A stretch of DNA of 64,000 nt, from the NCBI GenBank assembly GCA_051362555.1, contig CM120640.1, forward strand, positions 10,602,001 to 10,666,000, read 5' to 3'. Source of the stretch: Lingula anatina (Eukaryota; Animalia; Brachiopoda). Below, piece after piece: positions 1 to 64,000 of the stretch. How positions within the stretch are numbered: the first letter of the stretch is position 1; each line of letters opens with the position of its first letter. Below the pieces are notes generated by a model, which saw only the letters and a list, made by a program, of their open reading frames with translations, did not search any database and was not told where the DNA came from. Both the position numbers and the translations under genes were made by a program.

Positions 1-1
1 G

Positions 2-73
2 AAATGTGTGCAACCACCATATTTGCAGAACTTGACATGGGACATCCTGTTTCCAGAAGATTTTGTTTGCTAA
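2..73 (+). CDS. 3' end of the last exon (LRRCT) of an upstream tandem copy of the secreted LRR gene
   Basis: Translates to KCVQPPYLQNLTWDILFPEDFVC*, identical to the C-terminus encoded at 3174..3245. The 3' flank (74..530) also matches ~3246..3645, giving a tandem unit of ~3.17 kb. Confidence 0.85.
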   Translation, partial: KCVQPPYLQNLTWDILFPEDFVC

Positions 74-1126
74 TGACATGGAAACAGGAAGAAGCTGATT
101 TGAATAGTTTCCTTGCTTGACTGTTTTATAAAAAACTGCTTCAAAACAATCTATAAGAACTTTGGCTTTCAATTAGCATGGACACCTGGTCTGGCGTGGA
201 AAACAGAATACGTGCGACGAACAGTGCATGGAAATAAAATTGGTGGCTGTTATTTATTTATTCTTTGAAGTACTACTATTTTTCCTCAATTTATTCTCAT
301 TGTTCCATGTGATATTTAATTATATTATTACTCATATCCACAAGGATAGAACATTTTAATCAAAATCCCTGTTTAAATAGCATTTCACAACCCATATCTT
401 GCGACTATAAGAAAACTATTTACTTACCACCCCTTGGTGACTGCAACTGCATATAGATACGAGGTATGATGCCTGAAACTGAACTGCTATTTGTCCCTCA
501 CCAATAAGTTTGAAGGGCAGTGCACATGCCTATTTTTTGTATGTAAATTCGACAATAATAATGCCAAGATTTTGGTATCAAATAACTTTCTATTTTCTAA
601 TATAATACCATAGGTTAACTGATTGTATCAATTCTCAAAATGTACAACCAAAAAGATTAATTGTTAAAATAATAACATGTTTCAATGTAGTACATCTTAA
701 AGGATTTCAAAAGGTGACTCGCATTATTTGTTTAAATATAATATACGTAATTTTTGGGGTGATTTAAGGAAATGACCATTGCTAGCACCATTGTTCAAAG
801 AATTATTATTCCAAACTTCGTGAATCTCCTCGTGGTTAAAGTACTTTGAATGATAGGTCTATGTGGATTCAAAGATAAAGCGAGTAAAAAGCCTGTCTTG
901 TAATTATTGCGCAAAGCATCTTTGGTAACTAAGTGCGCTCTCTATTAATTAACAGCAGTCCATGAAATGGCGAGGTTTTCATAAACATGATCAAGGTCAA
1001 ATTCGATTTGTTTATCTAATCGGATGCACTGAAGTTCGACAGTCATTTGTGGAAGCAAGATAACCTAGATTTGCAAAGATACCTAAAGCAACATTTCGGT
1101 TTCGACGTTGAAAACAGTCTGGCAAA

Positions 1127-3245
1127 ATGATTCTCCGATCTTTATTTGTGTCAGCATTAGTTGTAGGGCTGGTTCTTTTAACAGGAACCGACTGCCAGAC
1201 ACCTACCCCGTGGTCGCCAGTCTGTCCTTACGAGTGTGTTTGTGTTTGGGGTGCCAGCATCGACGCTAAAGTTTTCAATGGAACGTATATGAACTGCACT
1301 GTCCGCAGACGCGGGCCTTTTCCAGTGGGGGAGGTTCCAGAGGATACCGTTATACTTGATCTGTCTTTTAATGAAATGGGACAAATACCAACAGGGGCGT
1401 TCGACAAGATGCTCTATCTACAGGTAGTTAAACGGCATGATTAATATTGCTTTTTTGATTAAATTCATAATCTGTCCAAGAAATGAAATTCATATAAACT
1501 GTATAATATTTTCTGTATTCTAATGTCAAAAATTAAGTAATATATGGCAAATTGTAGACCTAGCCTACTTCGCAACATATTTGGTTATTCAATTGCATGA
1601 TTATTGGTAACAGCCACCCCAACACAGTGAATATTCCCTGTTTTCCATTTCAATTTGATTATAGTGGGATAGACAGAGCAAAAAAAATCTCGACTTCTGT
1701 TGAATTATTTGCAGGGCGTTTGGCTTCAAGGAAACCACCTTTCTGATACCAAAGTGAGCCAGGGGGTATTTGATCCGCTGAAGTATCTACAGATTATTGA
1801 TCTATCGTTTAATGACTATACTCGTATTCCTCAGAATGTGCCAGAAACTATTAAGCAGTGGCATTTTGTCACCAATAAGGTACGTAAACTTGCAGTGCTC
1901 TAAATTAGCTATTCAAAATGAATTGTTGAAAAATGAATTAAACAAGACACGGTTGTGAATACTAGCTCAAAGTTCGTCCGGTGGAAGTTTAACCTATCAT
2001 TATTGCACGGAATACACCTATACCTGTACATAATATTTCAATAATTCACCTCTATTTGCAGATAACACACTTATCTAGCACCGACCTTGACAGATACCCT
2101 TTAATGGAGACCCTCCAGTTATCTAACAACAATATGACCTATATCCCTGTAGGCTTTTTTGCAAAACAGACGCTCCTGTCAGTGTTACAAATATCTTCTA
2201 ATCCGCTCACCAGTGCTGGGCTTCCGTATGGCGTGTTCAAAGACGCGATTACTCTAACCAGTTTGGAACTTAAATCGGATAAGTTGACTCGAATTCCAAG
2301 TGGTTTGCCGGAAGCCCTACAAACCCTTGACCTTTCAACAAATAATATTGGTCGTCTCTATTCCAGCGACTTTGTAGGAATTTCACGCCTTGGAGAACTC
2401 GAGTTGTCCTCGAATGAAATATCAGCAATAGACACTGGGGTATTTTCAAGTCTGATAAACCTGAAAACTTTGGGTCTCTCTAATAACCATCTCACGCATT
2501 TAAGTGATGGAATGTTCGACGGACTTGCCAGCCTCGAGTCAATTTCCTTGTATGGGAATAAAATGATTATGATATCGGACAATGCCTTTGTCCCTTTGAG
2601 AAATCTTGGCACCATTGACCTGGACTCGAACAGTCTTGAAACTCTACAGTATGAGGTAAGTTAACGGTTCATTTAAATTGCAAATACGGTAATTGTGTCA
2701 TGAGTTTCATTTTAGAAAGAATTGTTGGTCACCTTGAGAAACCAAATTTAAATCCCAGATTTTAAGTCAGCTTTAACATTTTTTTTTAAATCCCGGCATT
2801 TAATTTACGATAAAGTCCGATTGTTGGATTAACTAATGTAAAGCAGATATTAAATGGAATGAGTGACTGATAGAGAGCTTTTGTGACAATGTGCTATCTT
2901 TTAGAGTATTAAACATTTACCTGTCATATTTTTATTCGGTTGCTATTACCCATCAAAAAGAGCAGTGGGTTATTTTACTCTCATATCATTTCCGTTTCAC
3001 AAAATGTTTAAGAAATCTATATATTAACTGCTCAGGTTTACTACAATCCACCCTTCAAGAATTTGACTTCGCTGTTCATATCGTCTAACCCGTGGAACTG
3101 CGATTGTCGCCTTAGATGGTTGCGTGAGCTGGTTGATCTAAAGCCTTATCTGCTGCTTCTTCCGGAATTTGTGAAATGTGTGCAACCACCATATTTGCAG
3201 AACTTGACATGGGACATCCTGTTTCCAGAAGATTTTGTTTGCTGA
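1127..3245 (+). CDS. Secreted leucine-rich repeat protein (signal peptide, LRRNT, LRRs, LRRCT), 421 aa; exons 1127-1423, 1715-1879, 2062-2655, 3036-3245
   Basis: Hydrophobic N-terminus MILRSLFVSALVVGLVLL, LRRNT CPYECVC..C, repeated LxxLxLxxNxL, LRRCT NPWNCDC..KC..P..L..FVC*. All introns are GT..AG phase 0 and join in frame. No TM segment. Confidence 0.9.
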
Positions 3246-3646
3246 TGACATGGCAACAGGAAGAAGCTGGTTTGAATAGTTTCCTTGCTTGACACTTTCA
3301 TAAAAAACTGCTTCAAAACAATTTATAAGAACTTTGGCTTTCAATTAGCATGGATACCTGGTCTGGCATGGAAAACGGAATACGTGCGACGACCAGTGCA
3401 TGGAAATAAAATTGGTGGCTGTTATTATTTATTATATTATATATTCTTTGAAGCACTACTATTTTTCCTCAATTTATTTCATGGTTCTATGTAATATTCA
3501 CAAAATAAAAAAAATTGTCATATTCCCTTTTTAAAGAGTATACACAACCCATCTTGCCATCATGACTGCCACCTCGGACAGTCACGAGGTATGGTGCCTT
3601 AAACCGTTAAGTGTTCCTCACCAATAAAGTTGAAGGGCAGCGCACG

Positions 3647-6600
3647 TGTGTTAAGATACTTTATGGTATATTACCACTTCATGGGATAAATGCTCTGATT
3701 TTATTGTCAAATCGACTTCATAGGATAAATTGCGACTTCATCTCCACACAATATATTGCCTGCGACTTCATGGGATAATGGTGAAAAAGTACCTGTTGTT
3801 GGCCCAACGTATGAGAGAGAACGTTTTTGAAATATGTTTTTGTACTGTAAATATTATCCAAAATAGGTAAACTGTACGTTTTAATTCACTTGTATGACTG
3901 AATAGGGTTTCTTTAGTGGTATTGGATGCATGTTTTGAGTAATTTTAAAATACACAGGCGTATGTAGGTGAGGACCTATGGATCAGGTAAACAAGGCTAT
4001 GAAAACATAATTTACGCGTAGGTTACTGGATTATAAGATGGATAAATAAACAAATAGGAATCAGTTATTAAAGATAAATAAATGGAATATAAAAAGAAGC
4101 AGAGAAGGTCGTGTATATAATTGTGCTCTACAATTATCTTGTTCAAGTCGCGTCCCACTCTGAAAAGACAAATTTTTCCATGAGGAAAGACACGCGCAAG
4201 TGTAATGATTTACGTCTGTCCCTTGGTTTCCGAGATGCTCTAGATCTGTTCTGGTCCTACACCTGTGAATGTCCATCATGATGTGATCAATGCTGTCCCC
4301 GAAATGTGCCCTTGGCTGGCTCTCATTTGACCCGAAAGTATTATCTGCGGCACAGTCAGCATTTGGAAACCTGTTAATAAGGCGTTCTAAGGGGGGGGGG
4401 GGGGGGGTAGGCCTACTTATTGTTCAGCAGCCTGATTAACGTAGTTGATCTTCGAGATCAACAGGCTTGTAGATTGATATTTATTCAGAATTGTGGTTGA
4501 TTGTAATTGTGGTTGATTGTAATTTTTACATCGTGATTTCTGCTATCTACCCGTAGACCTTTAGTAGTGGGACTTTGCAGTCATTTGGGGTGGGGGGTAT
4601 GTATTTTTTATATCGTTGTTACTGGTATCCTCTATCCATTTAGGTGAGGAGCATGAGACGTTGGGGATATTTAAACTTGCCATTAGGGATGTGCACGTGT
4701 CCTTCAGAATTTTGGTGACTTTGGTGACCTAGAGGTGGTTGATTATTATTTTTAAATTGTATTTTCTGCTATATACCTATAGGTCTTTAGGTTGAGGAAA
4801 CTAAAATGTCGGGGTGTGCATAGGCAGTTTTTTTTGTTTTTTTTGTGACCTGGGGTGTGGCTGTCCCTGGGGATGGTACACATATATATTACAGTAATTT
4901 ATTTCATCTCCCCTTGGACCATTCGAATAAGAAACATGAGTCTTTGGTGCATGGGAGGGCTACATAAGTGTGACTTGGGGTGTGGCTGTCCCTAGCGGGT
5001 GGAGTGATTAGTGGTTTGTCAGGCAATGAAGCTGATTCCATAGTTTGCACTTAAGATTCCTTGCAGAGTTGGACCGACCCAGCTAGCACTAAATCCTATG
5101 TGTGAATCTGATGGCGGTCTTCGAGTTAGGAAGGAAGGGGAAATGTAGAGAAAGCAGCAGACAGTACTAAATAACAGACCTTCAGTAGTATTCTTGAATA
5201 TAGGTCAAGTTAGTAAAACCCATTCAAGACCCCATACTCTCAGGAATTCTACATGTAGGATCCAAGTCCCATTGTTCTTTAACATAAAATGCACATGTTA
5301 ATTACTGCTCTTGGGAAATAAACATTTTTGTTTTGTGTTAAGACACAACAGCAGTTAAACGCTAGGATTCCTGATCGAGTGTGTGGGGCCTTGAATTAGT
5401 TTTTAATTGGATTCCCTGACCTATATTTATGCATATGGCTGGAAGTCCATTTAGTTCTGTATGTGCTTCTGCTGTTCTCTACATTTCTCAAGGACCCATG
5501 CACATTCATTAAAATGACTGGTTCATCAATCTCAGTTTCATGTTCCTTATTAATGGTAGGCCTATAGATGGCAGAAATAAAGTTGTGAAAAATAGAATCA
5601 ACCACCCCCCGGGATAGCCACACCTGAAATATCATACTAACATTCCCGGAAACCTATGCATATCCTCAATGGTAAGCTTATCAGCCCGGAAGGTTTTATG
5701 TTCTCAACTGTAATGGCGTAAGGGTAGAAGCACGAATAACGATGTAAAATTTAAAATCAACCCCCCCAGGGGCGGCCACATCCAATGTCACAAAAACCCA
5801 GAAAGACCCATACACATCCCCAAAGACAGATTTTTCAATCCCCATAGCCTTACGTTCCCAGCTTTATTGGTCTAAGGATAGATATAGCAGGAATAACAAT
5901 GTCAATTAGACTCAACCGCCCCCAGGACCTCCCCCCCCCCAAAAAAAAATCCGAAGTGCCCTTCTACATTCAAAATAGTATGTAGCCACGTTTCATGTTC
6001 CTAGCATAAAATACGATGTAAAAATTAGAATAGACCACCCCCAGGGTCGACCACACCCCAAGTCACAATTGAATTCCGAAGAGCCTTTGCAAATCCCTAT
6101 AATGATAGGTTTATTAATCCCCGACGTATCAAGTTCCTAACTATGATGGTTTAGGAAGTAACAATGTTAAATAGATTATGCATGTATATAATAAATTGTC
6201 CACCACAGGGAAAGCTTACCTAGCCGAGACAACCCCGTCCCCATTCCAATTCTACCTCTATAGAAATTCACACTAGCTATTTATTGACTAAGAAAAAATT
6301 CTGGTTGCAAAATGCGTTCAGGTTGAAAAATTCGTTTTCACGATTTTCTTTGGTTGCAAAAATGCGTTGCAGTTGCTAAATGCTAAAATGCGGCTCTACA
6401 CCAGTTTTATGAATCCCCAGCATTTCATTCTCCCCAACATCTATCTGGACAGTTGACTGTTTCAAATAATTCAGATTTCAGACTTTCCGATCTAAGCGTT
6501 TTCATTAATTATATAGGCCAGGAGGTCAATCTTTTTAAACGACCGAGATATTTTCGAAACATTTATGTTGCATATCAATAGAAAAGCCTTTTTTTACAGC

Positions 6601-7982
6601 TTGTTATTGCAAGTCATAACATTTATGTCATAGTTACAAAAGAGATACTTCTATAACACGAATAATGGAATAGACGGTTTGTTAAAGATATCGATGTACT
6701 GTCACGTTCTTAATTCTTCTTCAGAACGCGATTGGTAGAATTCAAAATAAACGCTGCCACCAGTTGAAAATAAAACTATGAAGTTTATTCAACTATATTA
6801 AGTTCAAAAGTCACAACTTTCGGTTATCTTGACCGTCTCTACATGTGTTCAAATCACTAATCTCTACTCTGTTCTGTGCTACGCTCTGTACTCCAATCTA
6901 ATCTAATCCAATCTCTAATGCAATGTAACTATAATCGTCCTTTAGCTACGAACTACAACCCTTTTATAGTGCTCCAGCGGCACGGGCCGGAGGAGCTCCA
7001 AAAAAGTTCTAGGGATCCCGGATCCCGGAAAAGGCACTGCTTAATTAGAACTGACAGAAAGGGCTCCCACTAAGGGCACTCCAGTGCAAAAGGCGCTCGG
7101 AGCTCCCTTGACCAAAAGGGCGCTCGGAAAAAGGCGTTCGTTAATTAAAGCTGACAAGAGGGGCACGTTGCTCTGGTCATTCCAGTGCGAAAAGCTCTGT
7201 TAATCAAAGGTGACAATGAGACGCACATTTAGTGCACACTTTAAATTGAAAATGATAAAAACACAACAGTACACTTAGTGTGGACCTAGTAGAGTTCTCT
7301 ACCTACAGTGGAAAGACATACATTCTAGCTACTGTGTACTAGCCACATCTATAAACCTGCGCCGTCAATCAAACCGCACATGGTCAGTTTTATGCCCTAG
7401 TTTTAAGGCAGGCAATGTGTTTATTTATACACTTCGTTTGTCTTATACATCTAGTGCCTTAGACCCATCATGATTCAACGTCCAAATATTGTCAGTTTTT
7501 AATCGTCCTGAAATCTGAAAAATCTCAAAACTAAATGGGTAAAACAAAAAACTAGCTTTATGCTTTCCGTCACTGGACCGGCCGGAGCTCTTGAAATAAA
7601 GTACATTATTTATAGAAGTTAATCTTACGGGTATGAACATCTGAATATAACAGCTTCATTAAACTCCAACGAGATAAAATACGCACTATCATGTGAGTGA
7701 GTAATGTTATCCCCCCCCCCCCCCCACACACACCCCCCATTTCAAATACACGCGTCACTCTGGAAATCATGGTCTAGAATGAAACATCATATCGACCTTT
7801 ACGCCTCATTTCCACATCCAACCAGAACTGAAACATGTTTGGATACAATGTACCATGAAGTGGTAATATACTACGAAGTCTCCTAAGGGTACTTATTTTT
7901 TAACCAATGAAGTCGCCTTCTATCATGAAGTAGTAATTCTTATCCTATGAAGTGGTAATATACTATGAAGTATCTTAACACA
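3647..7982. mobile_element. ~4.3-kb non-autonomous TIR DNA transposon inserted in the LRR tandem unit
   Basis: Left end TGTGTTAAGATACTTTATGGTATATTACCACTTCATGGGATA is the near reverse complement of right end TATCCTATGAAGTGGTAATATACTATGAAGTATCTTAACACA. The flanks rejoin to resemble the empty site at ~512-535 (gaagggcagtgcacatgccta). Internal inverted repeats at ~4560-5000 vs ~5600-6150. No transposase ORF seen. Confidence 0.8.
6700..7307 (-). mobile_element. Probable solo LTR (~0.6 kb) nested in the TIR element
   Basis: TG..CA ends (TGTCACG.. / ..CCTACA). On the minus strand there is a TATA box (CTATAAAAG, 6961-6969), then AATAAA (~6783-6788), plus short U3-like tandem repeats at 7030-7220. 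No clean TSD. Confidence 0.55.
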
Positions 7983-8164
7983 TGTGCCTAATTTTAATTT
8001 AAAACTTTTTTACATAGTAAAAGTAAAAGACAGACTAAAAAGCCATGTTGTATGTTTTGGTATCAAATATCTGTCTATTTTCTAATCTGAAACCATACTT
8101 AGACTGTTTGTATCAATTCTCAAAAAGTACGACCAAAAGATTAATTGTAGCAATGACTTTACTT

Positions 8165-8524
8165 GTTTAATGACTAGACTCGTATTCCTCAGAATGTGCC
8201 AGAAACTATTAAGCAGTGGTATTTTGTCACCAACAAGGTACGCAATCTTGCAGTGCTTACTAAATTAGCTTTTCAAAATAAATTATTTTAAAAATTAATT
8301 AAACAAGAAGCAGTCGTGAATAATAGCTCAAAGTTCGTCCGGTGGAAGTTTAACCTTTCATTACTGTACAAAATACCGGTACACCTTTACCTCCTCATAA
8401 TATTTCAATAATTCACCTTTATTTGCAGATAACACATTTATTTATCTAGCACCGACCTCGATAGCTACCCTTTATTGGAGAGCCTCCAGTTATCTAACAA
8501 CAGCATGACCAATATCACCGTGGG

Positions 8525-8571
<47 letters not shown>

Positions 8572-9652
8572 AAACAGACGCTCCTTTCGATGTTACAAAT
8601 ATTTTCAAATCCGCTCACCAGTGCTGGGATTCCGTATGGCGTGTTCAAAGACGCGATAACTCTTACCAGTTTGGAACTTAAATCGGATAGGTTGACTCGA
8701 ATTCCAAGTGGTTTGCCGGAAACCCTACAAAGCCTTGATCTTTCAAAGAATAATATTAACAGTCTCTATTCCAGCCACTTTGTACATGTAGGAATTTCAC
8801 GTCTTGAAAGGCTTGAGTTGTCCTCAAATGAAATATCAGCAATAGACACTGGGGCATTTTCTAATCTGATTAACCTGAAAACTTTGGGTCTCGCTGATAA
8901 GCATCTTACGCATTTAAGTGACGGAATGTTCGACGGACTCGCTAGCCTCGAGTTAATTAATTTGTATGGGATAAAATTATAATGATATCGGACAATGCCT
9001 TTGTCCCTTTGAGAAATCTTGCAACCATTGACATGGACTACAACAGTCTTGAAACTTTACAGTATGAGGTAAGTCAACGGTTCCCTAAAATTGCGATACG
9101 GTAATTGTGTTAGCGGTTCCATTTTAGAAAAAATGTGGGCTAGTTACAGAAACCCAACCTGCGCCCCAGTTTTAACCTTTTCTAAATCCCGGCATTTAAT
9201 TAATGATTAGGTCTTGTTTTTAGATTAACTCATATAAACCACACATATTAAATTGGATGGGCGACCGATAGAGACCCATTGTGTCAGATGTGCTATCTTG
9301 TAAAAAATTTAAACATTTACGGTGATTTACCTGTCATATTTTTATTCGGTTGCTATTACCCATCAAAAAGAGCAGTGGATTATTTTACTCCCATCGCTTT
9401 TCCCTTTGACAAAATGTTTAAGAAATCTATAATTTAATTGCTCAGGTTTACTACAATCCACCCTTCAAGAATTTGATTTCGCTGTCCATATCGTCTAACC
9501 CGTGGAACTGCGATTGCCGCCTCAGGTGGTTGCGCGCACTGGTTGATCTAAGACCCTATCTGATGCTGTCGGAATTGGTTAAATGTACCCAACCACCATA
9601 TTTGCAAAACTTGACATGGGATATCCTGTTTCCAGAAGATTTTGTTTGCTAA
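8165..9652 (+). pseudogene. Truncated LRR gene copy: promoter, exon 1 and most of exon 2 are deleted, and exon 3 is frameshifted
   Basis: High similarity to 1807..3245 including introns. A 4-bp insertion at the start of exon 3 gives ATC TAG, the T run is expanded from 6 to 43 nt (8526-8568), and there is a 1-bp deletion near 8970. Exon 4 (9446-9652) is still open. Confidence 0.88.
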
Positions 9653-12600
9653 ACTGATGACAACAGAAGAGAAGCTTCTTTGAACACTGCGATATACAAT
9701 TTGACTTGATTCCCCGACTAAACCAATTCCATAGGAATAGCTCTTTACAAATTTTTATCAAATACTTAAGCATTCACAACATGGAGACCTGACGTGGGAA
9801 TACAGAAAACGAGTCGCACAGTACATGAAAATGAAATAGAACTGTCTCCTCATCGCGTATACAGAGATCATGACAATGACGTAAATCAAAAAGAAAACAC
9901 AACGTCTAATGTTTGATGGTAGGCCTATTACAATTCAGTATTGGTCGTAAATTAAGCCTAAGTAGATGATTTCATGATTTGGCATGCTTCAAGGTGTTTT
10001 ATTCGGGAGTCGACAAACAAACACTGTGCAAATTACAGACTCGTATTCTTAAGCAACAAAGCGACAAACAGAAGCATATCGGAGCAACATGAAGCGGGAA
10101 TATCGCCTGTGGTGTGATGGAAATATAGCAAATGTAAATGTAAGTCTCAGTGAAATAAAAAGTGCAGCAGGGTGGCCAGGTGACAGTGTATCAAAAGAGG
10201 TCACAGATACACATCGTTATTTATTTGCTAGTTTGCCTCACGAAGTACATGGTCCGGTGTACATAACCAAACATTTATTTTCCGTCGTATTATCACGGTT
10301 TAAATCTAAAGTTACAAGCTAAATAGGGAGGCAGCCCGTGTCCCAACAATCCACCTCTTCCATTTGCAACAAGAACCCGAAGACACAATAAATGAGATTT
10401 TTATTATATTCATAGGAATAGCTGTTTGCAACTTTTTATGAAACACTTATGAAAAATTAAAAAAAAAAAACATTTTGCATGCATGAAATGACCATCCTTG
10501 CTTAACATACTGTCCCTTGTACTAAGACAGCTTATCAATTGATACAATCAACATCCTAAAATAAATACCTTCACCTTGACCATCAAAGGCTTTTTCTCTT
10601 ATTTATAATTGTTGAATTGTTGACACTTACCCGAAAAAAGGTGATTCATTGTGCTTACCAGCACAGTAACCACGAATGGTCTTGCAGAAGGCAGAAGGGG
10701 AAATCAAAGACAAAACCTTGATGTTTTAAAATTCCAATCGATCTGGATATCCCAACAGGAACATGTCGGTTTTACTCTTAAATACTAACATGTTATCATG
10801 CAACTAAAAGCATAGATCTACATGCAAATTCAGTTTGGGTGGTTCAGTCCAATTCCAACGTGAATGAAAATCAACATCAAACCCTAAGTCTGCATAAGCT
10901 GAAGCGATTTTTAACGCCTCGACATTAGAGAGACGGTGAGACAGCTCATGCCCCCTTCCCTCAACCCAAACGCGCACGTATTAACAATACCATGATATTA
11001 ATAAGAAAAGAATATGTGCCCTCTGTGGAATGCAGGATTTGCGTCATACGTGAAATTATTCTCCACTTCAAAGCCAATCTAGCAGATGATAACAAACAAC
11101 GGTTTTGTTGACGAAGGTAATCTGGCTGAAAGTTTTAAATGTGAGTCCATTCATTAATTGGGCATTTTCTCTTCTACTTAAAAAGAAGTGTCACACGTCC
11201 TTCCTGATATCTTAATAATGAGGCTTTTTGCTTCTGACTAAGTTACTAACATACAGCTAAAAACTCACCTTAATATTACTTTTACATTGTCAGCATAGCG
11301 ATAAGTTCTTGTGTCCATGTGATTTGTAACAGCCTGGTGCATTAGTTTCTGCTCTATGAAACAGATTTGCCTGTATAATCCAAAAGTTAATTCCCCTTGC
11401 CATCACATATGGTGGGTTACTAAGAATCGTTTTGAGTAACGTGAAAGCAGTCCTGTTTTGACGTCACAAAGATACGTTAAATTATCCTGCTTAATAAAAA
11501 GTGAAGGTGCACAACAAAATATGTATTATTAAAGTAGCTATTTTACTCGTGCAGTATATAGCCTTAATGCACGTCTTCTGGAAGTCAGAAGCTTCAATCT
11601 GATTAACATAAATTCGCCGTTAGAATAGTAACCACAACAGTGCGAATCCACTTAATTTTGCCGGATTACTATCTGGTCCTTATTTACTCTTTGCAGGGAG
11701 AAAAAGCAATTACAGTTATACGGCTTTCCCTCAAAGGGCCACGTTGACGCTCAGATCACCAAGCTATCGAAATACCACACCCATCTCACTACCGCAACGG
11801 TGTCCAGTATAGTACTCTCTGTTGAACTGTCAACGTGAATTCTTCTTCATGTGTGGTTCAAAATGTACGGTTGTCGTGTGCCCGTCGTCTGGTAGAAGAC
11901 AAAACTAACGCACAGTTTCACTTACATCTCTGAACTTACGAGGGTTGCGAGGAGAAAAAATGACGCAACAGGTCCTATAATTTTAACTCTGCTGCGTCGT
12001 ATGCACATAGTAGAAAGATACACCGCAACATATTTTTGCCTTGTATGCTGTATGTCACAGGATACAGCATTTTCATCACAATAAATAGATTTTAGACGAT
12101 TTTTGATTTTAACCTATCATATTAAAACTAGTATAAAATGGAGAGGTGTATCGATGTTTATTTGAGATTTAAGATTCCTACCGTCACACAAAGGTGCACC
12201 TCTTCACATACCCCTCGAGACACGCGCTTCCGGGCGACAGCTAGGGACCCATTGCTGAGCGTGCGAGCAACGGTGATAAAATGAATCCATTATCTGTTTA
12301 CTCTCGCGGTGTCAACTACACATAAATCGAATATAAATTCATAGCAGGTACGAACATGGTTCATTTGTTTGCGGATTACTCGCGTCGACAGAGCACGTAA
12401 CTATGTATAAATTTTTATCTTTTCTTGAATGAGATCATGAATCTCACCGGCGACTTTGATAAATGCAATGAAATGAAATACTTCTTGCATGGGTTAACAA
12501 TATCATTACATGAATTATAGGAAGGTCTTATTTACTTTCTTGTTAATATCAATATTTTAGAATTCCGGCTATCGGCTGAGAATTCAACAAGATGTTGATT

Positions 12601-13898
12601 TACACTTCATAAGTAGGGCAACTATGCAATGGAGCAATGAAAGTCCTACAGGCATTCATTCCCATACAACAAAAAAGGCATGTCTTTATATCTCTCAGGG
12701 GCGATGTCCATTGCTACAGAGAAGCTTGAAAAAAGCAATCATCGCAATGTAAAATGCAAAGCTAGTGATGCTACAGAGAGGAGAGCTTCCACGTGTGCAG
12801 TTCAGCGCTAGCGGTCTAACGTGGTGTGTTTGTAATCGTATTGGTAGCAATTAAAATAATTAAAAGAAAGAGAAAGTAAGATTCAAAAGGACACTTGCAA
12901 ATATATCAAGATGACAGTAGTATGGTAGGTAATAGGCTATTGTCCTTGTTCTGTTTACGGACGCTCAACAAAAATATTTTCAACGCCAATTTACAAAATA
13001 TGCCAATCAATATAGATTTATTGGAAATTTTTATTTTGTTTTCTTTTCATAGTAATGTTTCATTAAAATTCCCTGACAAAGCGTCTTAACTGGGGGAAAG
13101 CAGACCATCGAAGTTCTAGTAGCACCCAATAGCCTACAATCAATGTCTGGCAGTAAAAAATGTAAAAGGATGAAAAATATTTTAAAAAAAGGAGAAAAGG
13201 GAAAAATGATATGTATGGATAAAGAGCTCATCATTATCCAATGAGGCTTTTATCGCTTACAGCCTGCATTAATGCGTGTATTCCTTTGTGATTTAATTAT
13301 TCAATCTCAGTATCCATCAATGAGCTAAAATGCACAGCATCCTCGGCATTGTATTTATATGATAGCATGTTGAACAGTACGCCGTGGCATGTGGGTGGGT
13401 AGCGTTTCAAGATGAATACCAGACAAACGAACTAAGCTACAGCGTATGTCTATTACTGCCAGCACAACATCGAGAAGCTGGGGCTGATGTGTTCTTAACT
13501 GCCAGTAAAACAATGGAACCTCTTCTAGACTGAAGCACATTTTCAGATTCTATAGCAAGCAGGAATGGCAATAGCAGCTATCAGCTCTCATACAGACAAG
13601 TGATTGGCATTCCCAGTTTAAATAACGTGTTAACTAAGACCCAAACCAACAAGGGCAGCTACCATTGTTAATCCTTCAGTCTGAGCTGTAGCTGCTCGCG
13701 ATGCGGTTGCCGATGTTGCAAAATCTACATAGTCTGGTAATAAGGATATCATTATAAACTGCTGTAATTATTATCCTGACTTCCAGTAAATAATGCAGCA
13801 CAATGCGGGTGGGTTCACAGTCATATGACTGTTCGTAAGTGCCGTATGTGAAAGAGAGATAGAACTGAACAGGATTTTCATCTATTGGAGTAATAATA

Positions 13899-14073
13899 AT
13901 GGCGGAGCCTTTGGTCACTGGGACACCACCAAAATCGCCTGTTGCAAGCTTCTTCAGAAGGGTATGTACTAGTTACACTTGGAGTGTAAGTATGCCTCAT
14001 CAAAATTGCATTCGAGTATGTGTGTGTGTGTCTGAGCCTGTGTCTGTATCTCCAGGTGTGTGTGTGTGTGTGT

Positions 14074-14156
<83 letters not shown>

Positions 14157-17100
14157 AGGGAGGGGGGTGAGCACAAAGGAGGTTAGGCAGATAAGGGTTT
14201 TTCGTGTAAATCACGTTGCTGTGTATACAGCTGGTTATAGTATTAAGTGAGCTTCAGGAAAGTCAATATTCTGCCAAGCTGTGTTGCGGTATGTTAAACA
14301 ATAGAAATGGCACATTGAAATAAAAACGGTGTCAGATAAATGATCCTTAATTATGCTCATGCTCATCCAGCTGAAGCGATGTTAGGAGACCCTGCAAAAG
14401 TGAACTCCGTGGGTACAATAATGAATATAATGAAATTAAGTCCGTTTGCAGCTTGCAATATTCTGTTCTAGCTATCTGTCTGATCAGCGAGACAAGAATC
14501 AAAATTGCTGACGTGCGATCTATTTTAAGACATGCGTGGAACCTTCACTGGTTGGATCATGTTGGATGCTCATCGTTCACCATATGTGTCATTCTTATTC
14601 AAGACACTTGACCACAATTGAGATCAATTTTTGAAAAATCAGCAGGATAGGCTAAATGTCACCAGGCAAGTGGCAATTAGGAATGATAATGACATGGGTC
14701 TGTGGCGATACTGAGCCATCAAAGCACGCCCGGGAGCCCAGTCCCGTTGTAATTGAAAACGTTTCAGACTAACTTTGGGTTTGTTTTCACCACACTCTAT
14801 TATATCCCATAGTCACAATATGCAGGGAAAGTGGGATGCCATGAGAAAACGTAGCGTGACGTGGACGCTATATTGCAGGCGTAGTTCTTCATGTGTTCCA
14901 GGAGTTTGTCGAATCTAGGTTCTAGCAGAACCAATGTTGAATGCGACCTACTTCTACCCGCATAGAAATAAAAATAGAAAACAGGTCCCTAGGATATAAG
15001 CCCTGTTGCACCGTTTGTTTCGTATGATAAAATATTTAGTACAGACTATTTTGACATGCTTACAAGGATTACAATTTTGCAAGCGGAAAAGGCCTCTGAG
15101 ACTGAAAATATCAATTAGAGCGAGCGCCTAATTAGAAATGCCTAAGCCTTCTAGTGATAACTAACACTGCCAGTTTTTCGATAATTGTGAACTTTGTTTT
15201 TTTTTTAATCTTCTGCGAATTATTTTAGTATTGTTCAGTTTGTTTTTCTTGAATACTTCAGGTATTTCGAAATAAGGGTAACGAAGGTCCAGAAGGATAT
15301 GAAAGCCTCAGCGATCTAACAAATGCATCTAAATCGAACCAAAAAGTAGACCATTCCAAAACAGACGCTGACCGGAATTCTTCCGGCAATCATTCTGATG
15401 AGGACGCTGACGGTATGGAGGGAAAGACGGATGCTGACAAGGAAGAAGAAAGGCAGATCCCTAAAGTAGCGCCCCCTTCTCCTCGATTAGATCACCTTAA
15501 CGCAGAGGAAATTGGAAAATTAACAAACGTCTTTAAGAAGCTAGAAACTATGGAGCAAGAGGAAAAAGAATTTGTAAAGTTTGTATCTGATAAAAAGTCT
15601 TGATCTATTTAACATGTCTTGGTTAATTTAGTAATGGCTTACCATTTATACACATTTCTAGATACATGTTACATGGGGATCGTTTTTTTATTGAAATTGA
15701 TGTCTTCATTTAAGCCACAATTACATGGAACCTTGCTTTTGTAGAGCAACTTGATACAATTCTACGCTGTTATGAATTTCACCACTCACTCAAATATAAG
15801 GAATTTCTCAATATGACATCTGCATATTAGTAATATAAGAGTATTATCTCCTAATCACTGACTAATATATTAGATAAAGGATTCGAAGACACATATCTGA
15901 TTTTAAAACAAAAGGAACAATATGCAACATGTAACTGTTCAGTATATGTCCCAAACACATTACCTCAACTGCTTATAAAGTTGTAATATACTCATTCGTC
16001 AACAAACTGATTTTCAAAATGTCAGAAACAACATGCAACGGGTCACTGTATGTTCCAAACACATTACCTCGGCTTGTAAATGTCCGTTTATATAACTTGT
16101 ATATATAAGTCTACAGGTCACATAATGTAGATGTGTTTAGAATATTTTTTCTTATTCATAACGTTTAATCCGGATGTCGTTAAATACCGTTACGAAGGTA
16201 AAATTCTTGGAAACCTTAGGATGGTGAAATTCAAAGCATCCGATAATGTCAGGTTGGCTTCAGGTTACAGTTTTAATAATTTGCATTAGAACTGACACTG
16301 AAGATGCAACAAGAATCGGTAGGGTCTTTCTGATTATTTATTTATTTATTCATTTATTTAAGTTAAAGTTAAAGTTTGGAAGTTAAATACTTTTGAGGAA
16401 TCAATATTTTCCCGTTTTCATTTGTCAAATGTCTATATATCTATCTGATCACTGTCTGTCTGTGTCGTCACTGTCGCTATCGCCATCGCGGTCGCCGTCC
16501 GAAATATCAGTCCTTATATCTCCCTAACCATATTTTAGTTTTGCTTGACTCTTAGTGAGTAGCATTGTTTAGATAAAAAGTTTTTTTTTCAGCATGATTT
16601 GAATTTTTTTTAACGAAATTTATTGATTTTTTGTGTGTTTTCATTTTCACGTATTTTGGCGACGTTCGCCTTTTAAGTGTCAAGCCAATTTTTTTTTACT
16701 TTACAAGGACCCAGTACAAGGACCCAGTAGGTTTCCCAGGTAGTACTGTATGACGATTGGGTAGTTTTATGAAAGATTATAGAAATCTTTGTGTATTTTG
16801 ATGACGTTAGCCCCATAGGTGCCAAGCACTATTTTCGTTTGACTGAAAATTTGCTGAGTGAATTTGTTTGGTGAAAAAGGCAGGTTTCTTTCGAAAATCA
16901 TCACGATCGGGTTATTTATACAGGAGATATTGTTTACTGGAATGACACTGTTTATTTCTTTATTTTTAGGATTGTGAAATGCTGCTACAGTCACGTTTTG
17001 TCTGTAGGCTTTGTTATAAAATTTGGCATGGTTAGTTAATTTTCGCAAGAGCAATTGAACCATTTTGCAATGTTTTGCCATCCTGTTGTCCAATTTTTTA

Positions 17101-20100
17101 ACCCAATATATTGTGCGATGTCATGGGTTGTCCCAGAAGTCAAGGTTTGGGAGGCTAGTAAACATTGAAAAGTAGGGATTTTTATCAGATGTTTACTTAA
17201 ATGCGCCTATTTATGTTAAAATTGAGAACGAATTTTTATATACAGACACTGTCCCTGCATTTACAGTCCAAGTTTGGGTTTGGAATCGATGTCCAAATTT
17301 GTATACTGCGGTATCATTTTGTCACTGTTAAACGCTGTCTCTCCATATGTCAGCTTTAGCTGGCTTGCTTTACTTAAAGGTCTCATTTTTTCCCATAAGC
17401 TATCTTATATTCCCCTGTCTGTTTGCCATTTACATAATTACTTGTCTGCATCAATATCAGGATTTTATGATACGTGTTGGACCCACATGCAATTCAAGTA
17501 TAATGAAAATATACACTTCATCGATGTAGAAACTTCCAGTCAAGAAGATCTTTTTTATTACTGAACCAATTTTTCTTCATTTGGGGCAGCTGTAATCTGT
17601 TTCTCCAGCCCTAAGGATTCGTACTGTTGGCAGTTCTCGTTATTTCTGGTCAACATCCAAATTTTGCAGCCATCAACACCAATAGGAATGTGGAGGCCTT
17701 CATAAAACGTTGTTCTTTTATGTCAATATTAATTATTATCATTGGTGCTAGTTACGTCATTGCAACCTTCCTTTTTTAAACAGACAGTATGCTTATATCC
17801 ACAATACCAGTACCATAATCATTTAACGGCGATGTTTGATACATCCATGTTTATCATTACTTGTTTATCAAAATAACTCAAGCATATGATAGTCAGGTAA
17901 TTCTTTAATGTTTATGAAGTTATAACCCCCCCCCCCCCTTTTCCCAAAAGAGGCAAAGGGGTGTTATGATATTCAGTTTATAGGAAATGCATCATGCTGC
18001 ACCACTTCTCAAAAGATTTTTTTAGTAACGACAATGTTAGGCGTTCTCCCCTTCTCGATCTCATGTGATATCATTATCCAACGCAAATTATACATCTTTA
18101 CAAGTGATTGTATGCGAAGATGGTTTAGAATGAGGCTTCTACAGAAAGAGGTAGTATATGGAAGAATTACAGGTTTTTTAGACGTCTGTGCTTGATCTTG
18201 ATACGGTAAATCTTTGGTCTTTGAGTCAAAATTGTGACTGCATTGCTAGTCTTTGTACGTGTTTGCTGTACTGCCTTAGTCCGTTATTAAAAACATATCA
18301 GTAACACAATAAAGCGCTGTTGGTCGCTTATCAGTCTAGCAGCACTATATATTGTTGGTTGGTGCCTGCAGGAATATATCTCCTTAGGTTGGTTTAAATC
18401 ACCAATTCTTCCACATGAATAGAACAGAGTTTTTTTATAGATCTAATGCTTCGAAATGAAGTTCTAAAGTGGGTTATGTGCCATATATTTTCACACTAGA
18501 TTTTCGATTTTTTTAATATATCAGATATTAAAGTTTGCACGTTTATTTCTTTGGCTTTAGTACTAATATTAGTGGAAGTTATCTACCATCTATGGGGCTG
18601 TTCACACCAGTTCTAACCTAGACCATGTTGTTTCTTATTCTCACCACAGGATCCTAATTGGGTCATAAAATAAACCCAAATCGCCTATACTAATAAATGT
18701 CATATTGCAGAGTTTTTTATATTTCAGGAACCAGCAAGAAAGACGGGATTCAATGAATGACCAGGTGTCCCTTTTGGAACGACAGCAGGAGAAAAAGACA
18801 GTAAGGCTGTGTATGTTGTGTGACTCGGCGACCATATGGGACGGCGTAGGAAGGGCGTGTCACTTCTGTAAGAAGAGAGCCTGCTCGAAGTGCAGAACCT
18901 ACGTTGAACCACCACCAACTGGAAAGGCGTGGAACATTACCAAGGTACTCATTTCATTTCTTGTATTCTTTCATCTCAGATGTTTGTTGTTGTTTTATCC
19001 TTTAAGAAATAAACGAAAGATGCGTCTCAATTAAGTTTCACATACAAATATTTCAAATAAGAGAAAAACACCGTCTGAATGTCTTTCGGTGGCTAATTGT
19101 CAATTTGCAACAATAATTTTATCCAGTACCAGTCTGATAGTCACATATCTATCTAAAAAAACCCAAACAGATGATACCTTGGTGATACACGGATATTTGC
19201 ATATCAGTTGGAACAGACGGGACAGTGTAAATACGACAATGAAACTAAACATAGCAAAAGTACGAGTTTAAGCATTTTAGTCATATCATTGGTTTCCTAC
19301 AAGATATCTACTTGTCAGTTCGTATAAGTTTTATCGAAGGATTTCTCTTCGGTATATTTGTGTGCATCTGTGTGGTTGGTAAGACGGACGGACCTGGTGA
19401 GTGAAAGATGAGTGAGAAAATGTACAGATGGCATTCAAACGAAACTCTATTTATCTGAGTTTTGTGAAAAGATGCCTGCACAGTGTACGTGCAGCGCTGA
19501 ACTACACCGAAAAGCACTACGTTGAAGTACTAACACGATATGCCAATGTTGGTGTGGATTCCAGTAATACGATCTTTCCTATCAACATTATGGGTTTTCC
19601 CGGAAAAAGGCATTTAACTCACCAATGTCCAGGGTTTAAGCCTGAGGTTTAGAGATGTGACTTAAAAGGTTCGCGTGGCGTGCTGTATAGGCATCTGTCC
19701 AGGGCTTGGTATTGTGATGATAAGCTGTATCTATAATGAAGTTATTCTGTTATATTATGAAGGTCAACTGGATTTTAACACTATAGATTTATAATTTCAA
19801 GTTCCAAATGAAACGATCTGCACTGATTAAAAAATAAAGTAACCACTGCTGTTTTTGTTTCTTTATTTATATGTGAGAGAGAGAGAGAGAGAGAGAGCAG
19901 CAGTGCCTGAAGGTTCAATCTCATACGCGACCTATAGAAACCAATTTCAGCAATATCTGCTAATATCCGTCCCAGTTGTTATTAAATTGCAGTCAGTAGT
20001 GACTATTTATTGTAATGTTAACACCATTTGGGCCAAAAGTGAAAATATGAAGAGATACGGAATATTTAATAGGAGCATCCTTTGTTCTCTAATCGTATAT

Positions 20101-20536
20101 GCCTTAATATATTTTTTATGAAAACTCCAATCTCGAATATATTGAGAATAGGTATATGACTGTCGATTTTAAGCACGAGTGTGAGTATTGGACTTACTTG
20201 ATAAAACGTTGGGTTCGAACAATGATATGTAGATGAGTCAACAGTATAATTTGGCCCAGCGCAAAACTTCTGCACATTTGAAATGAAAAGCTCTATAAAT
20301 GTCAAAAAGTACTCAAATGGTAATGCGTTTCAACTTTCCTAGTATTTTAAGGGTTACTGGGTATGTAATGTCTGCTACCTAAACCTCGACGTTCTCCAGA
20401 AGACTGGAAAATGGTGTCAAACAGACTCTGACGAAGGGGAGGAGGTGCCCGTCAGAACGTCAGCAGACTTCTTTAAAAAAGTTGCCACTGACTGGGGACC
20501 AGATGATGAATTTGTAAGTTTATTAGTGCATCATTT

Positions 20537-20611
<75 letters not shown>

Positions 20612-21307
20612 TGGTTTTAGCACATTTTACATACATGTACAAGCAATATATTTATATTCTGATCACTGTGTTTGTCCGTGCTGTCGCATCCGGCACTTCT
20701 GTTTTTCACCCTTAAAATAAGCACAATCAGATTATCTTTACCAAATGTACAGTTTTTAGCATGTATTTTGTGCACTCTCGACAGTTATTGATTTTTTTTC
20801 TGTGTAAATATTGTTACAATGTTTTTCCCTTGTTTCGCGTCTGCATATTTGTCAGCTTTGCTGCCATGTTTACAAAACGCAATGACCCAACATCATATAC
20901 GTTGTAATAATGATTAATTAAAGTCGACAGTGAACGTAAAAGGGCCTTTACATAAATTATACAGCTAGTAGTACGAATACACATTCCAGTATCAAAACAG
21001 AATGTTTAGATTGGTCTCGTCATCGAAATTGCAAAACATACTTGTTTTCGCTGATGATTCTGCGCTCTCGTTCTCTTTACAATAATCTTATTTTTTCGGT
21101 CGCCCGTACTTTGTTTAATAGCTTATACTAGGGTTCTCTGATTCTTGGCAGTTCAGATTCTCTAAATTTCGGTCACCCTGACACTTTAATTTGCAGTAAA
21201 TTTTGCGGTTGAAATTCATCTTTTTTCCTTAGGATGGCTGCAAGGCCATAGACCTGGATGAAGAGTATACCACTTCCAGCAGAAAGAGCACAGCAAAAAG
21301 AAAGTAG
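13899..21307 (+). CDS. Rab-effector protein with only a Rab-binding (Slp-homology/FYVE-type Zn finger) domain, Noc2/rabphilin N-terminus-like, 277 aa; exons 13899-13961, 15262-15578, 18728-18944, 20352-20513, 21233-21307
   Basis: SHD1-like helix LDHLNAEEIGKLTNVFKKLETMEQEEKEFVK; four Cys pairs CMLC, CHFC, CSKC, WVCNVC; SHD2-like KTGKW. Splice phases are consistent (0,2,0,0). No C2 domains before the stop. Confidence 0.8.
14017..14152. repeat. Compound (GT)n/(GA)n microsatellite in intron 1
   Basis: Directly visible; it produces the spurious HTHT/CVCV/ERER ORFs. Confidence 0.95.
20620..20872 (+). mobile_element. Short degenerate HINE-like element related to those at 46.5 and 60.3 kb
   Basis: Ends in GTCTGCATATTTGTCAGCTTTGCTGCCATGTTT, similar to GTCTGTACATTTGACAGCTTTGCTGCCTTGTT at 49812 and 62951. 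The 5' part has ctgatcactgtgtttgtccg, also seen near 16446. Confidence 0.5.
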
Positions 21308-22299
21308 AGGTCTAACCAACATTTAATCCAGCTTGGGTGTTATCTTGTCCTGATTCATGATTCAGGAATTATTAGATTATTAATACTCAACATAGATTCA
21401 AAACGGTTGCATGGGCATGTGTACCATGACTTATGATAAGTTGTAGCCAACGGCAAACATTTAACATCAAGTTATACGTGTTTGGTGTTGATGGTTTCTG
21501 CTGTTCTCGAGCTGTTCTCAATAATAGCAATGTTGAATTTCTTCATTTGAAAGATTGATGAATATTTAACTTAATTTAATGAATATTTAATTTAATGATC
21601 TGTTAAAGAGATCCTTTGACCCCCTGCATCCATGATTGTTCAATAAACAGTATTGCTACAGAGTATTCCGATCACCTGCTTCCTAGTTGTTATAGATTTG
21701 GCAATATAGATATTTGTTTTTTTCTTGAAACTATGATGTATATCTTGAAATATAAGATAAACTTTACATAGTGTCTGACTTTCGGTAAGGGTTGAGTTCT
21801 AGGGTGGAATGGAAAGGCCAGTCGTGGGAAGAGACGTTTTATCGGTAAATATATATTAAGCATTCATTTTCAACTTTTGCTTTCGAGCAATAGATATTTG
21901 AAGAGTTTCAGCCGCCATCTACTGTTGGAGGACGAAGGCATAGGTCCTACTTGTAGAACAGTATGATATTGATTTGTCATGACAGCACTGAGTTGTAATA
22001 AATTCATTTACGGTGACTATAGATAAATGATGAATATCGACGACGATTGTTTTTATGGGATATTTTATTTACTTAACCAATCAACACAAAATGTAGCTCA
22101 TGGTTGTTAGAGTTGGAAAGGATGCAGGCGTCTGTTTATTTCTTTGTATGTATTCTACCGTAATTTTAACAAGACAAATAATTTTCCATTTTAGCAATTG
22201 ATCACGTTTCTTTTTGACGATTAATGTCACAAAATACGTAATAACGAAAATAATAATCATAATGATAATATTTCAGTCTGTAAGATACATTTAGGCCTA

Positions 22300-24960
22300 T
22301 TAGTTACACCAGGAGCCTAGTTCTTCATTAAAACGCGCGCAGAATGCATTCACAGCATTTTCAGCAGCCTGTATATCGTCCACACTACCATGGATAATCT
22401 CATAATTATCTGCAAACTCTTCGGTCTCCTTTTGTAACTCTTGCTTTGTAATTAGAGTCTTAAAAATCTCAAACCTCCTTTCGTGGTCGCCGCCATCTTT
22501 GTAGTACTCCTTGACCCTTGAGCTGATAGGTGTTGTGGGGTCATTTTGAACGCGGCTCCCCATGATGTAGCCATCGATGTCGCCGAGTATCTCGGCGTCT
22601 GTGGCCATGCTGTACGGACCGTCAAGGGTGAACTTCTCTCCGTTCCACGTGCCGCTAGGCCCTATCAATGGCTTGGTGGAATCTGCAAGAAGATATTTTG
22701 GTCTTTACTCGAAGGGAGCATCTTTATATGGTACGGAAGGGATGATCGTTTCTATATTTTGTTAATGTAATTTTCGCGTGGTTCTTTTCTTTCTTTATTG
22801 CTTTATTTTTATTCATTTCTTTTTTTATAAGGTAGATGTTAGCTACATCCTCATACGCGACCGGATTAATTCAGACAAAATAAATGCAAAGCAAATTAGG
22901 GTAAGGTTTTACACGGGATTAAAGTGTCAGCCTTATAAAATTACATTAAAGTCTGTCAAACTTCTTGTCGCTGATTTTTCAGTGAGGATCATCAACTTCT
23001 TAATAAGCGAAAACACCAACTAAAAGACTAAGAATGCTCTGTGTTTTGTAAAGAAATCATCATGAAATCATGCGATCATTACATATATAGGCCTATGCGT
23101 TATATAGCCAGTAGTGTTATCTGCATGTACCTAGTTGATTTTTATGACCTGACTGCCCAAGATCTCCACTTATTGTGGTGGCGGCGAGGTTGTCCATCCC
23201 AGAAATCGAATGCCGATCATATCCGGCAGCAATACCAGTTATGACATGGCCTGGAGAAAAAGTAAAAAAATACTGAGTTACATGTAATATACACAAAGGG
23301 ACACGCGTGCACACACACACACACACACACACACACAACAAATGCCATGGGTGATTTTTTTACCAACAACTCTTGATTAGAAACCTGGCAATACTTAAAA
23401 AAACTTAAATCAAACTGCATTCCCCCCCCCCCCCCCCAAAGAAAACATTTTGAAATTCTAAAAATATAGGTAGAAAGGGTTTGCAATATTTTGCTATCGA
23501 CCAAGAAGTCCATGTTCTTGACAGAAACCCAGTTATTGATTTCATCTTACGCTTCGATGTTATGTTTTCAGTATGATCAAATGTGATTAGGCACAGAAAT
23601 GTAATTTCACACGATAAAGGTTCTCACCTAATGCAATTGCGTCGTCACCAATCTTAATCACCCCCTGCTCCTCTAAGCGACCATCTCCATCTGTGTCCTT
23701 TATCGAATGAAGCATTGTCTGCCTTAGATAGTCGAATGCCTCCTGGTTAGCCGGGTCATTTGGAAATGGTGAGACGTCTCTGCCAACAAACGGGACTTTG
23801 TCATTTACTAGGTACATGGTTTTCCAAAAAGGTGTGTCATAGCGGGATACCAGCATCCGAAGCTTGTGGATCAAATCTTCTGGTGGCACGTCAGGGAAGA
23901 GTTTTTCCACGGCATCTAATACGTCTTTGAACTTATCAAACGTGAAGTTCTTTGGGTCTATCCAGAACAAATAAAGCATATATGTTATTGACATGAAAAG
24001 GGGGGGTTTATGAAGATGGACCACAAAAGATTAATGAATAAATTTTGAAGAATAGGATAAATCTTTCCTAAGCTTGATTGCGGGCCAGTTTATTCATTTT
24101 CAAGCCACTATACATGCGCGTTTGGGACAACAGCCAGGTGACATGTTTAGAAATATGAAAACAGATGTAGGACCGCGTTGCGTCTGAAACTCTGGCCAAC
24201 ATAAAGTTTCGAATGAAGTTCGTAATAAGTTAGTGGCAGTTTGAATGATCTCGCAAGACAAAAGTTACGAGAATCCTCAAAGAAAAAGGAATGAAACTCA
24301 CTGTTGGGATTGATGGTTGTATTTGTCGCGGGTGTTGTGGATACTGGGGTGGTCTCTTTTGGAGTCGTACTGCTTGGTGTTGTTGTTGCCGGCTGAGGGG
24401 TGGTCTCTTTCGAAAATAACAGTTTTGAAAAGATTTATTAATAAGAAGCAAAAGATGCTACAGTAAACTGTTATGAGAAGCATTTATGTTGTTATTTAAG
24501 GAAAAGCTTCAATAAATAATTAGTTTAATATTCCAAATTAATTAATATTATTGAGAGTCATTACGTTGATACCGACAGTATATTTATCAACTCAGACCAT
24601 TATCTTATGAAACATAAAGTATTGATCTACAGAATAGGTCTTTATCATTAATCAAGTCATCAATTTTTAAGTTAAAAAATCAACTCGGTTTCTGCCCACA
24701 TGAACAAAAGTAACTCCCTCACCTGGCAATCTGCAGAGTCCTATACAGGTTGATGAACAGTGGAATCTATAAACACACATACGGCACGCAGCGTGGCTGC
24801 ACGAACGATCACACTTGTACTGATATCCACAATACCCACAATACGGACATACGTGTCGACCACCTTTGGCCAAATCGCTGGCTATCTTTGCCAAATTCTG
24901 AGCACTCGCAAGCGTTAACGCCGCGACAAGTAAGACACACATCAATAACACTATCTTCAT
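22300..24960 (-). CDS. Secreted protein: signal peptide + 10-Cys peptide + Thr/Pro-rich linker + PGLYRP2 N-terminal-like domain (no amidase), 391 aa; exons 24960-24723, 24406-24302, 23957-23628, 23250-23131, 22682-22300
   Basis: All four introns are GT..AG phase 1 and join in frame. Motifs EQGVIKIGDDAIALGHVITGIAAG, DNLAATTISGDLGQS, IGPSGTW..FTL and ATDAEILGDIDGYIMG..EYY follow the order I recall for the PGLYRP2 N-terminal region. Confidence 0.8.
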
Positions 24961-27423
24961 GTTTACCGTGCGTTCCAGCCGCCAAAGTAAGTTTCTCTTA
25001 TATACTAGTTACCGTCACCTTACGGATGTGGTTTAATAAATAGTGGATCCTGTTTGGCAAATTAGTCAATTACCATATCCGTGTGCTTTGAGTCAGTTAG
25101 TTGTGGTATTGATGTGTTCTACAATCGGAAAGAAGTTTAAACGCTGGTTAAATCCGGCTTTAGATAAATTGCACGTGACCTTGTCTGGTAAATTCGAAGG
25201 TTAAGGACATAGGGATTGGCACGAATACAAATAACAGTGGCAATAGTTCCTCTTATTTAAAAACAGTACTGGAGTGGCCGATTCAGGTGGTGGTGGTGGT
25301 GGGGGGGGGGGTGGCACAGTGGGCTGTATTCCTCCCGACACCCCCACCCCAGCCCCAGCTTTGGAGGTGCACGTGTCCCCTTCTCTCTCCATCCCACCCC
25401 CCCCCCCAAAAAAAAAAAAGGAAACCAGAGAAACGAGTACAGAGCAATTTTACATTCCTACGTACATAGTAAAGGTGTCCTTGTCTACTATTTTATATTA
25501 AATTAACATTTATATGAAAGCACAATTTATTTAAAACAATGGATCCATCAGCGATTAAAGTTACGTGTTTTCGTTAATTGCAGCTAATATTTGACTGCCA
25601 CTGCAGACTTATAAGGGTTCTTTTTAGCCCAAGGGATGGACATGGTACAGTTCCAAGACCAAACAGGCAGTTAACGCCCGATTTCTCGAAGGAATTGCCA
25701 CTTGCAAATGATTTGAGCAAAATGCTGTCCCTAATTGGATTAAGATGTGCGTTTGTTTGTAGATGATGTATTTTTGCTACAGATTATATGGTTACATCCC
25801 ACAAGAATAGCAAAATTGCTACATTGTAGGTCTAGGCTCCATATCAGTCGATATACGGAGCCTATACATACAGTCAGGAACGACATTCTATGTTGTTATC
25901 ATTATTATTTATGTCATTACCTTCTGAGTGACCTAATTTACTCCCCGTCACTGAAGTTATACTTACTAGATAAATGAAAATCGGAATGCGGTTTTAAGGA
26001 CGCCTGTCTCGTACATTTCCTGCTATCTAAAAACTAAGATTGCGATTTATGTATCTTATGATTCAGCCTTCATCTTCTCTATAGCAATGGAACAGTGGCC
26101 CAAAATTTGCTGTCGTTTTATCGAACAAAAGAGAGATTAAATACAGTCGTGCGCACTTCTTTAATGTTCAAGGATTAGATCCTAAGTGATCAGAAATGTA
26201 GATTCAAAAATTGTTTTTTCCTACGATATGTGAAATGCTGGAAAAGACTACACCGTCATCTCATTTTAAATGGGTTCCAAGTTTACCCATTTAAGAAAAA
26301 AAATTTGAGCTAAAATGTTCAGATGCATATAACTTAAGCTCAAGCTAAATATTCTCTTCCTACCGTGAGCTTGCGGGCAAAATGGACGTAGGCTTTCGTC
26401 AGACTAACATAAGTTGTTATTCCACTGGTGGTAGGAAGAAAATTTTCAGGTTGTGCTTGATAATTATCATCAATGAAAAAAAATCTCATTTTAATTTTCT
26501 CTTGCTACATGCGTATATAACTGCGTATCCAGCCTCCTTATTCGAATGTTTTGTTCTATGGGACTTACTAACTTAGTTACACTGGGGTTGTGCGCTAGCC
26601 TTCAGCGTGAAATTTATTCGCTTTCCATGACAATATCATCCATATCCGAGTACAAAGGGATGCCTTTAGTATGCATACTTTTGTATGAATTTCGCCTTCC
26701 TTGCGACACAAAAATCTGAAATACAATATTAAAAGGCCAGTGAACTTTATATAGTAAACCCCCCCTACCCAGGAAAAAAAAATACAGAATAATACATAAA
26801 GACGTGATGTGACAGCTTCTTCCGACTTCCCCTTGGTGTTATGACTAGAATCAAAAGAAGAACCAGTTCAAGTTAATCTCCTAAGCCATGAGAAAGCTTT
26901 TCATCCTCACTAAGTTCAGTAGAATATAATTTATTTGCTGATTAATGCATTTTCCGCATCTCCGGGCGTGTGCGGGAACCTAGACAAGTGTTGTTGCGTG
27001 GAGTCTCGGCTAGGAGAAGGGCCTGATGCTACTTTTATCCTTATACTAAGCAGTATAAATGAAATGGTTTCCTGGATCGGATTTTCTTCCTCTCTTATTC
27101 CGCGAAAAAAAAGTACAGTTAATTGCTTTCCTACAGTGAAACGGATGTATTGAAAGAATATCACTTTAAGTCCGTAACAAGGTACCCTCTACCAGGGCCA
27201 CAGTTATTATTATTATTATTATTATTTCTATTATTATTTGGACGTTTTCGCTGTGCAGAGGATAATTGTTAATTTAACCAGAGGCATATCTGTTAATATC
27301 TAGTGAAAAATTAATCTTCGGACCTGGTAGAGGGTAGTAACATGGTCAAGCAATCAACTTTCCTAACGACTGCAATCCAAATTCGAATACAAGGGGTTCG
27401 AGCCCATAGAGCCCCCCCCTCCC

Positions 27424-27454
<31 letters not shown>

Positions 27455-27564
27455 ACACATTGATTTCTTGGAACCATCAGTGCAATCAAATAACGACTGG
27501 ACACGCATCGTAATGTGTTTGCTTACGTGACTTTACTTACATGTTACAAAAGAGTAGGTAGTAG

Positions 27565-27787
27565 AGGCTCATTCTCAATGAAACTATGAGCTTACGTAGA
27601 TCTATCCAATTCGCTGAATGCAATCATATTAGCAGATTAATATACCTCCTCCCGGCGTTGGGTAGAATACATAAAGTTGGTGATTATACGGGTACGTTGG
27701 AAACAAGAGGAGGCGTGTTAATCTGATTGCATTAAGCGAAAGTTGGATCGTTCTACGTAGCACGATAACTTTATTGGGAATGAGCCC
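27565..27787. mobile_element. ~220-bp hairpin MITE (PIF/Harbinger-like)
   Basis: TIRs AGGCTCATTCTCAATGAA / TTATTGGGAATGAGCCC, extended imperfect fold-back, and a 3-bp TAG duplication on both sides. Confidence 0.65.
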
Positions 27788-27809
27788 TAGAACTACATGG
27801 ATGGTTACT

Positions 27810-28080
27810 AGGCTCTGATTTACACAAACGCAAAAATGTTTTGTGAAAATTTTGTACTTTCTTCAAAACGGAAGTTCTAAGTCTTTCTTCATCAAGGTTA
27901 AGTCATTGAAAAGCCACTAAAAAGTAGCAACTTTCGGTCAAATTTTTTGCTAATTTTTCAACAGGTCCAACATCCTCATCTAAATGGACTAGCACTTTTT
28001 TCTGGGTCGAAGTACAGTACCTTTCTTGTGTTAAAATTAAGACCCACTTTCAACCCAATTCCATTTGTGAAACGGGGCCC
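27810..28080. mobile_element. Second degenerate MITE (Harbinger-like ends)
   Basis: AGGCTCTGATTTACACAAA versus TTTGTGAAACGGGGCCC, imperfect inverted ends. Confidence 0.4.
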
Positions 28081-28175
28081 TGTTGTTAAAGGAAGCATGT
28101 AACATCGGCTGTAACATACGAAAATACTTAAGTTACGACCTCACTGTGGTCTTGTACACCCAAAAAGTACTATTT

Positions 28176-31100
28176 CTAAACAAAAGTGTATGAAATTGAG
28201 TTGAATCGGGTGTTTTTTATAGAAATGTCAACGTTTGCACATGTTTTGCAACAAAGTCTACGAAACTGTTTGATTTTGCAACTGTAAATTTTTCCAAAGA
28301 ATTTGGCATATGTATCGCAAGTGAAGGCTCCCAACTCATTTTGAAACATCACTTTCGAGTTCCCATACCGACAACCTGAAATGTCATAAATTGAATATTG
28401 TAATAAGTGAAAAATGCCTGTTAATTGTATCTATGATAAAAATAAAATATCCAATTAATTCTATCTATACTTAAAGCCCGTTTTAAAATCAAAATGAATA
28501 ATGAATCTATCCACAGGGTAAGAACAAGTAAGAATTTTTTAACATCTTAAATAAAAAGGGCCGTAAATGTACCTCATCTACTGGCAAATTATCAAGTTTT
28601 TCGACTGCCTTATATTAAATGTTTTGACTTCAAATGACTTGTGTATAAATCAACCGTCTTGAACCGTACCGGGAATGTTCACTTCGTACTTAGAGCAGGT
28701 TTTACAACAAATGTTTCTGTTGTAAACGGTGTAGCATAGGTTGCTGTTTTGGTCGATAGGAGCACACGTCCCGGCACGGTCTCCGTATAAACAGTCTGAA
28801 AACGGGAAAAACAATTTGGACTTAAAACCCTTGAAAACTATGCCTGAATATGAGACGAAGTCGCTGTACAATTGACCTTTTTGGTTAGTACAGGCCATTC
28901 ATACGTTTATTTTTCAGTTTTTTTTTCTTTATCTTAAAGAGAAGTTAAACAATGCTTCGGTTCTAGTAAGAGAGCCTGTTCCGAAATTCAGTAAAATCAC
29001 ATTGTTAGAGTCAAGCGCAAGCTATATCTTTATTGGTGTTTCAAGATAAAGAAAAAACATGTCGTATTTGCAAATATCAATGTCTGTATCTCTACCTTTT
29101 CCTGCTCCGAGTCGTCGCTTGTAATCATTGCAAGTTGCGCAGCAATAATGGCGATAGATAGCTCTGTAGCATTGTCGGTTTGAGATTTTACGACAGAGAG
29201 GCGAACGATCACCGTATTCGCAACCTATAAAAAAAAAAAAAAAGAAAATAAACACCCCACCTCTTCAGTGAAATTAATTGCTCCAGTTCTTATTGCACCA
29301 CATTATAACAATCCTCGTGTAAGACCAACTTAAATCGTTGACCCCACGTAAAAAATAAGCCTCATTTAACACCAGGTCAAACAGGCTTCCTTTTAAGTTT
29401 TCAGGGATCGCAAGTGATTTAGTGTGATTTAGTCTTTAGTAAAATCAAGACAAGGTTGCTATAGGTATCCACTGATTTGGAAGCATTTTAAATATGCAGG
29501 TTGGATTTCTGAGCTAAAAGACAAAACGATCACACACTTATGACATCTAGGTTCCATCATAACTAGAATGGAGACCACCAGCAGGTATCAAATTTCCCCA
29601 TAAGTAGCACGGGGATCAAGTGAAAAGGGTTCTTCGGTAATTTTCAGTCAAAATGGAGAAATTAACATGCGATAAATGGCTTAGTAATAGAATGTCTTTT
29701 TGATTTTAGCCTTACCCGGAACAGTCTTGGGTGTCATAAGCCTTTGACAAGCTTGACAACACTTCTTGCGATTTAGCCTATGATAACACATGCCAGTTGT
29801 AATGGACTGACAGGCCTCGGTGTTGTCTCGACACTTAGCTTCAGGCGGATCTGGATGGGCTGGACTTTTTTCAACTGCATTGTTCTTACCATGGAATGCT
29901 GAAGTGAATGCATAGTTATCTATGTCGAACAATGAATTGATGAAAATTTTAGAATGAATAAACGTAATGAGAAAAACTCGGCTTAAAAAACAGTACATTT
30001 CTTCTCGAGATTATCAATATAAAAGAATTTTGCTTACGAAAGGATCATCTCAAAAAGTAGCACAATATTAGGATATAACATTATGAAAAGAGTGGAACTA
30101 GGTGTGAGTAACACTTTCGTAAATGAACTAGAACTGTTAATTCTAGGCCACAAAGGGCACTATTAAGAAAAAAAATGAAACAGAAGATCAACCAAAATCG
30201 GTTTGATTTTTTTTTTCAGATGAATGTCAACAATTTAGCCATATACAGACGAATTATTTCAGAAACCTTAAATGTAAAGTTGGTGATACAAGACTGCAGT
30301 TCCCATCCCGGCTACCTCTATCCCTTAACCCTTTAGTGTTAAGCTTGCATGGATATAACTAAGCAAGGCTTTGAAGACAAAATATCTATCCTTTCTTAAT
30401 TCTATTAACCAAAGCGGTGGTGACGCACAAATACATGTATGGGAGCTGTTTGGAGTGCTGTCACTGGCTTAACCTACACTAATTTGATTAAAAAATGGAA
30501 AGACGCAGCCTCATACGTGGATTTAGTCTGATCGACGCATTACAATTGGTATATTTCATTTTGAGACCTTCGGGGTTTGTAAGTTCCATTACCCGTCCTT
30601 AAAAAAAACAAGCCGGATGTGATGCAAACAGTCTGCCGAAAAACTGGTCAAAATACAGTACCTATTCCTCTCCACCACCCCCACCACCACCACCCTCTTT
30701 GAAAGAGTACGACTTATACCGGAGATTGACATATGTCTCATCGATTTTGTTCTTTTTGTTTTAAATGTTTATAGTATTTTCGTTAATGGTTTGCAACTGA
30801 TTTAAAGACATGAGTTTTAAGTGTTTTTAGATCCATTTACAAATTAAGGAGACATTCTTAAGATTTCGTCATAGAAAAAGTCCCAAATTTTTGAGCAGAA
30901 GAGACAATTGAAGCAATTCTTTGTCATTTTCTGTTTTAAAATAAGAACGAGGCGGTGGTTTGGGCCGGTACTAAAAGACTTTTATTTGCAACTACACTGC
31001 AAACTTTTAAGATGGTATATATCTGATTCTCTATACACAACTTTTAAAAAGAAGTCCTTTGTCTTATGGCCCATTTTCCTGCTTTTCCTAAGACTGAATT

Positions 31101-32467
31101 TTTCCCCTCAACATTATAACTGCTAAAATGTATTTAGAAACACTCCGCCTTTATTGCTTTTGGCAATTTTCAAAACTACGACGCATGTGGTAGTCTGGCA
31201 ATAATCAGCATTCCGTGGATCCATTGTTGTATAAGGGGGTTATGGGACTGGAGTGAGAGAGTAAGACAGAGATAGAGATGGATAGCTCTATGTAGTCTGT
31301 AGTTTTGCGGAGTAAGTATTTGATATGGAAGTAAGCCTACAGACACGGCCAACTGTATTAGGCCGTTCGACATTATCGTCCCTTTAACCACCGCACAACT
31401 TAGAGAAATTATTTTCAAATAATATTTTCTTGAAGCACATTAATCTGGAAAATATATACCTGAGGCTTAAGTGTACAGTTCTTATTTTGACAGCAACTCA
31501 AGCGCATTGCTTTTTAAAACCACATTAAGTTAAATGATTGGTGTATATACAGGTACTAACAAGCTATTAGTATTTCCGTAGGTGGATTTAACAAATAATT
31601 TAGAAAGTGCATGAGTTAACGCCAATTTCAATCACAGATCCTTCTTTTTCTATATAATGAGAATGCACATCAGCAAAAGCATAAGCAAATCTCATCAAGT
31701 TGGTCGTCATATCGTACAGATTCCTTTTCCATTTACGTACCTACAGTTGTCGTTCTTGCTTCAATGCATTATAACGTTATAAGTCAACCTTTCTTGCACT
31801 CAGGGGCAAAAAGAGTTGGTATAAGAAAAAAATACATTTGAGTGTTTCTCCTTTCAGGCCTGAGAACCATTACAGTCATTTTGAACCCCACTTTTGGTGT
31901 AATCTATGATCCAGTTTGTTTAATGTGTCTAAGGATAAACGATCGCGCGATCTGTTATTTTATTTCTGAGGACGAAGAAACGTAGTGATGGGATTTTGAG
32001 CTCATTACCGACATTTGCTGATAGAATGTGAAAGATAAATTACTCTCAAAACTGAATTCCCTTAATCAGCAAAAGCCAATTAATGTTAAAGTTCACTCTT
32101 TTCTCCAGAATAAGAGGCGTTCCATGTTGCATTCCGGACGATTAGAACATAAATCACTTGTTCCCTTTATAAAAAACTTTAAGTTGTTCAGCTGATCGAA
32201 TTTGCATCAGTATCTGGTTACCAAATTATACTTAATACGACAATAGTCATTCTTTTTTTTTTACCGATCTACCTATTATATTAAAATATTTATTTGAACA
32301 AAAAATTACAATGAATTAAATCAGTTAGGTGCAGGTTTTTAATGATTTTTCCGCACAATATAGGTAATAAAAGACTATGACAATGTAAAAAAAGACACAT
32401 ATGTACCTTGAATGTTCTGGAGGCTAAAGCTCAGCAGTATAAGCAAATATCCCATGAGGTATCCCAT
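28176..32467 (-). CDS. Secreted protein with four PLAC-like 6-Cys modules (C.YGD..C..C..CC..C), 232 aa; exons 32467-32407, 29898-29716, 29224-29096, 28795-28670, 28375-28176
   Basis: Signal peptide MGYLMGYLLILLSFSLQNIQA. Modules CRDNTEAC..CCQAC, CEYGDRSPLC..CCATC, CLYGDRAGTC..CCKTC and CRYGNS..CCKTC each sit on their own exon, separated by phase-1 introns. Confidence 0.82.
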
Positions 32468-34213
32468 CGTCCTAAGGGGTGGCAGAGGAGAAACGTTAGA
32501 CTACCAGATTTTACACATTGCTCAGCGTCGTTGACAAAAGGCCCACCTCGATACAGCAACTATTTCTTTTTAATTCAACGTTCATAAACACTCCAAGTTT
32601 GACTGGTAAAGAAGACGTCCAGCAGAGAGCGGATTATCACATTAACACTCTAGCCACTCGTATGCATGCAGCGGCTGTTTGCACAGAAAGCAAACGCCAC
32701 TGGAAAGTGTCAGATGAACGTATCTAGGCTTTTTTCTGTTGTTCGTTACCCTTAAAATATTACATAAATTAACTAGGTAACAACATTTCTTTCTCCGCGT
32801 GGAGCTTCGCAAATATTTTGATGCCTGCTGATAGACAAGAAAGCGCTGTGATTCAAGTTAGTTAACACAACTTTGAGACCTTAGTTTGGTATACTCATTG
32901 ACCGCAAATTTACGGTTGTGCTGTTGAATATAGTTCACAACTAATTTTGAGAATTGGGCAAAAATTGTTATTCAGATAAGTAGGCCTAATTTTAATAGAT
33001 AAATTCTTACCTGTTGCAGAATACAGCTATCTTTGAACATGCATCTCGGCAGTTTTTTTGCGTATGCTCCAATGTTTTCATACGGATAGAGGATAAAGCT
33101 GAGGTTACGACCGTATGAGGACCGTATGTAGATGGTGGATTCATGACATTTTGCATATATCCATGTGTTGACAGCAACTTGCCTAATTTGTCAATAATGT
33201 TCAAGTGGCGTTTTATACTTTAATACAGAGTTAATGTACCTACTACATGTACATGTATTCAACTGTATGTATTTCATTGTTTTTGAATGAAATTATGAAA
33301 TGATCAACAAATAAACTTCTTTCCCCTTATTCAGTACACAGTCTTCCATTCTGCTTTGGCACTGCCGTCTCACCTAACACAATTTTGATGGTGCGTTTAC
33401 CGCGATTCCTCTTATTCAACCTGCCATAAAATCACAACAACACTATTTATCTTATATAACATGTGTCCTTTTCTTTTGCATTTAATTTTTACATCACGCA
33501 TATCAAGTTTTAGCACAAAAAAGATAAATAACATAAAATAAAAAAAAAAGATAATTAAAAATAAATACACAAAAAAGAAAAATCACGTTTTACATGAACT
33601 ATCTTTGATCATCACTGATATCAAATATCTGAAATATCTTTGTTATATGAAAACTGGCTGTATCAATTTCTTTATTTCGATTTGATAACAGGCTTCAACT
33701 GTGCACACAGACAAATTGGAGTTTCTGTGTTTTGTGGTCTTCGAATTGTGCAATTTTTACCCAATTTTCAGTCTAAAACTGCGTGCTCACGAGACTTGTA
33801 TCTTTTTTTCTACGAATGTGCGATTGCGTTCAGCATCATAGATGGTCAACAAAAACAAAGTTCATTCTTTTAAAAAACTGGCACACACAGTATAGACAGG
33901 ACATTTTAATGTTAATTAAAATGACTAACTAACAGAAATAACACTTAATGTAAGTCATCTTTATATGTTCCAAGTCACCCTCTGATATTCCAGTCATGGC
34001 ATTTTTCTCTATAGTACAAACTCCAACAATTGCATTGATCTTTGTGGATGAAATTTACTAAAGATGGTCCTTCAGTTTGCTTATTTTACGATATTCTTAC
34101 TGCCATCTCACAACGCAATTTATTACATTGGAATTGGTCGCACTGGACGTCGACGTCCTTGCGTAAACCAGTTCAGATTGCCTCAGGTATATTTATGATG
34201 CCGAGTTATACAG

Positions 34214-35338
34214 TCAGGTCTTCTTTGCAATGGTTTGTGCCTTTTCGGCGGCTCTTGCCTTCCATCGCTTCACCATTTCTGCTTGCTTTTGTGTTAACTG
34301 CAGCCTATAAAGGAAAAGCAAAACAATGCACTCCACGAATGGTTTGTGGATATCTTTTAGTTGCAACCGTTAAAGGTCCAAATGTTGTTATCTGAAAAAG
34401 AAACCACGTGTGCGTGCTATGCATATAAAGAGTGATGTCCTGAAATAAATGAATGAAAAGTCTCACATCTACAAGGCTTTCTTCACATTCGTTTGTGTTG
34501 CAGATAACATCCGAGTCTTTTCCAATTCAGATGATTTAGCCAGCAGAATAAACAACAATATATTGACTTGTGCATTATTCTGTGACCCCCAGTTGGACAG
34601 GATTTCTCATCAATTTTGAAAAGTACACTTCACGGGTTGTATTATTCTCAACGGAGATTACTTTCACAAGGCATAAATATTGGCTACACCTACTTTGTTA
34701 TTCACAATTCAAGTATTCATCGCTTGCTTTTTATGAATAATTTAAAAAGGCACCAATCGATAATTCATTTGACATGAGAGTCGTTTTCGTCTATTAGCCT
34801 TATGTGGCTCACAGAATAAACAAGATATAATCGGACACCAATGATTTCAGGATATATTTCCACCTACGGGTCAATTCTCTTGTTTATGAAACCATTTATA
34901 AGTGTAAATAACATTAATGTAAGAAGAAAACTTTGGACATACATTATTAATGATGATATACGTTTTGCTTTTTGTTATCGTTTTGTTTACTATTAGAATA
35001 AAAACCAAGGACACCGTGCCTTCGCACATACGCCACGACCACATCTCGTTTAGCACAGGTTCGAATCTCATAGAGCACAGCATAATGCAAAGAAAAACAC
35101 TACATTCAGTAAATCAACTGGGTCTAACAAAACCTCATCCTTACTTTCTTTGGCGTGCCTCCTGCCATCGTTTCTGAATATCCTGGATTCTGTCCCAAAT
35201 GTCTTGTTCCCTCTGCATCTCCTCTTCCTCGTCATCAGAATTGAGAAGTCTTTCATTTTCTATGGCTTCAATATCAGGTGTCTCTCCTTCGGTGACTATC
35301 TTTGCATCTTCTTCTATTTCTGGCGAATCTCGGTCCAT
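34214..35338 (-). CDS. Small (~94 aa) acidic N-terminal / basic coiled-coil protein of unknown function; exons 35338-35145 and 34304-34214 (may extend 5' via an acceptor at 35346 and an exon at 35753-35683)
   Basis: The phase-2 donor (aa|GTAAGG) joins a strong acceptor (ttttcctttatAG|g), giving MDRDSPEIEEDAK..EEEEMQREQDIWDRIQDIQKRWQEARQRKLQLTQKQAEMVKRWKARAAEKAQTIAKKT*. Confidence 0.55.
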
Positions 35339-37083
35339 TGCAGAGCCTTTGAAGAAATACGTGACGTGCCATATTTTACAATATGTGTATGATATTTCTG
35401 ATATGATGTAATCAAGATGTAAAACTCTCTGGGAGGCTTTTTCTAAACAAATTTAATTTCTAACCCACAATATTATGCAAGTTACACCTACAGAGCTCCT
35501 TCAGATAAATTTAGATAGGCCTACTTCTAGCTGTAGCGATGCAATATTTAAATATCTGGTGAATAAAAGAGCAGGTAACTTATAGATAGAGTTTAAAGAC
35601 TTGTTCCCAATAGAGCCAATACCTAATAGATCCTTTTTTCACGAAGGATATCAGCCAAACCCTGAGGTACTGCCAAGCTCACCAGTTTCAGCTTTAACGT
35701 CCAAGTTCTCTCTGAAACTGCTCGATTTCTTTCCTAGCTGTCTTGCCTGGTGCCTACATGTATAACACCTTACTGTGCCTATTTAACCAGCATCAGACAC
35801 ACCTGTCATGGTCACAACCAGCTCAACTTAATGTACTGGTCGTGGTACACAGGTATCAAGTTTGCAAGGGCCGTGTGAGCGGCGCATTGTGTTCAGCAAG
35901 AAAAAATAATGGAGAATAATACCCTGGGTTGATGCTTGAATTGACACAGTGTTGTATCGCTTTGCTTTTGTATAGCTTGTTTATGCCTTTATGGGCTTAC
36001 GTTAATGTACATGTAGCTATGTGCTTTGTCTGGATGGAAACAAATGATTTGTAGTCTGCGAAATGTTATTATGTATTTTTGATAAGCCAGAGGGAAGTTT
36101 TTCCTTTATTAAGAGCTATTCAATAGTCAAAAAGTAAAAGAATTTCCGACAAACATATGTTAACTTAATTCGTTGTCTTAAATCAATGGTAAAAAACATA
36201 ACATTTTTCTCGGATTGAACTAGTCACGTAACATACTCGCAAATACGCTCAGCTGGTCAGATACCGCTAGCCCCCTTCTTCGTTTACTGAGAATGGTGAA
36301 CCATGCAGCACTATCTTAAAGTTACAAAATTAAAAAAAAAAAAAAGATACCTACAACAAAGGACAATGACAAAAGCATATGTACAACGACAAATGCATAT
36401 GTACAATGACAAAAGAAATAAAGAAAAACACTCTTATAAACACTTTTGTATCCGAGTTTTCAAAGAGTCGGATACCAGGACATTAGAGCTTGAACGTTTA
36501 AAAAAGAGTGCACGCGTGCACATTGACCAGCAAACAAACACTTATCAGTTGTTTAACGATTATTCTAGCAAAACCACTTCAGCCTAAAAACGTGTTTTCA
36601 ATTCGACTTTGAAAGAAAAAGTGTGCGTCAAGTTAATTTTACATTTACAAACAGCACGGACGTAAGTAGGAAGCGACAAGGTCAGATTATACGCCTGCAA
36701 AACTTAGGAGCAGCGTATGGAAAGTAGCTTTGTGGATGAGTTAACGTAAAATAAAGGGGGATAAGGTTTGGGAAGTCGGGGTAGCTGAAAGATAACTCCA
36801 TTGTTGACAAATACATCTATATTTTCTGTCAATGTCTATAATTTCTGAGAACAAAAATTACTTCAATATTTGAATATTCACCAGAGAAACAACCAGTTGT
36901 GTTTTTAAGTGCTAATTGCTCCATGACTATTTTCCCTTGAAGTGAAAATGAAAAACTGTTCCATCGTCCTACATTGCAAAAGGACTTTGCTTTGAAATAA
37001 ACAAATTTCAGTCTAGTTCCACAAAAGCACTTGGTTGCAAATAGACGCGTGAGAAGAAAAGAGAGAACAAAAAACTGAGCACA

Positions 37084-39891
37084 ATGCTGCTGCTTACTAT
37101 CTTACTCCTGTTTGTACACCTCGTCTTGTCGATGGAGCAGTCAAGACCTATAGTTTACGTAAGTACACTTTCTCCTCCATTTGAAATCAACTATTAATTT
37201 GTTTTTAGTACACAAATTAACAAAATACGTCATAGAAAAAACATCTAGGAGATCTAGGATTGTTGGCAATCTGACAATTAACACGTTTAAACTATTTTCA
37301 ATAATGACTTGGTCTTTTTCTCGGGACAGGGTGTCTTATTTAACTTAGAATTTATTTCACTTTATTTATTTCAGCCAAAAAGATAATTGACGTATTATTG
37401 CATGTAGCATTTGAAATAAAGGGTACATTGTAGCAATCAAAGTACAAATAATAATAATAAATAAATAAATTATTGATAAAAAATATTGACATGTTAATCA
37501 TATCATTATGCCTAATCAGCATGTTATTTTCTTTCTTTCTTTTTCATCAACGAAAGATGCGCAAAGTTATCGCAGGAAACGTACATCTAATCGTATAAAA
37601 CGTTATTCTAAAACCTCAAACCCGATTTTCAACTGGTTAGCAACATCTGTATAGATTGCATTCTGAGTGCACGTAATACTGGCTTTTTTATTACACACAA
37701 AATAAGAAATAGGTCTTGGGCGTCATGTTCAATTTTAACTGTAAAATTAAATTTTTCCATCAGATAAATTTGTAGGCGGTATTTAAAGGCAGTTTGTTTC
37801 AAATCTTTTTTTCAATCTAAATGTTCTAATTTTCAGCTATCAAGTTCTTATAACTGTCTTATCTGATTTTAAACAGGAACGACGCACCGTGTCGTCCGGG
37901 GGTACAGATACTAGTTGGGAACCCGTCTACACGGGCGGAGAGCGGGTATACACCAGTCGCACCTCATCAAGTACTAGTGGGGCTCAACCAGTCTACAGGG
38001 GAGGAGACGGCCAAGTCTACACAAGGCGCACGATACAAACTTTGCCCGGAAGCGTGCGAGTCTACCCTGGCGAACGAGTGTATACGCGGCGTACGGTTCA
38101 AACTGTTCCAGTAGGATCGCAGCCGGTGTATACCACTGGCGAGAGAGTCTACACTGGCGGAACCAGAACCGTGTACCAGCCGTACTATACGGCCTCCGGA
38201 ACAAGCAGCGGGAGTAGTAGTAGTGGGAGCAGTGGCGTCTGTCCCGACACTGGTGTAAGACAGTACATCAATGGTTTATCTTGCCGTGAAGCAATTTCCA
38301 GAGACAAGTGGCTGTGCTACGACTATGCCACCAGGAGCAAGGAGTGCTGCGAAGCCTGCTTGAGCTATAAGATCTCCGATGATCCGTGTAAGTCGTAGTT
38401 TGAAAGCAATGCTCAAAATTCGCGGTTCGGAACTCATGTTTTCTCAGGGGCAAATCAAGAGGAAATAACTTTAATTGCAATTTGCAGGCGTTTTAAATGA
38501 CAACTTATGAAAGCTCGATCACGCTCGGCTGTCACCACCCGGTTGACGAATCTAAAAACAAAATAAAACAGCTTTATAATAGTGCTTTCTTAGTCTAAAA
38601 TAATAATGCAGTTTATAAGCCCACCATAATGAAAAAAATTTATTTTTTTTTACTGTAACATGCATGAAGCGATCTCGTGAGTACCTACAACGTCAATTTT
38701 TGCTAGTGTAGATGCACGAGAAGTCACTTTTATCTGAAATTATTTCAGCATGTATGTACGGAGATCGTTCTGGAGATTGTGTTCGAAGCCTTCGGCCTTC
38801 CCAGTGCTACGACCCATTTAACTCCAAACTATGTTGTCAGACCTGCCCACAGTTGAAATATAGAAATGCTGAACCAGGTGCGTAAAAATTTTTGACATTT
38901 AAACAACCAGGGACAAAATATAAAGTTTTTGTTGTTTTAACATTGTGCGTCCCCATTTGAATGTTGAAAAAATGTCTTTGCAATCAAGGTTGCGAGTATG
39001 GGGACAAGGACCCAGCACGATGCCCCGTAATCCAAGCCAGCAGCTGCTATTCCCCTAACACTGCCAGCATCTGCTGCAATACTTGTGCCAGATTCAAGCA
39101 GCAGTACAACCAGCCAGGTAGGTTCTTAGCTTTAAAAAAAAACGTTAAAATTGAAAACAGAATAATTTTGCATCTCTGCTTCCTAGAAAGTAAAATCTCA
39201 CATCTTTTGGTCCTGACAGGCTACTGAAATGACAGTCTTTGGAAATGAAATAGCAAATGTAAGCTGTCATCCTAAATACACTGCATTTAAACTTAAATTG
39301 CAGGCCTTGTTCAGGTACAATAATAAAGATAATCCGGATTTAACAATTCATAAAAAATGTGGAAATAAATCATAAGAAAAAAGTACTGTACTATACAATG
39401 GTATAGAATTAAAATGCCTTTTTTTAAAATAAAGGTTGTGAGTATGGAGACAAGGACCCCGTACAGTGCCCTATTATTCAAGCCAGCAACTGCTATTCCC
39501 CTAACACTGCCAACATCTGCTGCAAAACCTGTGCTAGACTCAAGCAGCAGTACAACCAGCCAGGTAAACAGTTGTCAGAGCCATTGTGTGATGAACTCTT
39601 TGATGATATATCTAACAGAAAGTTGAATTTTTATCGCTTTTAACAGAACTGTTTTATGTTTAACAATAGTGGTCAACTTCTGTTTAAAAAAAATTCCTTG
39701 TCTGCAAAGAACACTAACAGCCAGTCCAATTCATTTTAGGATGCGAGTATGGGGATAAGCCAGCCCAGTTCTATGCCCCTGGGTATGGATACCCCCTGGA
39801 CTGCCGTGGATACATCAGTGTCTTTGGTGTTGATCGCTGTAAAGAGAATCGCACCAGAAATGTCTGCTGTTTCACTTGTGCCGGCCATTAG
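37084..39891 (+). CDS. Secreted protein with a VY(T)-repeat region, a Ser/Gly spacer and five PLAC-like 6-Cys modules, 374 aa; exons 37084-37158, 37877-38387, 38749-38877, 38989-39117, 39435-39563, 39740-39891
   Basis: Signal peptide MLLLTILLLFVHLVLS and repeats such as PVYTGGERVYT. Three consecutive 129-nt phase 1-1 exons encode C(M/E)YGD..C..CY..CC.TC. All junctions are in frame. Confidence 0.85.
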
Positions 39892-40926
39892 AAATGTGAA
39901 TTGGCAAATAACTCCCTTATTATAGAACAATCATGTAACACATCAACATTATAGATTTTGGTCAGAATGATTTCAAGTGCCTATTGAGCTCAAGTGTCCA
40001 TTTAACATAATGTGACCATTTCAGTGATACCAACTGTTGCTGTAAAATCCAATGCAAATGAACTGCAATTTGATAGAGTATGTTCACCAGCAGATTCAGA
40101 ACTTAAAAATGGGGAGGGAGGGGGCAAAATATAGAAGCACCATTTTGGTTTTTGAAAGTGTCCAAAGTCTGCATGTCTGTGTTATGGCTCCCTTTTTGAA
40201 AACCCCCTCTGATCAACTTTTGAGCAACAATGTTTTTGACATTTTAAGTTGATTTTCATATATGCACATATGTTATACCATTATGAATAAAGTGACAGGC
40301 TGCAATTCTCCTCTTCCATCCTTGTATATCTAATTTGTAGTTACGTAATGGTTTATAATCACACAACAAGAATGCATTTCTTGTTATCTCAAACCAGGTC
40401 TGTTACTCAAAATAAATTTTCGTATCAATCTGCCATTGTGTGTGACATTTGCTTTTTAATAAGAATAGCCCAATTTTTCACAAAGAGAAGTTCATATCAA
40501 TACTTTCCTATGCATTTCATTTCCAGCATTTATATTCAGCATAAAGCACCAATCTTGCCAATTTAGCCAAATGCTAAATCCAACTTGAATTGGGTTAACA
40601 AAATAGGATTGATTCGACTAGCTTTAGTAAAAAAAAAAAAAAAATGCTAGCACTAACCCAGCATACATCATCAGTCAGTTTCACATACATGATATAATCA
40701 CAATGATTTAACAAAAAAGGCATTTCAAATACTATCAATAGTACAAACAAATACAACATAGGCATATGCACCATGCCCAAAACATTGACTTGCACTGTTC
40801 TTCATTCTGTTCACCAATTTAATGAGTTAAACCATGAAAGAATCTTTAGGGAGATTGTTTCCTATATATATGGGTACAAAAATGCTATGCCAACTTGTCA
40901 TTGATTAATGTGAAGCCTAAATTATA

Positions 40927-41008
40927 TCATGAAAGGAATCACAAATATCATGTACAGCTCCACACTGTCATGAAAGGAATCACAAATATCATGTACAGCT
41001 CCACACTG
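40927..41008. repeat. Perfect 41-bp tandem duplication in the presumed 3' UTR of the Spo12-like gene
   Basis: TCATGAAAGGAATCACAAATATCATGTACAGCTCCACACTG occurs twice in tandem. Confidence 0.9.
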
Positions 41009-41071
41009 TGCAATGTCTTTTTTAAAAAACCACAACACAATGAGATCAAAAACAGGGGACTTGACTGAACA

Positions 41072-41742
41072 TCATGCAGAATTGGATGTAATGTTTTCTT
41101 TCACATTCTCTGAATGCAGCTGTGCATTCTTGGCTGCTCCCTTAAATGCTTGGTGCAACAGTCTTTGTTTACCTCTCCTAAAAAATAAAATAATGTAAAA
41201 ATAAACAACCATAAAGTTAATCAAAATTTTCATCAAACTTCCTTTATAACAGAAACAAATTTTCTAATGCAGGAAGCAGATTCTTCTCTTCAGCATGGTG
41301 AAGTAAAGCTAAATAAATACTATTTTTATGAAGAGACCTGATAGGTCTGTCAAGGCACATTTTCAAAAATTTGCTAAGTTGTTGAGTGTGTAACTAGCAT
41401 CCTGATTATAGTAAGTGGCAATTTTTGGTCTCTATCACTCCTATACTAGTAAATAAACATCTAGCAATTTTAAAGTGGAATTTAATTTTAAGTAGAAGTT
41501 GCTACAAGAAAAAAAGTTGTTAAAAACTGTCAACATCAAATCATTTTGTACAACTCTATGAAACTGCAACGTCAGATTCGTGGTCAATGCAAATGCACTC
41601 ACCCCTTCATTTCCATTAACTTTTGCGTGCAGGGTGAAACTAAGTTGTCCGTTGGACTAAAAAGCTGTTGCCGTAAAATGTTGTTTTTCATTTCTTTTGC
41701 CACCTCAGGACTTTTCATTGTGTTTTGACCTCTGTCTGCCAT
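41072..41742 (-). CDS. Spo12-family-like small protein, 81 aa; coding exons 41742-41603 and 41177-41072, with a probable non-coding exon 1 ending at 43550
   Basis: MADRGQNTMKSPEVAKEMKNNILRQQLFSPTDNLVSPCTQKLMEMKGRGKQRLLHQAFKGAAKNAQLHSENVKENITSNSA*. SPTDxxxSPCxxKL is the Spo12 signature. The ATG directly follows an acceptor (ttttttAG|ATG), the donor is gg|GTGAGT, and an upstream donor aag|GTGAGT lies at 43549. Confidence 0.8.
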
Positions 41743-41885
41743 CTAAAAAATCCATTCAATATATGTGAACCATTATCAATGGCAATAATTTATACCAAGT
41801 ATAATGTGCGAGAGTTATTAATTTTGGACCAATGTGTAGCCAAGATATATTAACAGCCTTTTATACTGCATACAGTGGACAATAA

Positions 41886-43061
41886 GGCTTCGTTCACATG
41901 CAATGTCTATTTTCTAAATTCTATTTTCTATTTGCGGTATGTCTTATGATCACGGTCTGTGGCCTGAATATCCCGCGGCGTAATTACTGGCAGCGTGAGC
42001 CACTTACTATAAGTTACTATAAGTAACTGGCTCGCGCTGCCAGTAATTACGCGGCGGGATATTCAGGGCACAGACCGTGATCATAAGATAGCGCAAATAG
42101 AAAATAGAAATTAGAAAATAGACATTGCATGTGAACGAATATGGGCGGCGGTTTATACAAAAATGCAAAACACGATTAGTCATCATCGTTATCAGATCAG
42201 AAGGCAAAATACGACTAGTAGTCGTCAAAACGCAACTAGTCATCATCAAAACGCAACTAGTCATCATCAAAACGCAACTAGTCATCATCAAAACGCAACT
42301 TGTCATCAAAACGCGATTTGACGCCAGATGGCGCCCATTGTACGAAAATCTAGGCCAAGTCACATGATCCACAGTGATCAAAATGGCGGACGTTATTGAA
42401 GCAGCATTATCATATTCCTCGCTCGAACTCGAGAATTATCTCGAGTTCGAGATATTATTATATATATAATATCATTATTAGATTGTACGCGTAGAGATAA
42501 TTCTCGAAATAATAAATAATTAAATAATTTATTAAATAATTTGGACATGTTATAAATTAAAAAAAAAACAAAAACACACACTTGTGAAGCACTGCTTTAT
42601 TGTTGTACTCATTTCACAAGTTCCAGATATTATTATATATATAATATCATTATTAGATTGTACGCGTAGAGATAATTCTCGAGTTCGAGCGAGGAATATG
42701 ATAATGCTGCTTCAATAACGTCCGCCATTTTGATCACTGTGGATCATGTGACTTGGCCTAGATTTTCGTACAATGGGCGCCATCTGGCGTCAAATCGCGT
42801 TTTGATGATGACTAGTTGCGTTTTGATGATGACTAGTTGCGTTTTGATGATGACAAGTTGCGTTTTGATGATGACTAGTTGCGTTTTGATGACTAGTTGC
42901 GTTTTGATGACTAGTTGCGTTTTGACGACTACTAGTCGTATTTTGCCTTCTGATCTGATAACGACGACGACAAATCGTGTTTTCATTTCGACTGATCTGA
43001 TAACGATGACGACTAATCGTGTTTTGCATTTTTGTATAAACCGCCGCCCATAAACGAAGCC
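41886..43061. mobile_element. PIF/Harbinger-like non-autonomous foldback element made of two long palindromes
   Basis: Termini GGCTTCGTT..AACGAAGCC are flanked by TAA on both sides. Hairpin 1 is 41889-42005 vs 42023-42139, hairpin 2 is ~42140-42442 vs ~42668-43052, and the arms carry 18-21-bp tandem units (ACTAGTCATCATCAAAACGCA). Confidence 0.8.
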
Positions 43062-43259
43062 TAAATACGTGTAGTTGTAATTGACTTATCCCTTGACTGG
43101 TGCTTTAAACAATAGGATGTTTCCCTTACAATGCAGTGTAAAATACAGACGAGCAAGTAAGAGAAATACAAGTCCAATTTTCTTATTGTGAAAGGGCCGG
43201 GAGTTTGATGAAGCCTATCTTTTATACTTCAGCTGGTGCTAATACAAACCAGCCTGTAC

Positions 43260-43262
<3 letters not shown>

Positions 43263-43325
<63 letters not shown>
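43263..43325. repeat. (TA)n microsatellite
   Basis: Directly visible. Confidence 0.95.
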
Positions 43326-43327
<2 letters not shown>

Positions 43328-43549
43328 CTCTGATATGTGAGAAACAGTGCACTCTAGGACTAACAAGCATCCAAAACACTCAAAAACGTGCCGAATGTAA
43401 TGATTTGAATCCATGTTACCAGTACATATATTGCAGCATATGATGTATCAAGGAGTTGTATGATACTAGTACAAGAACAGTAAAGTATATTTAGCAGAAT
43501 GACCGTCGTTTCCAAAGCAAAAATTATAATACATTTAAGTGTCACTCAC

Positions 43550-43951
43550 CTTTCAGTATGGTTATCGTTTGCTGTTAAAATCAAGAAGAGTTGCAATTGA
43601 AGTCCCTATTTACAAACTGGGATTTAAATTAACCGCTGCCGTATGTCACTTCCGTTACATAAAAAGAAGTCTTTCCGCAAAAAGTAGTTTTACTAAATTT
43701 CTAATAAAACAATTATTAACCGTGTTGTTTATAAGTAATCGGCACAGTTTGATATAATAATATTTCATTTTCATAAATATGGGATAATTTTTAGATTGGA
43801 AAGCTGTTATTTGTGATAACGTAGTAATATTAGAAAATAGCGCCGAAAGGATTTACCTTTGACCTCGTCTTGACCACAAAAACATGGCAGCATGACATTT
43901 CGCGGGAAATTGTCACCGAAATGAAGCAACTTATCGGCGGATTTACCGCTT
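43550..43951. promoter_or_regulatory. Bidirectional promoter region between the Spo12-like gene (-) and RFESD (+)
   Basis: Head-to-head first exons within ~400 bp, an ETS-like CACTTCCG (~43647) and a YY1-like AACATGGC (43881). Confidence 0.55.
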
Positions 43952-44924
43952 ATGTCAAGCAACGGGGACAAGATATTTTTTCCAGTTAAAGGTGTTAATT
44001 TTTATGGTAAGTTTATTTTAACTGGATCAATTTGATTTGTGATGAAAAAGGTTTGATTGCATGACGGTGCTTTGAATTAATAATAGCCGCACTGTGTAGT
44101 AGTTACTGCAGTATTGTACGGCTCACTGTGGAAAAGTGCTAGTTTAGAAAAGTGCTAGTTTAGAAAACTGACTTATGTTACTCCATCACTGAACTCTTGT
44201 GATAGTTAGCTCTAATTTTGTTCATAGAACTCTTTGATTGGTCCAATGCAGAAGAACGATGTAAGCTAACTGCAACAGATGCACGAAAACTGAGAAGACA
44301 GAGCAGCCAGTCGGGAGTGCGAGTGGAAGTCAACGAAACAAAAATTGCGTTGTTTCGTTATGGAGATCAGTTACATGCAGTAAATGAAAAGTGTCCCCAT
44401 GCAGGTATGGGGGTGTCAAGGTTATTTGCATTACTAGAAAAAGTCAAGTATTTCACATGTACTGTAAATGTAATTCTAGCGGACACTGTGAAAAAGGCCT
44501 CCAAAAGTACAGTAGGTTGAATACTCATTGGAAATTTTGGTCAGACATGACAAATTTAACATCTTAGATCATTAATTTTTGTAAAAGCTGTTTTTCAAAA
44601 AATAACATCAGTAATTACACATGTACATTTTAAAGAGGAAATGCAGTATTTGTAACTCATTAGATATTTTATTTCCACTTTTTTATTTAATGTGTAGGAG
44701 GCCCACTCCACATTGGAGATATTGAAGAGCTGCCAGACTTCTCTGTATGTGTACGTTGTCCATGGCATGGATGGAAGTTTGATTTAAAGACTGGGCGTTG
44801 TAAACACCCCTCTGGTGAACAAAGATGTGCGATAGTATATGCAGTTAGGGTAGATACACAAGGAAACATTGAAATTGGCTTTGAGAGTTTTAGTGGCAAA
44901 TATTTTAACAGTGAAGATTTTTAA
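43952..44924 (+). CDS. RFESD: Rieske [2Fe-2S] domain-containing protein, 152 aa; exons 43952-44006, 44228-44404, 44698-44924
   Basis: Rieske ligands CPHAGGPL and CPWHGWKFDLKTG, plus LHIGDIEEL as in metazoan RFESD. Phase-1 introns join in frame. Confidence 0.88.
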
Positions 44925-46497
44925 TGACATACGAGTTTTATCTGATACAAGACTTTTTTGCTCTCATACATGTAGTGTTGCATGTATGCAGGATTAATAT
45001 ACAAACAGTAAAGGGAGAGAGGGAGAATGATACGAAGCATCTGATGGACACTGCACAGATGTGGCTGGAGTGTAAAATGATGCCATGTTCAAAGTGCAAA
45101 AAAGTAACAAATACCTCTCTTAATTGATTTTTATCTTTATCTTCCTTGAAAGAATTGGAACTCAGGTTAATAATACATATGAAGACAGGCACAATGAATT
45201 AAAGACAAATGCAGGGTACATTTGTAATCAAGCTTAACAAACTTGATACTGTTGTGATATTAAAAGTTGCTCAGAATTGATGATAAACAGGCTTTTTAGT
45301 TTAAAAAGTAGTTAAGAGTGCCTTGTAATAGTTATATGGTTTACTTGCTGTGCTTTTTATTTAATTTTTTAATATTTATTTTTTGCTTTTAAGTGAATAG
45401 CACTGTGTAAGCTTTTCATGATATTAATACTGGTTTACGATGTTCATTCACATGCACTTGTTTTTACATATTTTTTATACTGAGACTGAAACAATTTTTG
45501 GAAGTCTTAAAAACATTTTAATCAGTATTTACAGTTTCAAACCTCAAATTGTATATACCTGTTTTACTTTATGCATTGGGAATAATACTGTTCACAGCGT
45601 AATGTGTTCTTTCAAGGGATAACAACTCTTCATATGGGATTCAAAATTCCTCAATGAATGCATTGTAAACAACACATAGCAGTATAATAAGTTTCAATAC
45701 AACCAAAATGGTGGTTATTGCAGTTGTCCTGAAATCTGTGCTTGCCATCGGACCACAAACCTTATCTTTAGAGATTATTACAAAAACTACACAAAAAAAA
45801 CAAACAATAGATTCACTGAATGTTGGAACGGATTCATTAACCATGGGGAGGTATAGGAAAATTGTCATATACCCCAGGAAAATCCATTTTATGGCACATT
45901 TTCCTGTCAAAGTGAAGAGTTGTCATCATGTCCAAGAACCTTTTATTCACATAATTTCTGAAATATTTCTCCAACATTCTCATATTATTGCAGGATTACC
46001 TACACATTTAAACTACTTTCAATTTAAAATGGTACCAAATATTGTTTTTATTATTGTGCTGTAAAAATGTTTTATTTACCAAAGTCCTTTTTGTTTTATA
46101 TTTAACAGTAATATAAAATTTGAGTTGTTTATTTATAGTAAATCACTAACTTAAAGTTATTTATTTTATAAACATCATGTTTCTAGTGCATATTTTAAAA
46201 GAAGTCCAATCAAACTGAAAAAAAAAAATTGTCCAAACTCTATATCATATTATACTAGTAGTTTGATATCTTGCCTATAAGTGTTGGTTTACAAATGATA
46301 TTTGTATATTTTAGCATTCACAATGATTGTTGCAAAAAAAAAAAAATAAAATAAAATTCACTACATTTTATTAATTTTTGGAAAATACCAAATGTGTTTA
46401 TCAACTCCGTTCACAGTTTCATTTTATTTTTCTGGTAATGAAATGGTCACAGAGACGCAGTTAAAACAAGGTAAATAACAAATGAGGATTAATTTTT

Positions 46498-49400
46498 ATG
46501 TACAGACACAGATGTGTCTGTACATATTGCCATCACCTGCGTCTGTCGTCGCCGTCGCCGTCGCCGATCATGTCGCCGTGCACTTTCAGCGTTAACACCA
46601 TAAGTGGAAGACAGTTTTACTTTTTGGCTTTATATTTACAGAGCTGATGAATATTCATAAAACGCAGGTCAAGTTCGAAAATCAGCATGATCGGGCCATT
46701 ATTGTAGAATTTATGCTGTTTTTATGTACAGACACAGATGTGTCTGTACATATAGCCATCATCTGCGTCTGTCGTCGCCGTCGCCGTCGTCGCTGTCGTC
46801 GCCGTCGTCGTCGCCGTCGCCGTCGCCGTGCACTTTTACCGATAACACGATAAGTGGAAAACCATTTTGCTTTTTGATTTGAAACTTGCAGAACTGATGA
46901 ATATTCATAATACGCAGGTCAAGTTCGAAAATCAGCATGATCGGGTCACTCTTAGGGAATTTATGCTGTTTTTTCACTTTTTTCAACATATATGCAGCAC
47001 CGATAACACGATAAGTGGAAAACCATTGTACCTTTTGACTTGAAACTTACAGAACTGATGAATATTCATAATATGCAGGTCAAGTTCGAAAATCGGCATG
47101 ATTGGGCCATTTTTAGGGAATTTATGCTGTTTTTTCACTTTTTCAGCATATATGCAGCACCGATAACACAGTAAGTGGAAAACCATTTTACCTTTTGGCT
47201 TGAAACTTACAGAACTGATGAAAATTCTTAATACGCAGGTCAAGTTCGAAAATCAGCATGATTGGGCCATTTTTAGGGAATTTATGCTGTTTTTTCACTT
47301 TTCAATATAAATGCAACACTGATAACACAATATAAGAAAAACGGATTGGCCAATTGGCATTATATTCACAGGAGTGGTCAATCTTACTAAAATGCAGGTT
47401 GAGTTCGAAAATCAGCATAATCGGGCCATTATTTTAGAAGTTATACTGTTTTTTCACATTTCCTCAGATTCAATTATTAGGCATGTTAACAGTCTCATTA
47501 TTGAACTAATTAGATGCGTAAAAGTGTTTGTTTGATATTTCCTGCATCTTTACAACATTGTTAGTTGATTATGTAAAAAAACATGGTAAACTTGTTATCA
47601 TGTATTGTGTAATAAAGTGTCAAAAATGGAAATAAACTCATATCATTGCAGTTTGTCAGATTCAATCATCCACTATGTTCAGAATCTCAGAATGGAGGAA
47701 ATTGGACATTTAACACTGTTCTATTGATACTTTTCCCATCTCATCAATTTTCTTAGTTGGTCATATAAAAATGGCAGTAAAATGTTTATTTTGTTTTATG
47801 TTAAAAAAGTGTTAAAAATGGAAATAAACCCATTTCAGGACAGTGCTGTCTTGTTTACATTTTGGCATTTTCAAGATGTGACTTTGAAGTTCCATGGGCC
47901 TGAAGACCTTTGCTTGTCATGTTTTCTGAATGTCCATGTTACTAATATTTTATTAATAACATTTGATGGTTATTATGCTGTTAAACATTATGTAACATTG
48001 CATCAAAATTTGAAGAAACCCCTATTTAGGGCACTGCTCCTATGATGACCATTTAAGGGAAAACATGTCACTTACTGTTCTCAAACTTACAAGAAAGAAA
48101 CATGGGTCTAACATACAGCCTCAGTAGGCAATGCAGTCTGTTTGGTAAATTTTTCTGGCAATTTAACAGTTTTTTGTGAAAATTTAATTTTTCACTTATT
48201 GACATTTTCAAGGTGCGACTTAGAACCTCCACGGGCTTGAAGACCCTTGCTAGTCACATTTTCTGAAAATCCATGACACGTATATTTTATCATTTAAAAT
48301 TGATGGTCATTATGCTGTTAAGCATTATGTAATGTTGCATCAAAATAGAAGAAAACACAATATTTGGTGCTGCTGCCATGATGACCATTATGGGAAAACG
48401 GTGTTACTTATTACTGTCAAACTTTCAAAAAAGAAACACAGGACTAAAATGCAGCCCGAGTTGGAAAAGCAGTCTAATTGGCTTCTTTTTCTGGAAGTTA
48501 TACACTTAGTGAAATATTCATTATCTTTTTGGCATATTCATTGTGGGACTCAGAGCTCCCATGGACATGAAGCCTAATGGTAATCAAATTTTCTACATGT
48601 CCATGCTATTTATAGTCAATAATCAAAAATTGGTGATAATTATTCTATAATTTATTATGTAATGTTACATCAAAATTGACAATAATCTTTTTGCACTGCT
48701 ACTGCAAACATTATGAAAAGAAAACTGTTACTTATTATTATATTTAACTTATAAGTACGATTTTTAGGATTGGCATGCAGTTCAAATTAGAAAGCCAGGT
48801 CAATTGGGTCATCATTTTTATTAAATTTATGCATTTTTTGTGAAATTTTCATTTTTCTCATTCTGGCACTTTCTAATTGAAAACTTGAACTCTGATGGGC
48901 CTGGAGCCTTATGCTTTTACTTTCATCAGCGTTACCTGTTGTGCATAATTAAAATTTTATGTTGACTGTGCAGTTAAACATAATGTATTATTGCATCAGA
49001 ATTGGGCAGTCTCCTGTTTTTGTGCATTATTGTTTTCTGCTTTTCTTAAGGTGTGACTTATGGGCCTGAAGACCTTTGATAGACAAATTTGTGTGGTCAG
49101 TCTGTTAATTCCCCTTGGGTATTCACAAGGCTAATTTCAGTGCTTTAAACTCATTTACCTAATTAAGTAGCCATTAATTGAAATTTCATAAAGCACACTT
49201 GTTGATATTTCCCTGTTAAGCTCTCTGCTAGATAACATAGTGTCCATAATAAGGAAGCAGTGAATAACAGCTTCCTTAGAATTATATTTTTGTTGTTTCT
49301 ATTTAATTTTTTTCTCCAACACTGGCATTTTTAAGATGTAATTTTTAACTCCCATCCACCTGAGGCTGTGCACATTTTCAGTATTTCCACATAAGCAGCT

Positions 49401-49843
49401 GTATTGGTATTTATGTCTTTAAACATGATGTAATATTATTTTATGCACTGTCATCATTTTTCATATATAGGGACTTTCATCATGTGAATTTTAACTCTCA
49501 TGGTCCTGACATTGTAATCTTATTGAAAGGGTGGATTAAGACCATCTTCTGGGTCTCCTGGAAGACAGTCAGATTTTACAGTTTATATTAACGGGTTTCT
49601 GTTGGAAGACTATCAAAATGGAGGATGGATCAACAAAGATACTTTGGAATACTGTCAGAAAATATCTCTGAATCTGCTCCTGTTATTGACCATGTTACCT
49701 ATTGTGCATGATTAAAAATCAGTGTTGACTGACTGTGCTATTATAAGCATTTATTATTGCATCAAAATTGACATAATGACCTATTTTGCATCTTTTTTTT
49801 TTCTGTTTTTTGTCTGTACATTTGACAGCTTTGCTGCCTTGTT
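46498..49843 (+). mobile_element. Helentron-associated interspersed element (HINE / DINE-1 / pearl-like), with a second 5' end at ~46723
   Basis: 5' palindrome ATGTACAGACACAGATGTGTCTGTACAT, (GTC/GCC)n microsatellite, ~160-bp central tandem repeats (46841, 47003, 47162, 47320), and a 3' subTIR GTCTGTACA with a short stem-loop GACAGCTTTGCTGCC ending in TT. The 5' end sits in a T-rich site. Confidence 0.8.
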
Positions 49844-49966
49844 ATAAATAGGCAATTCAACCTCGAGCAGAATGCTGGTACAATTTGCCTTGGAATGTTC
49901 TGTGAAGCAAATGGTTATGCAAATCCAAGTCAATAAATAACACGACGAGAAAACAAAGCACTTTAA

Positions 49967-52900
49967 CTAGTTGTCATCAAGAAACATTTCTCCTAAAACT
50001 GACAATCTGGCATGGAAAGGTCTAGCTGGACATGTGAGTAATTCCTGTTTATGTCTTTTAGATTTTGAAAAATAATTTGCACAAGTTATATTTAACTCTG
50101 TTTTAATTTCTTGAAAAAGACCCTGCACAATATTTTTCAAAGCAGAGTTGAACTGTTCTTGGTTATCACTTGTTTTAATAGCTGTATCACCCTTGGCATT
50201 AACAGCACCATTTGGCGGTAAAAGTTGAGGTTGACTAGAAGTTTTTTGAGGTTGCTGAATTGTCACAGTGCTGTCACTCTCTCCCTTTTTTTGAGAAGTG
50301 GCAACAGAAGATTCCGAGTCTCCTGAAGTAGATTTTGTCTTTGTAAGATCTAATTTATTTTTCTCAGGGTAAGTGCTGGCACTCTGTGTGTCAATTTTTT
50401 CAGTATTAGATGTTGATTCAAATTGTGTATTACTGTTCCTGTCATTTGTCAATGAGTTGGCATTTTCCAATACTGCACTGTGTGCCTGCTGAGCATGGGA
50501 TGTAATACTATTTTCAGCTTTGATATCTGTGTTGCCTGGTGGTATCTCTGTGCCGGTATTCATTTCATGTAATAGTGAATCCTGTGAACTTGAAGCAGTT
50601 ATCTCACTCCCTAGAATCTCCTCGGGTTTTTTAGGACCATTCATTTTTTCCAATATTTTCTTAAATGCTTCAACAGTCTGCTGCATCAAATCAGATTCTT
50701 TTTGCTGTAAGCTTTTAAAATTACCAACATGTTTCTCTTGTGAAGAGGGCATTTGTTCTGATGGTCGTTTAATGTCTTCTGCAAGTGGATCTTCTCTGTA
50801 CTTATTTTTGCCTTGTTCCACAGTTGTCTTTAATCTAAGCATGTCTGGTTCATTATCAACTAAATCAAGTAAACTCAACAAATTAACATTGTCTTGCATA
50901 TCTTGTACCAGCATATCATCTTGGTGTTTTTCTGCACTACAACAATAGAGGGCAGCAGTGTCCACAGGATGGGCCTCTGTGTTAAAAACATATCCACCAG
51001 CATCAATGATGCACTCTCCACTTGGCGTCTGAATGACTGTGCCATGGCCAGCAGTGTTGTGGATAAAGTTTTCAGGGTCAAAAAGAAGGTAAAGATACTT
51101 GGTTGTTTCTGCTAAGAAGAAGGATTCCATTCTATTCTCCAACATGTGAGTTTTAACATTTTGAACCTGTAATAAATATGTCCAGCTGTGTAATTTTCAT
51201 TGTTAGGTGAATCGAAAGTTGCTGAAAGAAACCTGTTACATTTTCTCCCAAAATAAAAATATGGGTTCTTAATACAGTAAACCAGCTTTGAAGTCATTAA
51301 CACATCTTTAAAACATGGCTGCCAAAAATTCTAAGGAGATAACTGATGGTTTAATATCTGTCAGGAACCTGCACTACAATTAACCAGCTTACTAGTAACA
51401 GAAAATTGTACCTACTGTAGCATAGCCACATCTTGTTTTTGTGCTGTGTTCTATGGATTCTAGTATGTCTACACCAACTTCCAGCAGGTATGGATCCTTT
51501 GTTGCTCTGTACAGGTACATTGTGCTCTCTATCAATTCTGAAATAATTCAGGTTTTATAAATTAAACAAATGAATGTTTATCTGCAGATTTTACTTTTAC
51601 ATGTACACAATATGATATTAAATGAAATGTTAATTTTCAGTTGTATATGGTACTGAATATGAAAATATTGTACTATGTGGTCTTTTGTGAGGTTTCATAT
51701 TTTTATCCTCTAAATCAAGGACAAATTAAAGCCTTGTTTCTAATATCTGTTGTTCATTGTGCAATGACAACTGATTGTTACTGTTATTTTCCAACCTGGT
51801 CTAAGCGGGTACCCCTCTCTTCCTTGGTGAACCTCACTTTTAGCAATATTGTAGAATTCAGGAGTAAAGCCATGTTGTTTCCAAACTTGATGGTAATTAT
51901 GGAGAGTTTTCATGGCTTTGTCAATGTCACCAATTAGGCTCTGAAAAATATAACATGATATATATAAAAATTTTTCTTTTTTTCTTCAAGTGCTAAATAA
52001 CATAAATGAAGGCCTTTGGGTCACCGATGGTCACCACAAACATTACATTTATCAAAAACAATTCTGAAAAAGCCTCTTCGAAAATCCATGCAAAAATTCT
52101 TAATATTTGAACACACATAACTAAATTAAATAAGTAGCAGCAAAAATGATATAATCTTTTATAGGTGAATTTTTCTAAATGTACCTGCAATCCTGGCCAG
52201 AAGGCCTCCAGAGACTGAAAGACAGGAAGAGTGACTTGACCTTTAACCATGTGGACCCACATATACCAATCATCCTGTTTCAGGTGGCTTTCTATAGATT
52301 GTTTAAAACCTGCAAACAGGTCAGATATTGCAATCAATACAAATCAACACATCAATACAAAAAGACACACTAAAATTCAACAGTAGAAACAAAAGATAGA
52401 CTCAATAATCTGAAAATGTATAAATCTGAGTTTGGCTATTGTATGAAGAAGCTTTTTATTGTAAATTTGGGTGCAGAATACAGATGATTTTTTTTGGCAT
52501 GTGTATGTGCTTGTGTGTGTGTGTGTGTGGGGGGGGGGGGGGTACAATACACCATAACAAAAAACCTATAAATCAACTTCATAAAACTCACTGGCAAACA
52601 TCTCCATGAGCTCAGGTTTCTGTAGTAGGATGGCTCCTTTAACCAAGTACTCAAAGTAGGAGTCCACTCCAGCTCCAATACCTGAATCCAGTGCTGTCCA
52701 TTGACCAGTCTGCACATTGATGTGGTTACCAACCTGATAATAACAGCTTCAAGGTTAAGCCACCATACCAACATGTGACACCATTATAAAACATATATTT
52801 GTCTATTTGGAATAAATACAGACTACAATTTCAGGTCTTTTTTCTATGCTAACATGCATTGTACCATTTCTTATTACAGGTAGAATTTCTAATTATATAA

Positions 52901-55900
52901 TTTTCATGCAGGGAAGACAAATAAGTTTTAATACTTCACAATAATCAAGGAACAATTACCTTAAAAAAGGATAACTTCCTAAAAGATAATCAAGATATGC
53001 TTCTAAACCTATTAAACCTACCAATCCAATTTCAGACCTGTAGTTCCACAAAGATGTCAGAGCTCTCATTGCTGTTTGTTCAAATATAGGATCCCCTGTT
53101 AGTTTAGAGAGGGTCCCAAATTCAACAATAAATGTCGCAACTCCAGCAGTGCAAGTGACTGCAGTCTCCCCTTCTGGAACGCCATGCCTGAGGTTTACTG
53201 TTCCATAGGGCATACCAGTACTTGTATTGAAGGCTTAGAATGAATGAAAAAGCAAGGAAACAATTAAGTGACATAGCAGCTCATAATCACATAATTGGGA
53301 ACACAGTATTTTGGTCTTTTTCTTTCAACATGACTATGTATTTTTTCCTCCAAATGGCTGTTAAGCATGGCAAGTTGATAATTCAAAGGGTCAATCAAGT
53401 CAAAAGATAAGGATACCACACTGCTTAGTGTGACATACTTTACAATAATCTAAAAGAAATGTTACTCTATATTATTAGATTGCACAGATAGAAACCCTAG
53501 TACCAGGGAGTAATCTTCTAGCAACATCTTCAGCAAGTCTAAGAAGAGGTCCTGAGCATGGCCAACCAGGTTCTAGTACCATATCTGCTCTCTTTGTTAA
53601 CAAGTGTGCTGACAGCAGACCTCCAACAACTGAAGAGACAAATAGGCAAAAGGAATAATAAACATAAAAACCTTCAACAATCATGGGAACTAATCTTGTT
53701 TTCTATGTTTACTTTGTATTAATTAAAAACTTCATTCAAGTTAAATTATATTTCTAGAAGCATAATCCTATCTCACTGATACTGATCTCTATAAATCATA
53801 GTCCTTTTGAAAGTTAAGGCTGGTCATGGAGCACCATGTTAACTGTCAGGCATTCAATTATGCTTTTTTTCTGACTGATGTGATCCATAATATCAAAGGG
53901 ATATCAGCTGATTAGACCACACCTCTTATGTTTGTCTCAAACACGGATGCATTGATATCAATATCAAAGTCTACTTCATCTGCCAACTTGTAAGCTACTC
54001 GTCTAAATTCAGTCATGTTTCCCATTATAGCTAGGGTATCCAGGGCATCAATCAATGTCAAGGAAAAACTGAAAATGTAAAATTCATGCAACAATCTTAT
54101 GTGCTTGGCATTGAGACCATATTTGTAAAATAAAACAAAATCTTTAAAGCAATATTTCTTAATATACTTATGCAGAACAGTAGGGATTGTTTGAAAACTT
54201 TTATGACTTTAGTAAAAACAAATTCAGATAAATTGCTTTACACAGCTACTGGTGCTGGGTCCTACAAATGAAATTATTTCATATTGGTAAAGTTTATATA
54301 GTACATAAATATTACTAATAATGCCCCACTTTGTAACACATTTTCTATTATAAACAGCAGGTTTGTTATATACATAAACAATTATCAAATCATACCTTCC
54401 CCATGTATCATGTCCATCACATGTTATTGGTCGAAGTTCGTCATAAGGATAGGCATATTGCATATATCCATCATAGGCATGGTGAAACATCCTAACAACT
54501 TTGTCCCTAAAATAATATGAAGAAGTACAAATGCTTAGTAGACAATAAAGGAACAGTTGGTGCAGAGACACAACACAAAAATAAAAAAATTTGACAAAAT
54601 TGCCTATTGGGTATCAACAAATATTTTGGTTCTCATTTGTTTCTCATTTATATTATTTATAAATCTTCCACATATTGTAAGTCATACAAAGATAACAGAG
54701 TACAGCATTTCTGAGAAAAAGACTGAAAAAGATGATGCCAGGCTGATATCTGATTTTGAAATGTAACATCTGTTACGGTAATATGCCAAACAATTCGACC
54801 AAGATTAATTAATTAATTTCATGGAAATGTCAGTTTGGTCGAATTGATTAAAATACAGCAAATGGAAACCTTTGATGTCGTCGGATTGTTAGGGGCATCT
54901 GCCAAAACGTCCATCTTTCCGGAAGTATTGCATTTTACCGGAAGTGTTACGCAAGATAAGCCGCAATTTTCGCCTAACACGTGTTTCAGGCTTGTTTTAT
55001 CCTCCTTTTAAAATCGTATTTTGCTGTGTACAATATGTGCTAACATTACTTAACATTAAAAAAGACGACAATTATAATTTCTAATTATATATTTCCCTCA
55101 CCTACGATCATTTTCATGATGCGCTTCACGAGTGGGACGAGTATTTCCCCAGAGACGGGTGTTGTAAACAAAGGCCGGTCACTTATATTTGAAACCGGTA
55201 GCTTTAGTAGACTTAAACTAGTTATGTGATCTACGTACGCCTTATTTGAATTTTAATATGGCAACTGAAATCAACCGAATTGAAATTTTTTACCAGTCTG
55301 AGATCAGTTGTTTTCAACCCGCAAGGCTTGCTCAGCGTCGAGGCGTAGACGTACTTCCGAAGAAAATTCAATCACCCGTATCAAAGAATACCAATTGGTA
55401 CTCAAACGGAATTCAGTGTAACTTCAAATTACTTATAAGTATTTTATTTAAAAAGCAAGTCATATTAAAACATATTGAGAAAAGGCAAAATACGGAGCCT
55501 ACCTGTGCCGATAGACATACAGTAGGCCTATCTTGCTGGCACTCTTCCGATTTTCTTACTTATATACTCTCGCTGTGCACAAACCACGGTGCATATTGAA
55601 AACCCCACTGATACAACCCGAACGTAAAATGAGCATTTAATTGCCATAATTTTCACAAAACAAGTGCATTTATAATTTGACGCGAAAATCATTGAGCACA
55701 TGCAGAAATGAGACTGGTCTTATCTGGTCTGGTCTAGCATAGCGCAAACCACATGTTAATGAAGACGGTCCCATTTTGGGGGAGGGGGGTCACAGGAATG
55801 GAGTTCTTCGTGGATTACGCTAAATATCATCAACATTTCATGCATCTGGGGAAATAAAAAGTGACTCACAGGTAACGTAAATATCCAGTGGAACTCTCTA

Positions 55901-57595
55901 TGAAGCTCTCATGGAGTTAAGGAAGACGTCATTTTTTATTGTTGACAAATCGGTTATCCATGTAGGTGAACAGCTACACGTTCAGATTTTGACAGATTTT
56001 GACAGCGCGTGGTATTTGGCGCCAAGAAGTCTGGGCGGTCGATCCCGCTGATCTTTCGGTCCATTGTAGTAAATGTAAGATCTTGCGGTGTTGACTTCAA
56101 GAACGTTTCCCCATCTGCATATATATTTCAATCAAACTTGAAAATAAATTGCTTATTCTTCCCAAACTTTTTATTGCTAGCAAACGCTATATATGGTCTA
56201 TATGAAGGTGTTTACGACGTATTCTACCCACTGTCGATATTTGGTTTCATCCAGAATGGACCTTTTTTAACCCTCCCCCCTTCCCCAGTTACGGGCGTGA
56301 TGAATCAGTCAGCGAGGGCAAGTCTGCTTAATTAGCACAAATTGTATGTCTATAACACTATTTTGTCATCGGGGACAAAGGAAATGACAGGTACGTCATG
56401 CTTCCAGATTAGATCTTCAATTAATAGTTTCTTCCTCATTGACGAGAGCTATTGAAAGGACAACAATTGACAAAGGGCCCGGCATGCAGCATGTATATGA
56501 CTGGCTTGAAAATTTACCGAGTCTTGCCGACGATGTGGTCGAACAATCGGATTAAGAAAAAAATTCTGTCGCATGATTTTGATGTATGGACTAAATGTTT
56601 GAGCCCAGAAAAATTAATTTTATAATATAATTTTTTTGGTCGGATTGACTGGGCCCGTCGAAATGCTTGGCACATTACCGTATCCTTTGACATAAAAGTG
56701 AACTTTAAAAAACCCTGTGGATGTAATAAATCACGTCAGACTTTGGTTTTAATTTTTATACTTTCAAAATCATCATGTTAAGTAAAACTTTAGAAGAATA
56801 CTTCTGGAAGCTTTTATCTACATCATGTTGATAATTCCGTCTGTACATGACACTGCATTGCACTTGTGGTTCAACAGTAACATTGGACACGGTGTACACC
56901 CTTTAGAAGATATATATTCAACCAATTTATAATATATAGATCTTGTTATTTTCTAATACATTTTGGTACATAATGGCAGACTCAAACTTAGTTCATGATA
57001 AAAAAAGTAGCAGGTAAATGGGCACAGGTAAATGCATGTACTGCATAAGTTGAGAGAAACCATACCAAACCAACTTGATTATGATGCCCACTTAGTGTGA
57101 CCAATTGATTTACCAAAGAAATCATGCAGCATTTTGACTTTCTCTCTTTATTGGTGCACGAAGGCCTTTTTCTCTGATTAAGATTATGTGGATTTATCTC
57201 TTCAAAGTATCTTTTCAAGGTAAGGTACATTTATTATGAAAGATTTAGAGACAAGGTGAAACATTTGGTAAAAACGAGGCATGTTTATGTCAAGGCACAT
57301 TTTGGCAAAGGGACATTTAAATAAAATGTATGAATTAAGAATTACCTGTAATGGGGTAGTATAATATTACCCATGTTGAAGGGGGGGGGAGCGAAAAAAG
57401 TGAAAATTTGAAAAAAAAATGTGTATTTTCTCACAATGGAAGTGATAAAAATAATATTACAATTTACCTATAAAAATTCAGCTCCTTCTTTCCAAAAGAT
57501 CTGAGACCACATATCGGAGATATACCTAAGAGAATGAAGAGCACAAAACATTTTGTAAGTGGTCGTGAAGATTCCGTGGCATAGGAGGCTACCAT
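49967..57595 (-). CDS. EDEM2: ER degradation-enhancing alpha-mannosidase-like protein 2 (GH47), ~818 aa; exons 57595-57468, 54506-54396, 54068-53923, 53629-53504, 53233-53022, 52733-52592, 52309-52185, 51940-51796, 51537-51416, 51166-49967
   Basis: GH47 motifs [73 protein letters not shown] and [18 protein letters not shown], plus the EDEM2-type C-terminus [23 protein letters not shown]. All junctions are in frame. An alternative upstream in-frame ATG lies at 57649. Confidence 0.93.
54776..56680. mobile_element. 1.9-kb non-autonomous TIR element with TA TSD (Tc1/mariner-pogo type) in EDEM2 intron 1
   Basis: TA|CGGTAATATGCCAAACAATTCGAC ... GTCGAAATGCTTGGCACATTACCG|TA (24-bp TIR, 3 mismatches). 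Confidence 0.75.
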
Positions 57596-57623
57596 ATTGA
57601 ATCTCGCGTAGAATCTCGTTCTT

Positions 57624-57662
57624 AACTTCCTTTTCCGGTGTGCAGCCATCTTGAATCACAAA
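57624..57662 (+). promoter_or_regulatory. RPS10: TCT/5'TOP start and non-coding exon 1 of RPS10
   Basis: Pyrimidine tract CTTCCTTTTCC, a YY1-like GCCATCTTG and a donor AA|GTGAGT at 57663, typical of ribosomal protein genes. Confidence 0.75.
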
Positions 57663-58226
57663 GTGAGTTTTAGTACTCCGAAACAAATCTAGAAACATCC
57701 GTCTTTCTGAAGAAAGTTCAGAATTTTATATTGGTCAGCTACTTCGTTGAGATAATGCACTTAAATATCACATCCAGATAAGGCGATGAATCAATCCAGA
57801 CAAACAAAGCTATGTATTAAAATTGTCTTTACTCTCATGTTCGTCTTGTCAGTGGTGCCCATTATAAAAACATGGACATTTCTCGGTTTCTCAGAGTTTT
57901 TCAGACTAGTATATTTTCACATAATTCTGTTAACGAGATAAATTCTGTATTTATGCGTCTTACGTTTCCTAACACCGACAAACTTGCACTCGATATCAGT
58001 TGGCCAAGGCTTTAATGAAGTAGTATTTAGTGTACCTTATGCTTTGGTGTTTTATAAGTCTTACACAGCTTCTACATTAACTTTTTTGGATATAACACAG
58101 GTTCTACATGAACTTTTATGGATGTAAGTTTTTAGTGTATGTGTCATTACATTTTTATCTCTTCTGGCATGCAAGTGTATGCTTGATTTGTTTATTGAAA
58201 ATCAACATGAATGTCTCTCCCGCAGG

Positions 58227-59519
58227 ATGTTGATGCCCAAGAAGGCCCGTATTGCCGTGTATGAACACCTCTTTAAAGAGGGTGTTATGGTGGCCAGAAA
58301 AGATTTCATTGCACCAAAACATCCAGAACTTGACAATGTTAGGAATCTGTACGTGATTAAGGCAATGCAGGTATGTTACCAAAATTAAGCACACGTTTGA
58401 TTTCTGTATTATTGGTTGGGATTGGTAAAAATAATGCAAAGTTTCATCTCCCTAAAGCAGCATATTAAATGATTGCACCATATATTTTTCACTTACCACT
58501 TGGAATGTTATGTATTTAAAACTTCCTTGCCTATTATTTCCTTTTTGTAGTCTCTCAAGTCCAGGGGATATGTAAACGAACAGTTTGCATGGCGTCACTA
58601 CTACTGGTATTTGACCAATGAGGGAATCCAGTATCTGCGGGACTTTCTTCACCTGCCACCTGAGATCGTGCCCTCTACACTTAAAAGACAAGCACGGCCA
58701 GAGGCTGCTCGTGCTGTCCGACCAAAAGGTGTGTGTTTAGAATTCAAAATTGTTTAGTCACATAATTAATTAATTAAATATTGAATAAAGGTAGAATTAA
58801 GTTTGATAAGTTGAAATAAGAAATAAAGCATTCATAAAAATTTTTTTTTTAATTTGACAGCCCCAATTATAAATTTTGCTGTTGATCACCTGTTTGCTTT
58901 TTGGACCTGCAGTATAGTATTATTGATGGAATTATATTTTTATAATTCAAGTCAAGAACACCATTGTACCTGAACGTGGAAATGACTGTTGACTTCTATT
59001 TAAAAATTGCTTTGTGCTCCTTAGGTCCGGAGGGCCCAAGATCAGGTCCTGGAGCAGCAGATAGAGCAGAATACAGAAAAGCTGGACCACGTAAGTCCAT
59101 TCAAAGTAAAATAAAATTCTAAATGTAAAGTGAACCATTAGATAGGCTTAATGAATGTTATTAAGTTTTTAATTTTCCTACAAGAAGTGAAATGCTCTGA
59201 TATCTTCATTGTGATGAAGGTGTATCCACATGGTTGATTTTCTTGTCTTGTCTTTTTTTTGTAGCTGGAGTTGACAAAAAATCAGAAGTTGGAGCTGGTG
59301 CAGACCCAAGTTTTAACTTCGTAAGTTAAATCTTGCAGAAAATTTACCTACTTATGTTAAATTATCTTGAGGAAATTATGATTAAACAGTTTTCACAAGA
59401 TACTTTGAAATAAATTAGATTGTTAAGCCGAAAATGTTGACAAAAACATGAAAATTTCACGTGCATTTTTTTTTCAGAGAGGTGGTTTTGGCAGAGGAAG
59501 GGGAGCACCACAACAGTAA
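58227..59519 (+). CDS. RPS10: 40S ribosomal protein S10 (eS10), 161 aa; exons 58227-58370, 58551-58728, 59025-59090, 59265-59320, 59478-59519
   Basis: [100 protein letters not shown]; AATAAA at ~59654. Confidence 0.97.
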
Positions 59520-60319
59520 ATGGGATTGTAGGAGACTTATAAACTTGGTATCACTGTACAGAGAAATTACATACAGGACTCTGATTTTTCATCTTAATGA
59601 GACAGAAGATTCTGCAACAATTTGCATAAGTGTTCTAAGTAAGCAAAAAAATTAATAAAACTAAAAAAAAAGGAGAATCTTCAATAAGGAAATGTTCGTG
59701 TTGTTGTTGTTCTTTTCTTTGTGAAAATTGCACCTTTATGTAACTAAGGCATTCAAAGATATGTTTGGAGTCATTTTTCTGCCAGAAAAGCCAACCAAAT
59801 ACCACCATATAGTATAAGTTTCAAATAGCATAACTTGCCTAAAGACATCTTTCATATCACTTGAAAAATTGATTTTTCTGCTTGCTGTATATAAACAGGG
59901 CAGATAAGTAGGACAAATGAGGCTAAATTAAAGACCCTCATTGCATCTAGAGGTTTAATGTGTAATGGGGCCAAGAGGGATGGTTCAAATCTGTTAAAGC
60001 TGCAAGCCTATGCACAGTGAACTTCGATTTTTGTCAGTGGGGGGAGAAAAATAATTCATTTCGCCAAGGTTATTTATCTTTTGGTGCTATAAAATAACAA
60101 GAAACTGTTCTGACCTCAAAATTTATTTAAATGATGACTAATCTGCAATATTGCATTTTAAATATAAGTACAGGAATGAGATTTTTCTATTGACTGATTT
60201 CAGACTCTTTGGGAGCCAAAAACATCATTGGCCCCCTGGACTCCACACCATATTTCCTGACATTTTCTAAATGGCACTTTAATCTCTGTTGGTAGAAATT
60301 CTTAAAGATGTAACTTATT

Positions 60320-62982
60320 ATGTACAGACACAGATGTGTCTGTACATATTGCCATCACCTGCGTCTGTCGTCGCCGCCGTCGTCGCCGATGCCGATGGCA
60401 ATGCCGTCGCCGTGCACTTTCACTGTAAACACGATAAGTGGAACACAGTTTTATTTTTTGGTTTTATATTTACAGAGCTGATGAATAGTCATAAAACGCA
60501 GGTCAAGTTCGAAAATCAGCATGATCGGGCCATTATTGTAGAAGTTATGCTGTTTTATCACTTTTCAGCATATATGCAACCCTGTAAACACATTTTAAGG
60601 AAAACCCTTAGGCCTGTTGTCATGAAACTCACAAGAGTAATCAATCTTACTAAAACGCAGGTCAAGTTCGAAAATTGGCATGATCGGGCCACTATTTTAC
60701 TAGTTATGCTGTTTTTTCCTTTTTTTCAGCATATGTGCAACACTGTAAACACAATATAAGAAAAACCGATAGGCCAATTGCCATTAAATTCACAGGAGTG
60801 GTCAATCTTACTAAAATGCAGGTCGAGTTCGAAAATCAGCATAATCGGGCCATTGTTTTAGAAGTTATGCTGTTTTTTCACATTTCCTCAGATTCAATTC
60901 TTAGGCATGTTAACAGTCTTATTATTTTACTAATAAGATACATTAAAGTGTTTGTTTGACATTTCCTGCATCTTTACAACATTGTTAGTTAATTATGTAA
61001 AAATGATGGTAAACTTGTTATCGTGTATTGTGTAATAAAGTGTCAAAAATGGAAATAAACTCATATCATTGCAGTTTGTCAGATTCAATCATTCACTATG
61101 TTCAGAATCTCAGAATGGAGGAAATTGGACATTTAACACTATTCTATTGATATTTTTCCCATCTCATCAATTATCTTAGTTGATCATATAAAAATTGCAG
61201 TAAACTGTTTATTTTGTTTTATGTTAAAAAAGTGTTAAAAATGGAAATAAACCCATGTCAGAACAGTGCTGTCTTGTTTCACATTTCCTCAGATTCAATT
61301 CTTAGGCATGTTAACAGTCTCATTATTAAACTAATAAGATACGTAAAAGTGTTTGGTTGACATTTTCTGCATCTTTACAACATTATTAGTTGATTATGTA
61401 AAACTGATGGTAAACTTGTTATCGTGTATTGTGTAATAAAGTTTCAAAAATGGAAACAAACTCATATCATTGCAGTTTGTCAGATTCAATCATTCACTAT
61501 GTTCAGAATCTCAGAATGGAGGAAATTGGACATTTAACACTGTTGTATTGATATTTTTCCCATCTCATCAATTTTCTTAGTTGATCGTATAAAAATGGCA
61601 GTAACCTGTTAATTTTGTTTTATGTTAAAAAAATTGTTAAAAATGAAAAAAAAAAACATTTCAGAACAGTGCTGCCTTGTTTACATTTTGGCATTTTCAA
61701 GTTGTGACTTTGAAGTTCCATGGGCCTGAAGACCTTTGCTAGTCACATTTTCTGAATATCCATGATGCTAATATTTTATTATTAAAAATTGATGGTCATT
61801 ATGCTGTTAAACATTATGTAATATTGCATCAAAATTTGAAAAAAATTCTATTTTGGACACTGCTCCCATGATGAGCATTTAAGAAAAACCATGTCACTTA
61901 CTGTTCTCAAACAGTACAGTAAATATGTACAGATGTGTCTGTACATATTGCCATCACCTGCATCTATCGTCGCCGTCACTGTCACTGGTGCCGTGCACTT
62001 TCATTGTAAACACAATAAGTGGAAGTCAATTTTACTTTTTGGCTGTATATTTACAGAGCTGATGAATATTCATAAAATGCAGGTCAAATTCGAAAATCAG
62101 CATGATCGAGCCATTATTGTAGAAGTTATGCTGTTTTTTCACTTTTCAGCATATATGCAACACTGTAAACACATTTCAAGGAAAACCGATAGGCCTGTTG
62201 TCATGAAACTCACAGGAGTAATCGATCTTACTAAAACGCAGATCAAGTTTGAAAATCGGCATGATCGGGCCACTATTTTAGTAGTTATGCTGTTTTTTCA
62301 TTTTTCAGCATATATGCAACACTGTAAACACAATATAAGAAAAACAGATGGGCGAATTGTCATGAAAGTCACAGGAGGGGTCAATTTTACTAAAATGCAG
62401 GTTGAGTTCGTAAATCAGCATAATCGTGCCATTATTTTAGAAGGTGTGCTGTTTTTTCACATTTCCTCAGATTCAATTCTTAGGCATGTTAACAGTCTCA
62501 TTATTAAACTAATAAGATACGTAAAAGTGTTTGTTTGACATTTCCTGCATCTTTACAACATTGTTAGTTGATCATGTAAAAATGATGGTAAACTTTTTAT
62601 CGTGTATTGTGTAATAAAGTGTCAAAAATGGAAATAAACTCATATCATTGCAGTTTGTCAGATTCAATCATCCACTATGTTCAGAATCTCAGAATGGAGG
62701 AAATTGGACATTTAACACTGTTCTATTGATATTTTTCCAATATCATTAATTTTCTTAGTTGATCATATAAAAATGGCAGTAAACTGTTCATTTTGTTTTA
62801 TATTAAAAAAGTGTTAAAAATGGAAATAAACCCATTTCAGAACAGTGCTGTCTTGTTAAAATTTGATGTTGAATTTGCAGTTTAACATTATGTACTTTTG
62901 CATCAGAATTGGCAGTAGCCTATTTTGTGCATAGTTATTTCCTGCTTTTTGTCTGTACATTTGACAGCTTTGCTGCCTTGTT
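60320..62982 (+). mobile_element. Second HINE copy (tandem/composite, internal 5' end at ~61925, internal duplication at ~61279)
   Basis: Same 5' palindrome, GTC microsatellite, ~160-bp repeats and 3' GTCTGTACATTTGACAGCTTTGCTGCCTTGTTTT as 46498..49843. Confidence 0.8.
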
Positions 62983-63203
62983 TTTTCAGTCTGTCTAAAG
63001 CCTCAAACTAACCTGAATGAATCCTGTTCAGTTTGAAAGAAATGAAACTGATAATTCATTACACACAAATTTCAATACTATAAAAAGAAAAGCAAGAAAA
63101 ACTAAAAGCCAGTACTAAGCTCAATGTATATGTACACATGTTATCACAGCTGCTTTGATAAGTTTCAGGACTCCTGAAGTTTGAAACAGAGATAGAGCCA
63201 CAG

Positions 63204-63241
<38 letters not shown>

Positions 63242-63762
63242 CTGAGTGGATATCCTGTAAGCCATTAAAAAAATACTAAATTTATAACAACCATTCTGTA
63301 AAACTACACTTGCCCAAAATAATGAGCTATCAGTTGCCACAATAACTGTTGCTATCAGATTAAGCACTACAATTCAATATGAACAAGAAATCTGGTTCTT
63401 CACAACCTATCAAATTGAATGTAAATAATTCCTGGTATAAAATGTATTTCAAAAATATACAGTGGTTGCAGAAATACCTTTCATAGCAAACTTGGAAAAA
63501 ATACAGTTAAAAATTCAAAATCAAAATACCCAACAAAAACATTCCTATTATCTTATAGAAATTGCTTCAGAATGCTAAGAATAGCTCATTTATCTGCTAG
63601 GGGTTTAAGTTTTGATTGAGGTGTACATTTATCTTTGGATGAAATGACTGAAAAGGGAAAGCCAACATATGGGTATGGCACACTTGATAAATAACTATGA
63701 TCATATTTTAGAATATATATATATACATATATTCCAAAACCTTTTAAAAAAGCACTCTCCAA

Positions 63763-63990
63763 CTACTCTCCATGATATATTTTTTGCGTTCTAAGAGTGC
63801 CGTTTTTAGTAATTTTTTCATATGGCTTGGCAATTTCCTTTCTCTTGTTGTATGTTTGATGGTAGAAATTGCCAAAGAGAACTATGTGGGAGACCATGTA
63901 GAGGATGAGAGCTGCATTGTATCCATTTGGGAAACCACAGTCCTTGTACATAGCGAAGCTGGTATGGAACAGAATAATTACAAATTGCAG
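63763..63990 (-). CDS. Last coding exon of a very-long-chain fatty acid elongase (ELOVL family, ELOVL4/7-like); the gene continues beyond the window
   Basis: Acceptor tttcAG| followed by LQFVIILFHTSFAMYKDCGFPNGYNAALILYMVSHIVLFGNFYHQTY, which carries the LQF and LFxNFY motifs of the GNS1/SUR4 family. Confidence 0.85.
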   Translation of the reverse strand: MQFVIILFHTSFAMYKDCGFPNGYNAALILYMVSHIVLFGNFYHQTYNKRKEIAKPYEKITKNGTLRTQKIYHGE

Positions 63991-64000
63991 CTGAAATTGA

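Follow-up and report, generated by a model that had tools for sequence, protein, structure and literature searches.

An intact predicted TelC-type pocket in a stand-alone Met-TelC domain behind an orphan ten-cysteine module in Lingula anatina

Only recently has a bacterial toxin that attacks lipid II been recognised as the origin of the front domain of PGLYRP2, for which loss of enzymatic activity and a receptor role are predicted. Within the window, by which we mean the whole 64-kb stretch of Lingula anatina DNA analysed here, lies a gene whose product carries a relative of this domain with no amidase attached, placed behind a cysteine-rich module and a Thr/Pro/Ser stalk. What kind of protein is this, and could its last domain have kept the chemistry of the toxin? 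The gene comprises five exons on the minus strand and encodes a 391-aa product followed by a stop; all four introns are bounded by GT..AG, and each is in phase 1. The features of the gene are the following.

24960-24723, minus strand: exon 1, encoding the predicted signal peptide, the pro-segment and the 10-Cys module
24901-24960, minus strand: predicted signal peptide, residues 1-20 (MK, a hydrophobic run and ASA)
24856-24900, minus strand: amphipathic pro-segment, residues 21-35, with a KGGR end (hydrophobic moment 0.57-0.71, net charge +2)
24727-24855, minus strand: 10-Cys module, residues 36-78, with the spacing C-2-C-2-C-5-C-3-C-4-C-2-C-5-C-3-C-3-C
24406-24302, minus strand: exon 2, coding for the Thr/Pro/Ser stalk (residues 80-114), with RNA reads across either joint
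23957-23628, minus strand: exon 3, first portion of the Met-TelC domain, residues 115-224; joints in RNA reads
23250-23131, minus strand: exon 4, which supplies the pocket helices and in them H226 (23246-23248), D254 (23162-23164) and Q257 (23153-23155)
22682-22300, minus strand: coding part of exon 5, with E295 (22591-22593), D299 (22579-22581), D301 (22573-22575), R334 (22474-22476), C379, C390 and the stop
21987-22299, minus strand: 3' UTR, its lower end approximate, as the stranded depth of RNA runs X5 and X6 stops in the bin from 21987
22140 and 22069, minus strand: poly(A)-type hexamers in the 3' UTR, seen in the sequence

Transcription of this gene was followed in eight of nine coded RNA runs (X1, X2 and X4-X9). 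All four splice joints are present in X5, X6, X7, X8 and X9, that is, in five of the eight runs, with support in X6 of, for example, 39, 51, 71 and 58 reads; X4 contains three of the four, while X1 and X2, in which the gene is hardly covered, contain none. Exon 1 is thereby joined through to exons 3-5, as the first-pass annotation of this DNA had supposed, each joint being demonstrated singly by short reads and not end-to-end on one molecule. Reads of X7-X9 are ~95% similar to the window and carry two other letters at the joint of intron 2, which is an allele difference. The stranded runs place the transcript on the minus strand. Expression level varies, with 165, 74 and 686 placed reads, from 8-10 million records each, in three runs of one study; X4 reads were counted over a longer stretch than those of the other runs. 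The database protein P0001 (Lingula anatina LOC106152892) is likewise 391 aa long and differs from the gene model at 2 positions, and tblastn detected no second copy of the gene within the window.

The transcript ends without reaching an amidase. RNA depth extends beyond the stop codon into the 3' UTR, no splice joint out of exon 5 is listed in the eight RNA runs, and tblastn with two amidase-bearing relatives as queries matched no amidase sequence in the window at E ≤ 1. The downstream neighbour is convergent, with an acceptor at 21233 and opposite-strand reads. The first-pass annotation had reported the lack of an amidase and named splicing to a downstream amidase exon as the alternative; the lack is borne out, and the alternative was looked for and not found. 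The C-terminal Amidase_2 domain of a PGLYRP2 orthologue is thus missing from this protein, whose stop lies in exon 5 and is followed by UTR.

The convergent neighbour (15253-21323, plus strand; last exon from 21233, transcribed) encodes a Rab-effector-like protein with a FYVE_2/RIM-type zinc finger that scores below the Pfam cut-off. Elsewhere in the window are a pair of leucine-rich-repeat coding stretches that resemble each other (1112-2661, which begins in a signal-like manner, and 8509-8979, plus strand), and an open frame of Thr/Val/Tyr/Gly/Arg repeats that ends in a six-Cys module recalling ShK-type domains (37787-38395, plus strand), for which Pfam returned no match at E ≤ 1. The remainder includes an inverted duplication with near-identical translations and short tandem repeats inside (42010-42435, minus strand, and 42676-43050, plus strand), an EDEM-like Glycosyl hydrolase 47 gene with a long last exon (49970-54613, minus strand), and long tandem-repeat open frames that are probably non-coding repeat DNA (60283-62535, plus strand).

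The last domain (residues 116-391, 276 aa) is acidic and globular. P0001 and its closest relatives carry the precomputed annotation Pfam PF27189 YkzU (atlas score 0.92), the name of an uncharacterised family whose description draws largely on bacterial clusters; the literature search returned nothing relevant on YkzU. The homology to the PGLYRP2 N-terminal region that had been noted in the first-pass annotation was confirmed by HHalign, which matched a 55-sequence alignment of the domain to a 7-sequence vertebrate alignment at 99.9% probability (E 1.2e-33, 258 columns), and the domain is 28% identical over 136 aa to P0161, a protein of the PGLYRP2/PGRP6 type. A profile search recovered 494 proteins at E ≤ 0.001, and the best 150 of the 494 include vertebrate PGLYRP2/PGRP6, an insect protein, a Nematostella vWA protein and a bacterial DUF4157 protein.

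This domain family already has a name. It is Met-TelC, one of the families within the Lipocone superfamily (Burroughs, Nicastro and Aravind 2025, PMC12419801), described there as acquired from bacteria before the cnidarian split; inactivity is predicted for the majority of its members, the animal site is called reconfigured, and a role as receptor for polyisoprenoid-pyrophosphate intermediates is proposed. Two marks are given for the family (PMC12419801): an Asp that follows the active-site acid of H4 at a distance of six residues, and an Arg conserved within the C-terminal extension. We infer E295 to be the canonical H4 position. D301 lies six residues after it, and this position is Asp in 153 of 154 domains (segments of at least 170 aa aligned from 157 proteins); R334 is conserved in 143 of the 154. 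Predicted secretion and solubility are further points of likeness: the protein appears to combine a TelC-like helical fold with a cap, a soluble domain of low hydrophobicity (GRAVY -0.52, with no membrane-length segment after the signal) and the secretion signal of an animal protein.

The structural similarity to TelC itself is that of a fold, extending over nearly the whole domain. The model of the domain has a pLDDT of 94.6, and a fold search with it retrieved Streptococcus intermedius TelC (5UKH; Whitney 2017, PMC5555719) at Z 8.7 (rmsd 4.6, 199 aligned; runner-up 3.1), the sole chain at Z ≥ 5 among 48,161 PDB chains, although Z values below about 13 can be common among helical proteins; the whole-protein model gave Z 8.6, and the search reports its alignments as residue ranges. 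Atlas models matched a PGRP2 cluster at TM 0.69 and an arthropod cluster at TM 0.72. Foldseek against the PDB returned nothing at E ≤ 0.001 with either model, placing TelC fourth at E 1.9 in one search and missing it in the other, and sequence profiles against the PDB gave nothing credible and did not reach 5UKH; the link to TelC is therefore remote. TelC, which binds and depends on calcium, is a phosphatase of lipid II that takes C55-PP as a further substrate and works extracellularly (PMC5555719). Both proteins possess a His and acid-rich pocket motifs, and in both the TelC-type domain is C-terminal, forming the toxin tip in TelC. TelC uses LXG/type VII secretion and has an immunity protein. 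Its site is Asp-rich, whereas the Lingula domain, 13% identical to TelC, has E-x3-D-x-D; activity is demonstrated for TelC and predicted for the Lingula domain.

The residues expected to line this pocket are in place. The H2 His, H3 acid and H4 acid are represented by H226, D254 and E295, accompanied by Q257, D299 and D301, and none of the 18 RNA variants examined changes any of them. To compare relatives, a tree was built from 142 segments of at least 200 aa; it is unrooted and was computed in quick mode, most of its rows are unnamed, and the group labels are our own, with few rows per group named. Lingula P0001, the unnamed P0002 and P0005, and the Lineus and Mya proteins form one clade (SH-aLRT 99), and vertebrate (100), arthropod-type (91) and cnidarian-type (94) rows form separate ones, the deep animal forks having no settled order in such a tree. 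A branch with SH-aLRT 96 separates 77 bacterial-side rows, taken as prokaryotic from their partner domains, from all named animal rows. All six pocket residues are kept in 8/8 members of the Lingula/Lineus/Mya clade and 74/77 bacterial-side rows, as against 3/10 cnidarian-type, 0/14 arthropod-type and 0/8 vertebrate rows; in the vertebrate PGLYRP2-type domains the equivalents of H226, Q257, E295 and D299 are all lost in 8/8. The 25 rows outside this tally are unnamed animal-side rows, eight of which, by eye, keep all six residues, mostly as first domains of tandem proteins. The cnidarian-type row XP_031550155.1 of the Met-TelC table shows the same intact motifs (PMC12419801), so that, with the untallied rows, the intact site is not unique to the Lingula/Lineus/Mya clade.

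Tandem two-domain TelC-like proteins (P0012-P0016, P0019, P0021 and P0160) are encoded on long contigs. In several of them all six pocket residues are retained by the first domain, whereas most are gone from the second, an arrangement that could represent a pair of enzyme and pseudo-enzyme.

At the H4 position the Lingula domain likely has Glu in place of the ancestral Asp. Glu occupies this position in 77/77 bacterial-side domains as well, and we therefore rejected the Asp-to-Glu change as a mark of animal inactivation. To our knowledge, no member of this nearest bacterial group has been assayed. Two motifs common in the group have 0 matches in supplement 1 of PMC12419801, which suggests that the group is absent from the table in that supplement; E-x-x-G-D is also found in rows of the Prok-TelC table (PMC12419801). 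Other Lipocones depend on the His and Glu/Asp residues, in that changing the His or Glu costs YfiM and its plant counterpart their activity, and some proteins that conserve the site were inactive on the substrate tried (bioRxiv 10.64898/2026.09.16.752124).

Partner domains among the 157 proteins include LysM (4), DUF4280 (4), eCIS_core (2), OmpA (2), amidase (2), vWA (1) and a pesticin-like domain (1). When 185,579 prokaryote genomes were scanned by pattern, 8 of 245 candidate loci were confirmed, scattered over several phyla. One of these (L001:3-2684, on a contig labelled Woesearchaeota) encodes an eCIS_core-LysM-TelC-like-M23 peptidase protein; in two Chamaesiphon loci (L007:2881-5180 and L008:2713-4803) the TelC-like gene precedes an LRR gene whose start is signal-like, possibly an immunity partner. 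The prokaryotic partner domains would fit wall-directed effectors.

Members of the Lingula/Lineus/Mya clade invariably have the domain in last place, and their N-terminal modules vary, from the Cys module and stalk of Lingula to a MAM domain in Mya P0158, with an RxxR site and a Gly-rich linker on the N-terminal side in five Lineus, Mya and unnamed proteins. The Met-TelC partners in the network data of PMC12419801 are mostly on the other side, consisting only of C-terminal vWA, Ig and amidase domains plus one N-terminal amidase; a domain-last order with an N-terminal module of the kind seen here is absent from those data, and the main text of that paper makes no mention of Lingula, brachiopods, lophotrochozoa or molluscs. 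Within a recently described family, the Lingula protein stands out for its intact site, its stand-alone C-terminal position and its orphan Cys module.

The first-pass annotation had taken the uniform intron phase as evidence of exon shuffling. The phases are as claimed, and the argument from them carries little weight: of the four introns, two interrupt the domain itself and look old, as fragments of four relatives start or end their matches at or near those sites, which leaves introns 1 and 2 alone in support of module shuffling. Origin of the gene from PGLYRP2 by loss of the amidase was considered and rejected, given the separate clade of the Lingula protein and the chordate distribution of the amidase fusion (PMC12419801).

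Residues 1-20, predicted to form the signal peptide, contain the one 19-mer in the protein that is strongly hydrophobic (KD 2.4, against at most 1.3 in any later window). The pro-segment (24856-24900, minus strand) aligns loosely with an L-x-R-I-A...G-L-H stretch that its relatives from Lineus and Mya have ahead of their RxxR site, and may possibly be the remnant of a leader common to them. The cysteines of the following module are residues 38, 41, 44, 50, 54, 59, 62, 68, 72 and 76; it has a net charge of +4, 3 His and 6 aromatics. Two copies of C-x2-C-x5-C-x3-C make up an internal 14-residue repeat, the score of which was matched by 10/2000 shuffles overall and by 920/20000 with Cys fixed, so the repeat signal is mostly one of spacing. 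The stalk (residues 79-115) is 68% T/P/S with 17 Thr and Ser, likely O-glycosylated. Residues 21-78 carry a net charge of +6, and the domain one of -19. The AlphaFold pLDDT is below 50 over residues 19-116.

No relatives of the 10-Cys module were found by Pfam, atlas, PDB sequence or homologue searches, which covered a limited length range and cluster size. Pfam at E ≤ 1 assigned it to no peptide family and gave a weak DUF3090 match on the leader only; the atlas search returned no usable feature match and structure matches that were low only; the homologue search with exon 1 (proteins of 42-137 aa) gave one candidate and none scoring; and the PDB sequence search gave RING-finger matches at E ≥ 0.5 only. 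CS-alpha-beta defensins and mytilins pair a CxxxC helix with a CxC strand. The module has no CxC, and the defensin/mytilin-like identity suggested in the first-pass annotation gained no support from these searches. Its outline of the protein otherwise survives: the signal peptide, the KGGR end, the quoted Cys string, the T/P/S stalk and a last domain of ~275 aa are all present.

Taken together, a model for the Lingula protein emerges, to which we assign a probability of about 0.45: a secreted, antibacterial, metal-dependent lipid-pyrophosphate hydrolase that acts on undecaprenyl-pyrophosphate carriers such as lipid II and is equipped with a cationic Cys tether. Beyond residue conservation, each step of this model is our inference. 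The protein would be secreted by way of its predicted N-terminal signal; the cationic 10-Cys module, on a flexible stalk, would tether the acidic domain to the bacterial surface, in a role parallel to that of LysM in the bacterial relatives; and the His/acid metal site of the domain would cut undecaprenyl-pyrophosphate carriers, the loss of which would starve wall synthesis. Access would pose a problem for such an enzyme, since lipid II lies beneath the wall or outer membrane. The earlier assignment of the protein as a secreted immune effector is likely right.

The domain could instead bind, but not cleave, lipid II or a related carrier, acting as a soluble pattern receptor or opsonin with the Cys module as its effector or signalling end. 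This is what has been proposed for Met-TelC generally (PMC12419801); the likely change to Glu at H4 points the same way, and metal-binding residues may persist for binding alone. Set against it are the bacterial-side domains, many in effector architectures, which all carry the same Glu (77/77), as do the E-x-x-G-D rows of the Prok-TelC table (PMC12419801), and the His, which lineages called inactive have lost and which the Lingula/Lineus/Mya clade keeps in 8/8; on balance we consider pure binding unlikely. If the domain is an active enzyme, as we prefer, its substrate could still come from the host or the diet and not from bacteria, for instance phospholipid head groups or sugars on dolichol pyrophosphate. 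Lipocone substrates do vary, with PTDSS1/2 using phospholipids (PMC12419801) and YfiM and its plant relative acting on dolichol-linked sugars in vitro (bioRxiv 10.64898/2026.09.16.752124), and expression in the coded RNA runs does not tie the gene to infection. The patchy occurrence, tandem Mya and Lineus paralogues and swapped N-termini are better suited to conflict genes than to housekeeping, however, and the protein sequence has no visible ER-retention signal or membrane anchor, which makes this substrate range distinctly improbable.

The remaining possibility concerns the other part of the protein, in that the gene could encode a precursor from which the 10-Cys module is released as an antimicrobial or metal-binding peptide, with the domain as a second product; this comes near to the view taken in the first-pass annotation. 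Exon 1 alone does specify a signal, a short pro-piece and a cationic Cys peptide, an arrangement reminiscent of a small-peptide gene fused to the rest, and five relatives have their RxxR site ahead of the linker. Yet the Lingula protein itself has no KR/RR or RxxR cleavage site within residues 20-120, and so none on either side of the module; no known peptide family matches it; and no transcript for a free peptide was seen, retention of intron 1 being nearly nil (depth near 0-1.5 in the RNA runs). We give this precursor reading little credence, and retain the tethered hydrolase as the preferred one.

The first-pass annotation had put the gene forward as a way to study the PGLYRP2-type region alone. 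The domain does stand alone, but it is a poor proxy for the present human domain, because it keeps pocket residues that PGLYRP2 has lost; it may be a better model of the likely active ancestor of that domain. As a small, soluble, natural version with an intact pocket, the Lingula protein is suited to testing whether the toxin chemistry was kept in animals and what the pocket binds. Our literature search found no work on this protein or on TelC activity in animals, papers on brachiopod immunity and on PGLYRP2 and lipid II having been judged by title. A broader proposal, tentative and in our estimate well short of even odds, is that brachiopods, ribbon worms and clams secrete an enzyme antibiotic of the TelC type which is catalytically active, is targeted by swappable N-terminal modules and represents in living form what the PGLYRP2 front domain descended from, and that the Lingula 10-Cys module represents a new family of bacterial-surface binders. 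The module may be a new targeting peptide. If active, the protein would be an enzyme by which an animal attacks a major antibiotic target and, within the literature found, the first from any animal for which destruction of lipid II or undecaprenyl pyrophosphate is demonstrated.
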